Source: an uncultured Candidatus Saccharibacteria bacterium (lineage in GTDB: Bacteria > Patescibacteriota > Minisyncoccia > Phycocordibacterales > Phycocordibacteraceae). Taken from it: DNA of 64,000 nucleotides. The position numbers and the translations under genes were made by a program. Location of the stretch: NCBI GenBank assembly GCA_964402535.1, contig CAYOCH010000001.1, positions 72,286-136,285 of the forward strand, written 5' to 3'. A model generated the notes under the pieces. The model had not been told where the DNA came from, searched no databases, and saw only the letters and a program-made list of their open reading frames with translations. Positions 1-64,000 of this stretch are shown piece after piece; positions within the stretch are counted from its first letter, which is position 1; the number at the start of each line of letters is the position of its first letter.

Positions 1-408
1 CCCATTCGAATATCCTACCTCGCAACTATCCACTAATTATAACGGCCGTTAGACTTAGTGGATAACCGTTGTCTGGCTGTGACAAAAGAAAAAGCCGCGA
101 GGAACGCTAGATTCAGCGCTCTCGCGGCCCGGGCCTTCGTTGTCCGTCAAGCCGACTTCAGGCATCCGCTGGCGGTATGAGATACCCGGGAAATGCCTCA
201 AACTTGATAAGGTTAGGGTCGACCCCTTCCCGTTCCGGGGATGACGTTATCACGGTGCGGCCCCGTTCGCCAATTAATCTCAAAGCTTATCGAATACTTG
301 TTCGGGATATCCCACCGGGAGAACCGCAACCACAGGAATTGAAACTTGTTAGGAGCGATCTTCCCGAATCCGAACCGATTGAGCGTCAGTTCGATATCGA
401 TCGACATG

Positions 409-2880
409 CTAGAGCGCGACCATCGAGGCGATCGAGTCGCCCTCGTAGAGCTTCATCACGCGGACGCCCTGGGTGGCGCGCGAGAGGAGCGAGATCTCGG
501 CGACCGATGTGCGGATCACCTGCCCCTTCTTCGAGACGACAACGAGCTCCTCTTCGTCCACGTTGCCTGCGAGGACGCGCGCACCGATGATCTCGCCCGT
601 CTTCGGTGTGACTTCCGCGGTCTTGATGCCCGAGCCGCCGCGACCCTGCACCTTATACTCTGACATCTTAGTGCGCTTGCCGTAGCCCTTGCTCATCACC
701 ACGAGGAGCGAGGCGTCCTTAGCCGATGCAGGGATCACCTCGGCCGAGACGACGCGGTCGCCCTTCTTGACGCTCATGCCGCGGACGCCGCCCGCGGTGC
801 GACCCATCTCGCGCACGTCCTCTGCCTCAAAGCGGATCGACTGCCCTTTCGCCGTCACTATCGAGACCGTGTCGCCCTCGCCCGAGAGGTTTGCAGAGAC
901 GAGCGTATCGCCCTTCTTGAGGTTGATCGCGATGATGCCCGAGCGCCGCACGTCGGCGAAGCTCTTGGCCGCGACGCGCTTGGCGACGCCCTCGAGCGTC
1001 ACGAACACGATCGAGGAGGCCTCAAGGGCCGCGCCCTTCGGCACCGCGAGAACGCTCGTCACCGACTCCTCGCCCGCGAGCTGGAGGAAGTTCATGATGC
1101 TCTTGCCCTTGGTCGCGCGCTTGCCCTCGGGGATCTCGTACATCTTGAGCTGGTAGGCTTTGCCGAGATTCGTGAAGAAAAGGAGGTCGCTGTGCGCCGA
1201 TGCGACCAGGAAGTGCGTCACCACGTCCTCCTCCTTGGTCGCGATGTCGACGACGCCCACGCCGCCGCGCTTCTGCTTGCGATACTCAGCCGGGTTCGTG
1301 CGCTTCACATAGCCGCCCTGCGTGAGGACGAGCATCGAGTCCTCGTCCGGCACGAGATCTTCTACTGAAATGTTCTTCACGCCGCCCTTCATGATCTTGG
1401 TGCGGCGGTCATCGCCATACATCTGCGCGAGCTTCTCGAGCTCGCTCTTCACCACGGCGAGGATCTTCTTGGGCGAGGAGAGGATGTCCTTCAATTTCTT
1501 GATCAAAGCCTGGATCTCAGTGAGCTCGTCCTCGATCTTCTTGCGCTCAAGGCCGGCCAAGGTCTGGAGGCGCATCGCGAGGATCGCTGCCGTCTGCCGA
1601 TCGGTGAAGCCGAACTTCTTGCGGAGCGCGAGATCGGCCGAGGGCACGTCCGGCGCCTTCTTGATGATAGCGATCACCTCGTCGATATGATCGAGCGCCT
1701 TTGAGAGGCCGAGCAAAATGTGTTCGCGCTCTTCGGCCTTCCTCAGGTCGTGCTCGGTGCGGCGCTTCACCACCTCTTGGCGGTGCTTGATGAAGTGCCC
1801 GAGCATGTCCGAGAGCGAGAGCATCTCGGGGACGCCCTCGACAAGGGCGAGCATGTTGTAGTGGAAGGTGCTCTCAAGCTCGGTGTGCTTGTAGAGCGCG
1901 TTCAGGACCGCCTGCGGATGCGCCGTGCCCTTGAGCTCCACCACGATGCGGATGTCCGAGGTCGACTCGTCGCGCAGGTCGCGGATGCCCTCGAGCTTCT
2001 TCTCCTGCACGAGCTCGGCGATGCGCGCGATGAGGTCGCTCTTGTTCACGCGGTACGGGATCGAGGTGATCACGATGCGCGTATCTTTCTTCCCATCATC
2101 AATAATCTCGGCCTCGCCGCGCACCACGACCGGCCCTTTGCCGGAGCTATAGGCGTGCGTGATGTCCGCCTTGTTGAAGGCGACGCCCCCGAGCGGGAAA
2201 TCAGGCCCCTTCACGAACTCGAGCAGGTCGCTCGTGGTGGCGTCCGGGTTGTCGATCAGGTGCACGGTCGCGTCGACGACCTCGCGGAGGTTGTGCGGCG
2301 GGATATTGGTCGCCATGCCGACCGCGATGCCGAGCGTCCCGTTCAAAAGCAGGTTCGGGAGCGCCGAGGGGAGCACGTTCGGCTCCTCGCGCGTCGCATC
2401 GTAGTTGGGGTTCCACGCCACGGTCTCCTTCTCGATATCGGTGAGGAGCGACTCTGCGATGCGCGACATCTTGGCCTCGGTGTAACGCATGGCCGCCGGC
2501 GAGTCGCCGTCGATCGAGCCGAAGTTACCCTGGCCGAGGACGAGCGGATAGCGATAAGAGAAGTCCTGCGCCATCTTGGCCATCGAGTCGTAGACAGCGA
2601 CGTCGCCGTGCGGGTGGTACTTGCCGAGCACTTCGCCGACCACCGTCGCCGACTTGCGGAACTTTACGCCCGGAGTGAGGCCCATGTCGCGCATCGCGTA
2701 GAGGATGCGGCGATGCACCGGCTTCAAGCCGTCGCGCACGTCCGGGAGCGCGCGCGAGGTGATCACCGACATCGCGTAGTCGAGATACGAGGTGCGCATC
2801 TCGCTCACGATCGGCTGTTCGATGATGTTCGGCGTTACGGCCGACTCTTCAGACTTCTTGTCTTTATCCTTCGAGGCCAT
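409..2880 (-). CDS. gyrA: DNA gyrase subunit A
   Basis: 823 aa; N-terminus [34 protein letters not shown] is the canonical GyrA motif; C-terminal beta-pinwheel repeats. Confidence 0.95.
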
Positions 2881-2889
2881 GTCGCTTGG

Positions 2890-3225
2890 TTAGAACGGGA
2901 TCACCGTCTGCTGCGTCTGCGGCGGTTTGGCGCTCGTCGAGGAGGACGAGTCGACGATCTCGATATGCGCAGGGACGCTATCGCCCGTCTGCGGGAGCGC
3001 CGAGGCGGCTCCGGCAAGCGCGCTAGAGGCCGTGCTGCCTTGTGCAGGCGCCGGCGTGTCGAACGAGCTCCCCGAGATCGCGAATGAGCCGGTTGCGAAT
3101 GAGCCCGTGAGCCACACGAGCGCGATCACGCCCGCGATGCCGGCAGACGCGCCGATCACCACCTTCTTGCGGATATGGTGCGGCTGCCCTTTGACGTATT
3201 CGATATGTTCGAAGAGGGATTTCAT
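2890..3225 (-). CDS. hypothetical small membrane protein
   Basis: 111 aa ORF with one hydrophobic segment, directly upstream of gyrA on the same strand. Confidence 0.4.
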   Translation of the reverse strand: MKSLFEHIEYVKGQPHHIRKKVVIGASAGIAGVIALVWLTGSFATGSFAISGSSFDTPAPAQGSTASSALAGAASALPQTGDSVPAHIEIVDSSSSTSAKPPQTQQTVIPF

Positions 3226-3229
3226 GGCG

Positions 3230-3871
3230 TCAGGCCGTCACGACCAGTATACTCCCGTCTTTGCCGACGAGATCCTTCTTCTTGAGCGTAAGCTTGTCGA
3301 CCTTTTCGCTACCGTTGCCGCTCTGCTTGAGGAAGGCCTCGAGCGACTTGGGTGCGCCGATGCCGCTCCAATGCATCGGGATGATGATCTTGGGCTCGAG
3401 CGCGACGGCGAGCTTGTGCGCGTCTTCAGCCGAAAGAACGCCGTCGCCGCCCACCGGGACGAAGAGGACGTCGATCTCGTCGAGCGCCTCGCGCGCCTCC
3501 TTAGAGAGTTCGGTCGAGGCGAGGGCGCCCAAGTGGACGATCGTCATGTCCTCGAGGTCGACGGCGTAGATCGTGTTGACCGCCTCCTCCTGCCCCTTGT
3601 CAAGACCGTATTTGCTCTTAGAGAGGAAGCCCTGGATCACGATCCCCTGCCGCTCATACTCGCCCGGGCCGGTGATCGCGAACGGCTTCTTGTCGCCGTA
3701 GGTGACCTCCTCGACGCCGTTCATGTCCTTGTGGTTCCTGGAGACGAGCGCGATGTCTGCGCCGAAGCGCGCAGCCGGGAGAGTCGCCCCTTTGGCGATC
3801 GGATCGAACACAAGCGTCAAGTCACCGAAGGTGACCTTGAAGCACTGTCCGCCGTGATGAGTGATGACCAT
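3230..3871 (-). CDS. metal-dependent hydrolase, MBL-fold (UPF0173-like)
   Basis: 213 aa; MVITHHGGQCFKV...HWSGIGAP pattern typical of the beta-lactamase-fold UPF0173 family. Confidence 0.65.
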   Translation of the reverse strand: MVITHHGGQCFKVTFGDLTLVFDPIAKGATLPAARFGADIALVSRNHKDMNGVEEVTYGDKKPFAITGPGEYERQGIVIQGFLSKSKYGLDKGQEEAVNTIYAVDLEDMTIVHLGALASTELSKEAREALDEIDVLFVPVGGDGVLSAEDAHKLAVALEPKIIIPMHWSGIGAPKSLEAFLKQSGNGSEKVDKLTLKKKDLVGKDGSILVVTA

Positions 3872-4265
3872 GAAAGTGCTCTTATTCTATCACAAAATGA
3901 GCCTGCGCGACAGCATCTCTACGCGCGAAATCCGGCTCGCTATCCCCTCTTAAATCTTGCGCATCAAGGACGCTCTGATAGGTTAATGAACAGACGTTCC
4001 TAAGGTGTATGCGCAATGCAGCAAGCGCGGGGACGTCTGCTCCCTCAACGTGTCACTGCTAGGAGGTGTCTATGATACCCACGCAATGCAAACCCGTCGC
4101 TGCCATGTCGACTGCACCGCCGACTAGCGCGCTCGCGAAGAAAGCGGCCATCGCCTCGGTACCGAACGGCGACGGCTAGCTCGGCGAGCAGAGGCCGCAA
4201 AAAACTGCGTAGAGACTAATAACAATAAAATTGTTCAATAAGAATAATCCCGATCAGGGACCCTC

Positions 4266-4300
4266 GGGCCGCCACATCGCGCGGCCCTTTCGTTTTTCTT
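4266..4300 (+). terminator. candidate intrinsic terminator hairpin in long noncoding region
   Basis: gggccgc-cacatc-gcggccc stem followed by tttcgtttttctt. Confidence 0.35.
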
Positions 4301-4690
4301 ATCCCCACCGGGCCGCTACAGCCGTTGACGGATTCTCGGGCAGTGCTACTGTCGCCAACAGGCGCTCGTTGACCTGGCTGAATCGTCTCGTGCGCCATGC
4401 CACGCCTTCACAGGGCACATCGACTGCAGCTCACCGCTGCACAACTCGAATAGGAGGATGTTGATGAACAGATATTGGAATCATCGCATAACCAAGTTTG
4501 CTGTCGTATCGCGGCCCGGGCAGAGAGCGTAGCCAGCGACTCGCTCACTGAGGGACATAGGCCGCACTGCAGCATACTGTAGTTCCCTACTTCCATATCG
4601 ATTGGGAGAGCACCGACGCAGTAAACGATTCAAGCAAGACACTTTCCTCGGCGACACCTGCCGCCACACGGGTTCGCTAACGGCGTACCC

Positions 4691-4725
4691 AAAGGCCACT
4701 CTTCGGAGTGGCCTTTCACTTTTCC
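4691..4725 (+). terminator. candidate intrinsic terminator hairpin in long noncoding region
   Basis: aaaggccactc-ttcg-gagtggccttt stem followed by cacttttcc. Confidence 0.35.
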
Positions 4726-4831
4726 GCTGTTTCTGGTACAGTCTATTTGTTGCGTGCGGAGCAGTAGGAAAGGAGTAACCCTCTCGCCTTGCGGCGGGAC
4801 ACCCTTTTTGAACATCGGCACTGCTATATAA

Positions 4832-5950
4832 ATGTCTGAAGAGAAGAAAGTCGCTGCGCCTGCAGTGACCATCCATCTGACCGAGGGCCACCCGATGGCC
4901 GAGTTCGTCGACTCGATCCCGACGCCGCCCTCCTCGGGCGATCTCGTCGAGGGTTCGATCATCGCGATGAACCGCGGCCGCGTCTATGTCGACCTGCCGC
5001 CGTTCGGCACCGGCCTCATCTACGGCCGCGAGTACCTGAACGCCGCCGACGTGCTGCGCAAGGCGAACCCGGGCGACACGATCAGCGCCAAGGTCGTCGA
5101 CGCCGCCGGCCGCGACGGCTATATCGAGCTCTCGCTTAAGGAGGCTCGCCAGGCCGCGATCTGGGGCGAGGCCGAGGCCGCTATCCTCTCGGAGACGACC
5201 TACACGCTCACCGTCGACGAGGCGAACAAGGGCGGTCTCATCCTCTCGTGGCAAGGCATCCAGGGCTTCCTCCCTGCCTCGCAGCTCTCGAAGGAGCACT
5301 ACCCGCGCGTGCCGGAGGGCGATAAGGAGAAGATCCTCGGCGAGCTCATGCAGCTTGTCGGCCATCCGCTTTCAGTGCGCATCATCACCGCCGACGCAAA
5401 GGAGGGCAAGCTTATCTTCTCTGAGCGCACCGGCAACGAAGCCGAAGAGAAGGCATCGCTCATCGACAAGTACCAGGTCGGCGACACGGCCGAAGGCGAA
5501 GTGACTGGCATCGTGGACTTCGGCGTGTTCGTCAAACTCGAGCCGGGTCTCGAGGGCCTCGTGCACATCAGCGAGCTCGACTGGGGCCTCGTCGAAGATC
5601 CGCATGCGCTCTTCAAGGTCGGCGACAAGGTGCGCGTCAAGGTGATCGAGATCAAGGACGGCAAGATCTCCCTCTCGGTCAAGGCGCTCAAGGAGAACCC
5701 GTGGCACACCGCGGCCGACCGCTACACCAAGGGCCAGCAGGTGCCGGGCGTGATCATCAAGTACAACAAGCATGGCGCGCTCGCCTCGATCGAAGAGGGT
5801 GTGGCCGGCCTCGTGCACGTCTCAGAGTTCGAGTCGCCGCAGGCGCTTCGCGAGACGCTCGAGCTCGGCAAGACGTATCCGTTCGTCATCTCGCTCTTCG
5901 AGCCCAAGGATCAGCGCATGACGCTCACCTTCGCGGGCAAGGCGAAGTAG
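4832..5950 (+). CDS. rpsA: 30S ribosomal protein S1-like (multiple S1 domains)
   Basis: 372 aa with repeated S1 OB-fold signatures (GxVxGxVxxIxDFGVFVKL, GLVHISEL). Confidence 0.8.
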   Translation: MSEEKKVAAPAVTIHLTEGHPMAEFVDSIPTPPSSGDLVEGSIIAMNRGRVYVDLPPFGTGLIYGREYLNAADVLRKANPGDTISAKVVDAAGRDGYIELSLKEARQAAIWGEAEAAILSETTYTLTVDEANKGGLILSWQGIQGFLPASQLSKEHYPRVPEGDKEKILGELMQLVGHPLSVRIITADAKEGKLIFSERTGNEAEEKASLIDKYQVGDTAEGEVTGIVDFGVFVKLEPGLEGLVHISELDWGLVEDPHALFKVGDKVRVKVIEIKDGKISLSVKALKENPWHTAADRYTKGQQVPGVIIKYNKHGALASIEEGVAGLVHVSEFESPQALRETLELGKTYPFVISLFEPKDQRMTLTFAGKAK

Positions 5951-5993
5951 CATCGGGAATTAAGAATCTCGAATTAGAAATTTGGAAGAAACA

Positions 5994-6028
5994 CCCGCGG
6001 CGCCTCCGGCGCCGCGGGTGTTTTGACA
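5994..6028 (+). terminator. intrinsic terminator after rpsA
   Basis: acacccgcggcgcc-tcc-ggcgccgcgggtgt stem plus tttt; shares its core with the ftsZ terminator. Confidence 0.7.
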
Positions 6029-6053
6029 CATTGTGCAAACGTAGTATAGTGTA
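6026..6053 (+). promoter_or_regulatory. sigma70-like promoter (TTGACA-N16-TATAGT) for the 86-aa ORF
   Basis: consensus -35 TTGACA and -10 TATAGT with 16-nt spacer; GAGGAG RBS 6 nt before the ATG at 6086. Confidence 0.5.
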
Positions 6054-6085
6054 GATACGTTCTTTCCCGACAGAGAGGAGTTCAG

Positions 6086-6346
6086 ATGCCGAATATCGAG
6101 ATTCACGGCTGCGGTCATGACGAGGCAAAGAAGAGCGAGAAGAAGATCCTCAAGCACTGCAACTGGCCGGACCTGGTCGTCACGATCGTCACCGACGTCG
6201 TCCGGGATCGCAAAGGCAAGCTACAGCCGTTCCTGCGCGTCTACCAGGACGCGAGCAACATCGCTTGGCCGTTCCTTGAGCGACTCAACTTACACCTCGA
6301 TATCGAGGTCATCGCGGTTCACAAGTTCATCCCCAAGTCACCGTAG
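6086..6346 (+). CDS. hypothetical small protein (86 aa), in low-GC islet
   Basis: strong promoter and RBS upstream; low GC; no recognisable family. Confidence 0.5.
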   Translation: MPNIEIHGCGHDEAKKSEKKILKHCNWPDLVVTIVTDVVRDRKGKLQPFLRVYQDASNIAWPFLERLNLHLDIEVIAVHKFIPKSP

Positions 6347-6435
6347 TTCTGCCCCACTCACAGCCCGCCACGCGCGGGCTGTCGCTTTTCTGAGCTAATA
6401 AACAATGCCGACGCTTGGTCGACATTAGTTTTTTC

Positions 6436-6636
6436 TTACCCAACTTTTACTATCGGTCTCTGACTTCGATATTCATCCATTACCCTTCGCTGTTCTTCGT
6501 TCGCTTCTCTCAGGACTTGGCGAATGACCTTGGCTTTATCCCCAGATGATTTGCTGAAGAAATCAGAAAAATCGCTCCCGCGCCGAGCGTTATTGCCTCC
6601 AAAAGCCGCAAAAAAACCCTTAATTAGCTTCGTCAT
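6436..6636 (-). CDS. hypothetical 66-aa protein, translationally coupled downstream of the zeta-toxin-family gene
   Basis: ATGA start/stop overlap with the upstream gene; charged, coiled-coil-like. Confidence 0.4.
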   Translation of the reverse strand: MTKLIKGFFAAFGGNNARRGSDFSDFFSKSSGDKAKVIRQVLREANEEQRRVMDEYRSQRPIVKVG

Positions 6637-7337
6637 ACGAGTATCCTTTCTAAGTCTTCTAAAGCGTAACTGCCGTTCACGATGCGGTCAAGCTCATCAG
6701 CTGGGACATTCAGTTTGAACTCTTCTCTTCCTGTCTCATAGTCCTTGATGAGGATATTCAATTCTACGTCCTGCCCGAACTGTTCTTTCACCTGTCGAAC
6801 ATTATCGCGCGACGCAAAATAAGCCTTTATGAAGATATCTTTCGACACATGTCTCGTTTCTCGAGCTTCACGTACCTTGGTAAATTCCCAAGCCAAGACT
6901 GGATTCTGATAAATGAACCAGAGTTCAATCGTTCGATTGTGTGCCAGTGAGCGTTGTATATTCCCGGCAGCGTCACCATAAGCAAAAGTGCCGTCTAATA
7001 TGCAGTTCACGTCTCGATCCAAGGCATGATCATACAGAAAGTTGACACCCTTGTTCGCGGCCCTTTGGAAAAGGTGGGCGTTGCTTCCAGCGTACCCGGG
7101 ACACAGACTTCGAATTTCGTCTGCATCGATTCGTATCGGTACGTCTCTAAATTTCTTGATGAGCCCTTTCGAGACTTCCGTCTTGCCCGCACCTGGCGAG
7201 CCTGCCATAAATAGCGAGACCGGGTTTGCAACCGGATGACAACTGGCCGCCGGACAAAATTGTTCAATAATTACTGCCCTGTGATTCTTTATGAACTCTA
7301 TTGCCTCTCTTTCAATGCGCGTCTCCTCATCAGTCAT
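6633..7337 (-). CDS. zeta-toxin family P-loop kinase (PF06414-like)
   Basis: Walker A FMAGSPGAGKTEV followed by IRIDADEIR, resembling the zeta/PezT catalytic Asp region; low GC. Confidence 0.6.
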   Translation of the reverse strand: MTDEETRIEREAIEFIKNHRAVIIEQFCPAASCHPVANPVSLFMAGSPGAGKTEVSKGLIKKFRDVPIRIDADEIRSLCPGYAGSNAHLFQRAANKGVNFLYDHALDRDVNCILDGTFAYGDAAGNIQRSLAHNRTIELWFIYQNPVLAWEFTKVREARETRHVSKDIFIKAYFASRDNVRQVKEQFGQDVELNILIKDYETGREEFKLNVPADELDRIVNGSYALEDLERILV

Positions 7338-7358
7338 ACTTTGACGAAGAGGGAATCT

Positions 7359-8039
7359 TTATCGCGTGTTGGCGAACATCGTCGCCGCTTCGACGCCGTC
7401 AGAGGCGAAGAGTCGTGCGGCCTCCGCCGCTTTCTTTATTGCTTTCTTCACTACCGCCTCCTCGCCCGGCTTCCACTTGCCGATCACGTGCTTGATCACT
7501 TTTTCTTCTCCCGACACTTTCTTCGCCTGATTCCGCTTCCCCGCCGCGCTGATGCCGATCCGGATCCGCGCGAAGTCCTTGGTCTTCACGGCGCGCATGA
7601 TGCTCTCGACGCCTTTGTGCCCGCCGCTGCCGCGGCCGACCACCATCTTGATCGTGCCGAGCGGCAGGTCGAGGTCGTCGTGGATCACGAGCAGGTTCTT
7701 CGCTGCCTTAGGCGACTTCACGAACGCGGCGACGGCCTTGCCGGAGAGGTTCATCATCGTCTCGGGTAGGACGAGCGTCGCGTTCTCGGCGCCCACCGTC
7801 CCCTTCACCGAGAGCGCGTTCGCCGTCTTGTTGAAGACGAAGTCGTCGCAATTTTCCTCTCGGGCGAAGAGCTCTACCGCGCTCCGGCCTGCGTTGTGAC
7901 GCGTCTTCTCGTACTCCTTGCCCGGATTCCCGAGCCCGACGATGACGATCGAGCGCGAGGACGAATGCTCGAATCCTTTTCGAGCATTCGCTCCGAGCGC
8001 GATGTGTGTACGCTTACGTACGAATGCCATACGCGCCAT
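7359..8039 (-). CDS. pth: peptidyl-tRNA hydrolase
   Basis: IVIVGLGNPGKEYEKTRHNAG...LLVIHDDLDLPLG motifs; ~29-aa N-terminal extension with no internal ATG, so the true start may be a non-ATG codon further in. Confidence 0.85.
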   Translation of the reverse strand: MARMAFVRKRTHIALGANARKGFEHSSSRSIVIVGLGNPGKEYEKTRHNAGRSAVELFAREENCDDFVFNKTANALSVKGTVGAENATLVLPETMMNLSGKAVAAFVKSPKAAKNLLVIHDDLDLPLGTIKMVVGRGSGGHKGVESIMRAVKTKDFARIRIGISAAGKRNQAKKVSGEEKVIKHVIGKWKPGEEAVVKKAIKKAAEAARLFASDGVEAATMFANTR

Positions 8040-8104
8040 CGTACCACGCTCATGTCGCTCTCATGAACCTTGCGCGGTTCCTGCGACCGCGTACAATACG
8101 CGCT

Positions 8105-8689
8105 ATGCAAGATACCGGAAAGGGCCTCTTGAAGGATCTTTTCACGCTCGCTCTCCTGATCGTCGTTGTCGTCATCCCCATCCGCGTCTTCGTCGTCTCC
8201 CCCTTCGTGGTCGACGGCGAGTCGATGCACCCGACGTTCGAGAATCTCGACTACCTGATCGTCGACGAGCTCATCTACGACTTCAAGGCACCGGCGCGCG
8301 GCGACGTGATCGTCTTCCGCTACCCCGGCAACCCCTCCATCTTCTACATCAAGCGCATCATCGGGCTCCCTGGCGAGACTGTCTCGATCAACCACGGCAT
8401 CGTCTCGATCACGACCGCCAAGGGCGATCATCTGACCTTGAACGAGCCTTACATCGTGAACGAGGACGCCACCTACACCAAGAGCGTGACCTTAAACGCG
8501 GACGAATATTTCGTCATGGGCGACAACAGGCCGAACTCCTCTGACAGCCGCGTCTGGGGTCCCTTGCCCAAGAAGGACATCATCGGCCGCGTCGACCTGC
8601 GCCTCCTGCCCGTCGGTGAGGCAGGCTTCTTCCCAGGCACCGCGTCCTACCAGATGAATGCGAGCACGACCGCCCTCGTGACCCCATGA
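8105..8689 (+). CDS. lepB: signal peptidase I
   Basis: GESMHPTF (catalytic Ser box) and RIIGLPGETV motifs; start moved to MQDTGKG (ATG 8105), which precedes the TM helix. Confidence 0.85.
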   Translation: MQDTGKGLLKDLFTLALLIVVVVIPIRVFVVSPFVVDGESMHPTFENLDYLIVDELIYDFKAPARGDVIVFRYPGNPSIFYIKRIIGLPGETVSINHGIVSITTAKGDHLTLNEPYIVNEDATYTKSVTLNADEYFVMGDNRPNSSDSRVWGPLPKKDIIGRVDLRLLPVGEAGFFPGTASYQMNASTTALVTP

Positions 8690-9825
8690 CCCGCGACGTG
8701 ATCCCAGCGGACGAACTCCTCTTGAAGGCACACGCAGTGGGTCAGTACTACGGCTTCACCCCGCTCTCTGCGCTCACCGCCCGCTCGCGCGGCTCGGTGA
8801 AGAAGGCGAACACGGACGCCCTCACCAACCTCACGCTCGACCCGGTCGCCGAGTCGGTCGTCAGCTTCTTGAAGCACTGTCAGAACGTCGAGTGCGCACC
8901 CTCCTCGCGCCAACCGCTCTTTCTCTGGCACACCAACATCGCGCCCGGCCGTCCGGCACAGAAGAAGGCGACGATCCAGTTCCACGCGATCGGCGCCGAT
9001 CGCGCGATCGCAGACGTGGTGGTAATCCGCGCGCTCGTCGCGCTCGCGCGCGACCTCTTTCACGAAGAGCCGACGGTGCGCGTGAACTCGATGGGCGACA
9101 AAGAGACCCGCGCGCGCTACGCGCGCGAGCTCGGCAACTTCTTCAAGAAGCGGGCGAACTCGCTCCCCGAGGAGTGCACGAGCTGCGCCAAGCGCGATGC
9201 GCTCGAGGCCGCCGAGCTCGCGATCGCGAACGCCTACGCCGACGACCTCCCCGCTCCGACCGAGCATCTCTCTGACGCGAGCCGCAAGCGCTTCGAGGAC
9301 CTGCTCGAATATCTCGAGATGACCGAGACGCCCTACGAGCTCGCCAAGGACCTGATCAGCCGCGGCAATATCTGGAACGACGTCTGCTTCGAACTCACGA
9401 TCGGCGACCGCCGGGTCGCCTGGGGCTCGCGCTACGGCGACCTCACTCGCCACTTCTTCCCAGGCCAGGGGCTCTCAGCGACCGGGGCCGTCTTCCAGAT
9501 CGCGAGCGAGGGTAAGCTCGTCAAGAAGCCGCCCGTACCGCGCCTACGCTTCTCCTTCGTCCATATCGGCGACGAGGCCAAGCGCCTCTCGATCCGGCTC
9601 GCAGACGAGTTCCGCAAGGCGCACGTGCCGCTCACGCAGCACATCGGCGTCGAGTCACTGACCGAGCAGCTCCACCTCGCCGAACGCACCAACCCGCCCT
9701 ACCTCCTCATCATGGGCCGCAAAGAGGCGCTCGAGAACACGGCGATCCTTAGGAATCGCAAGACCCAAGAGCAGACGGTAATCCCCCTCTTCGGCCTCGC
9801 CGAACAGTTGAAGGCGGTCGCCTGA
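8686..9825 (+). CDS. histidine--tRNA ligase-like class II aaRS (HisS/HisZ family)
   Basis: WGSRYGDL (HisA-like motif), FHAIGAD, C-terminal anticodon-binding-like domain (LLIMGRKEALENTAILRNR); shorter than canonical HisRS (379 aa). Confidence 0.55.
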   Translation: MTRDVIPADELLLKAHAVGQYYGFTPLSALTARSRGSVKKANTDALTNLTLDPVAESVVSFLKHCQNVECAPSSRQPLFLWHTNIAPGRPAQKKATIQFHAIGADRAIADVVVIRALVALARDLFHEEPTVRVNSMGDKETRARYARELGNFFKKRANSLPEECTSCAKRDALEAAELAIANAYADDLPAPTEHLSDASRKRFEDLLEYLEMTETPYELAKDLISRGNIWNDVCFELTIGDRRVAWGSRYGDLTRHFFPGQGLSATGAVFQIASEGKLVKKPPVPRLRFSFVHIGDEAKRLSIRLADEFRKAHVPLTQHIGVESLTEQLHLAERTNPPYLLIMGRKEALENTAILRNRKTQEQTVIPLFGLAEQLKAVA

Positions 9826-9873
9826 TGGAGAAAGTAGACAGGTAACGCCTGCGTGTGCTAGAGTCATCGAATC

Positions 9874-10134
9874 ATGACTGAAACAGGAGCACGAGTGGAG
9901 GTACGCCGCGGCAAGAACGAGAGTTCGGCCGCGCTTATCCGCCGCTTCACCCGCCGCGCGCAGTCCTTGGGCCTCGTCCGCGAGGTCCGCGACCGCCGCT
10001 ACTTCGAGCGCACCAAGTCGAAGAACGTCGACCACAAGCGCGCCCTCGTGACCAAGGTCCGCCGCGAGCGCTATATCGAGCTCGTCAAGCTCGGCAAGAT
10101 CGACCCGGCAGCGCGCAAGACGCGCAAGCGCTAA
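9874..10134 (+). CDS. rpsU: 30S ribosomal protein S21
   Basis: VEVRRGKNESSAALIRRFTRR...REVRDRRYFERTKSK matches the S21 pattern. Confidence 0.75.
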   Translation: MTETGARVEVRRGKNESSAALIRRFTRRAQSLGLVREVRDRRYFERTKSKNVDHKRALVTKVRRERYIELVKLGKIDPAARKTRKR

Positions 10135-10137
10135 GAG

Positions 10138-10611
10138 ATGGCCGGCGTTTCTATCCGCAACCTGACCCGCCGCTCTGTGGCGGGTTTGCCGTTTGCAAAG
10201 GCGGCCGAGGCGGCACTCCCCGGCTGGGACATATCGCTCGTCTTCGCAGGCCCCGCGAAGGCACGCGCGCTTAACAAGGAGCTGCGCAAGAAGGACTACA
10301 CGCCGAACGTGCTCTCCTACGTCGCCGGCGAGAAGTCAGGCGAGATCATCATCTGCCCGGCAGAGGCGAAGAAGCAGGCGGGCGGCTTCTCGATGAGCGA
10401 GAGCGACTTCCTCCTCTATCTCTTTATCCACGGCCTCCTGCATATAAAAGGCCAGGACCATGGTGCTACTATGGAGCGAAGCGAACGAAGGCTCTTGGCG
10501 AGATTCGCTAAGGGTTCCGCTAGCGCAACGAATGAAACGCCGCATCGCAACGGGAATCGACATCGGCACCTATCAGGTGAAGATCGTCGTCGTCGAGGAG
10601 GTCGCCGATAA
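10138..10611 (+). CDS. ybeY: endoribonuclease YbeY
   Basis: HGLLHIKGQDH zinc-binding motif; ORF reads ~80 nt into ftsA. Confidence 0.8.
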   Translation: MAGVSIRNLTRRSVAGLPFAKAAEAALPGWDISLVFAGPAKARALNKELRKKDYTPNVLSYVAGEKSGEIIICPAEAKKQAGGFSMSESDFLLYLFIHGLLHIKGQDHGATMERSERRLLARFAKGSASATNETPHRNGNRHRHLSGEDRRRRGGRR

Positions 10612-11701
10612 ACGCGGCGGGCGGCAGCTCCATATCATCGGCACCGGCCTTGCGGAGTCGAAGGGCCTGCGCCACGGCTATATCGTCAACAAGGAGGAGG
10701 TCACCGCCTCGATCAAGGAGGCGAGGCGCCAGGCCGAGGCTGCCGCGCACGTGCCGATCAAGAGCGGCTTCCTCGCGGTGGGCGGCATCTCGCTCGACGA
10801 GGCGCGGGCGACAGGCTCGGCGATCATCTCGCGCGCCGACCAGGAGATCACCTCTCTCGACATCGAGAAAGCGGCCAAGACGGCGCGCGAAGCGGCTGCG
10901 CCCGGCTTCTTGAACCGCCACGTCCTGCACTCGATCCCGCTCGAGTACCGCGTCGACGGCGCGAAGGTGCTCGGCGACCCGCTCGGGATGAAGGGCGTAC
11001 GCCTCGAGATCGACTACCTCTTCATCACCTGCCTCGCGCAGCACGAGGAGGCGCTCGTCGCGGCCGTCGAAGACGCCGGCATCGAGATCATCGACCAGAT
11101 GGCCTCGCCGCTTGCCGGCTCCTACGTCCTCCTCGAAGGCGATCAGAAGATGAAGGGCTGTGTCCTTGCGAACATCGGCGCCGAGACGATCTCGATCGTC
11201 GTCTACGACGAGAACATCCCCGTCTCGGTGAAGGTCTTCCCGATGGGGTCGAGCCACATCACCGACGACATCGCGCTCGGCTTCCGCATCTCGCTTGAAG
11301 AAGCAGAGCGAGTGAAGCTCGGCCGCCTCGGCGGCCAGATGTATCCGCGCAAGAAGGTGGACGACTTTATCGTCGGCCGCTTGAACGCGATGTTCGCCTT
11401 GATCGACAAGCACCTGAAGTCGCTCGGCCGCCGCGGCCCCCTGCCCGCCGGCATCATCATCAGCGGCGGCGGCGCGGGCGTCGGCTCGATCAGTGACATC
11501 GCGAAGGGATCGCTTAAGCTCCCAGCGCGCCTCGCCGAGTTCCGCCTCTCGGCCGACACCAAGATCCGCGACGCGACGTGGGCCGTCGCCTACGGCCTCG
11601 CGCTCTGGGGTCTCACCGGCGACACGACCGCACCCGAGAAAGGGATGTTCGGCGGTCTCGGCAAGCTTTTCAGGCAGACATTCCAGCAATTTTTGCCCTA
11701 A
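10532..11701 (+). CDS. ftsA: cell division protein FtsA
   Basis: MKRRIATGIDIGTYQVKIVV actin-like N-terminus; start set at internal ATG 10532. Confidence 0.9.
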   Translation: MKRRIATGIDIGTYQVKIVVVEEVADKRGGRQLHIIGTGLAESKGLRHGYIVNKEEVTASIKEARRQAEAAAHVPIKSGFLAVGGISLDEARATGSAIISRADQEITSLDIEKAAKTAREAAAPGFLNRHVLHSIPLEYRVDGAKVLGDPLGMKGVRLEIDYLFITCLAQHEEALVAAVEDAGIEIIDQMASPLAGSYVLLEGDQKMKGCVLANIGAETISIVVYDENIPVSVKVFPMGSSHITDDIALGFRISLEEAERVKLGRLGGQMYPRKKVDDFIVGRLNAMFALIDKHLKSLGRRGPLPAGIIISGGGAGVGSISDIAKGSLKLPARLAEFRLSADTKIRDATWAVAYGLALWGLTGDTTAPEKGMFGGLGKLFRQTFQQFLP

Positions 11702-11787
11702 ACGGCGATTCTTTTTGACCGCCTGTCAAGATTTGCACTCTGGCGCGGAGTGCTATCATGGGTGAACTTATAAGGAATTTCATACCT

Positions 11788-13053
11788 ATGTCCAAGCGCA
11801 TTGAACCCGAGATCGAGACGTTCGCCCGCATCCGCGTGGTCGGCGTCGGCGGTTCAGGCGGCAACGCAGTGAATCACATGATCAACTCGAAGGTGCGGAA
11901 CGTCGAGTTCATCGCGGTCAACTCGGATGCGCAGGACCTGCACCGCAGTCTCGCCAAGCGCAAGCTCCATATCGGCAAGAACCTCACCCGCGGTCTCGGC
12001 ACGGGCATGAACCCGGAGCTCGGCCGTCGCGCTGCGGAGGAGACGCGCCAGGAGATCCAAGAGGCGCTCTCGGGGAGCGACATGGTCTTCATCACCTGCG
12101 GCATGGGCGGCGGCACCGGCACCGGCGCATCGGCGATCGTCGCGAAGATCGCCAAGGAGGTCGGCGCGCTCGTGATCGCCGTCGTCACGAAGCCGTTCGC
12201 CTTTGAGGGCGCGCACCGCAAGGACATCGCCGAGCGCGGCCTCGCAGAGCTCAAGAAGGAGGTGGACGCGTTCATCGTGATCCCCAACGACAAGCTCCTC
12301 TCGGTCGTCGACACGCAGACCTCGGCCAAGAACGCGTTCGCGATGTGCGACGAGATCCTGCGCCAGGCGGTCGAGGGCGTCTCGGACATCATCACCACAC
12401 CAGGCGAGATCAACACCGACTTCAACGATATCAAGGCGATCATGGAGGGCGCAGGCCCTGCGCTCATGGGCATCGGCGTCTCAGAGGGCGACGGCCGCGC
12501 CAAGGACGCTGCGCAGCAGGCGGTAAACTCGCCGCTCCTCGACGTCTCGATCAGCGGCGCGAAGGGCATCCTCTTCGTCGTCGCCGGCTCGGACGACCTC
12601 GGCATCATGGAGGTGCAGGAGGCGGCTAAGGTGATCAACGAGTCTGTCGACAAGAACGCCAAGATCATCTTCGGCATGATGCGCGACGAGAAACTCAAGA
12701 AGGGCCAGATCCGCATCATCGTCATCGCGACCGGCTTCCCCGATACCTCGCCGGCGGTACACCTCGGCCCCGAGCGCTCGCTCTTTGCGATGCCGACCGA
12801 GCGGCGCGACGAGGAGCGCGGCCGTATCTACCATGAAATATTGAAGCGCGAAGAGAAGCAGGCCGAGGAGAAGCCGAAGAAGCGCGCGCAGGATGAGGAA
12901 AAGGACAAGGAGATCCACTCCCCGATCGTCGTCGAGAAGGAGGAGCCGGTCGTGACGGCACAGCCGCACAAGCGCGAAGAGGTCGCGCCGGTCCCCGAGG
13001 ACGACGAGGCGTGGGGTGCGATTCCGGCCTTCTTGAGACGGCATAAGAAGTAA
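11788..13053 (+). CDS. ftsZ: cell division protein FtsZ
   Basis: IRVVGVGGSGGNAVNHM, TCGMGGGTGTGA tubulin signature; start set at MSKRIEP. Confidence 0.92.
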   Translation: MSKRIEPEIETFARIRVVGVGGSGGNAVNHMINSKVRNVEFIAVNSDAQDLHRSLAKRKLHIGKNLTRGLGTGMNPELGRRAAEETRQEIQEALSGSDMVFITCGMGGGTGTGASAIVAKIAKEVGALVIAVVTKPFAFEGAHRKDIAERGLAELKKEVDAFIVIPNDKLLSVVDTQTSAKNAFAMCDEILRQAVEGVSDIITTPGEINTDFNDIKAIMEGAGPALMGIGVSEGDGRAKDAAQQAVNSPLLDVSISGAKGILFVVAGSDDLGIMEVQEAAKVINESVDKNAKIIFGMMRDEKLKKGQIRIIVIATGFPDTSPAVHLGPERSLFAMPTERRDEERGRIYHEILKREEKQAEEKPKKRAQDEEKDKEIHSPIVVEKEEPVVTAQPHKREEVAPVPEDDEAWGAIPAFLRRHKK

Positions 13054-13061
13054 GAGTAAGA

Positions 13062-13090
13062 AACGCGGCGCCTCCGGCGCCGCGTTTTGT
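13062..13090 (+). terminator. intrinsic terminator after ftsZ
   Basis: aacgcggcgcc-tcc-ggcgccgcgtt plus tttgtt; same core as the rpsA terminator. Confidence 0.7.
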
Positions 13091-13102
13091 TATACTGCGC
13101 CT

Positions 13103-14026
13103 ATGCAAGACCTCATCATCATCGGCGGCGGGCCCGCCGGCATAGCAGCCGCTATCTACGCCGCCCGCAAACGGCTCGCGACCACGCTCATCGCCGAGGA
13201 GATCGGCGGACAATCGACCGTCTCCGAGGGCATCGAGAATTGGGTCGGCACGCCGAAGGTCTCGGGCAGCGACCTCGCGAAGCAGTTCAAGTCGCACCTC
13301 GAGGCGGTGAAGGGCGAGCAGGTCACGCTCGCGCTCGGCGAGCGCGTGACCGCCCTCGAGCAGATCCCCGAGAGCTTCACGGTCACCACGAAGTCGGGCA
13401 AGACGTTCTCGGCGAAGGCGGTCCTCGTCGCCTCCGGCGCCGGACGCCGCAAGCTCGAGGTGCCGGGAGCGGACAAGTTCGAGAACAAGGGCGTCACCTA
13501 CTGCGCCTCCTGCGACGGGCCGCTCTTCGCCGGCATGGACGTCGCGGTCGTGGGCGGCGGCAACGCGGGCTTCGAGACCGCGCTCCAGCTCCTCGCCTAT
13601 GCGAAGTCGGTCGTGCTCATCCACCGCCACAAAGCGTTCAAGGCGGACGCGGTGACGGTCGAGAAGGCCGCGGCGCACCCCAATATGCGCATCATCGCGG
13701 ACGCCGAGCCGGTCGAGGTCGTCGGCGACCAGTTCGTCACCGGCCTCAAGTATCGGGACAACGCGGCCGGCACCGTGCACGAGCTCCCCGTCTCGGGCGT
13801 GTTCGTCGAGGCGGGCGTGATCCCCAACACGGACTTCGCCGCCACGCTCCTCGAGCTCGATCAGGTGAAGCGCATCAAGGCCGACCCGCGCAATCAGCGC
13901 ACCTCGGTCGAGGGCGTGTGGGCCGCCGGTGACGCGACCGACGAGCTCTACCATCAGAACAATATCGCGGCCGGCGACGGCGTGAAGGCGCTCGAGGACA
14001 TCTACCTCTGGGTCAAGACGCAATGA
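13103..14026 (+). CDS. trxB: thioredoxin-disulfide reductase
   Basis: IIGGGPAGIAAAIYAAR FAD motif and CASCDGPLF redox-active disulfide. Confidence 0.9.
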   Translation: MQDLIIIGGGPAGIAAAIYAARKRLATTLIAEEIGGQSTVSEGIENWVGTPKVSGSDLAKQFKSHLEAVKGEQVTLALGERVTALEQIPESFTVTTKSGKTFSAKAVLVASGAGRRKLEVPGADKFENKGVTYCASCDGPLFAGMDVAVVGGGNAGFETALQLLAYAKSVVLIHRHKAFKADAVTVEKAAAHPNMRIIADAEPVEVVGDQFVTGLKYRDNAAGTVHELPVSGVFVEAGVIPNTDFAATLLELDQVKRIKADPRNQRTSVEGVWAAGDATDELYHQNNIAAGDGVKALEDIYLWVKTQ

Positions 14027-14760
14027 ACACCGCCGAACCCGTCTTCTCCGTCATCATCCCCACCTTGCGCGAAGCGCAGTTCCTCGAAGCGACGCTTGCA
14101 CAGTTTGCGAGCGTCACGATCCCCCACGAGATCATCATCACCGACGGCGGGAGCAAGGATACGACGCTTGATATCGCGCACCGCTACACCGACAAAGTGA
14201 CGGTCTGGGCAGAACCGCGCCGACAGACCTTCGGCGAGGCCAAGAACGCCGGCGCGGCGCTCGCGAAGGGCCGCTACCTCGTCTTCATCGACGCGGACGT
14301 GCATATCCCCGCACCCCAAGCCTTCTTTACCGAGATGATCGCCGCGTTCGAAAAGGACGCGAAGCTGGCGGGCATGACAGTACCGCTTAAGCCCTGGGCA
14401 GACAATCACTCGTTCGTCGACCACTTCTTCTGCGCACCCTTGAACTGGTTCTACGTCGTCTCGAACAACGTCTTCAACTCCGGCAACTCCTCGGGCGAGT
14501 TCCAGATGGTTCGCGCCGATACGTTCAAGAAGATGGGCGGCTTCGCAGAACATCTCGCTGCAGGAGAAGACAACGACCTCTTCCGCCGGCTCGCGGCGCA
14601 CGGCCGCACGCGCTCCTATGCCCGGCTCTTCGTCACCCACTCGCTTCGCCGCCCGCACAAGCTCGGGTGGCTGAAGACGTACTGGATCTGGATCAGCAAC
14701 GGTATCTCCGTCGCGCTCCGCGGCACAACGATCGTCAAAGAGTGGTCCGTGGTGCGATAG
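14023..14760 (+). CDS. glycosyltransferase family 2
   Basis: FSVIIPTLRE...TDGGSKDTT...FIDADV (GT-A DxD) pattern. Confidence 0.75.
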   Translation: MNTAEPVFSVIIPTLREAQFLEATLAQFASVTIPHEIIITDGGSKDTTLDIAHRYTDKVTVWAEPRRQTFGEAKNAGAALAKGRYLVFIDADVHIPAPQAFFTEMIAAFEKDAKLAGMTVPLKPWADNHSFVDHFFCAPLNWFYVVSNNVFNSGNSSGEFQMVRADTFKKMGGFAEHLAAGEDNDLFRRLAAHGRTRSYARLFVTHSLRRPHKLGWLKTYWIWISNGISVALRGTTIVKEWSVVR

Positions 14761-14881
14761 CGAGTATCTACGGGGTATTTTGAGTATATTGACTTTTTGC
14801 TCTGTTTAGTGCTATTATAGAAACAGGGTAACCGTTCCAATCAACAGCCGCTTGCGGCTATAACTCGTGTAGGAGGTTCAG

Positions 14882-15595
14882 GTGAGTCTTGGACTATGGA
14901 TCATAACGGGCAGCGTGCTGCTCGTCGCGTCTGAGGCGATCGTCTCGTACTTCTGCGAAGAGAACTTCTTCCCGTCGCAGATCTCGAAAAAGTGGGCGAT
15001 GAACGGCATCCCGTTCGCGTACCACGGCGGCGTTTGGAGCGACGTCCTGCTCTTGCCGCCGATGATGGCCTACATCGTCGGCAACTACGGCAGCAGCTGG
15101 ACGACAGAGGACGTGCTGAAGATGGGTGCGGCGGGCGTGGCAGTCACGCTCGCCAACCACATCCTCTTGATAACGACCCAGCCGATCCCGGACTCGTTCG
15201 GGTGGAAGAAGAACAAGTGGGACGCGGTCATCGCCTTCCACTTCGTCTACATGAGCGTCTACGTGGCGCTCGCGGGGCTCTTCTTCTTCTATTCGAAAGG
15301 CGTCTCGACCGCCGCCGCAGTGACCGTCGCGATCGTTCTCGGCATCCACACGGCGTTCGGCACGCACGTCCCGCTCGGGATGCTGCAGCGCCACAAGCGC
15401 TATATGTGGTGCCCGGACTTCCTCTCGAGCCCGCAGCTCCCATGGCTCTCGCTCGCGATCTGGACGACGCTTTCTATTCTCGCAGCAGCTGCTGCCGGCA
15501 TGGTGGCCGCTCTCCTGGTCGTTGCGATAGGCGCGTTCTTGGCTCTGTGGGTAGTAGCGTTCCTGATCGTCAGTCCGCCGGCGCTGCGCACCTAG
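14882..15595 (+). CDS. hypothetical integral membrane protein
   Basis: 237 aa, multiple TM helices, RBS GGAGG upstream. Confidence 0.45.
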   Translation: MSLGLWIITGSVLLVASEAIVSYFCEENFFPSQISKKWAMNGIPFAYHGGVWSDVLLLPPMMAYIVGNYGSSWTTEDVLKMGAAGVAVTLANHILLITTQPIPDSFGWKKNKWDAVIAFHFVYMSVYVALAGLFFFYSKGVSTAAAVTVAIVLGIHTAFGTHVPLGMLQRHKRYMWCPDFLSSPQLPWLSLAIWTTLSILAAAAAGMVAALLVVAIGAFLALWVVAFLIVSPPALRT

Positions 15596-15618
15596 ATTCG
15601 TTGTATGCTCCTTCATTC

Positions 15619-15650
15619 GCCCGTCCCTCGTGGACGGGCTTTCTTTTTAT
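15619..15650 (+). terminator. intrinsic terminator
   Basis: gcccgtcc-ctcgtg-gacgggc stem followed by tttcttttta. Confidence 0.6.
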
Positions 15651-15702
15651 GCAAATGAAAAGCCGCCATGAGAAGCGCGGCTTCTCATGGCGGTCAGCGA
15701 AT

Positions 15703-16083
15703 CTAGTCCTTCTTCTCGGGCGGGAGCACGATAGCGAGGAACATGATCGCGCCCGTAATCACGCTGATCACCGATGACGCCGCCCAGAACACCCAGCCGC
15801 CGACGTTGCAGTACAGCGTCAAGTGCCGTCCGGCCCGATGAATCCAAGCGATCTCTCGCTCATCGGCGACCGACAGTGCCACAAGCAGCGCCGGGACGCA
15901 CGCGATGATCAGGACGGTGAAGAACCATGCCGCCATGAACCCGCGCATCGTCGAGGGATCGATGCCGTAGCCGACCTGCAGGCCGACGAGCGCCGCCAAG
16001 ATTGCCGTGAGCAGCGCGGCGATGACGCCGATGAACCAGAGCGACGCGGCAGCGACGCCGCTCGGCTTCTTTACTTGCTTCAT
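15703..16083 (-). CDS. hypothetical membrane protein
   Basis: 126 aa with 3-4 TM helices; hairpin plus T-tract downstream on the minus strand (15660-15697). Confidence 0.45.
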   Translation of the reverse strand: MKQVKKPSGVAAASLWFIGVIAALLTAILAALVGLQVGYGIDPSTMRGFMAAWFFTVLIIACVPALLVALSVADEREIAWIHRAGRHLTLYCNVGGWVFWAASSVISVITGAIMFLAIVLPPEKKD

Positions 16084-16163
16084 ATCTTCTTCCCCTCTTT
16101 GTCGTATGCGCCCGAAACGAGCAAAATAACCCGCTATCTATATACCATGAAATATGCAAATAA

Positions 16164-17180
16164 TCAAGTGTTCTGCTTGATCGGGGCGAGCTGGGTCAAG
16201 AACGCATCGACAGAGTGCTCCCACGAATACCGCTCCGCCTTCGCGCGGCAATCGTCGCGCGAGAGGTCGAGGCATGAGAGTGCGCACGCGCGCAAGTCAT
16301 CGCCAAGATAGCCGTCCTTCCCTGCCGTGATGCTGTCCTTGGGGCCCATCACGTCGTGCGCGGCGACTGGGATGCCGCAGGCGAGGGCCTCGATCACGAC
16401 GAGCCCGAAGGTCTCGGTCCTTGAGGGGAAGACGAACGCGTCGGCGAGCGAGAGCCAGTCGACGAGCTCTTGGCCGCGCTTGTAGCCGACGAAGCGGTGC
16501 GTCGCGCCGTACTGCCGCTCCAACCGTGCGCGATCGGGACCGTCGCCGATCACGAGCTTGGTACCCGGGAGGTCGAGCTTCAAGAATTCTTCCGGGCTCT
16601 TCTCCGGCGCGAGCCGGCTGAAGTAGACAAACACCGGCTGCGGCACATCAGTCAAGGACGGTGTCGGGTTGCGCTTGAACAGCTCGAGATCGACCCCGAG
16701 CGGCACAACCGCGAGATTGCGATATCCCATCGACTCGAGCGTTCGCTTCAGCGTTTCGGTCGAGACGAATGTGCACGCGGCGGCGGCGTGGAACCGTCGC
16801 AAGTAGTAGAGCACCGGCGCGAGGAGGCCGCGTAGCCTGATATCGACATAGAGCTGCAGGTGCGTGTGGTACCAGGTCGTGAAGGGTATGCCGCGCCGTT
16901 TACAGACGCCCCGCGCCGCAAAGCCGAGCGGCCCCTCGGTCATGAGATGTATCGCGTCGGGGCGGAACTCGTCGATCACGCGAGCGATGCGGCGGCGCGA
17001 GGAGAGCGCGAGACGGATCTCGGGGTACATCGGGAGCGGGACGGTGCGAAACTGGGAGGGCTCGATCACTTTCACCTCATAGCCGCGCGCGCGGAGCCGT
17101 TCGAGATACGCGTCTTGTACTCGCACGACGCCGTTCACTTGGGGCGCCCACGCATCGGTCACGAACAGTATCTTCTTCAT
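16164..17180 (-). CDS. glycosyltransferase family 4
   Basis: MKKILFVTDAWAPQVNGVV...EALACGIPV GT-B/GT4 pattern; start trimmed to the ATG that overlaps (ATGA) the stop of the upstream DedA gene. Confidence 0.75.
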   Translation of the reverse strand: MKKILFVTDAWAPQVNGVVRVQDAYLERLRARGYEVKVIEPSQFRTVPLPMYPEIRLALSSRRRIARVIDEFRPDAIHLMTEGPLGFAARGVCKRRGIPFTTWYHTHLQLYVDIRLRGLLAPVLYYLRRFHAAAACTFVSTETLKRTLESMGYRNLAVVPLGVDLELFKRNPTPSLTDVPQPVFVYFSRLAPEKSPEEFLKLDLPGTKLVIGDGPDRARLERQYGATHRFVGYKRGQELVDWLSLADAFVFPSRTETFGLVVIEALACGIPVAAHDVMGPKDSITAGKDGYLGDDLRACALSCLDLSRDDCRAKAERYSWEHSVDAFLTQLAPIKQNT

Positions 17181-17812
17181 AGCCCGAGCTCTTTGTCCGG
17201 CGGCATCCGTTCGATGTCCGCGTCCTTCTTGAGGAACTTCTTGCGCATGTAGAAGGTGAAGACGTAGTAGCCGGTGATCGCGATCGCAGCGATCGCGATG
17301 ATGTACTGCACGTTCTCGATCACGCGCGTCGCCGTCCCGCCGAAGCTCGCGCCGAGATAATAGCCGGCGACTAAGAGCGTTCCATACTGGAGCACCGCCA
17401 CAACGCTTCCCCACCCGAAGAATTTCGTGAGCGGCATCTTGACCATGCCGGCGACCACGATGAAAGCCGAAGCGATACCGTACGAGAGCTTGCCGACAAG
17501 CATCGTGACGGCCGGCCGCCGCGCCCATAGGAGCCGCACCTCTTTGAGGTGGCCGGCGGTGATGCCGAGTTTCTTTAGCATCTTGGCGGCAAAGCGCGTC
17601 CGCCCGCCGAAGTAGCCCGTCGCGTAGTAGACGCCGTCGAGCCCGACATCGCGGACGAAGAACAAGATGGCCAGGATCCAGAACTCGAAGAGCCCGGCAG
17701 CCGCCATCGTGCCGGCGATGAATGCGACGACCGGACCCTCGAGAAGCGAGAGCGGAATGAGGATCCAGTAGCGGTAGACGAGGATAAGGTGCGTTAATGA
17801 ATCGACTGACAT
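17177..17812 (-). CDS. DedA/VTT-domain membrane protein
   Basis: 211 aa, SNARE-associated DedA-like hydrophobic profile. Confidence 0.7.
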   Translation of the reverse strand: MSVDSLTHLILVYRYWILIPLSLLEGPVVAFIAGTMAAAGLFEFWILAILFFVRDVGLDGVYYATGYFGGRTRFAAKMLKKLGITAGHLKEVRLLWARRPAVTMLVGKLSYGIASAFIVVAGMVKMPLTKFFGWGSVVAVLQYGTLLVAGYYLGASFGGTATRVIENVQYIIAIAAIAITGYYVFTFYMRKKFLKKDADIERMPPDKELGL

Positions 17813-17859
17813 CGGTGAAAGTATACTCCCTGGTCGGGAGCGGGCTATACTGATAGTGC

Positions 17860-19260
17860 ATGAAGGTTCATCATTCCGTCGACTGGCAGGGACTCTCGTT
17901 CGTCGGCAAGGCCTTGCTCGCGCTCATGGTCGTCTCGGGCGGCATCTACTTCAGCCAGCTCTACGCGTCGAGCTCGCGCGCTTCGGGAGAGCCGAACATG
18001 GTACTGATCCAACAACAAGCATCGATCGCACGCGGCGGATCAACGCTCGCACTATCGACGACTACATCGAAACACATCATTAACACGCTCACGATCGCCG
18101 ACGCCGTCCCCGCCTCCGGAAAATTCATCACGGCCGACCTCGTGAACAACGTGCTCACGCTCTACGAAGACGGTTCGGCGACCGCGAAATATCCGATCCT
18201 CGCCGCGGGCGCGCCGAGCTCGCCCTATGCCGCACCCGAGGGCGTCTACGCAATTCAGTCAAAGAATCCGGATCGTTTCTTCTCCGCCGGGCTCGTGCAT
18301 CAGAAGTGGAGCGTGCAGTTCGCCGGCAACTACTCTATCCATGGCACGCCCTATCGCGAGGACGGTGCCGCTGTTGATGCCGATTATAAGAACGACTCGA
18401 TCGAGGTGAGCACGAGCGACGCCGAGCGCGTCTTCGACTTTGCCGACAAGGGCACCAGCGTGTTCGTCTACGACCCGATCGGCCACGGCGCCTCATCGCT
18501 CGTGCTCGACACGGTGCCGCAGCCATCTGTCACTGCCGCCTCCTACCTTGTCGCAGACGTCGACACGGGCGACGTCTTTGCCGAGCGAGCAGCTCAATCA
18601 GTACAGCCGATCGGCTCGACAGCGACGCTCCTCACGGCGCTCGCCGCAGACGAGACCGTCCCCTTCGACACGAATCTCTCGGTGTTGAAGAGCGACCTCT
18701 CCCCCACCGTTCGCACCAAGACGCGAGAACGTCTCACGGCCGGACAACTCATATATCCGCTCCTTATGAACGGCAGCGCGGCTGCGGCAACAAGTCTCGC
18801 GGAAGCGTCGCAGAGCGACCTCATCAGCTGGATAAACGCGCTTGCCGGCTCGCTCGACATGCCGAAAACGCGCATCTCGGACCTTATCGGCACCTCGACG
18901 GCCTCGGTGACCACGGCAGATGACCTCTTTCATCTCGCGGCCTATCTCGCCGCCAACAAGACATTCATCCTGAGCATCGCCAAGGCGCCGCAAGCGAGCG
19001 TGCTCGCCGACAGCGGCACGACCTACCGATTCACGAACACGGTCGCAACCGGCAGTTCACTCGTCTCGCTCGTCTCGGTGCCATTGAACGGCACGCTCCG
19101 TCGCGCGGCCGTCATCGTGCTCGGTTCAGACAACGCCGCTATCGATGCGAATGCGCTCGGCAACTGGTACGCACAGTCGACTCGCCAGGGCGCCGAGATG
19201 GCCGCGACCGCGTGCGTCACCTGCACGCCGGCGCCGGCCTATCGCAAGATCCAGCTCTAA
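17860..19260 (+). CDS. secreted peptidoglycan-related protein: L,D-transpeptidase-like plus D-Ala-D-Ala carboxypeptidase (S11)-like domains, catalytic motifs apparently degenerate
   Basis: YSIHGTPY (YkuD-like) but no catalytic Cys; S11-like segment PIGSTATLLTA (SxxK becomes STAT), NGS in place of SGN, ATG in place of KTG. Confidence 0.5.
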   Translation: MKVHHSVDWQGLSFVGKALLALMVVSGGIYFSQLYASSSRASGEPNMVLIQQQASIARGGSTLALSTTTSKHIINTLTIADAVPASGKFITADLVNNVLTLYEDGSATAKYPILAAGAPSSPYAAPEGVYAIQSKNPDRFFSAGLVHQKWSVQFAGNYSIHGTPYREDGAAVDADYKNDSIEVSTSDAERVFDFADKGTSVFVYDPIGHGASSLVLDTVPQPSVTAASYLVADVDTGDVFAERAAQSVQPIGSTATLLTALAADETVPFDTNLSVLKSDLSPTVRTKTRERLTAGQLIYPLLMNGSAAAATSLAEASQSDLISWINALAGSLDMPKTRISDLIGTSTASVTTADDLFHLAAYLAANKTFILSIAKAPQASVLADSGTTYRFTNTVATGSSLVSLVSVPLNGTLRRAAVIVLGSDNAAIDANALGNWYAQSTRQGAEMAATACVTCTPAPAYRKIQL

Positions 19261-19263
19261 CTG

Positions 19264-19746
19264 CTAGTCAGAGGTGAACGAACGGCTCGTGAGGAGCGAA
19301 TAACCCTGATAGGCACTGTCGCGCACGCGGCGCGTATCGTAGTAGACGCCGATCGTATAACTCCCCGCGGGGATCGGGGTCGTGACCGTGTAGCTAAACC
19401 ACTGCCGATAGTCGGTGCTCACCTCGCCGCCGACGCCCGAGTCGCCCGATGCGACGACGCCCTTGATGGCTGCCGGATCATCCGGCTGCGCCGGTAATGC
19501 GGCATCGCCGGCCACGACGACGATCGTGAGATCGCCCGCATACATGTTCTCGAGCGTCCCGGAGATCGTCGGCGTCGCGGAGTCCGTGACGACGTCGACC
19601 GTCCCGCTCACTGTCCCGATCCCCGGCGGCGCGGACTTGGGCGCCGTCGCCGGCGCGATCGGCGACTTGATCACGCTGAAGAACCACGACCCGAGTACGG
19701 CCACGACGATGGCGATGACGGCGAGTACGACGATGTTCTTGCTCAT
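19264..19746 (-). CDS. hypothetical secreted/membrane-anchored protein
   Basis: 160 aa with N-terminal TM/signal segment. Confidence 0.45.
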   Translation of the reverse strand: MSKNIVVLAVIAIVVAVLGSWFFSVIKSPIAPATAPKSAPPGIGTVSGTVDVVTDSATPTISGTLENMYAGDLTIVVVAGDAALPAQPDDPAAIKGVVASGDSGVGGEVSTDYRQWFSYTVTTPIPAGSYTIGVYYDTRRVRDSAYQGYSLLTSRSFTSD

Positions 19747-19777
19747 GCCTTTGAATGATCTCTCCTATTATAACCTA

Positions 19778-19993
19778 GTGATGAAATTATACACTTTGCG
19801 CGAACCCACTTCGCACGCGCCGAGCGCGTGGTGACTCGGGACTAATGCGTACGCTCCGATCGCGCCTCGCCCGCGCTCGCGGACTCGCGCGGGCAAACCC
19901 AAAATTTCCTTGCATTTTCTCCTCGGCTCCTCCCCCGACCCCTCCGCCGAAAGGCGAAAAAGGATGGAAAGGAAATTTTTGGTTTGCGTCGCC
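19778..19993. repeat. IR1-L (~215 bp), perfect reverse complement of 22189-22403
   Basis: identical 70-80 aa spurious ORFs on opposite strands (19768-20010 minus and 22124-22408 plus); direct sequence comparison. Confidence 0.9.
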
Positions 19994-20197
19994 TTTTGAA
20001 AACTCCACAAGGGGCAACAAAGTATTCACATTGAAGCCCCTTGCTCCGTAATCAAAAGGCGACCCGAGGCGCAATACACAGCGGTCTGCGCTAGGGCGCA
20101 GTCAGTTTTGATATGTGCTTGGCCCACCCGCCCAGTCCGCGCACAACCAGCCCCGCCGTTTTAGGAAACATTATAAAACGGCGGGGCTGGCTCCCTA

Positions 20198-20548
20198 TCA
20201 GCCTGAATGAAAATCCGACTGTTTTTTATGTGCCCCCGTGTATTCTGGTAGCACTTTCTCAATTTTTCTTTTGTAAAACTTCCTTACAGAAACATCTTTC
20301 TGGAATAAAAAATGATCTTCCGTGAAAGTACCGTCTTTTTTCTTATACCTAAGGCCTATCAAAATGCAATCTTTCGCGCTGGTTGGTATTGAATATGTGA
20401 CATGGTCAAATACACCATCTTTTTGTCTCAATTTTATTCCATGTTTATTTAGAACTTTCAGAAAGATTTCTGCAGTTGGCTTTTCCAAGCTGCCACTGTA
20501 AATACTATCGGTGATATGTTTTATCTCACCATAAGAATCATCTTTCAT
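20198..20548 (-). CDS. hypothetical protein (island cargo, 116 aa)
   Basis: low-GC ORF, last gene of the minus-strand cargo operon. Confidence 0.45.
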   Translation of the reverse strand: MKDDSYGEIKHITDSIYSGSLEKPTAEIFLKVLNKHGIKLRQKDGVFDHVTYSIPTSAKDCILIGLRYKKKDGTFTEDHFLFQKDVSVRKFYKRKIEKVLPEYTGAHKKQSDFHSG

Positions 20549-20575
20549 AATTCTAAGCCAGACAATGACCGATCT

Positions 20576-20965
20576 TTAACTGACGGATTTTGAGGCTGTA
20601 TTACTTTCGTCTTTTTTTGAATCCCAAGGAAGTGTCTTAGAAAAAGCGATGAAATAAGCAATCACTGCCCACGCTGGTATAACAACATTCGGAAATGGAT
20701 CGTTGACCAGGTCAGCTCTCTTAGTAAGAACCGTCATTATAATAATGATTATTACGGCAATGAGCTCAAGAGTCTTTCTCAGTGTTGTTTCTTTCGCGAG
20801 ACCAAGTTTTCGCTTTTTAGCGGACATGTACGCAATTGAGCCAAGAACCATAAACCATCCCCCAACAAGTAAGCTGCCGTTGACTTGACCTGCTCCACCC
20901 AAAAGTGCGAAAAGCCCAAGCACTAAAGCCGCATAAGAACCCCAGAAATTTTTATAGTCTTTCAT
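20576..20965 (-). CDS. hypothetical membrane protein (island cargo, 129 aa, ~4 TM)
   Basis: hydrophobic profile; low GC. Confidence 0.45.
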   Translation of the reverse strand: MKDYKNFWGSYAALVLGLFALLGGAGQVNGSLLVGGWFMVLGSIAYMSAKKRKLGLAKETTLRKTLELIAVIIIIIMTVLTKRADLVNDPFPNVVIPAWAVIAYFIAFSKTLPWDSKKDESNTASKSVS

Positions 20966-20977
20966 ATATAAATTATT

Positions 20978-21889
20978 CTAAAAACAATTTATCGTTGCTA
21001 CTCCGCCTCCGGCAGACTGGACGGTGCAAGAAGTGGAGCGAGGAACCGCCACGGGTGCGGTAGACTGCGTGAGCGTGGAAGAATACATGTTGTAATCTGA
21101 GACAAACGATGCAGCAAATCCCTGGAATGCATTCAACACTGTGTAGGTATCGGTCGGTGTTTGGTAGTTTAGGAAATACGAAAGCGGTTGAGATTGTAAA
21201 TTTGCTAAATCTGACTGCGCCTTTTCAATGATTGACTTTGTAGGCGCTTGTTGATTCATGATGCGTGTGATTCGCAGATTCGTCAGATTTCGCAAAGCAA
21301 CCGCTACCTGACTGTTATTGTTTGCGAGCGCATTTAGCACACCATTCATGCTGTCTATATCAGACGTCTGAAGATTGTAGAGGTATGTATAGCTAGAAAT
21401 TATTTTGTTGAGGGTGCCGATAGCGTCATTTTTTACTAAAACAGCAGCGGACAAATCTTGTGTCTGGGTTTGTGTCTGATTTTGGACTGGCAGATTTTGG
21501 TTTTGCGCTTGTTGTGTTTTTGATTGGCAATATGCTTTCCCGCCATCCCCAGGACATACAAAATCACTTCCAGACGGACAGGAAGAATAGTAGGTGCCGT
21601 TACAAAGGGTAGAATTTTTTGGCACGGCGGCTTCTGTCTTCGTGGACACACTCTGGCCTTTGTTGGTCGGTACCGTTTGAGGAGAAATTTTTACATTTCC
21701 TGTCGTGCTAGTTGCAAGAGGCGAAACGTTATTTGGAGTGTTATTCGGAGTAAAGAAGGTTGACACCCGATTTGTAAAAGGAGAAAAGATATACCAAGAA
21801 AGCGGATTCCACCATGCTGCGAAAGCAACTTGTGGAATAACAAAGATCATTACAGCGCCGACTGCAAAAAGATTTTTATACCCTTTCAT
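20978..21889 (-). CDS. secreted S/T/N/Q-rich protein with Cys cluster (island cargo, 303 aa)
   Basis: signal peptide, CNGTYYSSCPSGSDFVCPGDGGKAYC cysteine cluster, QTQTQTQ low-complexity region. Confidence 0.5.
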   Translation of the reverse strand: MKGYKNLFAVGAVMIFVIPQVAFAAWWNPLSWYIFSPFTNRVSTFFTPNNTPNNVSPLATSTTGNVKISPQTVPTNKGQSVSTKTEAAVPKNSTLCNGTYYSSCPSGSDFVCPGDGGKAYCQSKTQQAQNQNLPVQNQTQTQTQDLSAAVLVKNDAIGTLNKIISSYTYLYNLQTSDIDSMNGVLNALANNNSQVAVALRNLTNLRITRIMNQQAPTKSIIEKAQSDLANLQSQPLSYFLNYQTPTDTYTVLNAFQGFAASFVSDYNMYSSTLTQSTAPVAVPRSTSCTVQSAGGGVATINCF

Positions 21890-21894
21890 GATTA

Positions 21895-22116
21895 TTATTT
21901 CAAAAAATAATTGATGTCTTTGTCGTAGAGCTTTGCGAATCGCTTGAGTTCCACGACATCGACCCTCTGCTGTCCCGATTCGACGTTCGAGATATGTGAC
22001 TGCGGCCGGCCAATCTTTTTGGCGACTTGCGTCTGGGTCAATCCGGCCTCAAGGCGAGCCGTCCGCAGTCTCTCGACAAAGACAGCATATTCCTTTGTTT
22101 GGATTGACTTCTTCAT
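21895..22116 (-). CDS. XRE-family helix-turn-helix transcriptional regulator
   Basis: LTQTQVAKKIGRPQSHISNVESGQQ HTH_3 pattern; first gene of the cargo operon. Confidence 0.7.
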   Translation of the reverse strand: MKKSIQTKEYAVFVERLRTARLEAGLTQTQVAKKIGRPQSHISNVESGQQRVDVVELKRFAKLYDKDINYFLK

Positions 22117-22188
22117 ATGGTAAATGGTCTATCTAAGAAGTCAATATCCAAAGTTTGGATATTCTCGTGCTAAGCTGAATAGGACCTC

Positions 22189-22403
22189 GGCGACGCAAAC
22201 CAAAAATTTCCTTTCCATCCTTTTTCGCCTTTCGGCGGAGGGGTCGGGGGAGGAGCCGAGGAGAAAATGCAAGGAAATTTTGGGTTTGCCCGCGCGAGTC
22301 CGCGAGCGCGGGCGAGGCGCGATCGGAGCGTACGCATTAGTCCCGAGTCACCACGCGCTCGGCGCGTGCGAAGTGGGTTCGCGCAAAGTGTATAATTTCA
22401 TCA
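22189..22403. repeat. IR1-R (~215 bp)
   Basis: reverse complement of 19778-19993. Confidence 0.9.
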
Positions 22404-22515
22404 CATAGTAAAACATCTGCCGGAGTGAGTGCGGCGGAGCCGCGCCGCGAAGCGGCGCGGGAAGGAGCGGCGGCGAATTGCGCCCTGCGGGCGCGGGCTA
22501 ATTCGGAGGGCGGGC
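22403..22515. repeat. IR2-L (~113 bp), reverse complement of 23993-24105
   Basis: direct sequence comparison; lies immediately upstream of the recombinase start. Confidence 0.9.
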
Positions 22516-22576
22516 AGGATGCAAGAAATGAAATCGGAAATGGTACTTGTCGGTTTTGAATCCAAAATCTATTTAT

Positions 22577-24166
22577 ATGTCGGCTAAACCAAAATATTTT
22601 CTCTACGCGCGCAAAAGCACCGAGGACGACGACAGGCAAGTGATGTCCATTGAGGCGCAACTTTTCGAGCTACGCGAGTATGCGCGCAGAGAAAATCTTG
22701 AAATTCTTGAGGAATTTCAAGAGTCGAAAAGCGCAAAGAGCCCGGGGCGGGATATTTTCGGCAGAATGATGATGCGCGTCGAGGGTATGCAGGGCGTCGG
22801 GATTTTAGCGTGGCATCCTGACCGATTGGCGAGAAATAGCATTGACGGCGGACGCATCATCTACGCCGTGGACACTTCGCGTATTGTCTCTTTGCGCTTT
22901 CCGACATTTTGGTTTGAGCCGACGCCGCAGGGGCTCTTTATGTTGCAAGTGGCGTTCGGCCAGTCGAAATATTACAGCGACAATCTCACACAGAACGTCG
23001 AACGAGGGTTCCGCCAAAAACTGCGCCGCGGCGAGTGGCTGACGCGCGCTCCCTTTGGCTATGTGAATAATCCGCGCACGCGGAATATCGAACCCGACCC
23101 CGTGAAGTCGCGGGTCGTGGTGCGCGCGTTCGAGGAGTACGCCAAAGGATTGCACACGCTGGTTTCGTTGGGGCAGTTTTTGGCGGAACACGGCGTTGTG
23201 ACCCGCGCCGGAACGCCACTTGGCAAAGCTTCCGTGGCGAGATTGCTTTCCAATCGCGCGTATCTCGGACTTACCAAACATCACGGCGAATTTTTCCCCG
23301 GAAGCTTTGCGCCAATTCTTTCTGCGCCACTGTTTGAAGCCGTCCAAAAGAAATTGCATGAGCGAGCGCGTCCCCGTCACAGCCGCGTCCGCCATGACTT
23401 TCCATTTACGGGTCTGTTTCGGTGCGGCGAGTGCGGTGCAATGATTACCGCACAGTGGACTACAGGTCGTCATGGCGGACGCTACCGCTACTACCGCTGT
23501 ACCAAAAAGAATGGCACGTGCGGTCAAGGATATTTGCAGGAGGACGCGCTCGTCATGCAGACAAAGGAACGGCTTCAAGCAGTGTCGCTCCCCGACGACT
23601 GGGCAGAGTACATGCTCGGCAAGGCCGAGGAATGGGACAAGGCGGACAAGCAGTCGTCGGGGAGCCATGCCGAGCGACTGAAATCCGAACTAAAGGAAAT
23701 CGAGCGAAAGCTTGATGCGCTCGTTGATTTGCACCTGAACGGCGATATTGAGCGCGCGAGGTATCTGGCGAAAAAGGACGCACTGATGCGCCTCAAGCTC
23801 TCGCTCGATACAAAATTATCAGCCGCCCGACACGGCAGAAAGAATTGGGTCGAACCCCTGCGGCAGTGGATTTTGGATTCAAAACGCGCGGGGTTTCTGG
23901 CTTCCAGTACAAACTACGCGGAAATCCGCGAGTTTGTCCGTTCCTTCGGAACGAACCCCGCGATGCGCGACAAGACCATTTCGATTTCATTTTGCCCGCC
24001 CTCCGAATTAGCCCGCGCCCGCAGGGCGCAATTCGCCGCCGCTCCTTCCCGCGCCGCTTCGCGGCGCGGCTCCGCCGCACTCACTCCGGCAGATGTTTTA
24101 CTATGTGACCCCACGGGGAATCGAACCCCGATTTACGCCGTGAAAGGGCGCTGTCCTAACCGTTAG
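22577..24166 (+). CDS. large serine recombinase (resolvase/invertase N-domain plus recombinase and zinc-ribbon domains)
   Basis: YARKSTEDDD...SIEAQ catalytic Ser region, CGECGAMITAQW...YRCTKKNGTCGQ zinc ribbon; ORF C-terminus reads through IR2-R into the tRNA-Glu gene, so the true C-terminus is uncertain. Confidence 0.85.
   Translation: MSAKPKYFLYARKSTEDDDRQVMSIEAQLFELREYARRENLEILEEFQESKSAKSPGRDIFGRMMMRVEGMQGVGILAWHPDRLARNSIDGGRIIYAVDTSRIVSLRFPTFWFEPTPQGLFMLQVAFGQSKYYSDNLTQNVERGFRQKLRRGEWLTRAPFGYVNNPRTRNIEPDPVKSRVVVRAFEEYAKGLHTLVSLGQFLAEHGVVTRAGTPLGKASVARLLSNRAYLGLTKHHGEFFPGSFAPILSAPLFEAVQKKLHERARPRHSRVRHDFPFTGLFRCGECGAMITAQWTTGRHGGRYRYYRCTKKNGTCGQGYLQEDALVMQTKERLQAVSLPDDWAEYMLGKAEEWDKADKQSSGSHAERLKSELKEIERKLDALVDLHLNGDIERARYLAKKDALMRLKLSLDTKLSAARHGRKNWVEPLRQWILDSKRAGFLASSTNYAEIREFVRSFGTNPAMRDKTISISFCPPSELARARRAQFAAAPSRAASRRGSAALTPADVLLCDPTGNRTPIYAVKGRCPNR
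23993..24105. repeat. IR2-R (~113 bp)
   Basis: reverse complement of 22403-22515; ends exactly at the tRNA-Glu 3' terminus. Confidence 0.9.
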
Positions 24167-24177
24167 ACGATAGGGCC
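24106..24177 (-). tRNA. tRNA-Glu (anticodon TTC)
   Basis: cloverleaf by eye: acceptor GGCCCTA/TGGGGTC (two G-U pairs), anticodon loop CTTTCAC, T-arm CGGGGTTCGATTCCCCG; CCA not encoded. Confidence 0.8.
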
Positions 24178-24232
24178 TCACTACACGCGAATCCTAGCAT
24201 TTTCGGCCTCAAATGCTAGAATCTCGGCACAC

Positions 24233-24320
<88 letters not shown>

Positions 24321-24434
24321 ATCAGATTTTTCCACAGATGACGAAATAATGAATTGTGATAAGGTGTAGAGACAAAAGGACCAGAGATGGCCGCTTTTGT
24401 TTTTTGTTCTTTCACCAATCAGTGTACGGGAGTA

Positions 24435-24611
24435 GACATGCTGGACAATATCGCAGTTAACAACCTTGCGCGGCCGCTTCAACAAGAGGTGGAGACCGCA
24501 CAAGCTGCAGCAGCAGAAGCCGCGCGTCGTGCGCACGACCCGCGGTATAGCCACGAGCCGTTCGGCTGGGCTCGCGTCATGCTCGAAGAAGGCCTGACGC
24601 CCCGTCCATAA
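24435..24611 (+). CDS. hypothetical small protein (58 aa)
   Basis: GGGAG RBS before ATG 24435; hairpin plus T-rich tract downstream; no family match. Confidence 0.3.
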   Translation, partial: DMLDNIAVNNLARPLQQEVETAQAAAAEAARRAHDPRYSHEPFGWARVMLEEGLTPRP

Positions 24612-24702
24612 TCGGATTGGATCACGAAAGCGCATCCCTCGCGGGGTGCGCTTTCCTTATCGTTATTCCTGCGGCATGAAGATTGTGGTATAGTCGCACC
24701 AC

Positions 24703-24775
24703 GCGCGGTTAGCTCAGTTGGTAGAGCACTTCCTTGACGTGGATGGGGTCATAGGTTCGAATCCTATACCGCGCA
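24703..24775 (+). tRNA. tRNA-Val (anticodon GAC)
   Basis: GCGCGGT/ACCGCGC acceptor, anticodon loop TTGACGT, closely resembles E. coli valV. Confidence 0.8.
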
Positions 24776-24778
24776 CCC

Positions 24779-25549
24779 ATGGGTCCGAAGCGCCACAGCC
24801 CCAAGCAGGGCAAAGTGTATATATACGGCAAGCATGCGCTCATAGAGGCGCTCATGAACGCGCCTCAGGTGGTGCGCAAGGTCTTTCTCGCGTCGACCGT
24901 CCGTGACCGTGACCTGCTCTCACTCATCGAGAAGCACGCGACCCCCGTCTCTCCGCTCTCGACGGGACGCGGCAAAGAGATCGTCGGCAAGGACACGGCG
25001 CACCAGGGCGTCATCGCGACGATGGATCCCGCTGCCCTTCTCCTCTCGCTTGATGACTTCATCGCGAAGCTTGACCTGTCCAAGAATCCGGCCATCGCCG
25101 TACTCGGCGAGGTGCAGGATCCGCACAACGTCGGCGCGATCATCCGCTCAGCAGCCGCCTTCGGCCTCGCGGGCGTGCTCATCCCCGAGCACCACCAGGC
25201 CGGCATCACGGGCGCGGTCGTGAAGACCTCTGCCGGGATGGCCTTCCGCGTGCCGCTCGTCTCGATCGGTAATGTGAACGCGACCCTCGCCGCGCTCAAG
25301 AAGAAAGGCTTCTGGGTCTACGGCCTTGCGATGGCGGGCACCGCGCAGCTCGGCACGGACGTCTTCAACGCTCCGGTCGCATTCGTGGTCGGCAACGAAG
25401 GCTCCGGTATCCGCGAGAAGACGCTCGAGGCCTGCGACGTCACGCTCTCGATCCCGATGCACCCGCGCACCGAGTCGCTCAATGCTGCGGTCTCTGCTGC
25501 GGTCGTCTTTTACGAATGGTCGAAGAAGCACCCTGAATTCTTGGTATGA
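24779..25549 (+). CDS. TrmH/SpoU-family RNA 2'-O-methyltransferase (RlmB-like)
   Basis: VYGKHALIEAL N-terminus and SpoU methylase core (GEVQDPHNVGAIIRSAAAFG, FVVGNEGSGI). Confidence 0.8.
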   Translation: MGPKRHSPKQGKVYIYGKHALIEALMNAPQVVRKVFLASTVRDRDLLSLIEKHATPVSPLSTGRGKEIVGKDTAHQGVIATMDPAALLLSLDDFIAKLDLSKNPAIAVLGEVQDPHNVGAIIRSAAAFGLAGVLIPEHHQAGITGAVVKTSAGMAFRVPLVSIGNVNATLAALKKKGFWVYGLAMAGTAQLGTDVFNAPVAFVVGNEGSGIREKTLEACDVTLSIPMHPRTESLNAAVSAAVVFYEWSKKHPEFLV

Positions 25550-26427
25550 ACCTTTCGACTTTGCTCAAGGTAAAACTCGACCAGCACCTCACAGCAGAAT
25601 CGTGGGCGGATTACGAACTCATCGACTCGGGTGAGAACATGAAGCTCGAGCGCTTCGGCTCGGTCGTCGTCGCACGTCCAGAGACGCAGGCGTTGTGGAA
25701 GAAGGGTCAGCCGGAGTTGTGGAGCAGTGCCCACGCCGTCTTCGCCTTCCGCGACAAGAAGGGATCGTGGGACATGCTAAAGAGCGCCCCAGAGTCGTGG
25801 CCGGTCACCTGGCAGAGCGCGACATGCTCCGCGCGCCTCACCACCTTCAAGCACACGGGCATCTTCCCCGAGCAAGCGCCGAACTGGGAGTGGCTCGCGC
25901 GGGTCGTGAAGCCCGAGATGCAGATGCTGAACCTGTTCGGCTACACCGGTATGGCGACCGTCGTCGCCGCGAAGGCCGGCGCGCACGTGACGCATGTCGA
26001 TGCCTCTAAGCAGTCGCTCGACTGGGCGCACGAGAATGCGCGCCTCTCGGGTGTGGGCGAAGAGTCGATCCGTTGGATCCTCGATGACGCGCTCGCATTT
26101 GCGAAGCGCGAGGCGCGCCGCGGTGCGCAATACGACGGCATCATCCTCGACCCTCCGGCCTTCGGCCGCGGCGCCAAGGGCGAGGTGTGGAAGATCGAAG
26201 AGGATCTCCCTGCCCTCCTCGACACGCTCAAGCCGCTCCTCGCTGAAAGCGCCGGGTCGTTCTTCCTCATAAACGGCTACGCCGCCGGCTACTCGCCGCG
26301 CTCGTTTGCACAGGCGGTCGAGAGCACCTTTGGTAGCGTACACGGCGAAGCGGGAGAACTTTTCATCAAAGAATCTGCAACCGACCGTGTCATCCCCGCA
26401 GGCATCTACGTCCGCTTTGTGCGGTAA
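25546..26427 (+). CDS. class I SAM-dependent methyltransferase (RlmI/YccW-like core)
   Basis: LNLFGYTGMATVVAA...ILDPPAFGRG motifs. Confidence 0.6.
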   Translation: MNLSTLLKVKLDQHLTAESWADYELIDSGENMKLERFGSVVVARPETQALWKKGQPELWSSAHAVFAFRDKKGSWDMLKSAPESWPVTWQSATCSARLTTFKHTGIFPEQAPNWEWLARVVKPEMQMLNLFGYTGMATVVAAKAGAHVTHVDASKQSLDWAHENARLSGVGEESIRWILDDALAFAKREARRGAQYDGIILDPPAFGRGAKGEVWKIEEDLPALLDTLKPLLAESAGSFFLINGYAAGYSPRSFAQAVESTFGSVHGEAGELFIKESATDRVIPAGIYVRFVR

Positions 26428-26436
26428 CATACGACT

Positions 26437-27279
26437 ATGCCGGCTAAGCAGATAGTCGTCCTCTACCACCGCAACTGCCCGGACGGCTTCGGAGCCGCAT
26501 ATGCCGCGTGGAAGAAGTATGGCGACATGGCCGAATATATCCCGGTCGCCTATGGCGATTCCGTCGTCGAAGGGCTTGAGGGCAAAGAGGTATTCATCCT
26601 TGACTTCAGCTATGAGCTCCCCGGCGAGATAGACCGATTGAAGTCCATAGCGAAGCGGCTCGTCATCATCGATCATCACGAAAGCGCCCGCGCACTCGTC
26701 GAGGGCGTGCCCGAACACATATTCGATACGAACCACTCCGGCGCCTCGCTCGCCTGGTCGTATTTCCATCCCGATACCGAGATCCCGCTCTTGCTGCAAT
26801 ATATCGAAGACGTCGACTTGTATCGATTCGCGCTGCCGCAGTCTGAAGAAGTGAACACCTTTGTAGCGATCCAAAAGCTCGACTTCGCTGTCTGGGATAA
26901 GCTCGTACCGAAGTTCGACAATCCGACCACTCGCGTCACGATCCTCAAGGCGGCTTCATTCTATAGCGAATATTTCAATGCGCTCGCAGAGCAGTCAGTC
27001 GAAAAAGCGAAGAAGGTCCGATTCGAGGGCTACGAATGCTACTTCGCCACGACGCACGGCGCGATGCGCTCGCGCGTCGCACACGAGCTCTACACGAAGC
27101 TCCCGCCGATCGCGCTCGTCGTGAATGCACACCCCGACGGCTTCGGCGTGTCCATCCGCGGCGACGGGACCGTCGATGTCTCACAGATCGCGATGAAATA
27201 TAACGGCGGCGGCCATCCGAACTCTTCGGGATTCTTCATTAGGAACGGCACCGAGGTGCCGTGGGTCGAGGTTGATTAG
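26437..27279 (+). CDS. DHH-family phosphoesterase (NrnA-like nanoRNase/pAp phosphatase)
   Basis: IIDHHES DHH motif and YNGGGHPNSSG DHHA1 GGGH motif. Confidence 0.7.
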   Translation: MPAKQIVVLYHRNCPDGFGAAYAAWKKYGDMAEYIPVAYGDSVVEGLEGKEVFILDFSYELPGEIDRLKSIAKRLVIIDHHESARALVEGVPEHIFDTNHSGASLAWSYFHPDTEIPLLLQYIEDVDLYRFALPQSEEVNTFVAIQKLDFAVWDKLVPKFDNPTTRVTILKAASFYSEYFNALAEQSVEKAKKVRFEGYECYFATTHGAMRSRVAHELYTKLPPIALVVNAHPDGFGVSIRGDGTVDVSQIAMKYNGGGHPNSSGFFIRNGTEVPWVEVD

Positions 27280-27833
27280 AGCTTAAAGAGCTTGTCGCGA
27301 TAGAGCTTCAGTTCTCCTATCGACGCGAGAATATCGTCGGCAGCGCGATGCGCGCTCTCGCCCTTCAATTCCTTCACTTCTTCGAAGACCGTCGGCGCCC
27401 AACGGCGTGCGAGCTCCTTTATCGATGAGACGTCGATGCAGCGATAAAAGAGATACTGGTCAATCTGCGGCATCTGCAGCTTCAAGAAATGCCGGTCCAT
27501 ATGGATGGAATTGCCGCACAAGGGCGCTGTCTGCGGCGCGACGTAATCCTGCAAGAATTCGAGCACCATCTGCTCCGCCTGCTCGAGCGTCACGTCGCTT
27601 GCCGCCGCCGCGTCAACGAGCTCACGCTGAAGCGGCCAATCGAGCGTCTCAGGCCGCTTTCGCGATTCGTAGAATGCTTTGTCCGTCTGGATAACGATAC
27701 TCGGGAGCTCGGCGACGATGTTCAAATCTTTATCCGTCAGGACGACCGCGATCTCGGTGATGCGGTCGACGCGAGCATCCTGAATCGAGGTCATCTCGAG
27801 GTCCATCCAGACGAGGAGGTCATTCCGCTGCAT
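27276..27833 (-). CDS. orn: oligoribonuclease
   Basis: DEDDh exonuclease: WMDLEMTS..., HRAADDI. Confidence 0.85.
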   Translation of the reverse strand: MQRNDLLVWMDLEMTSIQDARVDRITEIAVVLTDKDLNIVAELPSIVIQTDKAFYESRKRPETLDWPLQRELVDAAAASDVTLEQAEQMVLEFLQDYVAPQTAPLCGNSIHMDRHFLKLQMPQIDQYLFYRCIDVSSIKELARRWAPTVFEEVKELKGESAHRAADDILASIGELKLYRDKLFKL

Positions 27834-27853
27834 TAGGGCTATACTACTCCCAC

Positions 27854-29092
27854 ATGAAAATCTTAGCCATAGAGACCTCCTGCGACGAGACGGCTATCGC
27901 GATCGTCGAGGCCGGACACACTGCGGCCAGTGTGACCGGCGATGCGGAGTTCAAGGTGCTCGGCAACACGCTCCTCTCGCAGATAGAGGTTCACAAAGCG
28001 TACGGAGGCGTCTTCCCTGCGCTCGCCAAGCGCGAACACGCGAAGAATCTCGTCCCGATCCTCGAGGCCGCGCTCGAAGAGGCAGAGCTGTTGCATGAAG
28101 ATACGCAGGCGATCCCGCAAGAGAAGCGCGATCAGATCGCGAAGATGCTCGAGCGCGAACCGGGCCTCACTGAAGCGTTCTTCGATTTCGCGAGCGAGTG
28201 CGAGCCACCCGCGGTCGACGCGATCGCGGTCACGGCCGGGCCCGGCCTCGAGCCGGCGCTCTGGGTCGGGGTCAACTTCGCTAAGGCGCTCGCCACACTC
28301 TGGGACAAACCGCTCGTCGCGGTGAACCATATGGAGGGACACATACTGGCTGCACTCGCGCAGTCAGAAGCACAAAATTCGAATCTCGAAATCCGAAACG
28401 TGAAGATGCCGATCCTTGCGCTACTTATTTCAGGCGGGCATACGGAGCTCGTGCTCATGAAGAGCTGGCTCGAGTACGAGCTCGTCGGCCAGACTCGTGA
28501 TGACGCGGTCGGCGAAGCGTTCGACAAGGTCGCGCGCATGCTCGAACTCCCCTACCCGGGCGGACCCGAAATCTCGAAGCTTGCAGAGGCTGCCCGCGAG
28601 GAATGTCGGGACGTCGTACGTCCTACATTTGATGTAGGACGTACGACGTCCTACACATGGGCGAAACTGCCACGGCCAATGCTCCACGACAACACGTGCG
28701 ACTTTTCATTCGCCGGATTAAAGACAGCCGTACTGAACCTGCTCAAAAAGCGCACTGACCTCACAGAGTCAGACAAGCGCCATGTCGCGCGTGCTTTTGA
28801 AGATGCGGTCGGCGATGTGTTGTGGAAGAAGACCGCGCGGGCGATCGAGGCGACGGGTGCGCAGCTGCTCGTCCTCGGCGGCGGCGTCTCTGCCAACACG
28901 CACATCCGCCGCGAATTCACCACGCATATCGCTTCGGACTACCCGAATGTTTCGCTCCGGATCCCCACCGCAGCGCTCACCACCGACAACGCGCTCATGA
29001 TCGCGCTCGCCGGCTTCTATCGCGCCTCGCGGCGCGAGTTCGCCGTCCCTGAAGCCGTGACCGCAAACGGCAACCAGCACCTCGCGCAATAG
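27854..29092 (+). CDS. tsaD: tRNA N6-adenosine threonylcarbamoyltransferase TsaD, with palindromic in-frame insertion
   Basis: MKILAIETSCDETAIAIVE, HMEGHI, PYPGGP motifs; 412 aa vs ~340 canonical. Confidence 0.9.
   Translation: MKILAIETSCDETAIAIVEAGHTAASVTGDAEFKVLGNTLLSQIEVHKAYGGVFPALAKREHAKNLVPILEAALEEAELLHEDTQAIPQEKRDQIAKMLEREPGLTEAFFDFASECEPPAVDAIAVTAGPGLEPALWVGVNFAKALATLWDKPLVAVNHMEGHILAALAQSEAQNSNLEIRNVKMPILALLISGGHTELVLMKSWLEYELVGQTRDDAVGEAFDKVARMLELPYPGGPEISKLAEAAREECRDVVRPTFDVGRTTSYTWAKLPRPMLHDNTCDFSFAGLKTAVLNLLKKRTDLTESDKRHVARAFEDAVGDVLWKKTARAIEATGAQLLVLGGGVSANTHIRREFTTHIASDYPNVSLRIPTAALTTDNALMIALAGFYRASRREFAVPEAVTANGNQHLAQ
28609..28651. repeat. perfect 20-3-20 palindrome inside tsaD (in frame)
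   Basis: ggacgtcgtacgtcctacat-ttg-atgtaggacgtacgacgtcc; encodes RDVVRPTFDVGRTT, absent from canonical TsaD between PYPGGP...AG and FxFPRP. Confidence 0.85.
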
Positions 29093-29117
29093 CGCATATT
29101 TGCTATATTTTAAGGCA

Positions 29118-31235
29118 ATGCCTGAGAAATTCCTCAAGCCCTACGATTCGGCCACGACCGAGCCGCGCATCTATGCCGACTGGGAGCGGAGCGGACTCTT
29201 CAATCCGGACGAGTGTGTGAAGCAGGGCGTCATCGCCGCGGACGCCACACCCTACTCGATCGTCCTCCCGCCGCCGAACGTCACCGGCCGCCTCCACATG
29301 GGCCACGCGCTCATGCTCACGATCGAGGACATCTTCATCCGCTTCAAGCGCATGCAGGGCTTCAAGACGCTGTGGCTCCCGGGCACCGATCACGCCGCGA
29401 TAGCGACGCAGTCGGTCGTCGAGAAGCAGATCAAGAAGGAGGAGGATAAGAGCCGTCACGACCTCGGCCGCGAGGAGCTTTTGCGCCGCGTCGAAGCCTT
29501 TGCCGCAGCGAGCCACGACACGATCGTCTCGCAGATGAAGACGATGGGCGCCTCGCTCGACTGGTCGCGCGAGGCGTTCACGCTCGACGAGACGCGCAAC
29601 CGCGCGGTGCGCAAGGTCTTCAAAGAGATGTACGACGCAGGCCTCATCTACCGCGGCAACCGCATCGTGAACTGGGACCCGAAGGGTCAGACCACCATCT
29701 CTGACGACGAGATCGTCTACGAGGAGCGCCCCGCCAAGCTCTACACGTTCAAATATTCCAAGGACTTCCCTATTGCGGTCGCCACGACGCGCCCTGAGAC
29801 GAAGGTCGGCGACGTCGCCGTCGCCGTGCACCCTGATGATGCACGGTATATGGAGTTCGTCGGCAAAGAGTACGATGCCGTGTTCTGCGACGTACCGATC
29901 CACATCACGGTGGTCGCAGACAAAGAGGTCGACCCGGCCTTCGGCACCGGCGCCGTCGGCGTCACGCCAGCGCACAGCCAGACGGACTGGGACATCGCCG
30001 ACCGCCACCTGCTCTCGCACGAGGTGATCGTGATCAACGAGTACGCCAAGATGACCGTATCTGGACGGCTTGAAGGCAAGAAGACGGGCGAGGCACGCGA
30101 GATCGTCGTCGAGTGGCTCAAGAGCGAAGGGCTGCTCGAGAAGGAGGAGGATATCAAGCAGAACGTCGCCACGGCCGAGCGAACGGGCGGGATTATCGAG
30201 CCGCTGCCTAAGCTCCAGTGGTGGGTGGACGTGAACAAGGAGGTCCCCGGCCGCGGCACCTCGCTCAAGGGCCTCATGCTCGAGGCGGTACGCTCAGGCG
30301 CGATCACGATCATCCCCGACTACACGGTCAAGACCTACTATCACTGGATCGAGAACCTGCGCGACTGGTGCATCAGCCGCCAGATCTGGTACGGCCATCG
30401 CATCCCCGTGTGGTACAAGGGCGAAGACATCATGGTCGGCGTCGAGCCCAAGGAGGATGGCTGGGCACAAGACGAGGACACGCTCGACACCTGGTTCTCT
30501 TCAGGCCTCTGGACATTCTCGACACTCGGCTGGCCGGAACAGACTGACGACTTCAAGACGTATCACCCGACCGACGTGCTTGAGACGGGCTACGACATCC
30601 TCTTCTTCTGGGTCGCGCGCATGATCCTCATGACCGAGTTCGCAGTGAACGACATCCCCTTCAAGACCGTCTACCTGAACGGTCTCGTCCGCGACGCGCA
30701 GGGGCGCAAGATGAGCAAGTCGCTCGGCAACAATATGGACCCGCTCGACATCGCCGCTAAGTACGGCGCCGACGCGGCGCGCATGGCGCTCGTGGTCGGC
30801 AACACGCCGGGCACCGACATGCGCATGAGCGAGGACAAGATCAAGGGCTACAAGCACTTCGCGAACAAGCTGTGGAACATCGCGCGGTTCGTACTTGAGA
30901 ACACGAAGGGAGAGCCGGTTGTGCGCGAGATACGCGAGCTCGAATCCTACGGCATCCCCGCGCTCGTCCGCGAGGTGACCGAGGATATCGAGCAATACCG
31001 CGTCTATTTGGCGTCCGAAAAGATATACCACTACGTCTGGCACACGCTCGCAGACATCCATATCGAAGAGAGCAAGAAGGATGAGCGAATCAAGGCGGAC
31101 CTGTATTCGATACTGGTCATTTGCTTGAAGCTCCTCCACCCCTTCATGCCGTTCGTCACAGAAGAGATTTATCAGTCCCTCCCGACCAAGGATTCACAGT
31201 TCTTGATGACCGCGAAGTGGCCCCTGCTTCGCTGA
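29118..31235 (+). CDS. valS: valine--tRNA ligase (short form)
   Basis: PPPNVTGRLHMGHA (HIGH) and KMSKSLGN motifs; ~705 aa, lacks the long C-terminal coiled-coil. Confidence 0.85.
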   Translation: MPEKFLKPYDSATTEPRIYADWERSGLFNPDECVKQGVIAADATPYSIVLPPPNVTGRLHMGHALMLTIEDIFIRFKRMQGFKTLWLPGTDHAAIATQSVVEKQIKKEEDKSRHDLGREELLRRVEAFAAASHDTIVSQMKTMGASLDWSREAFTLDETRNRAVRKVFKEMYDAGLIYRGNRIVNWDPKGQTTISDDEIVYEERPAKLYTFKYSKDFPIAVATTRPETKVGDVAVAVHPDDARYMEFVGKEYDAVFCDVPIHITVVADKEVDPAFGTGAVGVTPAHSQTDWDIADRHLLSHEVIVINEYAKMTVSGRLEGKKTGEAREIVVEWLKSEGLLEKEEDIKQNVATAERTGGIIEPLPKLQWWVDVNKEVPGRGTSLKGLMLEAVRSGAITIIPDYTVKTYYHWIENLRDWCISRQIWYGHRIPVWYKGEDIMVGVEPKEDGWAQDEDTLDTWFSSGLWTFSTLGWPEQTDDFKTYHPTDVLETGYDILFFWVARMILMTEFAVNDIPFKTVYLNGLVRDAQGRKMSKSLGNNMDPLDIAAKYGADAARMALVVGNTPGTDMRMSEDKIKGYKHFANKLWNIARFVLENTKGEPVVREIRELESYGIPALVREVTEDIEQYRVYLASEKIYHYVWHTLADIHIEESKKDERIKADLYSILVICLKLLHPFMPFVTEEIYQSLPTKDSQFLMTAKWPLLR

Positions 31236-31277
31236 AGCTACGCAGGGCAGGCCTCGTAGGCCTGCTACAATAGTGGG

Positions 31278-31973
31278 GTGACGTTTATCGCCCTTTTTTA
31301 CGCATTCATCGGCGGGCTCTTACCCTCCCTCATTTGGCTCTATTTCTTGCTTAAGGAGGACGCGAAGCACCCGGAGCCTAAGTCGCTCATCCTGCTCACG
31401 TTCATCGCCGGCATGCTCGCCGTCGCCGTTGCGCTCCCCTTCGAGCAGTACGCCAAGGCCAACCTCTCGGGCGACGTGCCGATCCTCACTGCCTGGGCGC
31501 TCATCGAGGAGGTGCTCAAATATGCTGTCGTGGCGATTCTGATCCTCTGGCGGTCCGCGGTCGACGAGGCGCCCGATTATGTGATCTATATGCTCACGTC
31601 CGCGCTCGGATTCGCCGCCGGCGAAAACGCTCTCTTCCTCCTCACGCCGATCGCGAACGGTGAGCTCGCGGCGAGCCTCTTCACGGGCGATCTGCGTTTC
31701 CTCGGCTCGACCCTCCTTCATGTGGTCGCCTCAGCCGCAATCGGCTTCTCCCTCGCGTTCTCGGCTGCGTCACGCCCAGTGGTGCGGATGAGCGCCGCCG
31801 GCATCGGACTTATCCTCGCCGTGTCGTTGCACACCGCGTTCAATACGCTTATCATCAGTCAAGGCACATCGGCGACACTTACGGCCCTCTTCCTCGTGTG
31901 GATGGTAGCCGTCATCTTTTTCGCAGCGTTCGAGGTGCTCAAATATTTCCAGTACCGTAATTTCCCTACGTAA
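31278..31973 (+). CDS. PrsW-family intramembrane protease
   Basis: EEVLKYAVV and GFAAGENALF motifs in a multi-TM context. Confidence 0.6.
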   Translation: MTFIALFYAFIGGLLPSLIWLYFLLKEDAKHPEPKSLILLTFIAGMLAVAVALPFEQYAKANLSGDVPILTAWALIEEVLKYAVVAILILWRSAVDEAPDYVIYMLTSALGFAAGENALFLLTPIANGELAASLFTGDLRFLGSTLLHVVASAAIGFSLAFSAASRPVVRMSAAGIGLILAVSLHTAFNTLIISQGTSATLTALFLVWMVAVIFFAAFEVLKYFQYRNFPT

Positions 31974-31977
31974 CAAC

Positions 31978-32463
31978 ATGGCAAAGCGCTCCTTCTTCGA
32001 ACGACTCTCCGGATCGACCTCCTCTGCCGATACGTTCGACACGTTCGATGACGATGAGGTCGTCGCGACGCACGCGCCACACAAAGAGGGGCATGCCCGC
32101 CCGGCGCCGCTCGAGGATGACCTGCCCGTCTCCGAGGGTCAGCTTCCGGTGGATGTCCACCAGACCGCGAACGACATCATCATCCGCGCCTTTGTCGCAG
32201 GCGTCCGCCCCGACGAGCTCTCCATTTCGATAAGCCGCGACATGGTCGAGATCGAAGGCTCCCGTCTCGAGCGCGAGCAGGTCGCGGGGCCTGACTTCTT
32301 CACCCGCGAGCTCTTCTGGGGCTCGTTCTCGCGTGCGATCACCCTCCCGCAAGAGGTCGATGTCGACGCCGCAACCGCCAGCGCCAAGGACGGTCTCCTC
32401 ACGCTCATCCTGCCGAAGCTCGACAAGGCACGCCAGACGAAGCTTCGTGTGAAAGCAGGCTAG
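31978..32463 (+). CDS. Hsp20/alpha-crystallin small heat-shock protein
   Basis: ACD pattern VDVHQTANDIIIRAFVAGV...KDGLLTLILPK. Confidence 0.8.
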   Translation: MAKRSFFERLSGSTSSADTFDTFDDDEVVATHAPHKEGHARPAPLEDDLPVSEGQLPVDVHQTANDIIIRAFVAGVRPDELSISISRDMVEIEGSRLEREQVAGPDFFTRELFWGSFSRAITLPQEVDVDAATASAKDGLLTLILPKLDKARQTKLRVKAG

Positions 32464-33572
32464 TCAAGCGTCACCGTCGTGAGCGTCGGGTCACGCGGCA
32501 CGAACTCGGCAGTAAAAGGCATCCGTGCTATGACACGCCCGTCAGCGGCGACAACGTCGACGCGCCAGGAGCCTGCTGATGTAATCGGCACGGTCGAGTA
32601 ACCGCGATACCCGTTATCGCGCCCGCCGATGATCGGATACGAGATGGTCGCGCGCTCCACCCAGCGCTTGTTCGCGCTGTCGTACCATGACCAGCGATGC
32701 GCGACGGTCGCCGTAAGCGTCGTCGGCGCAAAGACGGAGCTATAGGCAGATATCTGTTCGCCCTCGGTCACGTGCAGGGTCGGCGAGAATCCGAGGTAGC
32801 GGACGAGCCACGAATTTTCAAGTTCCGCCGCGGCCATATACGCGCCCGGGACGCGCCACACAGAGTGATAGACGCCCGCCGCAGTCGCCGAGAGCGGCAT
32901 CGGCGGCAAAACGCTCGTGAAGTAGAATAGGTTCATGAGCACGAGAACGATGAGCGCCCCGAGCCGGATACGCCAGACACCGCCCTTGAACCGCGTGTGC
33001 GCGACGAGCCGTAGCACGCTCGTGAATGCGATGAAAACAGCGATAGCGACCAAGCCGCTCAGGAGGAACGTCAGCGTCCCGATCGTACCGACGTAGATCG
33101 GTACTTCGAATATCGCGTAGTTGTAGAGTGCAAAGAAGAAGAGCACGGTCGTAAAGACGAGCCGCTGGTGATACTGGTGGAAGTACTCGCTCGCGAAGAA
33201 GATGAGGAACACCAGGATGAGGAACGGCCACGAGACGCCGAGGACCGCCGACCGACCGTAGAAGATGACGAACGCGCTCCAGAATCCGCCGAGCGCGAAC
33301 TGCGTCACGACGGCGAGAACGAGGCGCGAACGCGGCAAGGGCGTGCCGCGCTTGGTCGCGCGAGACTCGATCCAGTGGAGCGCAGGGATCGCGATGGCGC
33401 AGGCGATCGCGTAGCCAGCCAAGAGAAGCTGCGTCTGCAAGAGATCGATGCGCGTGAACACGAGATTGTCGGCGACGAAGCCGGCGATCATCGCGAGCGC
33501 AGAGAGATGCCGCTCGTACGCGTGCGCCCATGCAAAGAACCGCTTCACCATGCGTTTCATTATACTGATCAT
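32460..33572 (-). CDS. hypothetical membrane protein with extracytoplasmic C-terminal domain
   Basis: 370 aa, about 8 N-terminal TM helices. Confidence 0.45.
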   Translation of the reverse strand: MISIMKRMVKRFFAWAHAYERHLSALAMIAGFVADNLVFTRIDLLQTQLLLAGYAIACAIAIPALHWIESRATKRGTPLPRSRLVLAVVTQFALGGFWSAFVIFYGRSAVLGVSWPFLILVFLIFFASEYFHQYHQRLVFTTVLFFFALYNYAIFEVPIYVGTIGTLTFLLSGLVAIAVFIAFTSVLRLVAHTRFKGGVWRIRLGALIVLVLMNLFYFTSVLPPMPLSATAAGVYHSVWRVPGAYMAAAELENSWLVRYLGFSPTLHVTEGEQISAYSSVFAPTTLTATVAHRWSWYDSANKRWVERATISYPIIGGRDNGYRGYSTVPITSAGSWRVDVVAADGRVIARMPFTAEFVPRDPTLTTVTLD

Positions 33573-33608
33573 TGCGCACGCGTCAGGCGCTTACACTGCA
33601 CAATTCGG

Positions 33609-33681
33609 TGCTTGGAGTCGGGATCGAACCGACGACCCCTTCCTCTTCAGGGAAGTGCTCTACCATCTGAGCTATCCAAGC
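33609..33681 (-). tRNA. tRNA-Phe (anticodon GAA)
   Basis: GCTTGGA/TCCAAGC acceptor, anticodon stem CTTCC/GGAAG with loop CTGAAGA. Confidence 0.85.
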
Positions 33682-33694
33682 TTGTTGTACCGGG

Positions 33695-33985
33695 TTATAT
33701 GCCCGCTTTGATCGAGTTTAGCAGCTTTTGCACGTCAGCGGAAGTCGGCAGGCCGAAGGGGCCTGATGCGGGCGTCTCAATACCGGTCGCCTGCGAGAAG
33801 CGCGCGACCAAGGGCTGCAGGTACTGCTGATAGAGATAGAGAGGGAGTGCGAGCACGATCACCCACACGATCACACGACCGATGAAGCCGAGCCATTGGT
33901 CGCGGCGGATCGCACGGAGCATCTGGTGGTTGTCCTTGGCGAGCGCGTGCGTCTCTTCAAGCAGCTTCTTGAGTTCTGGATCCAT
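33695..33985 (-). CDS. hypothetical small membrane protein
   Basis: 96 aa with one TM helix. Confidence 0.35.
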   Translation of the reverse strand: MDPELKKLLEETHALAKDNHQMLRAIRRDQWLGFIGRVIVWVIVLALPLYLYQQYLQPLVARFSQATGIETPASGPFGLPTSADVQKLLNSIKAGI

Positions 33986-34011
33986 GTGCCTTCATGATAG
34001 CACCTGCAAGT

Positions 34012-34083
34012 GCCCTTGGTAGGAATCGAACCTACATCGCCTCGTTAGGAGTGAGGTGCTCTATCCATTGAGCTACAAGGGCA
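34012..34083 (-). tRNA. tRNA-Arg (anticodon CCT)
   Basis: GCCCTTG/CAAGGGC acceptor, anticodon loop CTCCTAA. Confidence 0.75.
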
Positions 34084-34162
34084 GGTAAGTGGAGGGTAAC
34101 ACAAAACGCGCCCCGTGAGATGGCGGCTTCGCCTATCTCACGGGGCGCGTTTTGCGTGCTCC

Positions 34163-34435
34163 CTAGATCCCGAGAGAGGAGGCGATGCGCTCCTGGTCGA
34201 ACCCGATGATCATCTCGTCGCCGATGACGATGACCGGGACGCCCATCTGACCGGACTTCTGGATCATCTCCTGGCGCTTCGCAAGGTCGTGCGCCACGTC
34301 ATACTCGGTATAACTGATGTTGTGGTCTTTGAGATAGTCCTTCGTCATCTGACAGAAGTGACAGGTCGGGGTGCTATAAATCGTGACTTTCTTGTCCATG
34401 TATCGTGTTATTAACGGTGGCTTCGAGTATAGCAC
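34163..34435 (-). CDS. glutaredoxin-like protein (NrdH/YruB-like)
   Basis: TIYSTPTCHFCQ CxxC thioredoxin-fold motif, 90 aa. Confidence 0.75.
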   Translation of the reverse strand: MLYSKPPLITRYMDKKVTIYSTPTCHFCQMTKDYLKDHNISYTEYDVAHDLAKRQEMIQKSGQMGVPVIVIGDEMIIGFDQERIASSLGI

Positions 34436-34452
34436 GCATAGTTATCCACAGG

Positions 34453-34523
34453 TGCGGGTAGGGAGAATCGGACTCCCGACTACTGCTTGGGAAGCAGTCG
34501 TTTTACCACTAAACCATACCCGC
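34453..34523 (-). tRNA. tRNA-Gly (anticodon CCC)
   Basis: GCGGGTA/TACCCGC acceptor, anticodon stem ACTGC/GCAGT with loop TTCCCAA. Confidence 0.8.
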
Positions 34524-34524
34524 A

Positions 34525-34863
34525 TTAGAAAAAGTTTAAGATCTTCTCCCACCAGGTGGGCGTCGCAGTCGGCGTCGAGGTCGCCGGAGGCACGACGACG
34601 ATCACCTCCTCGCCCGGCCGAGCGACGCCGAAGGCCGTCCGGATGGCCGCATCCTTCCCTCTCGCCGTGCCGAGCGCCGCCAGGTTCGCCTCGAGGATCG
34701 CCTTGCGCGCCTCAAGCGACTGATACTGCGCCTTAGCCTCGTTCGCCTGCGAGACGGCTACCTGAGCCTTACCCGCGAGCCCGTAGATCAGCGTCACGAG
34801 CCAGAATGCGACCAGGAGCAGGATACCGATCACCACCCCCTGCCGCCACTCTTTCGCGCGCAT
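34525..34863 (-). CDS. membrane-anchored coiled-coil protein (FtsB/DivIC-like?)
   Basis: N-terminal TM then coiled coil (QYQSLEARKAILEANLAAL). Confidence 0.35.
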   Translation of the reverse strand: MRAKEWRQGVVIGILLLVAFWLVTLIYGLAGKAQVAVSQANEAKAQYQSLEARKAILEANLAALGTARGKDAAIRTAFGVARPGEEVIVVVPPATSTPTATPTWWEKILNFF

Positions 34864-34876
34864 CCCTCCAGTATAC

Positions 34877-36709
34877 CTACTCGGCCGAGGTCTGCACCAT
34901 CTTCATAAAGACCTCTTCAGGGATGTTCACCTTCCCTCTCCCCCGCTCAAGGAGCTTCTTCTTGCCGCGCTTCTGCTTGTCGAGGAGCTTGTTCTTGCGC
35001 GAGACGTCACCGCCGTAGAGATAGCCGGTGACGTCCTTGCGCATCGCCGAGAGCGACCGAGACGCGATGATGCGCCCGAGCGCCTTACCCTGGATCTTGG
35101 TCACGAAGAGCTGCTTGGGCAGCATCCTGTAGAGCTTCTCCACCATCTTCTCGGCCTCCTCCTCGACGCGGCGGCGCGCGACCACGCGCGAGAAGGCCGG
35201 CACCGGCTCGTCGGCGACGAGCACGTCGAGACGCACCACATCCGCCTCGCGCTCAGGCAGGATCTCATACGAGAGCGACGCATAGCCCGACGAGAGGTTC
35301 TTGAGCTTGTCGAAGAAGCCGCGCATGAGCTCGCGAAGCGGCATCTCGATCGTCATCTCGATACGTCCGTCGGCGAACGTCTCTGTCCCCATCGTGTTCG
35401 CCTCATGATCGTAGAGCATCTGGACGAGCGCGCTCACGCAGTCGGGCGGCGTGATGATGATCACCTTCGCCCACGGCTCTTCGATCTTCACGATATCCCC
35501 GTACTCCGGGAACTTGGCGGGCGTATAGATCGTCTCGCGCACGCCGCTTTTCGTCGTGACGACGTAGGAGATGGTCGGGATCGTCACGACGAGCGTGAGG
35601 CTGAATTCGCGGCGCAAGCGTTCGGTGACGATCTCAAGATGCAGAAGGCCGAGGAATCCGCAGCGGAATCCCCTCCCCAAAACGCCAGATGATTCCTCCT
35701 CGAACGAGAGCGAGGAGTCAGAGAGACGCAGGCGCTCGAGCGCCTTGCGCAGGAGAGGTAGGTCGTCCTGGCTCTCGGGATAGACTGAGGCCCACACGAC
35801 CGGCCGAACCCGTTCGTAGCCGAGCAAGGCCGGCAGGCTGCCTTTAGCCGCACCGATCGTGTCGCCGACCGCCACAACCCCCGGTTCCTTGATGCCGGTC
35901 ACCACGTAGCCGATCTCGCCGGAGGAGAGCGACTCTGCCGGCGTCTCGCCGGGCGTGAAGATGCCGGTCTCGAGCGCGACGAACTCCTTCCCTGCGGCAT
36001 GAAAGCGGAGCGGCTGACCCTTCTTGAAAGTACCGTCGAAGACACGCATATAGACCGCGATGCCGCGGTGCGTCGAATACGAAAAGTCGAAGATAAGCCC
36101 GCGCGGCTCATCGGCATTGTAAGTTTGACTTACAAGGTTCTCCCTGGATTGTAAGTCGAACTTACAATGCGGGGGCGGGACGAGCTTCACGATCGCCTCG
36201 AGGAGCTCTTCGACGCCCGCCCCGGTGCGGCCGGAGACGGCGAGCACCTCGTCCGGCGAGACGCCCACGAGCTTCGCGAGCTCGGCCTTGACCTCAGCGA
36301 CGCGCGCATACGGCGAGTCGATCTTCGACACGATCGGGATCACGACACAACCCTGCGCCTGCGCCATTGAAAGCGTCGTCAATGTCTGCGCTTGCACGCC
36401 CTGCGTCGAGTCGACGAGGAGCAGCACGCCCTCGACGGCATGCAGTGCGCGCGACACCTCGTACGAGAAATCGATGTGGCCCGGCGTGTCGATCAGGTTC
36501 AGCGTGTAATCGCGATAGCGCATCCGCACCGGCTGCATCTTGATGGTGATGCCGCGCTCGCGCTCGAGGTCCATGCGGTCGAGCACCTGGTCGCGCATGA
36601 GGCGCTCGGGGATCGTGCCCGTCCGTTCGAGAAGACGGTCAGCGAGCGTCGACTTGCCATGGTCGACGTGCGCGATGATAGAAAAATTTCGGATGGTCTC
36701 TGGATTCAC
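34877..36709 (-). CDS. lepA: elongation factor 4 (LepA), with palindromic in-frame insertion
   Basis: NFSIIAHVDHGKSTLADRLLE G-domain and LepA C-terminus YGGDVSRKNKLLDKQKRGKKK. Confidence 0.93.
   Translation of the reverse strand: MNPETIRNFSIIAHVDHGKSTLADRLLERTGTIPERLMRDQVLDRMDLERERGITIKMQPVRMRYRDYTLNLIDTPGHIDFSYEVSRALHAVEGVLLLVDSTQGVQAQTLTTLSMAQAQGCVVIPIVSKIDSPYARVAEVKAELAKLVGVSPDEVLAVSGRTGAGVEELLEAIVKLVPPPHCKFDLQSRENLVSQTYNADEPRGLIFDFSYSTHRGIAVYMRVFDGTFKKGQPLRFHAAGKEFVALETGIFTPGETPAESLSSGEIGYVVTGIKEPGVVAVGDTIGAAKGSLPALLGYERVRPVVWASVYPESQDDLPLLRKALERLRLSDSSLSFEEESSGVLGRGFRCGFLGLLHLEIVTERLRREFSLTLVVTIPTISYVVTTKSGVRETIYTPAKFPEYGDIVKIEEPWAKVIIITPPDCVSALVQMLYDHEANTMGTETFADGRIEMTIEMPLRELMRGFFDKLKNLSSGYASLSYEILPEREADVVRLDVLVADEPVPAFSRVVARRRVEEEAEKMVEKLYRMLPKQLFVTKIQGKALGRIIASRSLSAMRKDVTGYLYGGDVSRKNKLLDKQKRGKKKLLERGRGKVNIPEEVFMKMVQTSAE
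36115..36169. repeat. 55-bp double-hairpin palindrome inside lepA (in frame)
   Basis: cattgtaagtttgacttacaa-N13-ttgtaagtcgaacttacaatg; encodes HCKFDLQSRENLVSQTYN inserted after the conserved PPP of domain II. Confidence 0.8.
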
Positions 36710-38433
36710 GGCTGTATCGGATCTTCGGCAGAGGGAGAGAGCACTTTCGCAGAGATGCCCGGAATGCGGATAAGCCGTCCGAGGGCATTCGCGACAATGC
36801 GGAACTCTTCATTCTCTACGACGTAGAGGGCGAGCGCCGACGCGATAAGACCGACAATACCAGCAAAAAGGCCCTGCAGGAAGACCGCCATGAGAGTGGT
36901 CAAGGGCGCAATCCCACCGAGAAGTACGAGCGCCACATAAGCCGCGGCACCGCCCGCGACGGCCGCCAGAAGGCCGTCAGCCAAGGGACGCCACAGTGAG
37001 CGTGCGAGCCCGGGCGAGACGCTCCGGAGCGCCAGGAGCGAGAGCACGACGAGGAAGATCTGCCCCACAGTCGAGGCGAGCGCGATAAGGAGGATGGCCG
37101 TTCCAGAGACGTCGCCTACCTTGAGGAAGGACGCGAACGTCTCCGGGAGTCCGTTCGCAGGCAGTGCGAGAAACGCGAGCGCCGCAAGGACGGTGACCGC
37201 GCCGCCGGCGACCTGGTAGATGAGCGGCCGCCACGACTGCCGCACCGCGTAGAGCGCACGAGAGAAAAGGAGTACAAGCCCTTGCGCCACGAGCCCGACC
37301 GCGAGCACGGCGAGGAGCGCGGCCGTGAGGCGCGTCGCGTTCCAATCGAACGCGCCGCTCCCTAGGATCACGCGCACCAGGTGCGCGCGCAGGACAGCGA
37401 TGAGCCCGAGCGACACGACCGACCAGAGGATGATATGCCGTGCGCTCGAGGAGAGGATGCGCGTGAACTCCTCGCGCCGCTCCGGCGCAGAGGTCTCAGA
37501 GAGCGCCGGGAACGCGGCGACCGCGTAGGAGGAGCCGATCAGCGCGAGCGGCACGGCCTCGAGGTTCGACGCGAACGTGAAGACCGAGACAGCGCCGGTT
37601 CCTACTCGAGAAGCAAGCGCAGTGAGGAGGAGCGCCGTGATCGAGCCCATGCCGAGCGCAAGCGAGCGCGGGATCGAGTCACGCACGACCGACGCCATCG
37701 TCGCGAAGCGCGGCAGGCATAGGTACGGCATTACCCCCGCACCCGACACGACCGGCAAGTTCACGGCAAGATACGCCACGGCCCCGACGACGACGCCCGC
37801 GCCTATGCCAGAGATCCCCCAGTAAGGATAGAACACGACGGTGCCGAGGATGATGCCGAGGTTGTAGAGCACCGGCGAGAGCGCGAAGAGCGTGAAGCGC
37901 CGATGCACCTGGGTCACCGAGCCTAAGACACCGGACAGCCCGAGCAGGATCGGCTGCACGAGGAGAAGCCGCGCAAGGAAGATGAAAGAATCGTGCTGCG
38001 GCAACGCCATCAGATCCGGATACACGAGTGAGAGGAAAGACGGCATGTAGACAGCGAGCACCACAGAGATCGCGCCGCCCATACCGACGAGAAATGACGC
38101 GGACTCGGAGAGGAGCCGGCGCGTCTTATCTTGAGGCATGCCCGCGATGCGCGGGATGAGCACGTAGGCGGAGACGAGCGAGGAGACGAGCGCGAACACG
38201 AGATCCGGCACGCGGAAGGCGGCATAGTAGATATCCAAGGTCTGCCCTGCCCCGAACGTGTGCGCGAAGGTGCGATCGCGGAGAAGGGCGAGCGCCTGCG
38301 ACGCGAGAGTCAGGGCAGCGAGGAGATACGCAGCCTGGTGAAGGCCGCGTATCGGCGCCGCGATGCGCGAATACGCGGCCTCAGAGAAGCCGCGTATCGG
38401 CGCTGCGACGCGTTCGTAGGTCTCCCGAACCAT
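36706..38433 (-). CDS. murJ: lipid II flippase MurJ
   Basis: 575 aa, 14-TM MviN/MurJ profile with conserved N-terminal FRVPDLVF-type motif. Confidence 0.8.
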   Translation of the reverse strand: MVRETYERVAAPIRGFSEAAYSRIAAPIRGLHQAAYLLAALTLASQALALLRDRTFAHTFGAGQTLDIYYAAFRVPDLVFALVSSLVSAYVLIPRIAGMPQDKTRRLLSESASFLVGMGGAISVVLAVYMPSFLSLVYPDLMALPQHDSFIFLARLLLVQPILLGLSGVLGSVTQVHRRFTLFALSPVLYNLGIILGTVVFYPYWGISGIGAGVVVGAVAYLAVNLPVVSGAGVMPYLCLPRFATMASVVRDSIPRSLALGMGSITALLLTALASRVGTGAVSVFTFASNLEAVPLALIGSSYAVAAFPALSETSAPERREEFTRILSSSARHIILWSVVSLGLIAVLRAHLVRVILGSGAFDWNATRLTAALLAVLAVGLVAQGLVLLFSRALYAVRQSWRPLIYQVAGGAVTVLAALAFLALPANGLPETFASFLKVGDVSGTAILLIALASTVGQIFLVVLSLLALRSVSPGLARSLWRPLADGLLAAVAGGAAAYVALVLLGGIAPLTTLMAVFLQGLFAGIVGLIASALALYVVENEEFRIVANALGRLIRIPGISAKVLSPSAEDPIQP

Positions 38434-38468
38434 CGCACTATTCTACCCTGTTTCCCTCGGTTCTAGAA

Positions 38469-40832
38469 CTATTGGACCGGTGTGGATGACGCCGAGAGCA
38501 GGTTCGCCGGGAAGGGGTTCCTGCCGGCCTTGAGGGCGTCGAGTTGCGAGGCGACCGCCTTCGCGTTATCAGCCGACATGTCCGCAATCGCCTGGACTTG
38601 CGTCTGCGCATCCTTCAGGTCGCCAAGCTTCGCAAGGACCGCAGCGAGGAAGTAGCGTGCGTTCGCGAACTGCGCGTTCGCCTGCACGGCCGCCGAGAGC
38701 GCCGCTGCTGCGTTCTGGTAGTCCGCCGACGCCGCATAGAGCACTCCGACCTGGAAGAGGATGTTCGGGTCGTTCGGCGTGAAGTAGGCTGCGGCGAGAG
38801 CCGAGTTGAGCGCCTCCTTCACGTTTCCGTCCTGCACCTCGAGCTGCGAGAGAAGGAAGATGGCCGCAGTGTAGTCCTGCTTCAAAGCGATCGCCGCCTT
38901 CAGATCTGTCTGCGCCGTCTTCGTGTCCTTGTTGGCGATATCGAGCTGCGCGAGGATGTATGGGATCTGCGGATTGGTCGGATTGAGGTCCTGCGCCTTC
39001 TTGAAGGCGGTGCGGGCGCTGTCGTAGGCGCCGGTGACGCCGATCGGAACTGCCTGGGCATAGAGATTGCCGAGCGCGAGCCAGCCCTGGTAATCATTCG
39101 GATTCAGGTTCGTCGCCGTCAAGGCCGAATTGATGCCTGAAGAGAGCGCAGCCTGGTAGGCTTTCTGCGCGGTCGCCTTGTCAATCGTCGAAGAGGAGAC
39201 AATCGACGCAAGCCGCGCGTTCGCGATACCCGACTGGAGTTGATAGGCGATCGATGACGGCGCGAACGAGACGGAGTTCTGCACCGCCTGGTCCGCCGCG
39301 TCGAGGTTGCCGTTACTCAGTGACACCGCGGCGCTCGCGAGCTGCGCGTCTGCAACGTAGCGGCCGACAAGGCTGTAGGCGCCGACGACCGACGAGAGCA
39401 AGAGGATCGTGAGCGAGAAGACGATCACGAACCCGATGCGCGGCGAGCGAGAGAAGATGATCCCCCACTGCTGGCCCTCTGTCGCGTAGCGCATCGTCGA
39501 CGTGAAGATACCAGCAAAGACGAACGCAAGCGCGAGGAGCACGGTGCCCGGTAGATCGAAGAATGCCGTCGCGAAGAGGTAGACCGTGCCGATGAACGAG
39601 AGGATCGCCACGTAGCGCACCTGCGGATCCTGCGGCGTGCGCGTGATAAGCATCCGCAGGCCGAGCCCGATGAAGAGAACGAGGAACGCGATCCAGAGGA
39701 TAGCGCCCACGACACCGGTAGTCGCAAACGAGGACGGGATGAAACCGATGCCCGAAGAGAAGTCGACATTCCAGAAGATCGTGGAGTTGAGCCCCGCATC
39801 ACGATACTTGAGCCACTGCACGCCGAACGTACCCGGACCGGAGCCGAACAGCGGCGCTTGGGTTATCGTCTTCTCCGCCACAGTGAAGGTGGACTGCCAC
39901 GACGGCCGGATGTTGAGGATGTTCACGTGAAGCGCGTTCGCGAGCGCGCCGCCCAAGGTCCCGCCGATTAGGAAGAAGAGCGAGACCGCGAGCACGACAA
40001 GCGGCATCACGAGCGAGTGGTTGCCCTCGTCAGACTCGACCGGAGACTCAGAGAGCACGGTCGCATCATCGACATCCGCGTCGGCCGACTTGCCGCGCTT
40101 CATCACCGCCTCGACGAAGAGGCCGAGCGAGACGAGCGCGAGCATGATCCACACCAACGAGGCGTTCGCCACCGCAAGGATGAAGATCGCGAGGACGCCG
40201 GCACCGGTGAGGAGCTTGGCCGTCTTGCGCGACACATCGAGGAAACGGAGCGTGATAAGGATGCCGACGACGCCGAGACCCATGAGAGTCGCGAGGTCGC
40301 TATACGAGCCGACGAGCGAGTAGGCCGGCGAGATCGTGTTCGGCGCGAACTGGCCGATGATGACGATCAAGACCTGGATAGCCGCAACGACGGCGAACGC
40401 GTACGCCGCTGCCTTGAAGAACCAGCTGTAGTTGTCAGAGCGGCGCAGCACCAATGTCGAGAGCGTGCCGAGCACCGCCGCGACGAGCATGAAGCCGAGC
40501 GTATCCGGCTCGAGCGCCGTCCCCCAGAACGAGTTGCTGAACGCGACGCCGGAGAAGGCGGCCGAGAGCGCGTACGCGACGACCGGGAGCCACATTGCCC
40601 ACAAGAGCATCGTCGACGGGAAGATGAGGTTGCCGCGAGCGAGGCGCGCGAGGATGTAGAGCGCGAGCGTGATGATCGCGCCGGCCGCGAGCACGAACGT
40701 CTTCGTCGTGAGCGCAGAGACTGCCATCCACGGCGTGACGGCGATTAAAGCGAGTGCGAGAGAAATAAAGAGCGCCCAGGTGCTGACAGAGTCAAGCGAC
40801 CGTCGGCGCGGTGAACCTGATTGCGGAGGCAT
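38469..40832 (-). CDS. O-antigen ligase-like polytopic membrane protein with C-terminal TPR repeats
   Basis: 787 aa; 12+ TM helices then TPR-like repeats (YQGWLALGNLYAQ...). Confidence 0.55.
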   Translation of the reverse strand: MPPQSGSPRRRSLDSVSTWALFISLALALIAVTPWMAVSALTTKTFVLAAGAIITLALYILARLARGNLIFPSTMLLWAMWLPVVAYALSAAFSGVAFSNSFWGTALEPDTLGFMLVAAVLGTLSTLVLRRSDNYSWFFKAAAYAFAVVAAIQVLIVIIGQFAPNTISPAYSLVGSYSDLATLMGLGVVGILITLRFLDVSRKTAKLLTGAGVLAIFILAVANASLVWIMLALVSLGLFVEAVMKRGKSADADVDDATVLSESPVESDEGNHSLVMPLVVLAVSLFFLIGGTLGGALANALHVNILNIRPSWQSTFTVAEKTITQAPLFGSGPGTFGVQWLKYRDAGLNSTIFWNVDFSSGIGFIPSSFATTGVVGAILWIAFLVLFIGLGLRMLITRTPQDPQVRYVAILSFIGTVYLFATAFFDLPGTVLLALAFVFAGIFTSTMRYATEGQQWGIIFSRSPRIGFVIVFSLTILLLSSVVGAYSLVGRYVADAQLASAAVSLSNGNLDAADQAVQNSVSFAPSSIAYQLQSGIANARLASIVSSSTIDKATAQKAYQAALSSGINSALTATNLNPNDYQGWLALGNLYAQAVPIGVTGAYDSARTAFKKAQDLNPTNPQIPYILAQLDIANKDTKTAQTDLKAAIALKQDYTAAIFLLSQLEVQDGNVKEALNSALAAAYFTPNDPNILFQVGVLYAASADYQNAAAALSAAVQANAQFANARYFLAAVLAKLGDLKDAQTQVQAIADMSADNAKAVASQLDALKAGRNPFPANLLSASSTPVQ

Positions 40833-40932
40833 GATGAAGTGCGTGATGCGATATACGGGTAATGCCGTTCAGTATACCTCCCCGCGCCTCTTGTCTAGCA
40901 GTGCGTCCACAATGAAAAATGTAGGAAATATG

Positions 40933-41296
40933 GTATAGTGCGCTCGGACCGAGCTAGACGACCGCTCCGTGAGCGATCACGGGGAGGAAAGTCCGAACAT
41001 GCTCCCGCGCGCAAGCGAGGGAAACCGGGTAGCGGGTAACGCCCGTCGTCCGCGAGGATAGAGGTGCCTACAGTGACGTCGAAGGCGAAAGCCGGAGACT
41101 CCCCTGCCTGCCGGTAGGCAGGCTTCGGGGAGAATCCTGCCGAGAGGCAGGGGTGCAACGAGCAAATCCTTACCTGCATGCAAGGCCGTATCGCCAGTGC
41201 TTCGCACTGGCGGGGTGCCGCTTGAGCCCGCCGGCGACGCCGGGCCCAGATAAATGGTCGTCCACGACAGAATTCGGCTTATCGGCTCGGTCCGCA
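40933..41296 (+). ncRNA. rnpB: RNase P RNA (bacterial type A)
   Basis: P4 strands GGAGGAAAGTCCGAAC and ACAGAATTCGGCTTATCGG covary with consensus (GG becomes AA paired with CC becoming TT); GGGTAACGCC region; P1 CGGACCGAGC/GCTCGGTCCG; TATAGT -10 just upstream. Confidence 0.75.
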
Positions 41297-41302
41297 TACA
41301 TG

Positions 41303-41340
41303 CAAAAACTCATGCTCCTGCATGAGTTTTTGCTTTTTCT
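41303..41340. terminator. bidirectional intrinsic terminator between rnpB and nrdJ
   Basis: gcaaaaactcatgc / gcatgagtttttgc stem flanked by A- and T-tracts. Confidence 0.6.
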
Positions 41341-41346
41341 ACTTCT

Positions 41347-43734
41347 TTACACTATTTCGCAGGTGCCGCCGGCACAGGCCAGCTCCCGCTTCATGTCCGA
41401 CTCGTCTGCGCGCTCGTAGGCGATCAGCTGCGCGTAGTCCACCTTGGGGAATCGGGCGCGGCGCTCCTCATATTCCTCCTTCGTGATCGCTTCGTAGGGC
41501 GCGAGGCGGTAGATGTGGTTGGAGCGCGGGAGGAATGAGAGGCCGCCGATGATCTCCCAATTGCGCTGGATCCAATCCACCACGCCGATCCACTCGTCCT
41601 CGCCTACCGAGATCGTGGCGGAGGGGTTGTGCTCGGTGTAGTTCACCTTGACCCGCTTCCAGTATTCGAGCTGGTCGAGCGCCGAGAGGTCGTCCTTGAA
41701 GCGCGCCTCCTTAGAGTGATCGGGCGCCACGACCGGGAACTCGAGCACGTAGGTGTTCGCGCTCTCAAGCGACTGCCCCACCTCTGGGTAATACGGCACG
41801 CCCTGGTCGCGCATGAGCTTAAAGAGCGAGTCGGTCGCGCTGATGCGCACGCGGCGGATATAGTAGGGCGCGTGGCGCGGGTGGATGCCCGAGGCGCAGT
41901 TGAAGGTCTGCGAGACGGTGCCCGAGGGCTTCACGGCCGTGACCGACATCGAGCGTTCGATGCCGAAGCGCTTCGCATAGGTCTGGTTGGTCTTGACTGC
42001 CGTGTCGCGCATCTTGCGCATCACGTCTGCCTCGCGCGCGACCGGCGAGTCCCACTGCCCCGTCACCGAGACGCCGAGGAGGCGCTCTGCCTTGTTGTGA
42101 TCGGTCCAGTCCTGCGAGATGTAGCCGAAATTGGTGAGGGTCGACTGGTAGGTGCCGATGATCGCCGCGAGGCGCATCTTGCGCACCAGGGTCGCCTCAG
42201 TGTCATTCGCGCGCGCGATGACTTCTGAAAGATTGCAGAACTGCTTGGACTGCAGGATGATCTCGGCGCACGGGTTGGTGCCGATCGAGCCGGTCACGAC
42301 GCCGTCATCGCCGATAAAGCCGACCGTCTTGAAGTAGTCGACACGGCGCTTCGGCATCGTCTTGGCGAGCGCTGCGCGGTTGAAGATGCCGCGCTCGCCG
42401 CTGCCGCTCTTCATGAGCGCGACCCACTCGTCCATGAGCTCGGCATTCGTCGGCTGGGTCTCGTAGACGGCCGAGTTGTTCGCGACCGCGCGGTGCGGAT
42501 CGGTCATGTAGAACTGGCCCTTCTTGGCGTCGCGCATGTCGACGTCGTCGAGGTCGGAGAGCGAGATCATCGCCGTGCGGCGCACGCCGCCGGCCACCAC
42601 GCACTCGCCGATCTTGCAGATGATGTCGTGCGCGTCGATCGTGCGCAGACGGCGCCCCTGGCGCGCGAGCACGCGGTCACGAGCGAACGCGAGAAGCGAC
42701 CGCAGCGGCTCCGGTCCTGAGGCCTTGCCGCCCATCGTGCGCAGGCGCGCGCCGGCCGGCCGGATCTGCGAGAAGTCGAACGAGACGTCCTTGCCGCTGT
42801 ACCAGGTCTTGAGGCCAAGCGTGAGCGCGTCGCACCAGCCCTCCTTAGAGTCGGCGATCACGTGCGTCTCGAGCTTTTTGCCGCCCTGCTTCATGATCTG
42901 CGGGAGCTGCTCGATGTTCTGGCTCTCGACGGCGAAGCCGACGCCACAGCCCTGCATCGAGAGGTACATGATCTCGGCGAAATCCTCGAGCTTGGTCGGT
43001 GCAGTGAACGTGCAGTTGTAGGCGCAGGTGTTGCAGCGGCGCGCCGGCTCGCCCGCGAACTGCATGAGGCGCATCGAGGGCATCACCTCCTGCTTCAAGA
43101 TCCCCATGCGCACTTCTGAATATTCTTTTTCCGTGAGCTTGTTGCCCAAGTTTTCGCGCATGAAGCTCATGTAACGGTCGACCGTCTCTACCCACGTCTC
43201 GCGGCGGCCTTCTTCGGGGATCCACTTCGCGTACGTGCGCAGGTAGACGAACTCGCCGAGCGCGTTGCCGGCAAAATATTTCTTGCTCTCCTCGACGAGC
43301 TTCTTCACATGCGGCGGGATCTCGACGTGCGCTGCGCGCAGCTGGGCGCGCTTGTCGCGGTAGAGGATGTAGGCCTTTGCCGTCTTCACGTAGTCGTTCA
43401 GGATCAGGTACTTCTCGACAGAGTCCTGCATGCCCTCGACCGTCGGGAGGAAGCTCTTGTACTTCTTAGCGAAGCGCGCGAGCTCGCCCGAGACTTGGTG
43501 CGCGACAAGCGTCGCATCCTCTTGTCCGCCCTCGCCCGCCTCGGCCATCGCCTTCTGCACCGCCGACACGATCTTTTCGAAATCGAACTGCACGAGTCGG
43601 CCGTCACGCTTCTCGACCTGCGGGATGAGTTCCCGATACCGCTTCGTTTCTTTCGACACCGCTTTTGCAGGCTCCGCGACCGCAGCCGCCGCACTCACTT
43701 TTGCACGTGAAGAAACTTTAGCGGCTTTTGGCAT
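41347..43734 (-). CDS. nrdJ: adenosylcobalamin-dependent ribonucleotide reductase (class II, NrdJ) with N-terminal ATP-cone
   Basis: ATP-cone VEKRDGRLVQFDFEKI, class II core, C-terminal CAGGTCEIV. Confidence 0.88.
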   Translation of the reverse strand: MPKAAKVSSRAKVSAAAAVAEPAKAVSKETKRYRELIPQVEKRDGRLVQFDFEKIVSAVQKAMAEAGEGGQEDATLVAHQVSGELARFAKKYKSFLPTVEGMQDSVEKYLILNDYVKTAKAYILYRDKRAQLRAAHVEIPPHVKKLVEESKKYFAGNALGEFVYLRTYAKWIPEEGRRETWVETVDRYMSFMRENLGNKLTEKEYSEVRMGILKQEVMPSMRLMQFAGEPARRCNTCAYNCTFTAPTKLEDFAEIMYLSMQGCGVGFAVESQNIEQLPQIMKQGGKKLETHVIADSKEGWCDALTLGLKTWYSGKDVSFDFSQIRPAGARLRTMGGKASGPEPLRSLLAFARDRVLARQGRRLRTIDAHDIICKIGECVVAGGVRRTAMISLSDLDDVDMRDAKKGQFYMTDPHRAVANNSAVYETQPTNAELMDEWVALMKSGSGERGIFNRAALAKTMPKRRVDYFKTVGFIGDDGVVTGSIGTNPCAEIILQSKQFCNLSEVIARANDTEATLVRKMRLAAIIGTYQSTLTNFGYISQDWTDHNKAERLLGVSVTGQWDSPVAREADVMRKMRDTAVKTNQTYAKRFGIERSMSVTAVKPSGTVSQTFNCASGIHPRHAPYYIRRVRISATDSLFKLMRDQGVPYYPEVGQSLESANTYVLEFPVVAPDHSKEARFKDDLSALDQLEYWKRVKVNYTEHNPSATISVGEDEWIGVVDWIQRNWEIIGGLSFLPRSNHIYRLAPYEAITKEEYEERRARFPKVDYAQLIAYERADESDMKRELACAGGTCEIV

Positions 43735-43821
43735 GGAAGGCGGTTTAGGGATGAATAATATATCGAGTAAGGTTGTTCCAATTTTACTCCCGACTCCGCG
43801 AATCGCTATGTGTGGACAGCG

Positions 43822-44310
43822 CTATTTTGAAACGGTCGGAAGACTTTGCAAATTGAGCGGCGTACCAGTCGCTATTACGTGCCGTGAGGCGAACCCGGCA
43901 GCCGTCTCTAGGACATATCGAGCCGGCACTGTCGGATATAAGACATTCGGATAGCTCGAGGTCGCGACGTTCTCAGCGATCGTCACCACGCGTCCTTTTG
44001 AATCGAGCCAGAACATGTCGAGCGGCACTTGCATATCCTTCATCCAGAAGCCGTAGTAGTCGTCCTTCGGGAAGACGAAGAGCATCGCATAGTTCTCTGG
44101 GACAACGGCACGGCCCCCGAGCCCGCGCTCGCGCGCCGCTTCAGTTGTCGCATAGTCTATATTCAAGGACACATCGCCAAAGGTGCCGACGCTGCTCGTC
44201 ACTACAGGTGTCCTATAGACGGAAACGAATAGCAAAACGATCAGGCCGAGCACGACTGCGAGGATGCCAGAACGCTTCCATTCCATAGCGCCAGTATACG
44301 GCAGATACAA
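43822..44310 (-). CDS. DUF192 domain protein
   Basis: YGFWMKDMQVPLDMFWLD matches DUF192 core. Confidence 0.6.
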   Translation of the reverse strand: MYLPYTGAMEWKRSGILAVVLGLIVLLFVSVYRTPVVTSSVGTFGDVSLNIDYATTEAARERGLGGRAVVPENYAMLFVFPKDDYYGFWMKDMQVPLDMFWLDSKGRVVTIAENVATSSYPNVLYPTVPARYVLETAAGFASRHVIATGTPLNLQSLPTVSK

Positions 44311-44361
44311 CGTGCGGCGCGCCCCACCAGGCGGCGCGCCGCATCCTCCTCCCTACTACGG

Positions 44362-44562
44362 CTATTGGTGCTGCGGTGTGCGGTGCACCATCCGCCCCTC
44401 TTCGCGTTCGATCGAGGTCTCTTGGATACCCCACAACGAGAGCACGGCGATCGCGACACCTGTCACGACAAGCGTCCACGAGAGCGCCGTACCCGTAATG
44501 CCGAGGAACGGCACCACGATCGTCCACAACCCGAGCAGTGCATTGATCCACTGTTGCCACAT
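44362..44562 (-). CDS. hypothetical small membrane protein
   Basis: 66 aa with 2 TM helices. Confidence 0.3.
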   Translation of the reverse strand: MWQQWINALLGLWTIVVPFLGITGTALSWTLVVTGVAIAVLSLWGIQETSIEREEGRMVHRTPQHQ

Positions 44563-44736
44563 ATCGTTGAAAATTATTGGTAAACAACTGGATTGTAGGG
44601 GTCGTGAGATGAAATTTGCGTTACCGTTTGCGAGCGAAAAGTATTGACATATGTGTTGCGAAATGTTTCAATACAAACTGCTTCGGTCTTTTCTTTCCTG
44701 CAGTAGCAGGTTCATCACTATCGAGGGGAGGTACAT

Positions 44737-45384
44737 ATGCAACCGGTAGAAGCACCCGCGCGGCACACCATCACGGTGCCGCTGCATCCAAACGTCATGA
44801 TCGACATCTTCCGTAGTACGGAACTGTCGATTGCGAAGAGCGGAGAGCTGGACAACCAAGGCGTCGATTTGTCATCCGACGGCGTCCGCCAAGCGCAGCA
44901 GTTGAGCGTCGTGTTGCATGCGTACGGCATTCACTACGACTTGGCTGTCTATGCGGCGACGCCGCGCGCACGCCGGATGGCGCATGCCGTACTCGGCAAC
45001 CATCGTGGTGCGTGGTACCGCGGCCAAGGCCGCGATCTCTACGCGCCGCGTGACGACCGGCACTACAACGCGCTGCTTGCGCTCGACCGCGAGATCAAGT
45101 CGCGCCGCTTCGGGAAGTTCACACCCGTCGTGAGCGCTGATGTTCTCGATCGGGCGGAGCCGCTCTTCGAGGCGTTCCTGCGCGATACCCGCCAGGTCTT
45201 CGCGTCGATTAAGAAGATCGAGGAGATGCGTCGTATCGCCATCTTTGCTGATACGCTGATGACGGGCGAAGCGCTGCTCCCCCACTTGGCGGAGTCGCTG
45301 CGCGAGATAGATCGCGGATTCGCGCATGGCGAATGGGTGCAGCTCTCGCACAACGGCTGCATCTACCACAAGCGCCCGATGTAG
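44737..45384 (+). CDS. hypothetical protein (possible degenerate histidine-phosphatase fold)
   Basis: 215 aa; weak resemblance only. Confidence 0.35.
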   Translation: MQPVEAPARHTITVPLHPNVMIDIFRSTELSIAKSGELDNQGVDLSSDGVRQAQQLSVVLHAYGIHYDLAVYAATPRARRMAHAVLGNHRGAWYRGQGRDLYAPRDDRHYNALLALDREIKSRRFGKFTPVVSADVLDRAEPLFEAFLRDTRQVFASIKKIEEMRRIAIFADTLMTGEALLPHLAESLREIDRGFAHGEWVQLSHNGCIYHKRPM

Positions 45385-45414
45385 CCTGTTACACCACCAA
45401 GCCAGTCAGCATTC

Positions 45415-45448
45415 AGCCGGAGGTTCACCCCTCCGGCGTTTCTTTTTA
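45415..45448 (+). terminator. intrinsic terminator
   Basis: gccggagg-ttcacc-cctccggc stem followed by gtttcttttta. Confidence 0.6.
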
Positions 45449-45455
45449 TATATTG

Positions 45456-45545
45456 TGGCGGAGAGGGCGAGATTCGAACTCGCGGTGGGGTTTCCCCCAC
45501 GCATGCTTTCCAAGCATGTCCTTTAGACCACTCAGGCACCTCTCC
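45456..45545 (-). tRNA. tRNA-Ser (anticodon GGA), CCA encoded
   Basis: GGAGAGG acceptor, long variable arm, anticodon stem CATGC/GCATG with loop TTGGAAA. Confidence 0.8.
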
Positions 45546-46197
45546 ATTTCTCGTAGACCGAACGTATGCGTTCATTCGAGGTGCCGAATACCCGTAAGTA
45601 CTTGGCGACCGCATCCTCTCGATAGAGATAGATATTGCGACCTCGGGTATCAATATGCGGCAAAATGCCGAATTGTTCAAATACCGCTGCGACCTGCCGG
45701 AGCATCCCTGGTGAATAACTTGTAAAACAGAGACCGATGTTTTTATAAATCTTTCCCGCTATCTTGTGCGAATGAACGAACAGGCACCCGTCGGTATCAA
45801 TGAGGCCACGGACACATGCCCGCCGATACGAAGACTTCTTGAGGATCCAGTCTGGTATGCAAAGCCCATGCTGCAATTTATTGCCGCGAGGAAGCCCTTT
45901 CTCTACGAGGAAATCTACCAGAGTTGTACTCGCAGCTGATATGACTAACGCATCGCGACCTTTGCGCTTTCGAATAGCCGGTCTGATGTGGAACAAATCA
46001 AATATGAGCGCCTCTACGTAATGCGCATATCGCGCATCGGTGATTGAATTCATCGTGATATTAGCTTGCCATGGGTTATTGATGCCTCCATCACCAAGCA
46101 TGACTCCGAAGAATTCCGCAAGACGCGCAGAAGGCCCCGGAATTCGTATCTCCTTCCGATGACTCCTTTTTGGATATCTAAGCCTGCGAACTCTCAC
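45532..46197 (-). CDS. LAGLIDADG homing endonuclease (two-motif, single-chain)
   Basis: LAEFFGVMLGDGGI and CVRGLIDTDGCLF LAGLIDADG motifs; ~50% GC vs ~65% flanks; 3' end overlaps tRNA-Ser by ~14 nt. Confidence 0.7.
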   Translation of the reverse strand: MRVRRLRYPKRSHRKEIRIPGPSARLAEFFGVMLGDGGINNPWQANITMNSITDARYAHYVEALIFDLFHIRPAIRKRKGRDALVISAASTTLVDFLVEKGLPRGNKLQHGLCIPDWILKKSSYRRACVRGLIDTDGCLFVHSHKIAGKIYKNIGLCFTSYSPGMLRQVAAVFEQFGILPHIDTRGRNIYLYREDAVAKYLRVFGTSNERIRSVYEKWRGA

Positions 46198-46307
46198 TTG
46201 CTAAGTATAGCATTTGGTCTAGTGCCGGAAATTTTACCCGCACTGGTCACAACCCGCACAAAAGAAAGGCACGGGGCTTAACCCCGTGCTCGTGAAATGA
46301 CGATCGC

Positions 46308-46520
46308 CTATATCGCTGTGCCGACTGCCACCTTGATGCCGAAGTCTTCAAGCCATTTTTCGCCGCGCACAACCGCAGTCGCATCTGCGAATGACAGACC
46401 GTGGTCATGGGTCAGTTCGTCGCGGATCAGCAGTTGCTCCATTGTGAACCCCTCGATACGCGCCTGGATGGCTCCGGAATGCTCGAGCGTTTTGCTCATT
46501 TCGTTCTCATCTTTAAACAT
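46308..46520 (-). CDS. hypothetical 70-aa protein
   Basis: ORF followed on its strand by hairpin ggcacggggcttaaccccgtgcc plus T-tract (46262-46291). Confidence 0.35.
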   Translation of the reverse strand: MFKDENEMSKTLEHSGAIQARIEGFTMEQLLIRDELTHDHGLSFADATAVVRGEKWLEDFGIKVAVGTAI

Positions 46521-46570
46521 TGGAATCTACCCGGAGGCATCCTAACCTCAACGCATGCACGGGTCAAACA

Positions 46571-47482
46571 CTACTTGGCCTGCTTATTCAACAGCGCGTT
46601 GATCCGGTCGGGGATGGGCGGATGGGTCGAGAAGAGCTTCTCGATCCAGTTGCCGCTGCCCTTCCCCTCCGAGCCGAACGGGTCGCCGATAAAGAGGTGC
46701 GCGGTCGCGAGGTTCGCGCGCTGCATCGGCGCGCCGTAGCCGCCGATCTTCGCAAGCGCGGAGGCGAGCCCCTCCGGGTAACGCGTGAGGAGGGCGCCCG
46801 AGGCGTCGGCCAGATACTCGCGCCGGCGCGAGACCGCAAGCTGGATGAGCTTAGCGGCCAAGGGCGCGAGGATGATGCCGACCACAGCGAGCACGATGAC
46901 GACAGCATTGCCGCCCTCGCGGTCGTCGCGCCGACCGCCGCCCCAGAGCGACACGCGCAAGAAGATGTCCGCCACGATCGCCGCGAAACCGGCGAGCACG
47001 ACCGCGACCGTCATGAGGAGGATATCGCGATTCTTGATGTGCGAGAGCTCGTGCGCGACGACGCCCTCGAGCTCGACGCGCGAGAGCATCGAGAGGAGCC
47101 CCGTCGTCGCGCAGACGACCGCGTGCGCCTCGTCGCGCCCCGTCGCGAACGCGTTCGGCGCAGGATCGTCGATCACGTAGAGCTTGGGCTTGGGGAGCCC
47201 GGCGATGATCGCGAGATTCTCGGTCACGGTGTAGAAGTCGAAGAACTCCTCGCGCGAGGCCGGCCGCGCGCGATTCAACGAGAGCACCAGCGTATCAGAC
47301 GCCCAGTAGGCGTAGAAGTTCGTGGCGAGCGCGATCGCGAGCGCGATATAGGTTATCGCCGGGTTGCCGTAATAGTAGGCAACGGCATAGCCGACTGCGG
47401 CTACTACGACGACGAAGCCGAGCACGAGCGCCCAGGTCTTGCGGATGTTGCTTGAGCGTTGTTCGTACAAATTCATAGGCAC
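46571..47482 (-). CDS. htpX: M48 zinc metalloprotease HtpX
   Basis: HELSHIKNRD (HExxH) in TM context. Confidence 0.85.
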   Translation of the reverse strand: MPMNLYEQRSSNIRKTWALVLGFVVVVAAVGYAVAYYYGNPAITYIALAIALATNFYAYWASDTLVLSLNRARPASREEFFDFYTVTENLAIIAGLPKPKLYVIDDPAPNAFATGRDEAHAVVCATTGLLSMLSRVELEGVVAHELSHIKNRDILLMTVAVVLAGFAAIVADIFLRVSLWGGGRRDDREGGNAVVIVLAVVGIILAPLAAKLIQLAVSRRREYLADASGALLTRYPEGLASALAKIGGYGAPMQRANLATAHLFIGDPFGSEGKGSGNWIEKLFSTHPPIPDRINALLNKQAK

Positions 47483-47506
47483 GAGGCGCTAGGCTCTAGG
47501 CGCTAG

Positions 47507-48073
47507 CTAGAATTGGACTTTGACCGGTTCAGCCGCAGCCGCGTCTGCCGCCGCGAGTTCGAAGAGATCCATTGGCTTGAAGCCGAACGAGCCGGCGATC
47601 AGATTGCCCGGGAAGGATTGCTCCGCCGTGTTCAAGGCCATCACCGTCGTATTGTAGAAGCGGCGCGAAGCCTGGATCTTGTCCTCAGTGTCGCCGAGCT
47701 CGCGCTGGAGCTCTAGGAAGTTCTGATTGGCCTTCAGGTCCGGATACGCCTCCGAGACCGCAAAGAGCGACTTCAAGGCACCAGAGAGCTGATTCTCGGC
47801 TTGCGCTTGCGCAGCGGGAGCGGCGCCAGTCGCGCCGATAGCCGCCGCGCGCGCCTTGGTGACGTTCTCGAACGCGCTCGCTTCGTGCGCTGCATAGCCC
47901 TTGACCGTCTCGACCAGGTTCGGGATCAGGTCGTAGCGGCGCTTCAGCTGCACCTGGATATCCGCCCACGCCTCCTTGGCCTGATTCACGAGCGTCACGA
48001 GCCGGTTGTAGGCAAAAATCGCCCACAACACGACGAGCGCGAGCACTATGAGAATGATGGTAGTCGTTGTCAT
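47507..48073 (-). CDS. LemA family protein
   Basis: N-terminal TM plus conserved LemA core (QLKRRYDLIPNLVETVKGYAAHE). Confidence 0.8.
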   Translation of the reverse strand: MTTTTIILIVLALVVLWAIFAYNRLVTLVNQAKEAWADIQVQLKRRYDLIPNLVETVKGYAAHEASAFENVTKARAAAIGATGAAPAAQAQAENQLSGALKSLFAVSEAYPDLKANQNFLELQRELGDTEDKIQASRRFYNTTVMALNTAEQSFPGNLIAGSFGFKPMDLFELAAADAAAAEPVKVQF

Positions 48074-48098
48074 ATGTTCAGTATATCACTGCACGAAA

Positions 48099-48521
48099 TT
48101 AGTAAAACCTGGTCAGGATATAGACCGCGATCGGCACGCACCAGACGAGCCAATCCATGATCCCTTTGCGCCACAGCTGCCGATAGATCTTACGTTGCAG
48201 ATAGAACTCTTGAAATGAGATGAAGAGGATCGCCGCGAGCAAGAAGCCGTAGAGCGCGACCACGCTGCCGAAGAGGTACTGCGAGAGATACGCAGCGCTG
48301 TAGAGGAAGAGGATCGAGCCGGTGAGATGGAAGAGTTGCCGGTACACGGAGAGCCTGAAGCCGAAGTGCCCGTGGCCATAGAGCTTCTGTACTCGCTCGA
48401 GCGCAGCGTCATAGGAGCGGATGCCACGCACCCACTGCCCCGCTACCTCGTTCTTGAACGGGTACAGACGATCGGGTAACACTACGAGCGCGTGATAGAG
48501 GCCGCCTGAGCGCTTTCGCAT
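48099..48521 (-). CDS. hypothetical membrane protein
   Basis: 140 aa, 3 TM helices. Confidence 0.4.
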   Translation of the reverse strand: MRKRSGGLYHALVVLPDRLYPFKNEVAGQWVRGIRSYDAALERVQKLYGHGHFGFRLSVYRQLFHLTGSILFLYSAAYLSQYLFGSVVALYGFLLAAILFISFQEFYLQRKIYRQLWRKGIMDWLVWCVPIAVYILTRFY

Positions 48522-48538
48522 ACGCCTAGTATACTGCA

Positions 48539-50716
48539 GTGGTGAATCCTGAAGACCGCATCGAGCAGCATTTCACCCGGCTCAATCCGGGGCAGAAACG
48601 AGCGCTCGCGAAGCTCGGGATCCGCACGATCAGCGACCTTCTGTACCACTTCCCGGCCCGCTACGAGAGCGCCGGACCAACCGGCACGATCGCCGGCGTC
48701 GCTCCTGGCGCGGACGTGACGCTCTACGGAACGGTGCGTAAGCCGGATGTGCGCAAGACGTGGAAGAGCCGCCGACCGGTCGCCGAGGCGTGGCTCGAGG
48801 ACGCCTCAGGCCGTATCAAGATGATGTGGTTCTCGCAGCCCTACATCGCCAAGACGTTGCACGACGGCATGTTGGTGAAAGTCTCTGGCCGTGTCGCGGG
48901 CGAGGGCGCCAAGATCTACCTCGCGAACCCTGCGATCGACAAGACGCCCGTGCACGCCGAGGACGTCTCGAGCTCTCTCTTTACAAGTGGACATCCGATC
49001 TCCACTGATGAACACGCAGAGCTCTTCCCGATCTACCCCGAGAGCCGAGGCGTCTCCTCGCTCTGGCTCGCGCACGCGGTGAAGCGCGCGTTCGAAGAGC
49101 GCGTGCACGAGCGCCTAGAGGATCCGCTGCCGCACGACATCCTCGCGCGCTACAAGCTGCCCGCGCTCTCGGCAGCGCTCGTCTATATCCACGCGCCCAA
49201 GCGCGAGAGCGATGCCGCCGCCGCCAAGAAGCGCTTCGCTTTCGAGGAGGTCTTTGCGCTCCAGCTCGTGATGCAGGAGCGCCGGCGCGCGCAGCTCAGT
49301 GAGAAGGCGCTCCCGGTCACGGTCGACCGCACGAAGCTCGATGAGTTCGTCGCGTCGTTCCCCTTCCCGGCGACCGCCGCGCAGACGCGGGCGATCGAGA
49401 CGATCGTCGCGGACTTCGAGAAGACGCACCCGATGCTGCGGCTCCTCGAGGGCGACGTGGGAAGCGGTAAGACGGCGGTCGCTGCGGCGACCGCCTACCT
49501 GGTCGCCACCTCGCTCCCCACCGGCCGCATCGCGGGCGCGCTCCAGACCGCCTACCTCTGCCCGACCGAGATCCTCGCCAAGCAGCATTTCTCGACCTTC
49601 GTTGCCTACTTCCGCGACCATCCGATCCCGATCGGGCTCATCACGGGGAGCGAGTGCCGCGTCTTCCCCTCCCGCGTGCGCTACGAGGAGTCGGCTAAAC
49701 TCTCCAAGGCGACATTCAAGAAGCGCGTCGCCGACGGACTGATCCCTATCGTGATCGGCACGCACGCGCTCGTCGAGAAGTCGCTCACGTTCAAGCATTT
49801 CGCTTATGCGATCATCGACGAGCAGCACCGCTTCGGCACGATCCACCGGCAGAAGCTCGCGAAGAAGGGCGACATCGTGCCGCACCTGCTCTCGATGACC
49901 GCGACGCCGATCCCACGCACGTTCGCACTCACGCTCTATGGCGACCTCGACCTCACGCTCCTCGACGAGATGCCGGCGGGACGTAAGCGCGTCATCACAG
50001 AAGTGCTCGACCCGAAGAAGCGCGGCGAGGCGTATGCGCGCGTCCGCAGCGAACTCGCGGGGGGCCGCCAAGCGTACGTGATCTGCCCGCGCATCGATGA
50101 GCCTGATCCGGCCAAGGAGCTCGCGCTACAAGCGAAGTCAGTGAAAGCCGAGGCGGCTCGGCTGCAGAAAGACGTGTTCCCCGATGCATCCATCGGCATC
50201 CTCCACAGCAAGATGAAGCCGGACGAGAAGGAATCGGTGATGCGTGACTTCGAACAAGGCACGATCGACATCCTCGTCGCGACCTCGGTGGTCGAGGTCG
50301 GAGTGAACGTGCCGAACGCGACCGTCATCCTCATCGAGGGCGCCGAACGCTTCGGCCTCGCGCAGCTCCACCAGCTGCGTGGGCGCGTGATCCGCTCCAC
50401 GCACCAGGCATACTGCTTCGCGCTTCCCGAGACTTTCGGCGAGTCGACGCGCGAGCGGATGACGGCGTTCGTGAACGCCAAGAACGGCTTTGAGCTCGCT
50501 GAGTACGACTTGGCGCTTCGCGGCGCGGGCGAGCTCGCCGGCGGCCGCCAGTGGGGCGTCTCTGACATCGCTATGGAGGCGCTGAAGAACATCAAGCTCG
50601 TCGAAGCGGCGCGCACCGAGGCCGCTGCGCTCGTCGAACGCGACCCGGACCTCTCGCACAATGGCGCGCTCGCCCGCCGTGCCTCGCTCGCCGACCGCGA
50701 GGTGCATCTTGAGTGA
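48539..50716 (+). CDS. recG: ATP-dependent DNA helicase RecG
   Basis: wedge domain then SF2 helicase (GDVGSGKT, DEQHRFG). Confidence 0.9.
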   Translation: MVNPEDRIEQHFTRLNPGQKRALAKLGIRTISDLLYHFPARYESAGPTGTIAGVAPGADVTLYGTVRKPDVRKTWKSRRPVAEAWLEDASGRIKMMWFSQPYIAKTLHDGMLVKVSGRVAGEGAKIYLANPAIDKTPVHAEDVSSSLFTSGHPISTDEHAELFPIYPESRGVSSLWLAHAVKRAFEERVHERLEDPLPHDILARYKLPALSAALVYIHAPKRESDAAAAKKRFAFEEVFALQLVMQERRRAQLSEKALPVTVDRTKLDEFVASFPFPATAAQTRAIETIVADFEKTHPMLRLLEGDVGSGKTAVAAATAYLVATSLPTGRIAGALQTAYLCPTEILAKQHFSTFVAYFRDHPIPIGLITGSECRVFPSRVRYEESAKLSKATFKKRVADGLIPIVIGTHALVEKSLTFKHFAYAIIDEQHRFGTIHRQKLAKKGDIVPHLLSMTATPIPRTFALTLYGDLDLTLLDEMPAGRKRVITEVLDPKKRGEAYARVRSELAGGRQAYVICPRIDEPDPAKELALQAKSVKAEAARLQKDVFPDASIGILHSKMKPDEKESVMRDFEQGTIDILVATSVVEVGVNVPNATVILIEGAERFGLAQLHQLRGRVIRSTHQAYCFALPETFGESTRERMTAFVNAKNGFELAEYDLALRGAGELAGGRQWGVSDIAMEALKNIKLVEAARTEAAALVERDPDLSHNGALARRASLADREVHLE

Positions 50717-50719
50717 GTG

Positions 50720-50792
50720 TGCGCCCACCACGACTCGAACGTGGAACCGCCGAGGTATAAGCTCGGTGCTCTAACCATTGAGCTATGGGCGC
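50720..50792 (-). tRNA. tRNA-Ile (anticodon TAT)
   Basis: GCGCCCA/TGGGCGC acceptor, anticodon stem CCGAG/CTCGG with loop CTTATAC. Confidence 0.65.
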
Positions 50793-50875
50793 CCTGAAAT
50801 AGTACACCCGCTTTTTCGGTTTGAGTACCATAGCGCTCGTGCACTATCCATATCTCTGCGCTATAGCGGAAAGAT

Positions 50876-51436
50876 TTGGATGTCTTGTCTAAGAGACAAT
50901 TGACTATACGCGTCAACAGTGCTACCGTAATAAACAGTTTTTGCAGTACATTTTCAACGCAACATGCTTCACCGTTTCAAGGAGAGGAAGACGTGGCAAA
51001 GAATGAGAGGTGGTACCCAAAAAATGCAACGAGCGGGCACCGCAGCCCGCCGATCGCGCAACTCGTGGAGATTCGCGTCCGGGTATCGGCGGGCGGCGTG
51101 CTTAACCTGCCGTTGCCTAGAGCGGGCCGCACACTGATGTCAGATGACGGGGCGTACATCGTCGACACTAAGGACGAGCGGATTCCAGAGCAGGTGGTGG
51201 TCATCTGTCATCGAGGCGCCGACTACGCGCTTAAGGGATGGAAGCAGCATGTCACCGGGAAGCCGATCGTTGTCGTCGACCCAGGCGCCTCGCACGATAT
51301 GCTGTTCGTACCAAAGAGCCGCTGCATCACGCCGTTCATCGACCGCGATTACTGCAAAAAGCCGCATGTTCCGTGCAGCGACGCGAACCACGAGTGCGGG
51401 CGGTGCGTCAACAATCCCAAAAAGAAACAGAACTAA
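50876..51436 (+). CDS. hypothetical protein with Cys-rich C-terminus (start uncertain; possibly MSDDGAY at ~51137)
   Basis: ORF in moderately low-GC region; no family match. Confidence 0.35.
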   Translation: MDVLSKRQLTIRVNSATVINSFCSTFSTQHASPFQGEEDVAKNERWYPKNATSGHRSPPIAQLVEIRVRVSAGGVLNLPLPRAGRTLMSDDGAYIVDTKDERIPEQVVVICHRGADYALKGWKQHVTGKPIVVVDPGASHDMLFVPKSRCITPFIDRDYCKKPHVPCSDANHECGRCVNNPKKKQN

Positions 51437-51487
51437 CCGCGGGAGAAGGCCCGCAACAAACCCCGAGTCATCTCGGGGTTGAAGTTT

Positions 51488-53425
51488 TTAGAACTCGATC
51501 GGGACGATGTTCGCTGGATCCTCTTCCCGCTTCTTCGGGGTGATACCGTTCGCGGCGAGGAGCGTCTCGAACTCCGTGCGCTCGATCGTCTCCTTCTCGA
51601 CAAGCGCCTTCGCGATCGCATCGAGCGCCTTGCGGTGCTCCTTCAATACCTGCATCGCGCGCGCCTTCGCGTCTGCGATGATCTCTGAGACCTCCGCGTC
51701 GATCTCTGCCGCGACGCGCTCAGAGAACGGCTCGTTGCCCATGAGACGCTCGCCGAATGCGATCGGTCCGAGCTTCTTGCTCATGCCGTAGCGCGTGACC
51801 ATGTCGCGCGCGAGCGCGGTGATGACCGCCAGGTCGTTGCTCGGCCCTGTCGTCACGTCATCAAAGAGCATCTCCTCTGCGGCGTAGCCGCCTAAGGTCG
51901 CGGCGATGTCGTCGAGGAACTGCTTCCTCGATTGCATCTTGCGGTCCTCGAACGGGAGCTTGAGCGTGTAGCCGGCGGCGCGGCCGCGGCTGATGATCGA
52001 GATCTTGTGCACCGGATCGGCGGCGGGCAGGATCGAGGAGACGAGCGCATGACCGGCCTCATGGTACGCCGTGAGCTCCTTCTCCTTTTTCGTAAGCAGA
52101 TGCGATTTGCGCTCGGGACCGAGCATCACTTTCTCTATCGAGCGGATCAGATCATATTGCGTTACTTCTTTCCGATCCTCGCGCGCGGCGAGAATCGCGC
52201 CCTCGTTCATGAGCGAGTAGAGCTCGGCGCCCGAGAAGCCCGGCGTACGTTCGGCGATCACCGAGAGCGTCACGTCGGGGCCCAAGGGTTTCGCGCGCGC
52301 ATGAATCTTGAGGATCTCCTCGCGGTCGCGCCGATCCGGCAGATCGATCGTCACACGCCGGTCGAAGCGGCCGGGACGCAAGAGCGCAGGGTCGAGCACG
52401 TCCGGCCGATTCGTCGCCGCCATCACGACCACCTTCTCGGTCGGCTCGAAGCCGTCCATCTCGACGAGGATCTGATTGAGCGTCTGCTCGCGCTCGTCGT
52501 TGCCGCCGCCTACGCCCGTGCCGCGCACGCGGCCGACCGCGTCGATCTCGTCGACGAAGATGATCGCCGGCGCCGCCTTCTTCGCCATCTGAAAGAGGTC
52601 CCGCACGCGGCTGGCGCCTACGCCGACGAACATCTCGACGAATTCTGAGCCCGAGATCGAGAAGAACGGCACCCCCGCCTCGCCCGCGACCGCTCGCGCG
52701 AGCAGCGTCTTGCCGGTGCCCGGTGCACCCATGAGGATGATCCCCTTCGGGATCCGCGCGCCGATGTCGAGGAACTTCTTCGGATTCTTGAGGAAGTCGA
52801 CGATCTCCATGAGCTCCTCCTTAGCCTCGCGCGCGCCCGCCACGTCCTTGAAGGTGACACGCTGCGCCGTGTCAGCCGGGTCGATCACGCGCGCCTTCGA
52901 TTGACCGAAGGTGAACGCCTGCATGCCGGCGCCCTTGACCTGCCGCGAGAGGAACCAGAAGAGCACAGCGAAGAAGAGGAGCGGCAAGAGGATCGGCGCG
53001 AGCGTCACGAACCAGAACTGGAATCCGGACTGCCCCTCGATCGTGATCGCAACCTTCGCGAGCTCGGCGGGCGTGACGCCGTAGGTCGCCAAGGTCTCGG
53101 GGAGCCCGGCCGAGGGATCCTTATGCGAGGTCTTTACGCCACCGTCAGCGTAAGTGACGTTGAGCGAATCGCCGCTCACGGTGATAGAACTGATCTTCCC
53201 GGCCGCGACGTCCGTCGCCACCGTCGAGAGCGGGATCGTGTTCGCGCTCTGCGTGAACCCAGTCACGAGCGAATACACGCTCATGAGGAAGAGGAAGATG
53301 AGCACCGTCGTCAGAAGATTGCCGAAGAACGACGGGCCGCCCGGCGCGAACCCGCGCCGCGTCGGCGGTTTCTTCTGCTGCCTCGGAGCAGGCAGCTTCG
53401 GCCGTTTCGGGGATACTGCCGCCAT
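51488..53425 (-). CDS. ftsH: ATP-dependent zinc metalloprotease FtsH
   Basis: [26 protein letters not shown]+ motif and HEAGHAL zinc site. Confidence 0.93.
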
Positions 53426-53446
53426 AACCCGTACTATACTCTCTGT

Positions 53447-54274
53447 ATGCGCGAAGAGAAAGTGGCGATCGTCACGAGCGGCGGCGGAATGAAGTGCGCG
53501 TACGCGGCCGGCGCGCTTGTCGCGCTCGCCAAGAAGCTCAGTATCACCGAGCCTGACATCTATATCTCCGCGTCAGGATCGGTCGGTGCGATGTTCTACT
53601 ATCTCGCCGGCCAGTACGACAGCATCGAGAGGATCTGGCTGCGCTACCTCCCGTCGAAAGAGGTAGTCAGCCGCTTCCCGCCCGGCTTCGACGTCGATTA
53701 CGTGGTCGACACGGTGATGCGCCGCGAGCTCCCGCTCGATGAGCGCGCGTTCGTCAAGACGAAGACGCGCTGGTTCGTGCCGGTCACTGACCTCGACAGC
53801 GGGCGCACCGACTTCGTCACGAACGGCTCATGGTTCAACCCATACGAGGTGATGCGCGCGGCGAAGGCGATCCCCTTCCTCTACGGCGGCTCGGTCCGGC
53901 TCGGCAGCCATAACTATATCGACGGCGACTTGAACATGAACATGACGAAGCTCATCCGCAAGGCACGCAAGGAGGGCGCGACGAAGATCATTGTCATCAC
54001 GAACACGGTGACACTCTCCCGTATGAACCGCCTGCTCGCCCGGACCTATTCATTCTTCGCGAATCCGCTCATCCGCAAACTCATACAGTATGACCTCAAA
54101 CGGTCGCACTTCGACCATCTCCCGGCCGACGTCGAGCTCTTAGTGATCGGCCCTACATACCCGCTCCCGGCCGGCCTCTACACGCGGAACCGCCGCGCGA
54201 TCGCACAGTCCTATCAGATGGGATGGGACGACCTGCTTGCAAAACGCGAAGATATAGGGAGACTATTCTCATGA
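53447..54274 (+). CDS. patatin-like phospholipase
   Basis: VTSGGGMKCAYAAG (GGGxK/R oxyanion) and ASGSVG (GxSxG); 4-nt overlap with smpB. Confidence 0.7.
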   Translation: MREEKVAIVTSGGGMKCAYAAGALVALAKKLSITEPDIYISASGSVGAMFYYLAGQYDSIERIWLRYLPSKEVVSRFPPGFDVDYVVDTVMRRELPLDERAFVKTKTRWFVPVTDLDSGRTDFVTNGSWFNPYEVMRAAKAIPFLYGGSVRLGSHNYIDGDLNMNMTKLIRKARKEGATKIIVITNTVTLSRMNRLLARTYSFFANPLIRKLIQYDLKRSHFDHLPADVELLVIGPTYPLPAGLYTRNRRAIAQSYQMGWDDLLAKREDIGRLFS

Positions 54275-54714
54275 GCCTCGTCGAAAACAAGAAGGCCCGC
54301 CTGAAGTACGCGGCGCTCGAGGAGTTCACTGCGGGGTTCGAGCTATTCGGAACGGAGGTGAAGGCGCTCCGGAGCAAGCTCGGCTCATTGGACGGCGCAC
54401 GTGTCGTCGTGCGCGGCGGCGAGGCCTTCATCGTTGGCATGCATATCCCGCCCTACCAGGCTGCGAACGCACCGAAGACCTATGACCCGGAGCGCACCCG
54501 CCGACTCCTCCTCTCGAAGAAGGAGATCGCCGAACTCGCCGCGGCAGAATCGAAGAAAGGCTTGACAATAGTACCGTTTGAGGTATATACTAAAAAGAAC
54601 CTCGTGAAAGCGCGCATCGCGATCGTTCGCGGCAAGAGCAAGACCGACCGGCGCGAAGATATCAAGCAACGGGATGCAGCGCGTGAACGTAGTAGAGTAT
54701 TGAAGAGCCGGTAG
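54271..54714 (+). CDS. smpB: SsrA-binding protein
   Basis: KYAALEEFTAGFELFGTEVKALR...KARIAIVRGK SmpB pattern; GGGAG RBS. Confidence 0.9.
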   Translation: MSLVENKKARLKYAALEEFTAGFELFGTEVKALRSKLGSLDGARVVVRGGEAFIVGMHIPPYQAANAPKTYDPERTRRLLLSKKEIAELAAAESKKGLTIVPFEVYTKKNLVKARIAIVRGKSKTDRREDIKQRDAARERSRVLKSR

Positions 54715-54765
54715 TCCCGATCAGTCCGGAATTCCTAATTCCGTATTCGTAATTCTGTGTTGATC

Positions 54766-55168
54766 GGGGGTGACCGGCTTTGACGGTCTGTCCTTTGAAA
54801 GACGTGCGACGCAGTGCCCGCTCGACGACACTTTAATCCGACGAGCAACCAAACTTGCCAAGAACACTCTTGCAAGCGTGAAGTCCCCGTACTTCGGTGC
54901 AAAGGACTTCGCGTTCGCGTACGCGGTCGCCTAACGGCCACTCGCCTGCGCGACATCTCGCTCTCCGGGCTCCCGCAGCCGCGGGCTGAGGTGGAATGGT
55001 CTGCAGGATCTATGTCCGGCCTCCCGCCCGGCGCATCTAGATCAGGGATCGGAGCGGAACGGTTTCGTCTTGATTTCCACGCCCGCTCTTAAATCCAATC
55101 AAGCCTACGCGTCGTAGAAACGCTTTCAAAGCCAGATTCGGACTCGAGTTCGACTCTCGACACCTCCA
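54766..55168 (+). ncRNA. ssrA: tmRNA (SsrA)
   Basis: 5' GGGGGTGACCGGCTTTGACGG, 3' T-arm TCGAGTTCGACTCTCGA plus acceptor CACCTCC-A; putative tag reading frame ...AKDFAFAYAVA-TAA; immediately downstream of smpB. Confidence 0.85.
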
Positions 55169-55286
55169 CTCGATATGCGCGGCCGCCCAGAGGGCGGCCG
55201 CGCGTTTGACTATGGCCCGGACATTCCGTATCGTACGAGCCGAACCTAGCCATTCCGGCAGAGGTACTAGTTCTTTAGGAGGAGCA

Positions 55287-55928
55287 ATGGATCGATTCGC
55301 ATCGCATGAGGAACGGGGTTTGCAGCGACAGCTTGCGCTCGCGCTCTTCGACACCGGGGCGCTCTGCATTGCGGCGTCGCCGACGCGGTCGCTGTTTTCA
55401 TTCCCGCCAGACGCGCTCTATTCGCCTGCACTGCTCGGCCTCGCCTCGCAGTGCATCGACAGGCTGCAGAAGCGGGTCTGCGACGAGAACCGCGACCCGC
55501 TCACGTTCAGTGCGGTCGCGGGCGTCCCTGACACCGGGTCGACCGTAGCAACCGCGTTCGCAGAGCACATCGACGTGCCGTATCTGCCGCTTCGCAAGAA
55601 GGCCGGCCGTAAGGATTGCGGGTTCCACCTTGCCGGTCCGGCGCCCGCACGAGGACGCAAAGTTCTCGTCGTCGACGCCATCGTCCGCGAGACGGAGACG
55701 AAGCAGGCTGCGGACGCACTCCTCGGACGAGGGCTCTGGGTCTCGGACATCGTGACGCTCATCGACGGGACGAAAGACGCCAAGCTCGAGCTCGGGATAT
55801 GGGGAGCCTTCAACCTGTACGCGGTGTTCCAGGTCGGACCGCTGCTTACGATGTATCGCGAGGCGGGTAAGATAGGCCATGAGCAGCATCGCAGCCTGCA
55901 GGCGTTCGCAGCCACGATGTACGCATGA
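55287..55928 (+). CDS. phosphoribosyltransferase-fold protein (PyrE-like, PRPP motif degenerate)
   Basis: LALALFDTGALCI N-terminus resembles OPRTase; VLVVDAIVRETE in place of VLVVDDVxTTG; strong AGGAGG RBS. Confidence 0.5.
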   Translation: MDRFASHEERGLQRQLALALFDTGALCIAASPTRSLFSFPPDALYSPALLGLASQCIDRLQKRVCDENRDPLTFSAVAGVPDTGSTVATAFAEHIDVPYLPLRKKAGRKDCGFHLAGPAPARGRKVLVVDAIVRETETKQAADALLGRGLWVSDIVTLIDGTKDAKLELGIWGAFNLYAVFQVGPLLTMYREAGKIGHEQHRSLQAFAATMYA

Positions 55929-56056
55929 CCGTTCTTCCCACGACAAACAACAAAAGCCGCAGCTGTTGCTGCGGCTTTTTTAATGTGACGTTCATAGTGC
56001 ATTCATTACTATTGCGCCGGAACGTCGAGCAGTTCTTTCAATTCAACCTATAGGGC

Positions 56057-56932
56057 ATGCACATGAAATGGTTCGCGGTTCTCTTGTTTCTCGTATTGGC
56101 CTCACTGTTCCCGTGGGCCGATGCAGATGCAGCGGCCGCGGATGTTCCATCGATGACGCGACATCTTGTCGTCAAAGACGAGTGTTTGTCGGTCATCGCG
56201 CATCGGTATCACGTCAAGATGCGCTTAATCCTCGCGCGGGAGGTCAACCCCGTATTGTGGAGGCGCAACAACCCCGATCTCATCTACGCGGGCGAGACGA
56301 TCTCGATCCCGAACGCGCAGAAGGTCGCGGCGGCACCGGTCACCGTACGCGTCGCTGACGCGGCGGTGGCTGATGCGGGAGCGGCAGCGGAGGGAACGTT
56401 CGCTACGCCGCCGCTCAAAATGACGACCACAATAACGGTGAATGATGCCACCCCTAAAGCGCCGGCACCGGTTCACACCCGCGACATGTCTGGTGTCGTC
56501 ACACCAGCCCCCGCAATCGATCAGGCACCGACGCTGCTGCCGTCACAACCGACTCGCGCGACGCCTGCGCTTGAGATGACGACCAGGATCACTGTGTCGG
56601 AGGAGACACCGGCTGCGCGGACTGAGCGGGATGAAAAGTACGCCGATCCAAAGAAGCCGAGCAAGAAGACCGGCAAGCACTCTATGGAGAAGCCGGCCGA
56701 AGGGGCGCACGATTACAACATCCTCGGCCGTGCGATAAACGGGCTCATCGCCGCTGGGATCATATTCATCTTGTACCATATCAGCCTCGCTCCATCGATC
56801 ATGCAGGGCGCGTCTAAGGCTGAGCTTGCGAGCGGACCTCCGGGCGAGCCGCCGACGCCTGTCGCGAAACCGCGCGATCCCGAAACGGGACGGGACAGCG
56901 AGCTTCCCCGACAAGCGCTCTCCACTGCTTAA
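56057..56932 (+). CDS. secreted LysM-like protein with internal repeats and C-terminal TM anchor
   Basis: signal peptide, LysM-like block (DECLSVIAHRYHV...YAGETISIP), duplicated KMTTTITV/EMTTRITV units. Confidence 0.45.
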   Translation: MHMKWFAVLLFLVLASLFPWADADAAAADVPSMTRHLVVKDECLSVIAHRYHVKMRLILAREVNPVLWRRNNPDLIYAGETISIPNAQKVAAAPVTVRVADAAVADAGAAAEGTFATPPLKMTTTITVNDATPKAPAPVHTRDMSGVVTPAPAIDQAPTLLPSQPTRATPALEMTTRITVSEETPAARTERDEKYADPKKPSKKTGKHSMEKPAEGAHDYNILGRAINGLIAAGIIFILYHISLAPSIMQGASKAELASGPPGEPPTPVAKPRDPETGRDSELPRQALSTA

Positions 56933-57048
56933 CGAGATCGGACGCGATCTCTTACCCGCCGCAGCTCAGAACTCGAGACTCATGCTGCGATGACGGATGA
57001 CTCACGGCCGCCCCTGGCGGCCGTTACTGTATCCGGTATCCTCTCGAT

Positions 57049-57639
57049 ATGAAGCCGCTCCCTCAATCCTGCCCGCACCCCGTAGCCTTGGCGAAGGAGT
57101 GGTTCGCCGGAGATGCGGTCTCTCTTGCGCCGAAACTGCTGGGAAAGATCGTGAAGAAGGGCACATGCGAAGGGATCGTCGTCGAGACCGAGGCGTACAC
57201 GATAGACCCGGCGTCGCACGCGTTCCGCATCACCCCGAGGAGCCGCGCGATGCGCGACACCTACGGTCACTGGTACGTCTATTTCACCTACGGCATGCAC
57301 TGGTGTGCGAACGTGACGACCAACAAAGGTAGCGTCGGCGCAGTGCTCGTCCGCGCAGTCGAGCCGATCGCAGGTATCGCCCTCATGCAGCGCCGGCGAA
57401 AAGTAAAGAGGTCAGACCTCTTTACTCGCGAGCTGTGCAACGGACCGGCGAAGTTCTGCAAAGCGTTCGGTATCGCGCGCAAAGAGAACGGCCTTCCGGT
57501 CGGCGGCGAGTTTGCGATCTATGATGCACCGCCTGTTGCCCGCGAGGATATCGCCATCTCGACGCGCATCGGCGTCAAGAACGGCAAGGACTTGCTGTGG
57601 AGATTTTATGTGAAAGACAGCCCGTTTGTCAGCCGCTAA
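57049..57639 (+). CDS. mpg: DNA-3-methyladenine glycosylase (AAG/Mpg family)
   Basis: GIVVETEAY...GHWYVYFTYGMHWCANV core typical of PF02245. Confidence 0.8.
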   Translation: MKPLPQSCPHPVALAKEWFAGDAVSLAPKLLGKIVKKGTCEGIVVETEAYTIDPASHAFRITPRSRAMRDTYGHWYVYFTYGMHWCANVTTNKGSVGAVLVRAVEPIAGIALMQRRRKVKRSDLFTRELCNGPAKFCKAFGIARKENGLPVGGEFAIYDAPPVAREDIAISTRIGVKNGKDLLWRFYVKDSPFVSR

Positions 57640-57703
57640 CGCGTCGACTGATAGCCGCCGCGGACACTATGCGGAGACTATAGCGCCTTCATGAACGATC
57701 CAG

Positions 57704-59530
57704 TTAACGGCGTGCGCGGGCGCGGTCGGTCTCGGTGAGATGCTGTTTGCGCAACCGGACGGAAGTCGGCGTGATCTCGAGGTACTCGTCGTCCGCCATG
57801 ATCTCGAGCCCGCGTTCGATCGAGAGCTCGTAGGGCGGAATAAGGACGATTGCCTCGTCGGTACCCGAGGCGCGTACGTTCGACTGGCGCTTGCCCGTTG
57901 TTGGGTTCACCACCATCTCTTCGCCCTTGGCCGTGTTGCCGATCACCATGCCCTCGTAGACCTCGGTCGCCGGCTTGATATAGAGCGTGCCGCGGTTCTG
58001 CAGATTGTCGAGCGAATAGCCGAGCGCCTTGCCGGTCGCCATCGAGATCATCGAGCCGACCTGACGCTTCTTGATCTCACCCGCATACGGCTTGAAGCCG
58101 ATGAAACGTGACGAGAGGATGCCCTCGCCCTTAGTGTCGACGACGAAGATGTTCTTGTAGCCGAGGAGTCCGCGCGTAGGGCCGACGAGCGTGAGGCGCA
58201 CGCCGCCGCCCTCGACCTGCAAATCTTGGAGCTGGAAGGCGCGCTGCCCCAGCTTCTCGATGATCGCGCCCTGGAACTCTCCTGGCGTGTCGATTACGAC
58301 CTCCTCGAACGGCTCGAGCTTGACGCCGTTCTCTTCGTGCAAGATGACCTGCGGCTGCGAGACCTGCATCTCGTACCCCTCGCGGCGCATCTGCTCGAGC
58401 AATATTGAAATGTGGAGCTCGCCGCGGCCCGAGACCTTGAAGGCGTCTGCCGCCGAGGTGTCCACCTTGAGCCCGACGTTCACCTCGAGCTCCTTCTCAA
58501 GGCGATCGCGCAGTTGCCGGCTCGTGACGTACTTGCCCTCCCGCCCGGCAAATGGCGAGTTGTTGACTAAGAAGTCGAGCGCGATCGTCGGCTCATCCAC
58601 AGCAATCGCCGGCAAGGGCGCTGCCTGCTCATTGGTCGTGACCGTCTCGCCGATATAGATGTCCGGGAGACCGGCGATAAGCACGATGTCGCCCGCCGAC
58701 GCCTCGGTCGCCTCGACGCGCTCGAGTCCCTTGAAGGTGAAGACCTTGGTCGTGCGCTCGGCGCGCGTCTCACCCGACGGCTTCTTGACGAAGACCGCCT
58801 GGTTCGGCTTCACCGTGCCCTCGTAGATGCGGCCGACCGCGAGCCGGCCCATGAAGTTGTCATAGGCGAGGTTGAAGGGCTGCAGCATCAAGGGCGCGTC
58901 GGCCGAGGCGGTCGCGTTTGCGGCGGGAACTTTTTCGAGAATCGTATCGAGCAGCGGCGAGAGATCGCCCTCGCCGCTTGCGAGGAGGTCGTTAGGGTTC
59001 AAGCACGCGCGGCCGTCGCGGCCGATCGCGTAGACGACCGGGAAGCTGCTCTGCTCGTCGGACGCGCCGAGATCGAGGAAGAGCTCGAGCACCAGCTCCT
59101 CGCAGCGCGCCGGGTCTGCAGCCGGCTTGTCGATCTTGTTGATCACCACGATCGGCTTCAAGCCGAGCTCCAGGGACTTCTTAAGCACGAAGCGCGTCTG
59201 CGGCATCGGCCCCTCCTGCGCGTCGACGACCAAGAGCACCGAGTCGATCGAGCGCAGCACGCGCTCGACCTCTGAGCCGAAGTCGGCGTGACCCGGCGTG
59301 TCGACGATGTTGATCTTGGTGCCCTTGTATTCGACCGCCGCGTTCTTGGCGTAGATCGTGATGCCGCGCTCCTGCTCGAGCTTGTTCGAGTCCATCGAGA
59401 CGCTCGCGTCCGCCGCGCCCGTCTGGCGCAGGATATGATCGGTCAAGGTCGTCTTGCCGTGGTCGACGTGCGCGATGATGGCGATGTTGCGGATTTCCAT
59501 TGAAATAAAAATGGCCGTCTGGCCGGTCAT
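57704..59530 (-). CDS. typA: translational GTPase TypA/BipA
   Basis: IRNIAIIAHVDHGKTTL G-domain and BipA C-terminal domain; start may be the internal MEIRN Met (59500). Confidence 0.9.
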   Translation of the reverse strand: MTGQTAIFISMEIRNIAIIAHVDHGKTTLTDHILRQTGAADASVSMDSNKLEQERGITIYAKNAAVEYKGTKINIVDTPGHADFGSEVERVLRSIDSVLLVVDAQEGPMPQTRFVLKKSLELGLKPIVVINKIDKPAADPARCEELVLELFLDLGASDEQSSFPVVYAIGRDGRACLNPNDLLASGEGDLSPLLDTILEKVPAANATASADAPLMLQPFNLAYDNFMGRLAVGRIYEGTVKPNQAVFVKKPSGETRAERTTKVFTFKGLERVEATEASAGDIVLIAGLPDIYIGETVTTNEQAAPLPAIAVDEPTIALDFLVNNSPFAGREGKYVTSRQLRDRLEKELEVNVGLKVDTSAADAFKVSGRGELHISILLEQMRREGYEMQVSQPQVILHEENGVKLEPFEEVVIDTPGEFQGAIIEKLGQRAFQLQDLQVEGGGVRLTLVGPTRGLLGYKNIFVVDTKGEGILSSRFIGFKPYAGEIKKRQVGSMISMATGKALGYSLDNLQNRGTLYIKPATEVYEGMVIGNTAKGEEMVVNPTTGKRQSNVRASGTDEAIVLIPPYELSIERGLEIMADDEYLEITPTSVRLRKQHLTETDRARARR

Positions 59531-59558
59531 TTGAGCATAACACGCGAACAGCGCCCTG

Positions 59559-60335
59559 TCACTGCCGCAGGCCCAGCCCGATGCGGATCAGGTACCAGGC
59601 GAAGAGGAGGAAGGCGGCCGCGAAGACGAGCAGGATGCCGAGCGACATCATGAGCGGCACGTCAGCGATGCCGAGAAAGCCGTAGCGGAATCCGTTCACG
59701 ACGTAAAAGATCGGGTCGAACTTCGTGAGCGACGACCAGAACGGCGAGAGCGCCTGCGTCGAATAGAAGACGCCGCCCAGGTAGACAAGCGGCGTCAAGA
59801 CGAATGTCGGCACGATGTTGATGCCGTCGATCGACTTGGCGTAGATGCCGTTCACGAGCCCCGCGACCGAGAAGATGAGCGACGTGAGGACAAGGAAAAG
59901 GATGATGATCGCGATGCTATGCACCGCGAGGTGCGTGAAGAAGAGCGAGACCAAGAGCACGAGCGCGCCGATCAAGACGCCGCGGATCACGCCGCCTGAG
60001 ACATAGCCCGCGACGATCACCCACGGCGGCGTCGGCGAGACCAGGATCTCGTCGATGTTGCGCGCAAAGAACTTGGACATGAACATCGTGAACGAGGTGT
60101 TCATGTACGAATTGGTCACGACGGCGAGCATCACGAGCCCAGGGACGACGAACGAGATGTACGGAACGCCATGCACCTCGCCGATGCGAGAACCGAGGAA
60201 TGCGCCGAAGATGAGGAAGTACAAGACTGACGTGACGATGGACGGGAGAAACGTCTGCGCCCAGATGCGGATGATCCGCACGACGTCCTTGCGGACGATC
60301 GTGTAGAAGGAGATCCATGTCTCGTAGGGCGTCAT
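59559..60335 (-). CDS. ABC-2 family transporter permease
   Basis: 6-TM ABC-2 profile; ATG overlaps the stop of the upstream ATPase. Confidence 0.7.
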   Translation of the reverse strand: MTPYETWISFYTIVRKDVVRIIRIWAQTFLPSIVTSVLYFLIFGAFLGSRIGEVHGVPYISFVVPGLVMLAVVTNSYMNTSFTMFMSKFFARNIDEILVSPTPPWVIVAGYVSGGVIRGVLIGALVLLVSLFFTHLAVHSIAIIILFLVLTSLIFSVAGLVNGIYAKSIDGINIVPTFVLTPLVYLGGVFYSTQALSPFWSSLTKFDPIFYVVNGFRYGFLGIADVPLMMSLGILLVFAAAFLLFAWYLIRIGLGLRQ

Positions 60336-60336
60336 A

Positions 60337-61095
60337 CTATTTCTCTTGCGTGAGCTTGATGAACACCTCCTCGAGCCGGCCGCCGCGATACCCGCTGCCG
60401 TCAGAGGGTCCTTCATGCAGTGCGAGCACCTCCTCGAGCGTGCCGTCGACGATGATCTCGCCCTTGTTGATGATCGCGACGTGCTTGGCGAGCTGCTCGG
60501 CCTCTTCGAGGTAGTGCGTCGTGAGGATGATCGTCACGCCGCGCTTCGTGAGCTCGGTGAGGTAGTCCCACATCGAGCGGCGCAACTCGACGTCGACGCC
60601 CGCCGTCGGCTCGTCAAGGATCAGGAACTGCGGGTCGTTAATGAGCGCGCGAGCAATCATCAACCGCCGCTGCATCCCGCCTGAGAGCGTGCGCGCCTGG
60701 TCGAAGCGCTTCTCGTAGAGGCCGAGGTCGGCGAGTATCTTCTCGGCGCGCGGGATCGCGACCGAGCGCGGGATGCCGTAGTAGCCGCCCTGCGTCACGA
60801 CGATCTCGCGCACCTGACCGAAATAGTCGAAGTTGAGGTTCTGCGGGACGATGCCGATATGCCGGCGCGCCTTTTCAGGTGACTCATCCAAGTCGATACC
60901 CTCGACGAACACCTTGCCGCTCGTCTTGCCGACGAGCCCGGTGACGATCCCGATGATCGTCGTCTTCCCCGCCCCGTTCGGCCCCAAGAGCGCATAGAAA
61001 TCTCCCTTGGGGATCTCGAGCGAGACGCCCTTCAGAGCCTCGACGCCGTTGCCGTACGTCTTCTTGAGGTCACGGATCGAGAGTGCGGCAGCCAT
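60337..61095 (-). CDS. ABC transporter ATP-binding protein
   Basis: GPNGAGKTT Walker A, LSGGMQRR signature, ILDEPT Walker B. Confidence 0.85.
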   Translation of the reverse strand: MAAALSIRDLKKTYGNGVEALKGVSLEIPKGDFYALLGPNGAGKTTIIGIVTGLVGKTSGKVFVEGIDLDESPEKARRHIGIVPQNLNFDYFGQVREIVVTQGGYYGIPRSVAIPRAEKILADLGLYEKRFDQARTLSGGMQRRLMIARALINDPQFLILDEPTAGVDVELRRSMWDYLTELTKRGVTIILTTHYLEEAEQLAKHVAIINKGEIIVDGTLEEVLALHEGPSDGSGYRGGRLEEVFIKLTQEK

Positions 61096-61143
61096 GAGGC
61101 GGCAGTATAGCACCCAGCCGCCTGTGCGACCTGTGAAGAACGG

Positions 61144-62532
61144 CTACAAGAGCGCGTAGATGGCGGCGAGGCCGGAAGCGGCCATGAAGGCGACCGTGAT
61201 CCAGCCGAGGAGAGTCGTGAACGGACGATTCGCGTAGTCGCCCATGAGCCGTTTGCTCGCCGAAAGCTTCACGACGAAGTAGAGGATGATCGGCGCGACC
61301 ACGCCGTTTGCGACGGCGGCATAGATGAGCCCCTTGATCGGATCGAGATGCATGAAGTTGGCGACGATACCGAGCGCCATCGAGATGATGATCACGCCGT
61401 AGAAGGCGTAGGCCTCGTGCAGCTTGCGGTAGAGGCCGTAGCGCCAGCCGAAGCTCTCGGAGATCGCGTAGGCGGTGGAACCGGCCAAGACCGGCACCGA
61501 GAGGAGGCCGGTCCCGACGATTCCGAGTGTGAAGAGCAAGTACGCCATCTCGCCGAAGGGCTTCAAGGCGAGTGCCGCCTGATCGGCCGTCTGGATGTCG
61601 GTGATGCCGCTCGCATAGAGCGTGCCCGCGGTCGCGGCGAAGATGAAGAACGAGATGATGTTCGAGAAGAACATGCCGCTCCAGACGTCGATGCGCATCT
61701 GACGGATCGACCGGCGGTTCGAGCCCGCCTTGCGCTCCGCGATCGTCCGTTCGCCGTGCAAGATATTCTCCTCGACCTCTTGCGACGTCTGCCAGAAGAA
61801 GAGGTACGGCGAGATCGTCGTGCCGAGCACGGCCGCAAGCAAGATAAGCTGGTCCTTCTCAAATGAGAGCGAGGGCACGAGAGTGGCATGCAGCACGGCG
61901 CCCCAATCGAGATTGACCGTGAACGCGACCACCACATACGAGAGGAGCGCGAGCGTTAGGTACTTCAAATATTTCGCATACCGCGCATAGGTCGTGAAGA
62001 TCTGAAGCCCGAGCGTGACGAGAGCGAAGACGATCACCAACAGCTCGGTGCTGAACTGCGGGGCAAGGAGTCGCGTCGCCGCCGCCATCGCACCGAGATC
62101 TGCGGCGATATTGAAGGTGTTGGCGAAGAAGAGCAGCGCCGTCGCGCTATAGAGCGCGTAGCGCGGGTAGTGCCTGCGGATATTGGCTGCGAGCCCCTCT
62201 CCCGAGACGACGCCGATGCGCGCACACATCTCTTGTACTGTCGCCATGAACGGGAAGGTAAACAAGGAGGTCCAGATGAGGCCGAGGCCGTACTTCGCCC
62301 CCGCCTGCGAGTACGCCGCGATACCGGAGGGGTCGTCGTCTGCGGCGCCCGTCGTGAGCCCAGGACCGAGCGTGGTCCAATATTCCTCTGCGAGCTTGAA
62401 GGGCTTCTTGCTGATCAGGATGCGCTCCTCGCGCTCCACGACGACGATCGTCTCTTCGAGCACGCGCGCCGGCGCTTCTGCTGCTTCTTCGAGCTCGTCG
62501 CGAAAATCAGGTGAGGCCATTGCAACCATCAT
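61144..62532 (-). CDS. mntH: NRAMP-family divalent metal transporter
   Basis: GPGLTTGAADDDPSGIA and MATVQEMCARIG NRAMP motifs; start trimmed to internal Met to avoid overlap with the next gene. Confidence 0.8.
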   Translation of the reverse strand: MMVAMASPDFRDELEEAAEAPARVLEETIVVVEREERILISKKPFKLAEEYWTTLGPGLTTGAADDDPSGIAAYSQAGAKYGLGLIWTSLFTFPFMATVQEMCARIGVVSGEGLAANIRRHYPRYALYSATALLFFANTFNIAADLGAMAAATRLLAPQFSTELLVIVFALVTLGLQIFTTYARYAKYLKYLTLALLSYVVVAFTVNLDWGAVLHATLVPSLSFEKDQLILLAAVLGTTISPYLFFWQTSQEVEENILHGERTIAERKAGSNRRSIRQMRIDVWSGMFFSNIISFFIFAATAGTLYASGITDIQTADQAALALKPFGEMAYLLFTLGIVGTGLLSVPVLAGSTAYAISESFGWRYGLYRKLHEAYAFYGVIIISMALGIVANFMHLDPIKGLIYAAVANGVVAPIILYFVVKLSASKRLMGDYANRPFTTLLGWITVAFMAASGLAAIYALL

Positions 62533-62599
62533 ACCCGACCGCACCCGCTCTAAGAACAAGGCGCCGTGGGTACGGCGCCTGAACGAGTGCCACACAGCA

Positions 62600-63121
62600 T
62601 CACGCGAACAGATCATCGCCGCGAACCGGCACGTGTTTACCGAGAAGGCGTACCGCACCGTCACGGACGACCGCCCAGACAGCGTCCGCCGCGTACAGTG
62701 AACCGTCGTGCGCGAGCGAATAGCCCATCACTGCCGCGTCGCCGATGACGAATTCGAGCAGCTCCTCTTCAGCAAGAGCGAATCGCGGCTCGCGGCGGAT
62801 CTGCTCCGAACCGAAATACATCGTCATGAACGAACGGTCGATCCGGAGCTCCACATACCGTTCTGTCGGCAGTGCGCAGCGGCCAGTCGAGTCGAACAAC
62901 ACGTCTTCGCCCGCAAGGATGCCGATCACGCACCGGCTCTCGCCGAATATGCCTGGGCAGTGCATCGTACTTCGGATGGATACGGATGTGTCGGAGAAGA
63001 TGCCGTCATGCGGATCGCGGCTGACCGCTAAGAACAGTTCGCCGCGCTTCCCTCTCAATAGCTGCCGCAGCTTGCTGATGCGCGCCGCGTAGAACGACTG
63101 CACGTTACTGACATCATTCAT
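62600..63121 (-). CDS. hypothetical protein
   Basis: 173 aa ORF, no family match. Confidence 0.35.
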   Translation of the reverse strand: MNDVSNVQSFYAARISKLRQLLRGKRGELFLAVSRDPHDGIFSDTSVSIRSTMHCPGIFGESRCVIGILAGEDVLFDSTGRCALPTERYVELRIDRSFMTMYFGSEQIRREPRFALAEEELLEFVIGDAAVMGYSLAHDGSLYAADAVWAVVRDGAVRLLGKHVPVRGDDLFA

Positions 63122-63260
63122 GACACACCTCGCTCGGTTGATGGTTGAAGGTTCTTCTCAGTAGGTGATACACGAACACTCATGAAGGTGACATGAAGAG
63201 CTCATGTAAGCGCCGCAGCGAGAGGTGCGCTATAGTGCCCGCATGACAGATGATTTCCCG

Positions 63261-63950
63261 ATGCGGATCAATAAATATCTCGCCCATATGGGCGTCTCGA
63301 CGCGCCGCGGCGCAGACGAGCTTGTCGCGCGCGGCGCCGTGCTTTTAAACGGCCGCGTCGCAGCGATCGGCGACCAGGTGCAAGAGGGCGACCGTGTCGA
63401 GGTGCGCGGCAGGCGCACGCACAAGGCGTACCGCTACTTCGCCTACAACAAGCCGGTCGGCGTCGTGACACACTCGCCGCAGCACGGCGAGAAAGAGGTG
63501 AGGCACGGCGTGCCGAAGGGCGTCTTCCCCATCGGCCGGCTCGACAAGGACTCGAGCGGGCTCCTCATCCTCACGGACGACGGACGAGTCACCGACCGGC
63601 TCCTAAACCCGCGCTTCGACCACGACAAGGAGTATCGCGTGCGCACGCTCGACCCGCTCCGGGGCAGCTTCAAGCAGGCGATGGAGAAGGGCGTGGATAT
63701 CGAGGGATACCTGACCGCACCGTGTACGGTGCGTAAGACCGGCCCCAACTCATTCCACATCACCCTCACCGAGGGCAAGAAGCATCAGATCCGCCGCATG
63801 GTCGCAGCGCTGCACAACCAGGTGACCGAGCTCGTCCGCGTGCGCGTCTTGAATATCCGCCTCGGCGACCTTGCAGAGGGCGCATGGCGCCCGATCGCAG
63901 GCGCAGAGCTTGCAGAGTTCTTGAATACGATCGGCCTAGCTGCCGACTGA
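63261..63950 (+). CDS. RsuA/RluB-family pseudouridine synthase
   Basis: S4 domain (MRINKYLAHMGVSTRR) plus GRLDKDSSGLLILTDDG catalytic Asp motif. Confidence 0.8.
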   Translation: MRINKYLAHMGVSTRRGADELVARGAVLLNGRVAAIGDQVQEGDRVEVRGRRTHKAYRYFAYNKPVGVVTHSPQHGEKEVRHGVPKGVFPIGRLDKDSSGLLILTDDGRVTDRLLNPRFDHDKEYRVRTLDPLRGSFKQAMEKGVDIEGYLTAPCTVRKTGPNSFHITLTEGKKHQIRRMVAALHNQVTELVRVRVLNIRLGDLAEGAWRPIAGAELAEFLNTIGLAAD

Positions 63951-64000
63951 GCGGCGGCCCCAGTGGATGTGCGCCCACACGCGCTCGTGCAGGTAGTAGA

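Follow-up and report, generated by a model that had tools for sequence, protein, structure and literature searches.

The window, a stretch of 64,000 nucleotides from an uncultured Candidatus Saccharibacteria bacterium, contains a probable mobile island of 4.33 kb (19778-24108) that carries a large serine recombinase (LSR) gene and a cargo operon, and that ends at an intact tRNA-Glu(UUC) gene, its probable integration target (Table 1). The left edge, at 19778, is the start base of a 216-nt repeat as well as of a shared GTGA core, and the right edge abuts or overlaps nucleotides 71-74 of the tRNA. A sequence-only reading of the region had proposed an LSR island at the 3' end of tRNA-Glu, holding four minus-strand genes and a recombinase of ~530 aa, with host sequence resuming right outside. 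The island was borne out with exact edges, the four genes were confirmed at 20198-22116, the recombinase (529 aa) has the Resolvase, Recombinase and Zn_ribbon_recom domains, and the resumption of host sequence is supported. The uniform GC content of 40-52% ascribed to the island does not hold: in 400-nt windows, values of 36-47% are confined to ~20.0-22.2 kb, whereas 53-59% is found over 22.0-24.2 kb and 58-66% in the flanks. By segment, GC is 0.43 for the cargo, 0.57 for the recombinase segment and 0.62 for the left flank. Low GC is restricted to the 2.2-kb cargo, the only part with a foreign composition; the cargo has a lower GC than the host in the window and likewise in six of the nine related loci compared.

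Table 1. Genes, repeat arms and crossover cores of the island and its tRNA target (positions in the window).
Feature	Position	Strand	Details
S1 core GTGA, attL crossover region, host DNA/arm A	19778..19781	+	...ataaccta/GTGA/tgaaatt...
Arm A, outer inverted-repeat arm, 'a' half-site GTGA TGAAATTATACACTTTGCGCGAAC...	19778..19993	+	216 nt, 100% complementary to 22189-22404
X module, conserved non-coding, two hairpins, past 3' end of cargo operon	19994..20190	.	
Cargo gene, 116 aa	20198..20548	-	ORF; no Pfam, NCBIfam or PADLOC match
Cargo gene, 129 aa, hydrophobic	20576..20965	-	ORF; sub-threshold DUF6609 match only
Cargo gene, 303 aa, near-orphan	20978..21889	-	no family match (Pfam, NCBIfam, PADLOC)
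XRE-type helix-turn-helix regulator, 73 aa	21895..22116	-	HTH_31 and HTH_3 domains
Arm A', inverted copy of A	22189..22404	+	100% complementary to 19778-19993
S2 core TCAC, centre of intact inverted attP-like site	22401..22404	.	reverse complement of B'/GTGA/A
Arm B, inverted copy of recombinase ORF 3' end	22401..22524	+	124 nt, 98% complementary to 23985-24108
LSR gene, 529 aa from ATG 22577 (539 aa from TTG 22547)	22577..24166	+	
Arm B', 'b' half-site and GC-rich hairpin	23985..24108	+	encodes variable ~40-aa recombinase tail
S3 core GTGA, attR crossover region	24105..24108	+	overlaps tRNA-Glu nucleotides 71-74
tRNA-Glu(UUC), probable integration target, intact	24105..24177	-	ARAGORN; Rfam 24106-24177, 60.9 bits

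The LSR open reading frame crosses arm B', the core and then 58 nt of antisense tRNA-Glu, which it overlaps on the opposite strand. Its product comprises a resolvase-type catalytic domain (PF00239, residues 8-154, full profile, E=4e-20), PF07508 (Recombinase, 175-263) and PF13408 (Zn_ribbon_recom, 276-328), the latter two above the curated cut-offs, and its catalytic motif Y-A-R-K-S-T aligns, with the Ser in register, with Y-L-R-R-S-R of SprA/YokA. The conserved LSR domain ends in ...ISFCPPSE, where B' starts. Residues ~340-430 are, on a reading of the translation, rich in charged heptad-like sequence; in the LSR family a coiled-coil motif in the zinc-ribbon domain controls directionality. SprA gave only a partial match (E=5e-8, N-terminal half), and membership of CcrB (83 bits versus a cut-off of 900) and of XisF (64 bits versus 375) was rejected. 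More than 6400 homologs scored at E<=1e-20, the named ones among 120 listed being Patescibacteria, and 571 matches were found among representative genomes.

The first gene of the cargo operon encodes the XRE regulator; it is divergent from the recombinase gene and is preceded by a promoter-like site (22144-22117). The 129-aa product is probably a membrane protein. The 303-aa protein, judged by eye, has a hydrophobic N-terminus resembling a signal peptide, and when compared with 5.8 billion proteins it found only itself and three partial matches. Two hairpins, I3 (19988-20063) and I12 (20147-20190), mark the X module, and the Logan cargo unitig L005 breaks at 20134. Homologs of the module lie on the attL side in L006 (w20112-20196) and on the S2 side in L089 (w19994-20078 and w20107-20154), so that the segment is inverted in the latter. 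The cargo of the relatives is variable and includes restriction-modification methylases, an AriA/OLD-like ATPase, an antitoxin and surface proteins.

Three junctions with a common GTGA are present: host/A (19778), A'/B (22401-22404) and B'/tRNA (24105-24108). The reverse complement of 22371-22434 consists of the last 30 nt of B', GTGA and the first 30 nt of A, and the whole of S2 (~340 bp, 22189-22524), flanked by the genes for the XRE regulator and the recombinase, is a complete inverted copy of the joined ends (B'/A). Because of this copy the cargo is flanked by perfect inverted repeats of 216 nt and the recombinase by inverted repeats of 124 nt; repeats of such length and identity cannot have originated by chance. 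Arm A holds a hairpin, I6, with a 19-nt stem (19893-19911 / 19969-19987), and beyond arm B a weaker similarity with indels extends to ~22570, including 22553-22569 versus 23869-23885.

In attP x attB recombination by an LSR, a 2-bp crossover gives rise to hybrid attL and attR sites without long duplications. Judged from sequence, the junctions host/A, inverted B'/A and B'/tRNA with their common 4-nt core are what such a reaction predicts, the putative attL and attR being hybrids without a long duplication that share GTGA only in the window and 4-7 nt in the relatives. No target-site duplication was seen. Compared with the tRNA half-site, the A half-site has its CGAAC motif 6 bp farther from the core, an offset comparable to that between the attP and attB half-sites of LSRs.

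Of the proposal that the region has the classic architecture of an integrative element or prophage remnant, the foreign LSR island at a tRNA 3' end stands. A layout in which an inverted attP is kept intact and two long inverted-repeat pairs are present is not a classic one, and the duplicated tRNA 3' segment looked for at the distal end amounts to no more than 4 nt (GTGA, 19778-19781). A prophage or its remnant is not supported: the cargo consists of a helix-turn-helix regulator and three proteins without family match, in which Pfam and NCBIfam profiles found no phage-type domains, IMG/VR yielded no relative, and the best-matching LSRs from phages and plasmids reach no more than 29% identity to that of the window. 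The sequence-only reading had also missed both inverted-repeat pairs, the three GTGA junctions and the antisense overlap between recombinase frame and tRNA. Profile searches recognised no excisionase, replication, conjugation or packaging genes in the 4-kb element, nor an HUH or rolling-circle gene. No recombination directionality factor was recognised, the conserved 73-aa XRE protein being the only conserved accessory gene; its homologs occupy the same S2-adjacent place in L017, L033, L036, L060, L080, L083, L045, L064, L071 and others.

Nearly all of 80 related Patescibacterial loci have the same layout, with inverted repeats of 115-131 nt flanking the recombinase, and the layout is common to hundreds of genomes of these candidate phyla; in the literature searched, no description of a layout with an internal inverted attP was found. 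Both repeat pairs are also found in CP060229.1 (L060), whose record title calls it a chromosome, and the three-site logic holds also in L006, L011, L017, L033, L036, L060 and L080. An S2-type site is present in all related loci examined; only S2 with its conserved 'a' half-site, accompanied by the B/B' arms, is universal, and loci lacking the A/attL arm have it as well. The second A copy is absent in ~11 loci having 7.5 kb of left flank, so the attL arm is often missing; in L014 only ~75 nt of A' remain, followed by host dcw genes. In loci without an A arm the B/B' arms are still 97-100% identical. Median arm identity is 99.1% within an element versus 81.8% to the best other element, a pattern indicative of concerted evolution.

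[quoted passage not shown] The 'a' half-site consensus is kept in 52-55 related loci and always accompanies B, whichever tRNA is targeted, and the host-side half of attB is not conserved among the loci compared. The reading frame through S2 is open in all 52 of 52 loci and encodes a conserved motif, its third codon position being the most variable; the tail encoded across the B'/A junction reads ...C-D-(3 hydrophobic)-x-F-A-R-T-x-F.... The joined-end form, in which the recombinase reads through B'/A, accounts for ~6-8% of the homologs, one of which (P0121/L091) has ~93% identity with the window across the recombinase region. A-type and tRNA-type recombinase tails occur in the same lineages.

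The recombinase points toward the tRNA in 51 of 55 analysable loci. Only L037 (a k127 contig) and L086 have the reverse orientation, in which B and the recombinase follow the tRNA and the gene reads away from it, and a family-wide pattern for this form had no match in JGI metagenomes (sensitivity ~10%). In L089 a recombinase 92% identical to that of the window accompanies a different cargo in opposite orientation. Orphan A-cargo-A' modules without a recombinase were found in L027 (9838-12423) and L012 (from ~4090). The arrangement A'/B-recombinase-B'/A occurs in L088 and L092 with arms of differing type, so these may be tandem arrays or chimeras, and the L020 scaffold contains an NN join. A closed circle with matching arms was not seen on any contig. 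Clusters of recombinases with identities of 90% or more adjoin many different tRNA-Glu sequences, an indirect sign of recent mobility. An exact-match attB pattern found no empty tRNA-Glu site in JGI metagenomes, and in Logan both independent contigs with the left flank are occupied; two independent Logan unitigs have the same host/A junction and end at a k=31 branch after 30 nt of A. The unitigs reproducing junctions of the window come from two other runs.

With moderate confidence, we interpret the locus as a small, recently mobile, site-specific integrative island, not a prophage, whose LSR carries out a conservative crossover within GTGA at tRNA-Glu. Since enzymes of this class recombine conservatively, excision at attL x attR would release a circle of 4327 bp, on which two inverted attP-bearing repeats would separate the 2.2-kb cargo from the 1.46-kb recombinase segment. 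Of the two attP copies, integration would normally use the one at the 3' end of the recombinase frame, sparing the region of regulator, S2 and recombinase promoter, and would exchange the last ~20 recombinase codons, replacing the B'/A-encoded tail by an antisense-tRNA tail. As S2 is inverted relative to both attR and attL, either segment may occasionally invert in the chromosome, and gene conversion between arms may maintain their identity. S2 may serve as an operator, as a second attP or as a switch restoring the attP-form tail. Several points speak against this interpretation: equivalent attP copies would make both integration orientations common, but the observed bias is 51 of 55; a closed circle with matching arms was not found; the attL arm is often missing beside B/B' arms that are still 97-100% identical; and in canonical LSRs excision requires a separate directionality factor, none of which was recognised here.

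The inverted S2 could also be read as one partner, with attR, of an inverted attP x attB-like pair, the recombinase lying on its own invertible segment as hin does and the long arms being the repeats of that segment; a flip would toggle the tail between the tRNA-antisense and ...FARTxF forms and make the recombinase co-directional with regulator and cargo. Such a self-inverting switch, which we regard as unlikely, would fit the universal presence of the S2 'a' half-site and B/B' arms even where the A/attL arm is absent, the shared lineages of A-type and tRNA-type tails, the recombinase reading away from the tRNA in L037 and L086, and the inverted cargo segment of L089; B'/tRNA could still resemble a target, because the host-side attB half is not conserved. 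Against it stand the orientation bias (51 of 55 loci versus two reversed) and the zero matches to the reverse form in JGI metagenomes, and canonical LSRs are established not to recombine attP with attR. Site-specific inversion alone, moreover, accounts neither for arm homogenisation nor for the way the element has spread horizontally among many tRNA-Glu genes. CTXphi attP(+) and integron attC are known examples of recombination sites folded from single-stranded DNA, and a single-stranded stage of the element, for example in competence uptake or on a lagging-strand template, would let A pair with A' and B with B'. The internal A'/B strand would then be a splint joining the element ends, building a duplex attP or permitting precise circularisation or excision without a directionality factor, and the arms would stay identical through mismatch correction within the stems. 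We consider this improbable: the single-stranded form is purely hypothetical, an HUH or rolling-circle gene is absent, and A-less elements keep identical B arms, a sign that the process acts in situ. Serine recombinases act on two duplex sites and cleave all four strands, and a full reaction on a stem-borne attP would presumably leave a hairpin-capped broken chromosome. In favour of such a stage are two long, near-perfect arm pairs that abut the cores exactly, their strong concerted evolution, and a 4-kb element with no recognisable excisionase, replication, conjugation or packaging gene.

That one core joins all three junctions, each an exact one-event attP x attB combination, makes it very improbable that the locus consists of two independent terminal-inverted-repeat modules, A-cargo-A' and B-recombinase-B', inserted next to each other by the recombinase as a transposase acting on repeat ends. 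The recombinase-less A-cargo-A' of L027 and L012, and B-recombinase-B' without long A arms as in L014, would suit such modules; however, the 'a' half-site is always with B regardless of target tRNA, the target is always the same tRNA position, and a target-site duplication is lacking. We know of no serine recombinase that moves terminal-inverted-repeat elements. Metagenome assemblies of related repeats can be chimeric, and the NN join of L020 and the mixed-type arms of L092 and L088 could be read in that way, but we give hardly any credence to a chimeric or fold-back contig here, as the same architecture recurs in ~70 independent assemblies from differing studies and assemblers and in the chromosome-titled record, Logan unitigs from two other runs carry the junctions, and the arm boundaries match the tRNA end to the base.

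Beyond the integrative-island reading, we suggest only tentatively that these elements form a new class among those moved by serine recombinases, their directionality and regulation residing in the DNA layout, with an attP-crossing frame, a tail swap and a spare attP, and not in an excisionase. With the spare inverted attP, the enzyme would be able to invert its own gene and regain the attP-form tail; alternatively, the excised circle would have two attP sites. On this view, one protein would be integrase, invertase and possibly excisionase according to the tail it carries. The spare inverted attP, the frame crossing the crossover and the homogenised arms raise the question of how direction is controlled without a known partner protein. 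Routes of gene transfer in Patescibacteria are essentially unknown, with few recognised plasmids or conjugative systems, and a 4-kb element that moves between tRNA genes in different species, with a cargo of surface-protein, restriction-modification and defence genes, would be a main carrier of their accessory genome. Because the integrated element preserves attP inside, attP and attB can be read from a single genome, and the family offers dozens of natural recombinase/attP/attB triplets for at least ten tRNA targets, of the kind sought for serine-integrase genome engineering.

With phiC31, Bxb1, A118, SPbeta SprA, SCCmec CcrAB and Anabaena XisF the island shares a three-domain LSR, conservative integration, a very short shared core and asymmetric attP/attB half-sites; it differs in its very low sequence similarity to them and in its target, a tRNA 3' end. 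To our knowledge, none of these elements has an intact inverted attP copy, long inverted repeats flanking the recombinase or a frame that crosses the crossover site. The proposed circle resembles the yeast 2-micron plasmid (FLP/FRT), in which two long inverted repeats, each with a target for the element's own recombinase, separate two unique segments and the recombinase gene adjoins a repeat. In that plasmid FLP is a tyrosine recombinase, replication is autonomous and inversion serves copy-number amplification, whereas the island is integrated, has no replication gene and appears to invert rarely. Hin/Gin/Cin segments likewise have a serine recombinase gene within or bounded by inverted sites, and the rare opposite-orientation relatives L037 and L086 recall them, but their enzymes are of ~190 aa with a C-terminal helix-turn-helix, act on 26-bp sites, require an enhancer and Fis, and are neither integrative nor found at tRNA genes. 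A Hin/Gin-type invertase was rejected here, the enzyme having 529 aa with LSR domains and the inverted sites being a hybrid attP and attR. As in myxophage Mx8 intP/attP and the SSV1-type integrases, the crossover is inside the recombinase frame, so that integration rewrites the C-terminus of the enzyme; those are tyrosine recombinases without an internal spare attP copy. SSV1 splits its integrase gene; in the island the change is confined to the last ~20 codons. Tycheposons of Prochlorococcus belong to another host phylum and use another recombinase lineage, and we know of no internal inverted attP or arm pairs in them; like the present family, they are small tRNA-adjacent islands with a site-specific recombinase and a highly variable accessory and defence cargo.

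The 3' end of tRNA-Glu(UUC) is occupied by an island (19778-24108) that carries a large serine recombinase (LSR) gene and four minus-strand cargo genes, an arrangement proposed by the sequence-only reading and borne out by ORF, domain, ARAGORN and Rfam analyses. The island is integrated at the tRNA 3' end, and its attL, its attR and an intact inverted copy of attP can be defined. Rfam places an intact tRNA at 24106-24177, and beyond it ARAGORN finds tRNA-Ser(cga) and tRNA-Val(gac), both on the plus strand. The drop in GC content ascribed earlier to the entire island is real but narrower, windows of 36-47% being confined to ~20.0-22.2 kb, with 53-59% in the recombinase part and 58-66% in the flanks. 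The 303-, 129- and 116-aa cargo proteins had no family match in Pfam, NCBIfam or PADLOC, and the 303-aa protein is nearly an orphan in a search of 5.8 billion proteins. No convincing sigma-70 promoter could be placed for the recombinase gene. The island also contains two large inverted repeats that had been overlooked, A/A' and B/B'; an Rfam search gave scores above the gathering thresholds for the two tRNAs alone, with no known RNA in the arms. Elsewhere in the window (50719-50792) lies a tRNA-Ile with anticodon TAT, the same rare type that is the target of the related elements L072 and L086 (fetched loci, contigs and unitigs are numbered L0xx).

Features of the island and its insertion site, in window coordinates
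Feature	Position	Strand	Size or sequence	Remarks
A / A'	19778-19993 / 22189-22404		216 nt, 100% complementary	bracket the cargo
B / B'	22401-22524 / 23985-24108		124 nt, 98% complementary	bracket the recombinase gene
S1, host/A junction	19778		host...ataaccta-GTGA-tgaaattatacac (A)	
S2, B'/A junction	core 22401-22404		(B')...gttttactat-GTGA-tgaaattatacac (A)	reverse complement
S3, B'/tRNA junction	24105-24108		(B')...gttttactat-GTGA-ccccacgggg (tRNA)	
Cargo, four genes	20198-22116	minus		ORFs
Cargo gene		minus		XRE-type HTH regulator
Cargo gene		minus	303 aa	N-terminus signal-peptide-like
Cargo gene		minus	129 aa	hydrophobic protein
Cargo gene		minus	116 aa	
LSR gene	ATG 22577, stop 24166	plus	529 aa	Resolvase, Recombinase and Zn_ribbon_recom domains
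tRNA-Glu(ttc)	24105-24177	minus		ARAGORN

Junction S1 is attL, S3 is attR and S2 is an intact inverted attP-like site, while the fourth combination, host/tRNA, is absent here and represents the predicted empty attB. The only sequence common to the three junctions is GTGA, corresponding to tRNA nucleotides 71-74; serine recombinases leave a very short shared core. The duplicated tRNA-Glu 3' segment that the sequence-only reading had suggested looking for at the distal end does not exist as a long copy, these four nucleotides alone being repeated. The recombinase ORF has no stop ahead of the core, crosses B' and ends 58 nt into the antisense strand of the tRNA, giving the C-terminus ...LLCD-PTGNRTPIYAVKGRCPNR; read over the B'/A junction, the same ORF would end in ...LLCD-EIIHFARTHFARAERVVTRD. 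The two tail forms considered for the recombinase are ...LLCDEIIHFARTHFARAERVVTRD and ...LLCDPTGNRTPIYAVKGRCPNR. A 107-aa antisense ORF (22337-22660, minus strand), which overlaps the recombinase start and passes through B and the core into A', was considered as an independent small gene and rejected as a degenerate copy of the recombinase C-terminus; it is probably no gene, because it lacks a start codon in most relatives.

The inverted-repeat layout is no assembly artefact. An identical host/A junction was found in Logan unitigs from two other sequencing runs, with the cargo on a separate unitig; the junction unitigs end exactly 30 nt into A, which is the expected k=31 branch because A has two left neighbours. 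Many independent assemblies repeat the layout, and one of these is a record titled as a chromosome. The cargo unitig of SRR5161795 (L005) ends at 20134 within the X module (20134-20163 region), a conserved non-coding stretch with hairpins beyond the 3' end of the cargo operon (19994-20190), and a perfect hairpin with a 17-bp stem (20147-20190) lies beside this break; other elements in SRR5161795 seem to share the X module and to differ in cargo. An empty tRNA-Glu site was sought and none was found: the exact 30-nt predicted attB had no match in JGI metagenomes, and the Logan contigs returned for the flanking host proteins were either occupied or short and uninformative. The suggested prophage ancestry gained no support either, IMG/VR holding no relative. 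The 529-aa and 539-aa recombinase sequences had no exact record in the contig index.

More than 6400 proteins are homologous to the recombinase at E<=1e-20, and among the best 120 of these, which are 64-92% identical, every named source belongs to the Patescibacteria (Paceibacteria, Magasanik-, Taylor-, Yonath-, Zambryski-, Nomura- and Adlerbacteria). When one genome per species was scanned, 571 matches were confirmed, and 80 of these loci were fetched. This architecture extends across the family: the recombinase is bracketed by 115-131-nt inverted repeats in nearly all fetched loci, the distal arm in 51 of the 55 analysable ones stops at an opposite-strand tRNA 3' end, with an overlap of 4 nt in 44 of these 51, and an intact inverted B'/A site is present in every locus examined. 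The family has also retargeted to different tRNAs, comprising Glu-CTC/TTC (31 loci), Ala, Arg, Ser, Gly, Ile, Pro, Leu and Val, and the core varies with the target (GTGA, GTGG, GTGC, GCGG or GTCC). The Glu-type B'/A consensus is gAAGTtTC..ttTGTGA/tgaaAT..TA.CCtttGCgCGAACttaTTTc, and the half of attL on the host side is not conserved across loci. The motif CGAAC occupies +18-22 of the tRNA half-site and +24-28 of the A half-site, an offset that we take to be similar to that between LSR attP and attB half-sites, as a lead rather than a test. At L067 (1832-1905), ARAGORN assigned the target tRNA the anticodon TTA, which would read UAA; either a suppressor-like tRNA or a mis-call may be involved. 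The recombinase of L086 (1186-3005) lies between arms of two different types, a tRNA-side arm of tRNA-Ile(tat) type with core GTCC and a Glu-type arm with core GTGA joined to A. These two cores have GT alone in common, which hints that GT is the crossover dinucleotide and that lineages have recombined.

Family members have spread recently, with variable cargo and with arms that evolve in concert. Recombinases that cluster at 90% identity or more differ from one another in the tRNA-derived tail (for example ...PIYAVKGRCPNR, ...PLPSLRSLCPNR, ...RITGLKSRCPNR and ...LITALRRRCPNR), so that the same element lineage sits at different tRNA-Glu genes in different hosts. In the L089 element, whose recombinase is 92% identical to that of the window, the cargo is unrelated (TPR, zinc-ribbon and trypsin-like proteins), and other relatives encode DNA methylases (one fused to a LexA-like domain), an AriA/OLD/GajA-like ATPase, a Panacea-domain antitoxin, a cytidine deaminase, a PLD-family protein and a beta-helix/PKD surface protein. 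The only recurrent cargo gene is the XRE regulator beside S2. In the window and in 6 of the 9 loci compared, the cargo is poorer in GC than the host, and the GC of the recombinase segment is closer to that of the host than the cargo's is.

In about half of the loci with enough left flank, 2-6 kb of cargo are enclosed by A/A' arms; the clear examples (L006, L011, L017, L022, L033, L036, L060, which is CP060229.1 and titled as a chromosome, and L080) have arms of 164-253 nt that are 98-100% identical, and L083 has a 61-nt arm beside a gap of Ns. A second A copy is missing in ~11 loci with 7.5 kb of left flank, and L014 retains an A' region of only ~75 nt and three cargo genes, followed directly by a host mraZ-rsmH-ftsL-ftsI-murF cluster (named from N-terminal sequences, not by family search); these look like decayed copies. 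Directly after murF, L014 holds two tandem copies of a ~100-nt repeat (5680-5840), the presumed left edge of a cargo region lacking an attL-type site. Orphan A-cargo-A' modules with an XRE gene and without recombinase occur in L027 (9838-12423) and L012 (~4090-7102) and, together with the loci without attL, indicate that modules can decay or separate. One of these orphans lies ~40 nt past a tRNA-Ser(gct); the other is at no tRNA and has no GTGA core. The L006 host is related to that of the window (TrmH 70% and PBP 45% identical), and compared with window 17177-26427 its block of element, tRNA-Glu and tRNA-Ser lies in opposite orientation between PBP/membrane-protein genes and TrmH/methyltransferase genes, with TrmH adjoining the attL side in place of a 160-aa gene. 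Downstream of the L081 recombinase (9460-10900), four partial tRNA-Glu 3' ends (GTGACCCTA...) follow serially at ~9466, 10490, 10660 and 10880, ahead of the real tRNA, and look like the scars left where elements integrated or were replaced repeatedly at a single site. Tandem arrays with two close recombinase copies were found in no locus.

The median identity of B to B' within a locus is 99.1% over the outer 110 nt (at least 99% in 41 of 62 loci), versus a median of 81.8% for the most similar B' from another locus, and within-locus identity is the higher in 58 of the 62. The outer part of S2 is therefore actively homogenised. The inner edge of the identity tract is sharp and conserved, marked on the B side by a conserved ~9-nt insertion; past it, upstream of the recombinase start, the 3' end of the gene is repeated in inverted orientation as a degenerate copy with an internal deletion (reading ILDSK...(deletion)...TIKISF-LAF-RPPSEF), which implies that S2 arose by inverted duplication of the attP-proximal end, part of the gene included. 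Copies without attL also have homogenised B/B' arms, which favours gene conversion or another process acting in situ. The inner part of arm A contains a conserved nested hairpin (19893-19987, with a copy at 22195-22289; also L027 9930-10040, L020, L086 and L012) of the form GCAAACCCAAAATTTCCTT...CCTCGGC-(loop)-GCCGA...AAGGAAATTTTTGGTTTGC, which had no match in Rfam. Its loop is a G run (GGAGGGGTTTGGGGAGG-like) in some loci and a C run in others, and the module therefore exists in both orientations.

An A-type tail (...C-D-L-I-x-x-F-A-R-T-x-F...), read across B'/A, is carried by ~6-8% of the homologous proteins, among them P0121, encoded on the k141 contig L091, which belongs to the window's own lineage and is ~93% identical over the recombinase region. 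In 52 of 52 loci an open frame runs through S2; the motif that it encodes is conserved, and in many loci a stop comes within a few codons of it. Positional entropy along the frame peaks at the third codon position (0.67 / 0.56 / 0.94). This pattern is compatible with selection on a translated tail, with DNA- and protein-level constraint inseparable because the same bases hold the invariant CGAAC site motif. Among contigs fetched by the A-type tail as free-circle candidates (L086, L087, L088, L091 and L092), none was a closed circle with matching arms. L088 and L092 show A'/B-recombinase-B'/A with arms of mixed type, those of L092 from two lineages, and could be tandem arrays or chimeras; the left end of L088, tried as evidence of a circle, can be put down to re-entry of the assembler into the A repeat, and L020 is a scaffold with an NN join. 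Frequent inversion is unlikely given a strong bias in orientation, and the regulator lies beside S2 wherever both arms and a regulator were seen. In L037 (k127) and L086 the tRNA is followed by B and by a recombinase reading away from it, and L089 has its X module on the S2 side and cargo transcribed toward S2, opposite to the window. A search of JGI metagenomes for the reversed form (tRNA-Glu 3' end, then recombinase start on the same strand) gave 0 matches with a pattern of ~10% sensitivity, exact in only ~10% of known loci in a control, which is weak evidence that this orientation is rare.

The element works like a serine-integrase island, and its enzyme is an LSR by domain architecture, in no named subfamily. 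We infer that excision between attL and attR must give a 4327-bp circle, because serine recombination is conservative; this circle would carry two inverted attP-bearing repeats of ~340 bp each. Normal integration would proceed via the attP copy at the 3' end of the recombinase ORF, keeping the regulator, S2 and the recombinase control region and rewriting the last ~20 codons of the enzyme. For the spare attP we prefer a role as second attP and operator of the two-repeat circle. Our next choice is that it would allow the recombinase gene to invert itself against attR and so regain the attP-form tail, and after it that it would be a splint folding a single-stranded form.

The elements are abundant in an under-explored phylum, their design is strictly conserved, and they offer for practical use a catalogue of self-documenting attP/attB pairs. 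The best phage and plasmid LSRs are at most 29% identical to the window recombinase, SprA/YokA is the sole aligned PDB entry (E=5e-8), and scores against the CcrB and XisF models fall far under their cut-offs. Literature searches on serine recombinases and integrases in Patescibacteria/CPR brought up no description of this layout. To our knowledge, three of its features are unlike all LSR islands: the internal inverted attP, the long homogenised arms around both modules, and the ORF crossing the crossover site. Partial likenesses are found in the 2-micron plasmid, which shares the two-repeat circle, in Hin-type segments, where a recombinase is bounded by inverted sites, and in Mx8 intP, whose tail is rewritten upon integration.

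Follow-up and report, generated by a model that had tools for sequence, protein, structure and literature searches.

Positions 19778–24108 of the window (the whole 64-kb stretch of DNA that was analysed) probably constitute a 4.3-kb, low-GC integrative element driven by a large serine recombinase (LSR), inserted at the 3′ end of a tRNA-Glu gene and carrying an internal copy of its own attP. The element is likely to be one member of a large family specific to Patescibacteria. This assignment draws on the relation between three junctions, on conserved “a”, “b” and tRNA half-sites, on a layout that recurs in relatives, on an element-free relative with the same host gene order, and on a recombinase reading frame that runs over the crossover. 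The proposed layout is host–A–cargo–A′–B–LSR–B′–tRNA, in which the host/A junction would be attL, the B′/tRNA junction would be attR, and the internal A′/B junction would be a complete attP in inverted orientation (Table 1). The P′ arm of attP would then occur twice as a 216-bp repeat (IR-A), once at the element end and once inside the element, and the P arm would occur twice as a second repeat of 124–146 bp (IR-B).

Table 1. Features of the proposed element and its target, in window coordinates
Feature	Position	Strand	Basis or remark
J1, attL-type junction, core GTGA	19778–19781	.	host to the left, A arm to the right
IR-A distal arm (A)	19778–19993	+	putative duplicated P′ arm of attP; 100% identity to reverse complement of 22189–22404
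Cargo 3′ non-coding region	19994–20197	-	hairpins 19988–20063 and terminator-like stem ~20148–20196; repeat search, self-match 20147–20190
Cargo gene, 116 aa	20198–20548	-	no family match; ORF list, Pfam, PHROGs
Cargo gene, 129 aa, hydrophobic	20576–20965	-	weak DUF6609 match, under Pfam cutoff
Cargo gene, 303 aa, hydrophobic N terminus	20978–21889	-	no Pfam match; ORF list, Pfam, PHROGs
XRE-family HTH regulator, 73 aa	21895–22116	-	first gene of operon, divergent from LSR; Pfam HTH_31/HTH_3; PHROGs transcriptional repressor/regulator families
Palindrome AATATCCAAAGTTTGGATATT	22143–22163	.	upstream of XRE gene; read from sequence
IR-A proximal arm (A′)	22189–22404	-	repeat search, string comparison, self-BLAST
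J2, intact attP-like site, inverted	22380–22430	-	formed where A′ meets B; core TCAC at 22401–22404
IR-B upstream arm (B)	22401–22546	+	116 nt perfect, then imperfect stretch; GC-rich hairpins
LSR gene, 529 aa	22577–24166	+	ATG at 22577; Pfam and PHROG matches
IR-B downstream arm (B′)	23963–24108	-	putative P arm of attP, now within attR
J3, attR-type junction, core GTGA	24105–24108	.	overlaps last 4 nt of tRNA-Glu call
tRNA-Glu(UUC), predicted integration target	24105–24177	-	gene intact; ARAGORN; Rfam tRNA 60.9 bits

Two Abutting Inverted Repeats

The two arms of IR-A are exact reverse complements over 216 nt, with 100% identity in both a repeat search and a string comparison, and the identity ends sharply on the outer and inner sides alike. 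A perfect match of this length cannot arise by chance. A preliminary description of this DNA had reported the repeat, and exact recounting bears it out, with the right end one base beyond the 22403 given there; the mirrored spurious open reading frames that it had noted are both present (19768–20010, minus strand; 22124–22408, plus strand). The region was also said to be otherwise unique, which is correct only in part. Self-BLAST of the whole window recovers two long inverted pairs and no other long repeats, and the second pair, IR-B, had been overlooked. IR-B comprises 22401–22524 and 23985–24108, of which 116 nt are perfect, and extends with indels to ~22546 and 23963. It begins where IR-A ends and brackets the LSR gene, and its outermost 4 nt coincide with the 3′ end of tRNA-Glu.

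The first ~40 nt of the A arm (GTGA TGAAATTATACACTTTGCGCGAAC...) correspond to the “a” half-site that is conserved family-wide, and the arm contains internal hairpins. Neither the A nor the B arms have an Rfam match. An RNA gene in A was considered and is unsupported: in RNAalifold analysis of 14 A arms the stems are mostly conserved in sequence, with little covariation and weak structural support. Conserved AAACC(C/A)AAAATTTCCTT motifs also lie within the A arm.

It is barely conceivable that the architecture is an assembly artefact, that is, a chimeric or mis-joined contig produced by repeat collapse or an amplification chimera. The arms of the window are 100% identical, and at such repeats short-read assemblers either break the contig or choose a path by guesswork; many related contigs terminate 50–300 bp upstream of the LSR. 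However, over 20 independent assemblies show the same architecture, one of them a complete chromosome record, and independent Logan assemblies of two runs reproduce the host-to-A and cargo-to-A′ edges. The arm copies of relatives are often non-identical, differing by 1–10% (IR-A down to 90–96% identity), with IR-B falling as low as 77%, and IR-B of the window itself diverges at its inner end. Unequal copies in many relatives thus represent two real arms rather than a collapsed assembly.

Three Junctions Share a Crossover Core

J1 reads host/GTGA/A, the reverse complement of J2 reads B′/GTGA/A, and J3 reads B′/GTGA/tRNA. In reverse complement, J2 is CAGATGTTTTACTAT GTGA TGAAATTATACACTTTGCGCGAAC, which fits the 101-locus consensus gAaGTttc..TtTGTGa/tgaaaT..TaaccTTtGCgCGAAC. 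Across 101 loci, the A′/B junction conserves a “b” half-site (GAAGTTTC) and an “a” half-site (CCTTTGCGCGAAC), and on the tRNA side TCGAAC is placed 6 nt nearer the crossover. A comparable offset has been reported between the attB-type and attP-type half-sites of large serine recombinases. On the host side, the presumed attB half-site shows no conservation. The attL/attP/attR relation of the three junctions is repeated in 11 other complete loci, which have unrelated flanks and different cores of 3–7 nt.

As in elements mobilized by LSRs, the putative attL and attR are reciprocal attP/attB hybrids that share only a short core. The mutually inverted ends and target-site duplication of an insertion sequence or transposon are not found here. 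Instead, A on the left and B′ on the right are unrelated, each is repeated internally, and the crossover core is the only sequence that the two element ends have in common.

These junctions also bear on the notion that two foldback elements lie side by side, a non-autonomous A–cargo–A′ and an IS-like B–LSR–B′, each ending in terminal inverted repeats of its own. An inverted repeat does enclose each unit, and in one relative (L146) the LSR unit is found between two different A-type arms. Among the relatives, neither an LSR unit preceded by plain host DNA nor a cargo unit attached to a tRNA was found; the LSR unit almost always has an A-type arm upstream and a tRNA downstream. The shared core and hybrid junctions fit a single attP × attB event, and we regard the pairing of two foldback elements as highly improbable.

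The Probable tRNA Target and Element-Free Relatives

A convergent tRNA or tmRNA gene abuts B′ in 101 of 115 testable loci, and most relatives show the same 4-nt overlap. In two loci without the element (L167 and L168), the host genes follow the same order, PBP ... tRNA-Glu, Ser, Val, SpoU, methyltransferase, DHH, TsaD. L167 has the same tRNA-Glu 3′ end, as read through the T arm, and a terminator-like hairpin belonging to that tRNA comes immediately after it. L167 is a distant relative, with a PBP 46% identical to that of the window, as is L168, and the left flank of neither is homologous to that of the window. No empty-site branch is present in the Logan contigs of the source samples, which break exactly at the repeats and are therefore uninformative about orientation or an empty site. 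The predicted empty junction reads ...CCTATTATAACCTA GTGA CCCCACGGGG....

An Integrase-Type Recombinase Whose Frame Crosses the Junction

The preliminary description referred to a recombinase gene, and one does lie next to the repeat. By its domain composition, the product is an integrase-type large serine recombinase and not a Hin/Gin-type invertase. It matches Resolvase (PF00239, E = 4.6e-20), Recombinase (PF07508) and Zn_ribbon_recom (PF13408), all above the Pfam gathering cutoff, and a PHROG integrase family (E = 3e-74), and its translation carries an N-terminal YARKST motif with the expected serine. Invertases are ~190 aa long with a C-terminal HTH, whereas this protein has 529 aa with Recombinase and Zn-ribbon domains. 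Identity to annotated phage and plasmid LSRs is only 22–29%, and the best PDB match, to the N-terminal half, is an SPbeta-type integrase (E = 5e-8). Look-ups of the exact protein, with either start codon, returned no record, and IMG/VR holds no relative of it.

The reading frame continues through B′ and past the crossover core to end within tRNA-Glu, whose antisense strand supplies the last codons and the stop. This arrangement is widespread, with the stop codon past the end of B′ in 124 of 126 loci. Two C-terminal isoforms can be predicted, ...CD-PTGNRTPIYAVKGRCPNR and ...CD-EIIHFARTHFARAERVVTRD.

The Cargo Operon

The bracketed segment had been described as an operon led by an XRE gene, and our analysis supports this; the operon is self-contained and low in GC. 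GC content is 43% in the cargo, 59% in the arm, 55% in the LSR gene and 62% in the host. Pfam and PHROGs give no informative family match for the three non-XRE proteins. The hydrophobic sequence of the 129-aa product suggests a membrane protein, and the hydrophobic N terminus of the 303-aa product may be a signal peptide. The exact 303-aa protein, together with the entire four-gene operon, is also encoded on an independent Logan contig (L084). Neither a replication gene nor a recombination directionality factor is identifiable in the cargo with Pfam or PHROGs; to our knowledge, directionality factors have no common signature. The palindrome upstream of the XRE gene is a candidate operator. Downstream of the operon, the 3′ non-coding region is 90–96% conserved in a relative, L081, where it lies at the opposite, LSR-proximal end of the cargo.

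A Recurrent Layout with Variable Cargo

Searches with the LSR return thousands of matches, and the close relatives examined are located at many different tRNA and tmRNA genes. The LSR gene converges on a tRNA in essentially all loci, with one exception (L033). An equivalent of IR-B surrounds it in 141 of 162 loci, and at least 22 loci show a complete A–cargo–A′ abutting B–LSR–B′, among them L054 in the 995-kb complete chromosome record CP060229.1. The A arm, 216 nt here, ranges from 140 to 330 nt in relatives. On this conserved backbone the cargo varies in content and in length (2.1–8.9 kb), and its GC content is usually below that of the arms and the LSR gene.

Such variability would also be expected if the locus were a cargo-exchange platform, with inverted “a” sites that resemble an engineered cassette-exchange attP pair and modules swapped in either orientation on a constant LSR backbone. 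The occurrence of both cargo orientations fits this model, as does L081, whose LSR and arms are 92% identical to those of the window but whose cargo genes are unrelated and oppositely oriented. We nonetheless find cargo exchange very unlikely. No donor form was seen, whether cargo between two attB-type sites or cargo-only circles, and in ~160 loci no A arm is joined directly to a tRNA end. In addition, the leading cargo gene, XRE, is conserved, which makes part of the “cargo” itself backbone.

Cargo Orientation

The preliminary description had suggested looking for the alternative orientation in relatives, and the equivalent segment is indeed present both ways. Two loci from different metagenomes (L140 and L141) are 100% identical except for a flipped 1.9-kb cargo, a difference that could reflect an arbitrary choice by the assembler across the ~230-bp repeat. 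In L149 and L081 the cargo is co-directional with the recombinase gene; in most other loci the two are divergent. In 16 of 22 complete loci, and in the window, the XRE gene or a small HTH homologue at its position is LSR-proximal, a strong bias unlike that of a freely flipping phase switch.

The idea of a flippable segment thus survives in its components, namely the repeat, the recombinase and the two orientations, but not as an isolated invertase switch, since IR-A abuts IR-B and the outer ends are att junctions. We consider it quite unlikely that the locus is a dedicated invertible switch, in which the adjacent recombinase would flip the cargo between the A arms and phase variation would be the main purpose of the repeat. 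A recombinase gene next to an operon bracketed by inverted repeats, a conserved LSR half-site at the outer end of each arm, and both cargo orientations among relatives, including the 100%-identical pair, speak for such a switch. The enzyme, however, is of the integrase type rather than a small invertase, and LSRs of the phiC31 and Bxb1 type recombine only attP with attB when no partner factor is present. A site-specific flip would need ~25–50 bp (~26 bp for invertases) rather than 216 bp of identity, the arm ends coincide with att junctions that bound an inserted element, and one orientation strongly predominates across the family. Nor is reorientation of the XRE operon relative to outside promoters, as had been envisaged, obviously the point, given that a promoter-like region and an operator-like palindrome lie within the cargo itself.

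A Model for the Free Form

Returning to the integrative element, we infer both its free form and the mechanism by which attP was duplicated. The free form would be a small circle in which two inverted, attP-bearing repeats split a cargo segment from an LSR segment. This circle would integrate through the attP at the LSR 3′ end, so that the XRE–attP–LSR regulatory unit would be kept intact. Through the long identical arms, the cargo could now and then be inverted, either by homologous recombination of the RecA type or by the LSR, which would explain why both cargo orientations are found while XRE-next-to-LSR dominates.

One contig, L122, reads B–LSR–B′/A–cargo–XRE–A′ and ends where the second arm would begin. 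This is the order that a circle would give, but it could also be an alternative path in the assembly graph. An integrated relative, L149, carries the same “a_x” variant as L122, at the host junction. Three further contigs (L146, L085 and L024) possibly read LSR–B′/A–cargo as well. Assemblies cannot separate the B′/A junction of a circle from the internal A′/B junction, because the two have the same sequence, and with identical arms L085, L024 and L122 could all be alternative graph paths. We note that two equivalent attP sites should integrate either way, yet polarity is almost constant; the circle model therefore needs extra assumptions, either selection against the other isomer or a functional difference between the attP copies. 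Differences of this kind are seen only in the L149/L122 lineage.

Several other forms were considered and rejected. Two contigs of ~4.35 kb that might have been circles are ordinary integrated fragments. Were the integrating form a folded single-stranded circle with a duplex attP, as in CTX phage, double-strand cleavage by a serine recombinase would yield chromosome ends capped by hairpins, unlike the structure observed. If a simple element had dimerized, in tandem or inverted, the cargo or the LSR gene should be present twice, and neither duplication was seen.

An extension of the circle model, which we hold to be unlikely, is that the nested repeats act as a built-in control of integration direction and LSR expression, with no separate directionality factor and a 2-micron-like flip-flop circle with two attP sites as the free form. 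With the LSR frame running over the crossover and an identical attP arm on each side, integration or inversion of the LSR segment would swap the C-terminal tail between tRNA-derived and A-arm-derived versions. The same swap would change the upstream context of the LSR gene between the XRE–attP region and a highly transcribed tRNA. Such a mechanism, if true, would represent a new means by which an element of the serine integrase type sets its own state.

Comparison with Known Systems

The domain architecture of Resolvase, Recombinase and Zn ribbon is that of LSR elements and prophages such as phiC31, Bxb1, A118, SPbeta and Tn4451 (TnpX). The element resembles these also in its short shared core, hybrid attL and attR, lack of long direct repeats and crossover-exact boundaries. 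We know of no LSR element, however, that keeps an intact inverted attP or identical arms of 120–330 bp in its integrated form, or in which the recombinase gene lies between inverted copies of one attP arm. With the Hin/Gin/Cin/Pin segments it shares a serine recombinase gene beside or inside DNA that is bracketed by inverted repeats and found both ways. In contrast, those systems rely on small invertases that have a C-terminal HTH and act at 26-bp sites with a Fis-dependent enhancer, and their segments are not bounded by att junctions; the repeats here are ~5–10 times longer and the orientation is strongly biased.

The putative circle would resemble the yeast 2-micron plasmid, in which FLP/FRT sites lie within 599-bp inverted repeats, in having two site-bearing repeats and two unique segments, one of which encodes the recombinase; such a circle would predict flip-flop isomers. 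FLP, however, belongs to the tyrosine recombinases, and the 2-micron plasmid replicates autonomously in a eukaryote without integrating; Pfam and PHROGs identify no replication gene in the cargo that would serve a 2-micron-like circle. In myxophage Mx8 (intP/attP) and Sulfolobus SSV1 (int), attP lies inside a tyrosine integrase gene and integration alters the 3′ end of that gene. The crossover here likewise falls within the recombinase frame, although the swapped tail is short and poorly conserved and its relevance is putative. Engineered phiC31 cassette exchange with inverted attP sites (RMCE/MiMIC) is man-made and places cargo, in either orientation, between two inverted LSR sites; no natural donor/acceptor pair was found here.

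A literature search found no published description of an attL–cargo–inverted attP–recombinase–attR layout for serine integrases, and the layout, common to well over a hundred relatives in Patescibacteria, is apparently not yet described. The Patescibacteria (CPR) are an abundant group with reduced genomes, and hardly any of their mobile elements have been characterised; this family looks to be among their most common vehicles for gene delivery. From a deep integrase clade that is as yet uncharacterised, it supplies predicted attP/attB pairs of possible interest for genome engineering, and it offers a natural test of whether LSRs can work with att arms of more than ~50 bp or recombine attL/attP pairs. 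Annotators should treat cargo orientation at such loci as unreliable in short-read assemblies. The layout would also account for a recurrent assembly breakpoint in Patescibacteria genomes.

Inverted repeats around the cargo and the recombinase gene

The perfect inverted repeat that the preliminary description had placed around the cargo is borne out. A repeat search over 17000-25000 and an exact string recount give two arms (A and A') of 216 nt, 100% complementary and 2195 nt apart, although the right arm ends at 22404 rather than 22403. The mirrored spurious ORFs are also found, and direct string comparison shows the identity ending abruptly on the outer and inner sides alike. That description had, however, overlooked a second inverted repeat (IR-B), recovered by repeat search, string comparison and self-BLAST. 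IR-B begins where IR-A stops, sharing the four bases TCAC with the end of A', and the outer end of B' overlaps the 3' end of tRNA-Glu by 4 nt. In a self-BLAST of all 64 kb, the long repeats are the IR-A pair and one other pair only. Between the IR-B arms lies a gene whose product carries Resolvase, Recombinase and Zn_ribbon_recom domains and is therefore a large serine recombinase (LSR). The cargo between the A arms comprises four genes, with a GC content of 33-48% compared with roughly 60% for the genome.

Coordinates of the element and of features in and near it
Feature	Position	Strand	Length	Remarks
Element	19778-24108		4.3 kb
J1 (host/A)	19778-19781			attL-type
J3 (B'/tRNA)	24105-24108			attR-type
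A	19778-19993		216 nt	IR-A
A'	22189-22404		216 nt	IR-A
A-arm motif pair	19896-19987			mirror at 22195-22286
XRE-type HTH regulator	21895-22116	minus		cargo
Cargo protein		minus	303 aa	hydrophobic N terminus
Cargo protein		minus	129 aa	hydrophobic
Cargo protein		minus	116 aa
Perfect palindrome	22143-22163
B	from 22401		116 nt perfect	indel-containing extension to about 22546
B'	23985-24108		116 nt perfect	indel-containing extension to about 23963
LSR	22577-24166	plus	529 aa	between IR-B arms
tRNA-Glu(UUC)	24105-24177			convergent with LSR
tRNA-Arg(CCT)	34010-34082
Imperfect palindrome	34099-34157		57 nt	88%

A perfect palindrome, AATATCCAAAGTTTGGATATT, lies between A' and the XRE start codon and adjoins a TTGACT -35-like hexamer; together they are likely the operator and promoter of the cargo operon. 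The interior of the A arm contains two ~21-nt motifs, GCAAACCCAAAATTTCCTTGC and GGAAAGGAAATTTTTGGTTTGC, mutually inverted and separated by a C-rich spacer of ~45 nt. This spacer occurs in either orientation among relatives (alignments A1 and A2; for example, the window versus loci L140, L102, L133 and L054), resembling a mini-invertible unit or a hairpin loop that has flipped. The imperfect palindrome directly downstream of tRNA-Arg is unrelated to the element.

Junctions of an integrated element

Written in one orientation, J1 reads ...CCTATTATAACCTA GTGA TGAAATTATACAC..., the reverse complement of the A'/B boundary (J2) reads ...GATGTTTTACTAT GTGA TGAAATTATACAC... and J3 reads ...GATGTTTTACTAT GTGA CCCCACGGGGAATCG..., such that J2 consists of the left half of J3 and the right half of J1. 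By sequence, J2, J3 and J1 relate as the attP, attR and attL of site-specific integration into a host/GTGA/tRNA target. This relation places an LSR element exactly at the 3' end of tRNA-Glu, with the whole attP, inverted, still inside it between the cargo and the LSR gene. In these terms the long repeats are duplicated attP arms, IR-A being the P' arm in two copies and IR-B the P arm in two copies. Checked base by base in 11 loci, the three-junction relation holds although the flanks differ; the cores span 3-7 nt and end in GTGA, GTGG or GCGG.

Anchoring 101 loci where J2 and J3 diverge (slash) gave the consensus gAaGTttc..TtTGTGa/tgaaaT..TaaccTTtGCgCGAACtTaTTTcgAA for J2 and, for J3, the same left half followed by ccc.ac.gGGAaTCGAACC, corresponding to the acceptor and T arm of the tRNA. 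In the 'a' half-site a CGAAC motif sits 6 nt farther out from the crossover than it does on the tRNA side. In LSR-DNA structures the zinc-ribbon domain contacts attP half-sites about 5 bp farther out than attB half-sites; the 6-nt offset fits this, and we infer that 'a' is P-type and the tRNA side B-type. On the host side, the presumed attB half-site shows no conservation among the loci of the junction comparison.

Two relatives without LSR or cargo, in which the neighboring PBP is about 46% identical, preserve the gene order around the insertion site (GT4, PBP, ..., tRNA-Glu, tRNA-Ser, tRNA-Val, SpoU, methyltransferase, DHH, TsaD). In L167, a relative of this kind, the 3' end of tRNA-Glu matches the window across the T arm, and a terminator-like hairpin comes immediately after it, which favors insertion at this position. 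The left flank, however, differs from the window's; given that difference, the exact empty junction of the window genome was not seen in the element-free relatives. L167 also repeats 15 nt from the 3' end of tRNA-Glu (GTGACCCCACGGGGA, 4901-4915), about 190 bp past the real tRNA end, and carries near this copy an inverted GGGGTCAC (5040-5047), which may be scars of past integrations. Comparison of 19778-24320 among relatives shows that a block containing the insertion site together with tRNA-Glu and tRNA-Ser is turned around with respect to the host genes on either side of it (PBP on one, tRNA-Val/SpoU on the other): it lies one way in the window and L167 and the other way in L001 and L168. Because either arrangement occurs with or without the element, this looks like a recurrent chromosomal inversion.

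Relation to known systems

Identity to the nearest annotated LSRs of phages and plasmids is 22-29%, the best solved-structure match is an SPbeta-type integrase (E = 5e-8), and a search of IMG/VR for LSR relatives returned none. The domain set and att logic are those of LSR integrative elements, the kind to which this element belongs. A Hin/Gin-type switch was rejected because neither enzyme type nor site length fits, and a TIR transposon because the two ends of the element are unrelated. Likeness to the 2-micron circle is confined to the inferred geometry, and to Mx8 and SSV1 to a crossover inside the recombinase gene. Full-text literature searches found no description of the layout, which is apparently an undescribed form of LSR integrative element.

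Recurrence of the layout

LSR relatives number in the thousands in CPR/Patescibacteria MAGs, the best 120 being 64-92% identical. We surveyed 162 loci: 80 from genomes, 80 from metagenomes, the related locus L081 and the window. An inverted repeat of 115-150 nt surrounds the LSR gene in 141 of the 162, and a convergent tRNA or tmRNA gene abuts B', usually with the 4-nt overlap, in 101 of the 115 loci whose sequence covers all of B' and what lies downstream (Glu 47, Ser 15, Ala 11, Arg 11, and others besides). Wherever upstream DNA suffices, 2.1-8.9 kb of cargo is enclosed by an A-type repeat (140-330 nt) that abuts B. At least 22 loci show this, among them L054, from a 995-kb record titled 'chromosome' (CP060229.1). 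Arm copies are non-identical in many relatives (IR-A down to 90-96%, IR-B down to 77%) and are therefore distinct copies. Many related contigs stop 50-300 bp upstream of the LSR, as expected if the arms break short-read assemblies, and the window's host-to-A and cargo-to-A' edges were recovered in independent Logan assemblies (two runs), ending 30 nt into the repeat. The nested-repeat layout is a family trait, neither a one-off peculiarity nor an artefact.

In L034, L043, L050, L057 and L158, B' abuts an apparent tmRNA 3' end (GTGGAG ATGGGGG(G)AATCGAACCCCC GTGCAG...). Composite loci also occur: in L146 (1-4883) the A-type arms on the two sides of the recombinase differ from each other, L150 has a tandem pair of B-bracketed segments, and in L161 (12208-14954) the tRNA is followed by additional inverted repeats and by a degenerate recombinase fragment in inverted orientation.

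Orientation and reading frame of the LSR segment

In essentially every locus the LSR is followed by the tRNA, which converges on it. The one exception, the 2.7-kb contig L033, reads tRNA-Glu 3' end, B, LSR start (1037-1300). This orientation, the reverse of that in all the others, reflects either a genuine flipped isomer or a minority path in the assembly graph. The LSR frame crosses B' and the crossover core in 124 of 126 loci (23985-24166 in the window) and stops a median of 58 nt beyond the crossover, in the tRNA antisense strand; the last codons and the stop therefore come from the target. The window LSR ends in a tRNA-supplied ...CD-PTGNRTPIYAVKGRCPNR, and at a B'/A joint the A arm is predicted to supply ...CD-EIIHFARTHFARAERVVTRD. 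Since some 41 stop-free codons at roughly 65% GC would arise by chance in near one in three loci (a rough estimate), an open frame through a variable, indel-rich arm in nearly all of them suggests selection. Why LSR orientation is fixed despite attP copies that are identical, as in the window, is a matter for speculation: selection might act against an isomer in which tRNA read-through drives the LSR, autoregulation might operate at the retained attP, or arm pairing might insulate the segment from outside transcription.

Orientation of the cargo

The preliminary description had cast the cargo as a candidate recombinase-flippable segment, and cargo is indeed found both ways round among relatives. 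L140 and L141, from two metagenomes, are 100% identical over A'/B-LSR-tRNA and over the 1.9-kb cargo, yet the cargo is reverse-complemented between identical arms, such that the XRE gene adjoins A' in L141 and lies at the far end in L140. The pair is suggestive of inversion rather than proof, because assemblers may choose orientation arbitrarily across a 230-bp repeat. In L081, whose LSR is 92% identical to the window's, the counterpart of the window cargo's 3' non-coding region (19994-20154) sits beside the proximal arm, and the cargo genes, unrelated to those of the window, run in the same direction as the LSR. The XRE gene is distal in L149. Orientation is nevertheless strongly biased: in 16 of 22 complete loci, and in the window as well, a small HTH gene sits at the LSR-proximal end of the cargo and is transcribed away from the LSR, as are most cargo operons. 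The pattern is consistent with infrequent inversion, or with insertion either way round, and at odds with a freely flipping switch.

A putative circular form

The sole precursor compatible with LSR chemistry would be a circle, A-cargo-A'/B-LSR-B', closed by a B'/A joint. It would contain an inverted pair of attP-bearing repeats, each about 340 bp long, in a 2-micron-like arrangement, and would integrate via the attP at the LSR 3' end; now and then the cargo might invert through the long arms, by RecA or the LSR. LSRs need about 50 bp of site, and the arms, at 120-330 nt, are longer. The contig L122 reads B-LSR-B'/A-cargo-XRE-A', stops 58 nt into the second arm and has the length of the predicted circle minus one arm; an A-type arm also follows B' in L146, L085 and L024/L097. 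These loci are compatible with a circle, short of proof, because the B'/A joint has the same sequence as the internal attP and alternative graph paths can arise where arms are identical. The L122 lineage has two versions of the 'a' half-site, a_x at the 3' end of the LSR and a_y upstream of it, which differ over about 20 nt. L149, an integrated relative, carries a_x at its host junction, which suggests that integration uses the attP copy at the 3' end of the LSR; the XRE-attP-LSR unit would then stay intact.

Follow-up and report, generated by a model that had tools for sequence, protein, structure and literature searches.

A 4.33-kb large serine recombinase element at a tRNA-Glu gene of an uncultured Candidatus Saccharibacteria bacterium very probably carries its attachment segment twice, in inverted orientation

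The window, a stretch of 64,000 nucleotides of contig CAYOCH010000001.1 from an uncultured Candidatus Saccharibacteria bacterium, displays a low-GC cargo region (19994..22188, minus strand; 36-46% GC compared with 58-66% in the flanks), a large serine recombinase (LSR) gene (22577..24166, plus strand; 529 aa from the ATG at 22577) and a tRNA-Glu(UUC) gene (24105-24177, minus strand; 24106-24177 according to Rfam), the mature sequence of which is preserved. The cargo comprises, all on the minus strand, (i) an ORF of 116 aa (20198-20548), (ii) an ORF of 129 aa (20576-20965) with a weak match to DUF6609, (iii) an ORF of 303 aa (20978-21889), and (iv) a 73-aa XRE-type helix-turn-helix (HTH) protein (21895-22116). 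A terminator-like hairpin occupies positions 19988-20063, and the perfect palindrome AATATCCAAAGTTTGGATATT (22133..22153), likely an operator, adjoins a promoter-like site just upstream of the HTH gene; a comparable palindrome is found upstream of the HTH homolog in the related element L053. No replication protein is detected in the cargo by Pfam, and the gathering-level Rfam matches in the window are restricted to tRNAs, tmRNA, and RNase P.

Two pairs of inverted repeats frame these genes. A repeat search discloses IR1, with arms of 216 nt at 19778-19993 and 22189-22404 (100% complementary), and IR2, with arms of 124 nt at 22401-22524 and 23985-24108 (98% complementary). The sequence-only reading had described 22403-22515 as the reverse complement of 23993-24105, which corresponds to the perfectly matching part of the IR2 arms, and had placed the start of IR2-L exactly where IR1-R ends; instead, the two arms overlap by 4 nt (22401-22404, TCAC, or GTGA on the other strand). 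IR2-R, described as ending at the 3' terminus of tRNA-Glu, does reach the tRNA gene but overlaps it by the GTGA at 24105-24108. The same GTGA/TCAC is present at both ends of the island, as the first 4 nt of IR1-L (19778-19781), and at the 3' end of tRNA-Glu, and being common to IR1 and IR2 it provides the shared core of the four repeat copies that the earlier reading had called for. Compared with two sister elements, the identical IR2 tract runs from the core to TGCCCGCCC, its inner limit, beyond which weaker similarity, with a 2-nt indel and several mismatches, extends to 22530 and 23977.

The segment IR1-R|IR2-L is a single contiguous stretch of ~340 bp, not two independent repeat pairs, and IR2-R and IR1-L joined at GTGA form its exact reverse complement; the 4.33-kb element (19778-24108) therefore contains the attP segment twice, in inverted orientation. 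The suggestion that the repeats are att-derived arms is upheld in this form, the four arms representing two copies of one attP-bearing segment, one of them split by integration. The 342-nt segment has no further copy within the 64-kb window, and the length and identity of IR1 and IR2 cannot be attributed to chance. Two independent Logan assemblies of the same organism (SRR5161805 and SRR5161795) confirm the left junction and both stop at 19807, 30 nt inside IR1-L, as expected of a genuine IR1, since a true repeat necessarily interrupts a k=31 graph there.

Each arm can be assigned to an attachment site. The outer end of IR1-L (arm A, 19778..19993) constitutes attL, comprising the left flank, the core GTGA (19778-19781), and the element half-site Pr, TGAAATTATACACTTTGCGCGAACC. 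IR1-R (arm A', 22189..22404) is the left part of the intact internal copy and contains a long imperfect hairpin (22195..22290, plus strand) with the conserved G-rich motif GGAGGGGTCGGGGGAGGA at 22237-22254, mirrored in IR1-L at 19892-19987; a 42-aa small ORF on the G-rich strand (ATG at 22267) was considered and rejected as non-coding, its frame not being conserved among relatives. The intact internal attP copy (22375..22430, minus strand; the ~55-bp extent being an estimate) reads Pr', core TCAC (22401-22404), Pl', and has the opposite orientation to the integration site as reconstructed. IR2-L (arm B, 22401..22524) is noncoding here and displays GC-rich hairpins, and the outer end of IR2-R (arm B', 23985..24108) constitutes attR, with Pl, GGCAGATGTTTTACTAT, the core GTGA (24105-24108), and the tRNA half. 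The attB-type half-site comprises the acceptor 3' strand and the T-arm of tRNA-Glu(UUC), and the reconstructed attB at the tRNA-Glu end reads …TATTATAACCTA-GTGA-CCCCACGGGGAATCG….

The recombinase displays the Pfam domains of LSRs, including (i) a catalytic Resolvase domain (PF00239, residues 8-154, E = 4e-20) with a YARKS motif, in which R12 and S14 are invariant in 20 homologs, (ii) a Recombinase domain (PF07508, residues 175-263), and (iii) a zinc ribbon, Zn_ribbon_recom (PF13408, residues 276-328), with C283, C286, C308, and C315 invariant in the same number of homologs. Similarity to LSRs of solved structure is distant (SprA, E = 5e-8, N-terminal 235 aa only), and the exact protein is not on record elsewhere. 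As first noticed from the letters alone, the ORF runs through IR2-R into the tRNA gene, with its stop codon at 24164-24166, antisense of tRNA-Glu. The further claim that the C-terminal ~55 aa are an artefact of the repeat holds in part: the last 20 residues are indeed tRNA antisense, but no homolog stops earlier. In 60 of 64 loci the ORF continues beyond the att core, and the same frame is kept in 114 of 117 complete homologs, a count made at the protein level since the codon phase of the Pl motif proved too noisy by regular expression. Within this tail, conservation at the protein level is limited to the first ~9 residues from IR2-R (FCPPSELAR); the following ~30 lack it, and the final 20 depend on the integration state. 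With attP situated within the recombinase ORF, the last ~20 codons are exchanged upon integration; an alternative tail occurs in 10 of 120 homologs, and the free-form tail variant of the 529-aa recombinase reads …CDEIIHFARTHFARAERVVTRD.

The three sites stand in a simple relation: attR comprises Pl, core, and tRNA; the internal site comprises the same Pl and core followed by Pr; and attL comprises flank, core, and Pr. This relation holds in every locus with all three sites assembled (about two dozen), and its attR and internal-site part in ~64 plus ~45 further elements. The core measures 4-6 nt and is the only direct repeat. It follows the target, being GTGA at Glu, GCGG at Ser, GTGG at Ala and tmRNA, GTCC at Lys, GTGC at Gly and Leu, and GTCG at Pro. 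Of 64 elements, 56 have a motif, CGAA[CT], starting at nt 19-20 of Pr, and 44 have it starting at nt 14 of the tRNA half, so that the shared CGAAC sits 5-6 bp further inward on the tRNA side than on the element side. This offset matches that of the LI integrase, in which the zinc-ribbon-domain motif is shifted 5 bp inward in attB relative to attP (PMC3783163). Judged from the junction sequences, attP x attB recombination would be catalysed by the LSR with a 2-bp staggered crossover within the shared GTGA, probably in its last two bases; the dyad axis falls at the last 1-2 nt of the core, a weak signal, the dyad symmetry of the site being 0.32 and that of the background 0.25. The target appears to be chosen through the universal T-arm together with the 4-6 nt core. 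RNA-guided targeting of the IS110 bridge-RNA type was considered and rejected, the arms displaying no complementarity to the tRNA half beyond the core: the longest match between arm and tRNA half averages 7.8 nt, compared with 7.0 nt for shuffled sequence, and the arm motifs do not change with the target.

The layout of attL, internal attP, and attR recurs at the 3' ends of tRNA or tmRNA genes in ~110 elements, nearly all from Patescibacteria, with a tRNA or tmRNA directly after IR2-R in about 100 loci. At least 564 pattern matches were confirmed from the first 600 listed in GTDB species genomes, and at least 591 from the first 600 listed in metagenome contigs. Elements with recombinases diverged to 44-46% identity still have the duplication, and more than 12 different tRNAs as well as tmRNA serve as targets. 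The elements measure 3-8 kb and are found in large contigs (L078, 640 kb; L028, 831 kb), in tandem arrays at one tRNA (L036 and L032; L084 resembles part of such an array), and, in decayed form, in a complete chromosome (locus L031, CP060229.1); L031 and L013 retain arm identities of 77-83%. The LSR is the sole family-wide gene; the cargo varies between elements, with an HTH homolog in 8 of 87 loci, and no conserved recombination directionality factor (RDF) was found among the elements. A search of IMG/VR returned no close relative, the sole match being 23% identical, and in a full-text literature search neither the element family nor an internal inverted attP was found described. JGI metagenomes do not contain the exact 27-mer of the site, the Logan unitigs disclose no branch at the core, and no sister genome is available in which to look for an empty site: among non-self homologs of the 466-aa peptidase in the flank, the best is 50% identical. 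No circular form, empty site, or inversion isoform of the window element was recovered. In short-read contigs a circle junction and the internal copy are indistinguishable, since the 340-bp copies are identical. Three contigs of 4.3-4.6 kb with alternative-tail homologs (L081-L083) were rejected as circles, displaying no terminal overlaps.

Taken together, the region 19778-24108 is very probably a 4.33-kb LSR integrative element with one split and one intact, inverted attP segment. We infer a free, presumably circular, form that would carry the ~340-bp segment U (B'-core-A) twice, inverted, with the LSR attP site at the B'/A boundary of U; one copy would follow the 3' end of the recombinase gene and separate it from the end of the cargo, and the other would separate the divergent recombinase and cargo promoters. 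The LSR would recombine the first copy with the 3' end of tRNA-Glu (attB), with the crossover inside GTGA, and integration would leave this copy in two halves, IR1-L (attL) and IR2-R (attR), with IR1-R|IR2-L as the second copy, still intact. The intact second copy would explain why two seemingly nested pairs of repeats abut at one nucleotide stretch and at the tRNA. Some observations fit this integration model less well. Equally usable attP copies, or free flipping, predict that both orientations are common, but the recombinase points toward the tRNA in about 96% of ~110 evaluable loci, so that the model needs an extra assumption, such as selection or a cis preference. The dyad symmetry of the site is weak, and, with variable cargo and thus no conserved RDF, excision is left unexplained by the model.

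The arms extend well beyond what an attachment site demands, being 5-8 times longer than an LSR att site. Their between-element substitutions and indels are all common to both arms, none being arm-specific, which highlights concerted evolution with sharp, conserved inner boundaries. Both arms contain hairpins, the stems of which differ between elements yet stay self-complementary (by eye, with no statistical test), and the GC-rich hairpins are kept even in AT-rich elements. The window segment folds well as single-stranded DNA (z = -2.98). No match to Rfam is found in the arms at E <= 1, and RNAalifold on 37 B arms and 15 A arms yields essentially no consensus structure, a result ascribed to alignments that are too heterogeneous.

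Several roles can be ranked for the internal copy. Placed first, as a tentative preference, is that it makes the recombinase, and the cargo, an invertible cassette; flipping may turn the gene around with respect to the tRNA promoter and bring back the free-form C-terminal tail. A function in single-stranded DNA, for instance after uptake by natural transformation, comes second and is somewhat doubtful; a third and unlikely option is that the hairpins act as outward-facing insulators or terminators; and the absence of any adaptive role, placed fourth, is improbable.

A different account of the locus gives inversion the leading part, and it is possible, though doubtful, as a general explanation: the LSR or RecA would flip the 1.46-kb segment that separates IR2-L from IR2-R, in the manner of a regulated ON/OFF switch. 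The gene would, in its common orientation, converge on the tRNA gene, with antisense silencing and a tRNA-derived tail; once flipped, it would lie downstream of the tRNA promoter and regain the tail of the free element. The recombinase had early been proposed as a self-inverting gene, which is possible, and four loci (L017, L083, L123, and L168; about 4%) contain an inverted IR2-bounded cassette with an intact attR-type junction, in L168 with 100% identical arms. The flipped cassettes, counted across different genomes and not within one population, indicate that inversion across IR2 happens in nature, although short-read assemblers may mis-path repeats longer than k and some of the flipped or A-type tail cases are possibly artefacts. 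In L086 it is the cargo end that is flipped relative to the window. Recombination of the internal site with attR would regenerate both sites since the exchanged half-sites are identical, the ORF crossing the core implies that the tail changes with orientation, the alternative tail is indeed encountered among homologs, and the LI integrase performs efficient intramolecular attP x attP recombination (PMC3783163). On the other hand, characterised LSRs do not recombine attP with attL or attR (PMC3556126), a single orientation strongly predominates, and no isoforms are seen for the window element. Plausible promoter elements (by eye) lie inside the cassette, with none promoter-like outside it or in the arms according to the scan, and the bracketing of the 216-nt A arm and the cargo is left unexplained.

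Improbable as an account of the whole is a single-strand function, in which the element spreads as ssDNA, for example by natural transformation, and the internal copy pairs with both ends. Pairing of A with A' and of B with B' would join the 5' and 3' ends on a 340-nt splint; flap trimming and ligation could then remake the circle with no need of an excisionase, either strand would on entry present identical hairpin signals (priming or promoter), and mismatch repair of the stem would homogenise the arms. Natural transformation is common in Patescibacteria. The arms stop exactly at the core and the internal copy is contiguous, and the length of the arms, the folding of ssDNA, the variable but self-complementary stems, the sharp boundaries of concerted evolution, and the lack of a conserved RDF all agree with such a function. 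Likewise, the family has no representative in IMG/VR and is restricted to one phylum, in which competence and pilus genes are reported to be prevalent (PMC12455944). Against this, the proposal is entirely inferential and leaves the orientation bias and the ORF across the core unexplained; the G.U asymmetry of the G-rich hairpin would suit RNA equally, and RNAalifold yields no consensus structure, the alignments being heterogeneous. We know of no precedent for single-strand re-circularisation of a serine-recombinase element.

The duplication could also be passive, an ancestral inverted attP duplication kept by gene conversion and without function, the inversions being by-products of homologous recombination. 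Concerted evolution is the expected outcome of gene conversion between repeats, flipped states are rare, and decayed copies exist (L013 and L031). This origin is nevertheless improbable, the duplication being kept despite the divergence of the recombinases and the range of tRNAs and tmRNA targeted; together with the sharp and conserved inner boundaries and the GC-rich hairpins kept in AT-rich elements, this retention indicates selection. Finally, an assembly artefact, with the inverted repeats as chimeric joins or fold-back, is effectively refuted, since, although metagenome assemblies can yield palindromic artefacts and many related contigs break at repeats, the layout is found in more than 100 loci from many projects and assemblers, on several-hundred-kb contigs and one complete chromosome, its repeat ends coincide with a meaningful core at the tRNA 3' end, and the left junction is confirmed by independent Logan unitigs. 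The integrative LSR element with a split and an intact attP segment is thus the preferred reading. A joint version, in which an excisionase-free, recombinase-only element suited to ultra-small bacteria senses its integration state through the C-terminus of the recombinase and uses the spare attP either to flip the recombinase cassette from a locked to an active form and back, or as a splint and strand-symmetric signal by which a transforming ssDNA copy could re-circularise, is unlikely in this full form.

Comparison with known systems places the element closest to LSR modules such as those of phiC31, Bxb1, A118/LI, and SPbeta (SprA), which have the same set of Resolvase, Recombinase, and zinc ribbon domains. 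The modules likewise display a short 4-6 nt core between element and target, with no long direct repeat, and a motif offset of 5-6 bp (PMC3783163). In contrast to them, the window element targets tRNA or tmRNA 3' ends, places attP within the 3' end of the recombinase ORF, and has a second, intact, inverted attP in 340-bp arms, with no conserved RDF and a size of 3-8 kb. An RDF is a frequent companion in the LSR family, not a criterion of membership. Islander-type tDNA islands likewise insert at tRNA or tmRNA 3' ends and preserve the mature RNA; they employ tyrosine integrases and restore the tRNA end by means of a displaced direct repeat, a fragment of tens of nt (PMC4383910), whereas a serine recombinase and a duplication of 4-6 nt are found here.

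Invertible and circular systems offer further parallels. In the Hin/Gin family the serine recombinase gene is likewise inside a segment bounded by inverted repeats, as hin within its own, and here four flipped cassettes among about 110 loci from different genomes suggest that both orientations occur; the Hin/Gin enzymes are small invertases (~190 aa) with a C-terminal HTH, 26-bp sites, and a Fis-dependent enhancer, compared with a 529-aa LSR, arms of 124 and 216 bp, outer site halves that differ (attP-type and attR-type), and one predominant orientation here. The yeast 2-micron circle, with FLP/FRT in 599-bp inverted repeats, resembles the small circle inferred here in its two inverted target-bearing repeats and two unique segments, one encoding the recombinase, and in the occurrence of both relative orientations among relatives. 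However, its recombinase, FLP, belongs to the tyrosine recombinases, and the circle itself is a plasmid that has an origin and can amplify, whereas the present element is chromosomally integrated, with no replication gene or origin identified. CTXphi attP(+) likewise comprises two inverted att copies that could pair into a duplex att site on a single strand; CTXphi, a filamentous ssDNA phage, relies on host XerCD tyrosine recombinases and single-strand exchange, with sites ~90 nt apart, whereas distances of 1.5 and 2.2 kb separate the copies here and both strands would be cut by a serine recombinase. Lastly, integration alters a C-terminus encoded across attP in SSV1-type integrases and in mycobacteriophage integration-dependent immunity as well; those cases concern tyrosine integrases or a repressor gene, and the protein so altered in the present family, at 60 of 64 loci, is its own recombinase.

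The Patescibacteria (CPR), which account for a large share of bacterial diversity and are for the most part uncultured, exchange genes in ways that are poorly known, and this element type occurs in hundreds of their genomes, a serine recombinase moving variable small cargo at tRNA and tmRNA ends that are classically sites of tyrosine integrases. The use of closely related arms at both tRNA-Glu and tRNA-Ser suggests that integrases of this family are easily retargeted, with a possible value for genome engineering. The conservation of an inverted attP inside the element, the attP-crossing ORF, and the lack of an excisionase raise the question of how directionality and transfer are achieved without accessory proteins. 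If true, two invertible, reassorting cassettes bounded by att sites, one for the recombinase and one for the cargo, would represent a distinct class of modular integrative element.

The 4.33-kb element at the 3' end of tRNA-Glu(UUC) (24105-24177, minus strand) comprises two inverted-repeat pairs. A repeat search places the arms of IR1, enclosing the cargo, at 19778-19993 and 22189-22404 (216 nt, 100% complementary), and those of IR2, enclosing the recombinase gene, at 22401-22524 and 23985-24108 (124 nt, 98% complementary); the coordinates assigned to IR2 in the sequence-only reading, 22403-22515 and 23993-24105, are real and correspond to the perfect-match portion of these longer arms. IR1-R and IR2-L, described there as abutting, are indeed contiguous but overlap by four bases (22401-22404, TCAC), and IR2-R, reported to end at the tRNA 3' end, does so while overlapping the tRNA by 24105-24108 (GTGA). 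This GTGA/TCAC is the core shared by the four repeat copies, present in both IR1 and IR2: GTGA, the reverse complement of TCAC, opens IR1-L (19778-19781) and closes IR2-R, where its four bases coincide with the tRNA-Glu(UUC) 3' end. Within the 64-kb window, the 342-nt stretch 22189-22530 finds matches only at the places of the IR1 and IR2 arms. Two Logan assemblies made independently from this organism confirm the left junction, each ending at 19807, 30 nt into IR1-L; an assembly graph with k=31 breaks ~30 nt into a true repeat. By sequence inspection, the mature tRNA is intact after insertion, the 3' trailer alone being replaced.

IR1-R and IR2-L form a single contiguous ~340-nt segment. Joining the two ends of 19778-24108 at GTGA places IR1-L directly after IR2-R, and this composite is the exact reverse complement of that segment; the four arms thus represent two copies of one segment, B'-core-A. 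As judged from sequence, one copy has been divided, half of it lying at either end of the island. The arrangement is that of an integrated element and comprises three sites: (i) attL (flank, GTGA, A arm), (ii) attR (B' arm, GTGA, tRNA), and (iii) an intact, inverted attP inside the element. Wherever all three are assembled, the internal site is exactly the core flanked by the element halves of attR and attL, which supports the earlier suggestion of att-derived arms; the relation between internal site and attR also occurs in ~64 elements from genomes and ~45 from metagenomes.

Homologs of the recombinase number in the thousands, the 120 with the best scores being 64-92% identical; where source names are present, almost all are Patescibacteria, and many homologs lie on 1.7-6-kb contigs. 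Scans of GTDB species genomes and of metagenomes confirmed 564 and 591, respectively, among the first 600 pattern matches of each, and the family is absent from IMG/VR. Self-comparison of 80 + 80 fetched related loci discloses a recurring layout, with IR1 (100-430 bp) around variable cargo, abutted by IR2 (~60-170 bp) around the recombinase, and IR2 in turn by a tRNA or tmRNA on the opposite strand. This layout also lies within long contigs (L078, 640 kb; L028, 831 kb), and a decayed version is found in a complete chromosome (L031, CP060229.1). The targets include tRNA-Glu, Ser, Ala, Gly, Lys, Leu, Pro, Arg, Gln, Ile, Tyr, Trp and Asp, and tmRNA, and the core varies with the target: GTGA in Glu, GCGG in Ser, GTGG in Ala and tmRNA, which have the acceptor end in common, GTCC in Lys, GTGC in Gly and Leu, and GTCG in Pro. 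The tmRNA 3' end is occupied in five related loci (L010, L050, L052, L063, L116), with the GGTGG core of tRNA-Ala-targeting relatives. No such insertion is present at the window's own tmRNA (54766-55171), RNase P RNA (40946-41297) or seven other tRNA genes; the gene at 50719-50792 is a tRNA-Ile with anticodon TAT, an uncommon isoacceptor in bacteria, and is of the type targeted in the related locus L083. Tandem arrays at one tRNA are also observed: L036:900-14400 comprises three complete elements by tRNA-Ser, with ~180-nt spacers repeating the tRNA-Ser 3' fragment and left flank, and in L032:4567-14889 two elements abut directly, creating a hybrid site (B' and core of one, A of the next). L059:416-3934 carries elements on neighbouring tRNA-Glu and tRNA-Ser genes.

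The half-site in the A arm (Pr) is conserved family-wide (…AATnATAnCCTTTGCGCGAACC…), and that in the B' arm (Pl) contains GAAGTTTC. The motif CGAA[CT] starts at nt 19-20 of Pr in 56/64 elements and at nt 14 of the tRNA half (T-arm GAATCGAACC) in 44/64. This offset agrees with the rule for LI integrase, in which the zinc-ribbon-domain motif lies 5 bp closer to the centre in attB than in attP (Rutherford et al., PMC3783163), indicating that the tRNA half is attB-type and the A arm attP-type. The dyad symmetry of 109 unique internal sites displays a weak peak at the last 1-2 bases of the core, so the crossover dinucleotide of the window element is probably GA.

The gene between the IR2 arms encodes Resolvase, Recombinase and Zn_ribbon_recom domains, as revealed by a domain search, with Arg12, Ser14 and four cysteines invariant in 20 homologs and only a distant kinship to solved enzymes (SPbeta SprA, E = 5e-8); these defining domains and the att-site logic place the predicted product among the large serine recombinases. 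Its ORF starts at the ATG at 22577 and, as previously noted, reads through IR2-R into the tRNA gene, where it stops, antisense, at 24164-24166. The last ~55 residues had been considered a probable artefact of the repeat, the true stop to be determined by homolog alignment; however, no homolog stops earlier and the ORF passes the outer end of IR2-R in 60/64 loci. Past the core, the residues are read from the antisense strand of the T-arm of the tRNA (…PTGNRTP…). IR2-R begins by encoding FCPPSxFAR, which is conserved at the protein level, and Pl is read in one frame, as …EVSxCD, in 114/117 complete homologs. The ~30 residues following FCPPSxFAR show no conservation, and the corresponding DNA forms hairpins whose stems vary between elements yet remain self-complementary (e.g., GCGCGCC-TTCG-GCGCGC and TTTTGGC-TTCC-GCAAAA). 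In 10 of the 120 best homologs the tail runs instead into an A arm (…CDLILTFARTFFEGQ), as would be expected of the window element in its free form, where the tail reads …CDEIIHFARTHFARAERVVTRD. The tail is thus no one-off annotation artefact: the attP lies inside the recombinase ORF, the last ~20 codons being set by whatever is joined to the core.

The recombinase points at the tRNA in nearly all loci, with an orientation bias of about 25 to 1. The cassette is inverted in four (L017, tRNA-Glu; L083, tRNA-Ile; L123, tRNA-Ser; L168, tRNA-Asn), L080 being a doubtful fifth; in these four the attR-type junction is normal (Pl and core next to the tRNA) and the arm leads to the 5' side of the gene. 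The inversion in L083 is not a repeat-induced misassembly, because its two arms have diverged. The cargo of L086, a 92% relative, has its unique 3' end next to the internal site and on the opposite strand relative to the window, with the caveat that the 216-nt arm is longer than typical k-mers; the cargo end of L044 is oriented as in the window. The flipped loci and L086 imply that both segments occur both ways among relatives. A self-inverting recombinase gene, the other earlier suggestion, is possible but unproven. Characterised enzymes are known to recombine attP x attP, LI integrase efficiently within one molecule (PMC3783163) and A118 at <5% of the attP x attB rate; attL or attR x attP was not detected (PMC3556126). 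Modules appear to reassort between elements: the A arm and cargo 3' end of the window's tRNA-Glu element (19788-20196) are 93% identical to those of the tRNA-Ser element L044 (5058-5465), but the stretch from the internal arm into the recombinase gene (22189-23509 against L044:6614-7924) is only 76% identical. The two differ chiefly in the core and in the ~10 nt that open the half-site, a pattern suggesting that cassettes are exchanged at the att core and that retargeting is easy.

An alignment of the IR2 arms of the window and two sister elements (recombinases 89-92% identical) contains ~11 substitutions, every one common to both arms of an element and none arm-specific, and in all three elements the upstream copy departs from the downstream one in an identical manner at the inner edge (TGCCCGCCC). 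IR1 shows the same sharing among the window, L044 and L032, where it extends to indels, one of them a 10-nt insertion, indicating that the arms are homogenised faster than they diverge, inside sharp boundaries. Among 73 IR2 pairs, 30 are 100% identical, 56 at least 95% and 5 below 90%, the most decayed being L013 and L031 (77-83%); the inverted duplication is kept in elements whose recombinases fall to 44-46% identity. The arms are 5-8x the length of an att site and both contain hairpins. That of the A arm (~95 nt) carries a conserved G-rich motif, GGAGGGGTYKGGGGAGGA (22237-22254, plus strand; 19928-19945, minus strand), with 36 distinct copies among related loci; its stems vary between subfamilies, and some elements carry the apical part in inverted orientation. 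The motif includes two Shine-Dalgarno-like GGAGG, and the G-rich strand is the better RNA folder, with 5-14 G.U pairs. An Rfam search of the arms, including this hairpin, returned no family match.

From the duplication, arms, orientation bias, gene content and IMG/VR result, we infer a ranking of roles for the inverted spare attP. First, it may support an invertible-cassette switch altering gene direction relative to the tRNA promoter and the C-terminal tail. Second, in single-stranded DNA the internal copy could pair with both ends as a splint, the same hairpin signals being shown on either strand; this would fit uptake by natural transformation, reported to be widespread in the phylum (PMC12455944). 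Third, the arms might act as outward-facing insulator or terminator hairpins flanking each cassette; last, they may have no function. An RNA-guide role was rejected by a complementarity test against the target.

The elements are carriers of variable small gene sets, with no conserved gene across them besides the recombinase, and GC content between the IR1 arms of the window is 36-46%, compared to 58-66% in the flanks. The cargo genes here specify one XRE-type HTH protein along with three small proteins, of which the 129-aa one alone has a weak Pfam match; by eye, two look membrane-anchored. Cargo is wholly different between close relatives (the window, L084, L086): L084:892-6500 encodes a DNA methyltransferase and a ResIII/DEAD helicase, a set that looks like restriction-modification or defence, and L086:1-3173 TPR, zinc-ribbon and trypsin-like proteins. 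In the window, the 73-aa HTH gene is immediately preceded by a perfect 21-nt palindrome, AATATCCAAAGTTTGGATATT (22133-22153), which adjoins a promoter-like TTGACT-16-TACCAT and is a probable operator; a similar palindrome precedes the HTH homolog in L053. The 3' end of the cargo genes is marked by an imperfect hairpin (19988-20063; 36-nt arms, 75% complementary) immediately internal to IR1-L; L086 and L044 retain it beside the arm, and it probably serves as the terminator of the cargo.

Compared to other large serine recombinase elements, this family targets tRNA/tmRNA 3' ends, a niche described for tyrosine integrases (PMC4383910). It further differs from known serine-integrase elements in its very small size, the attP inside the recombinase ORF, the lack of a conserved directionality factor and, chiefly, a spare attP segment, intact and in inverted orientation. 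In geometry the family is similar to the 2-micron circle and to Hin, and like CTXphi it has two inverted att copies, but it lacks defining features of each of these systems. A limited search of the full-text literature found no description of the family or the inverted-attP architecture, and an earlier one may exist. The variant is widespread and sharply defined, and poses a testable mechanistic question.
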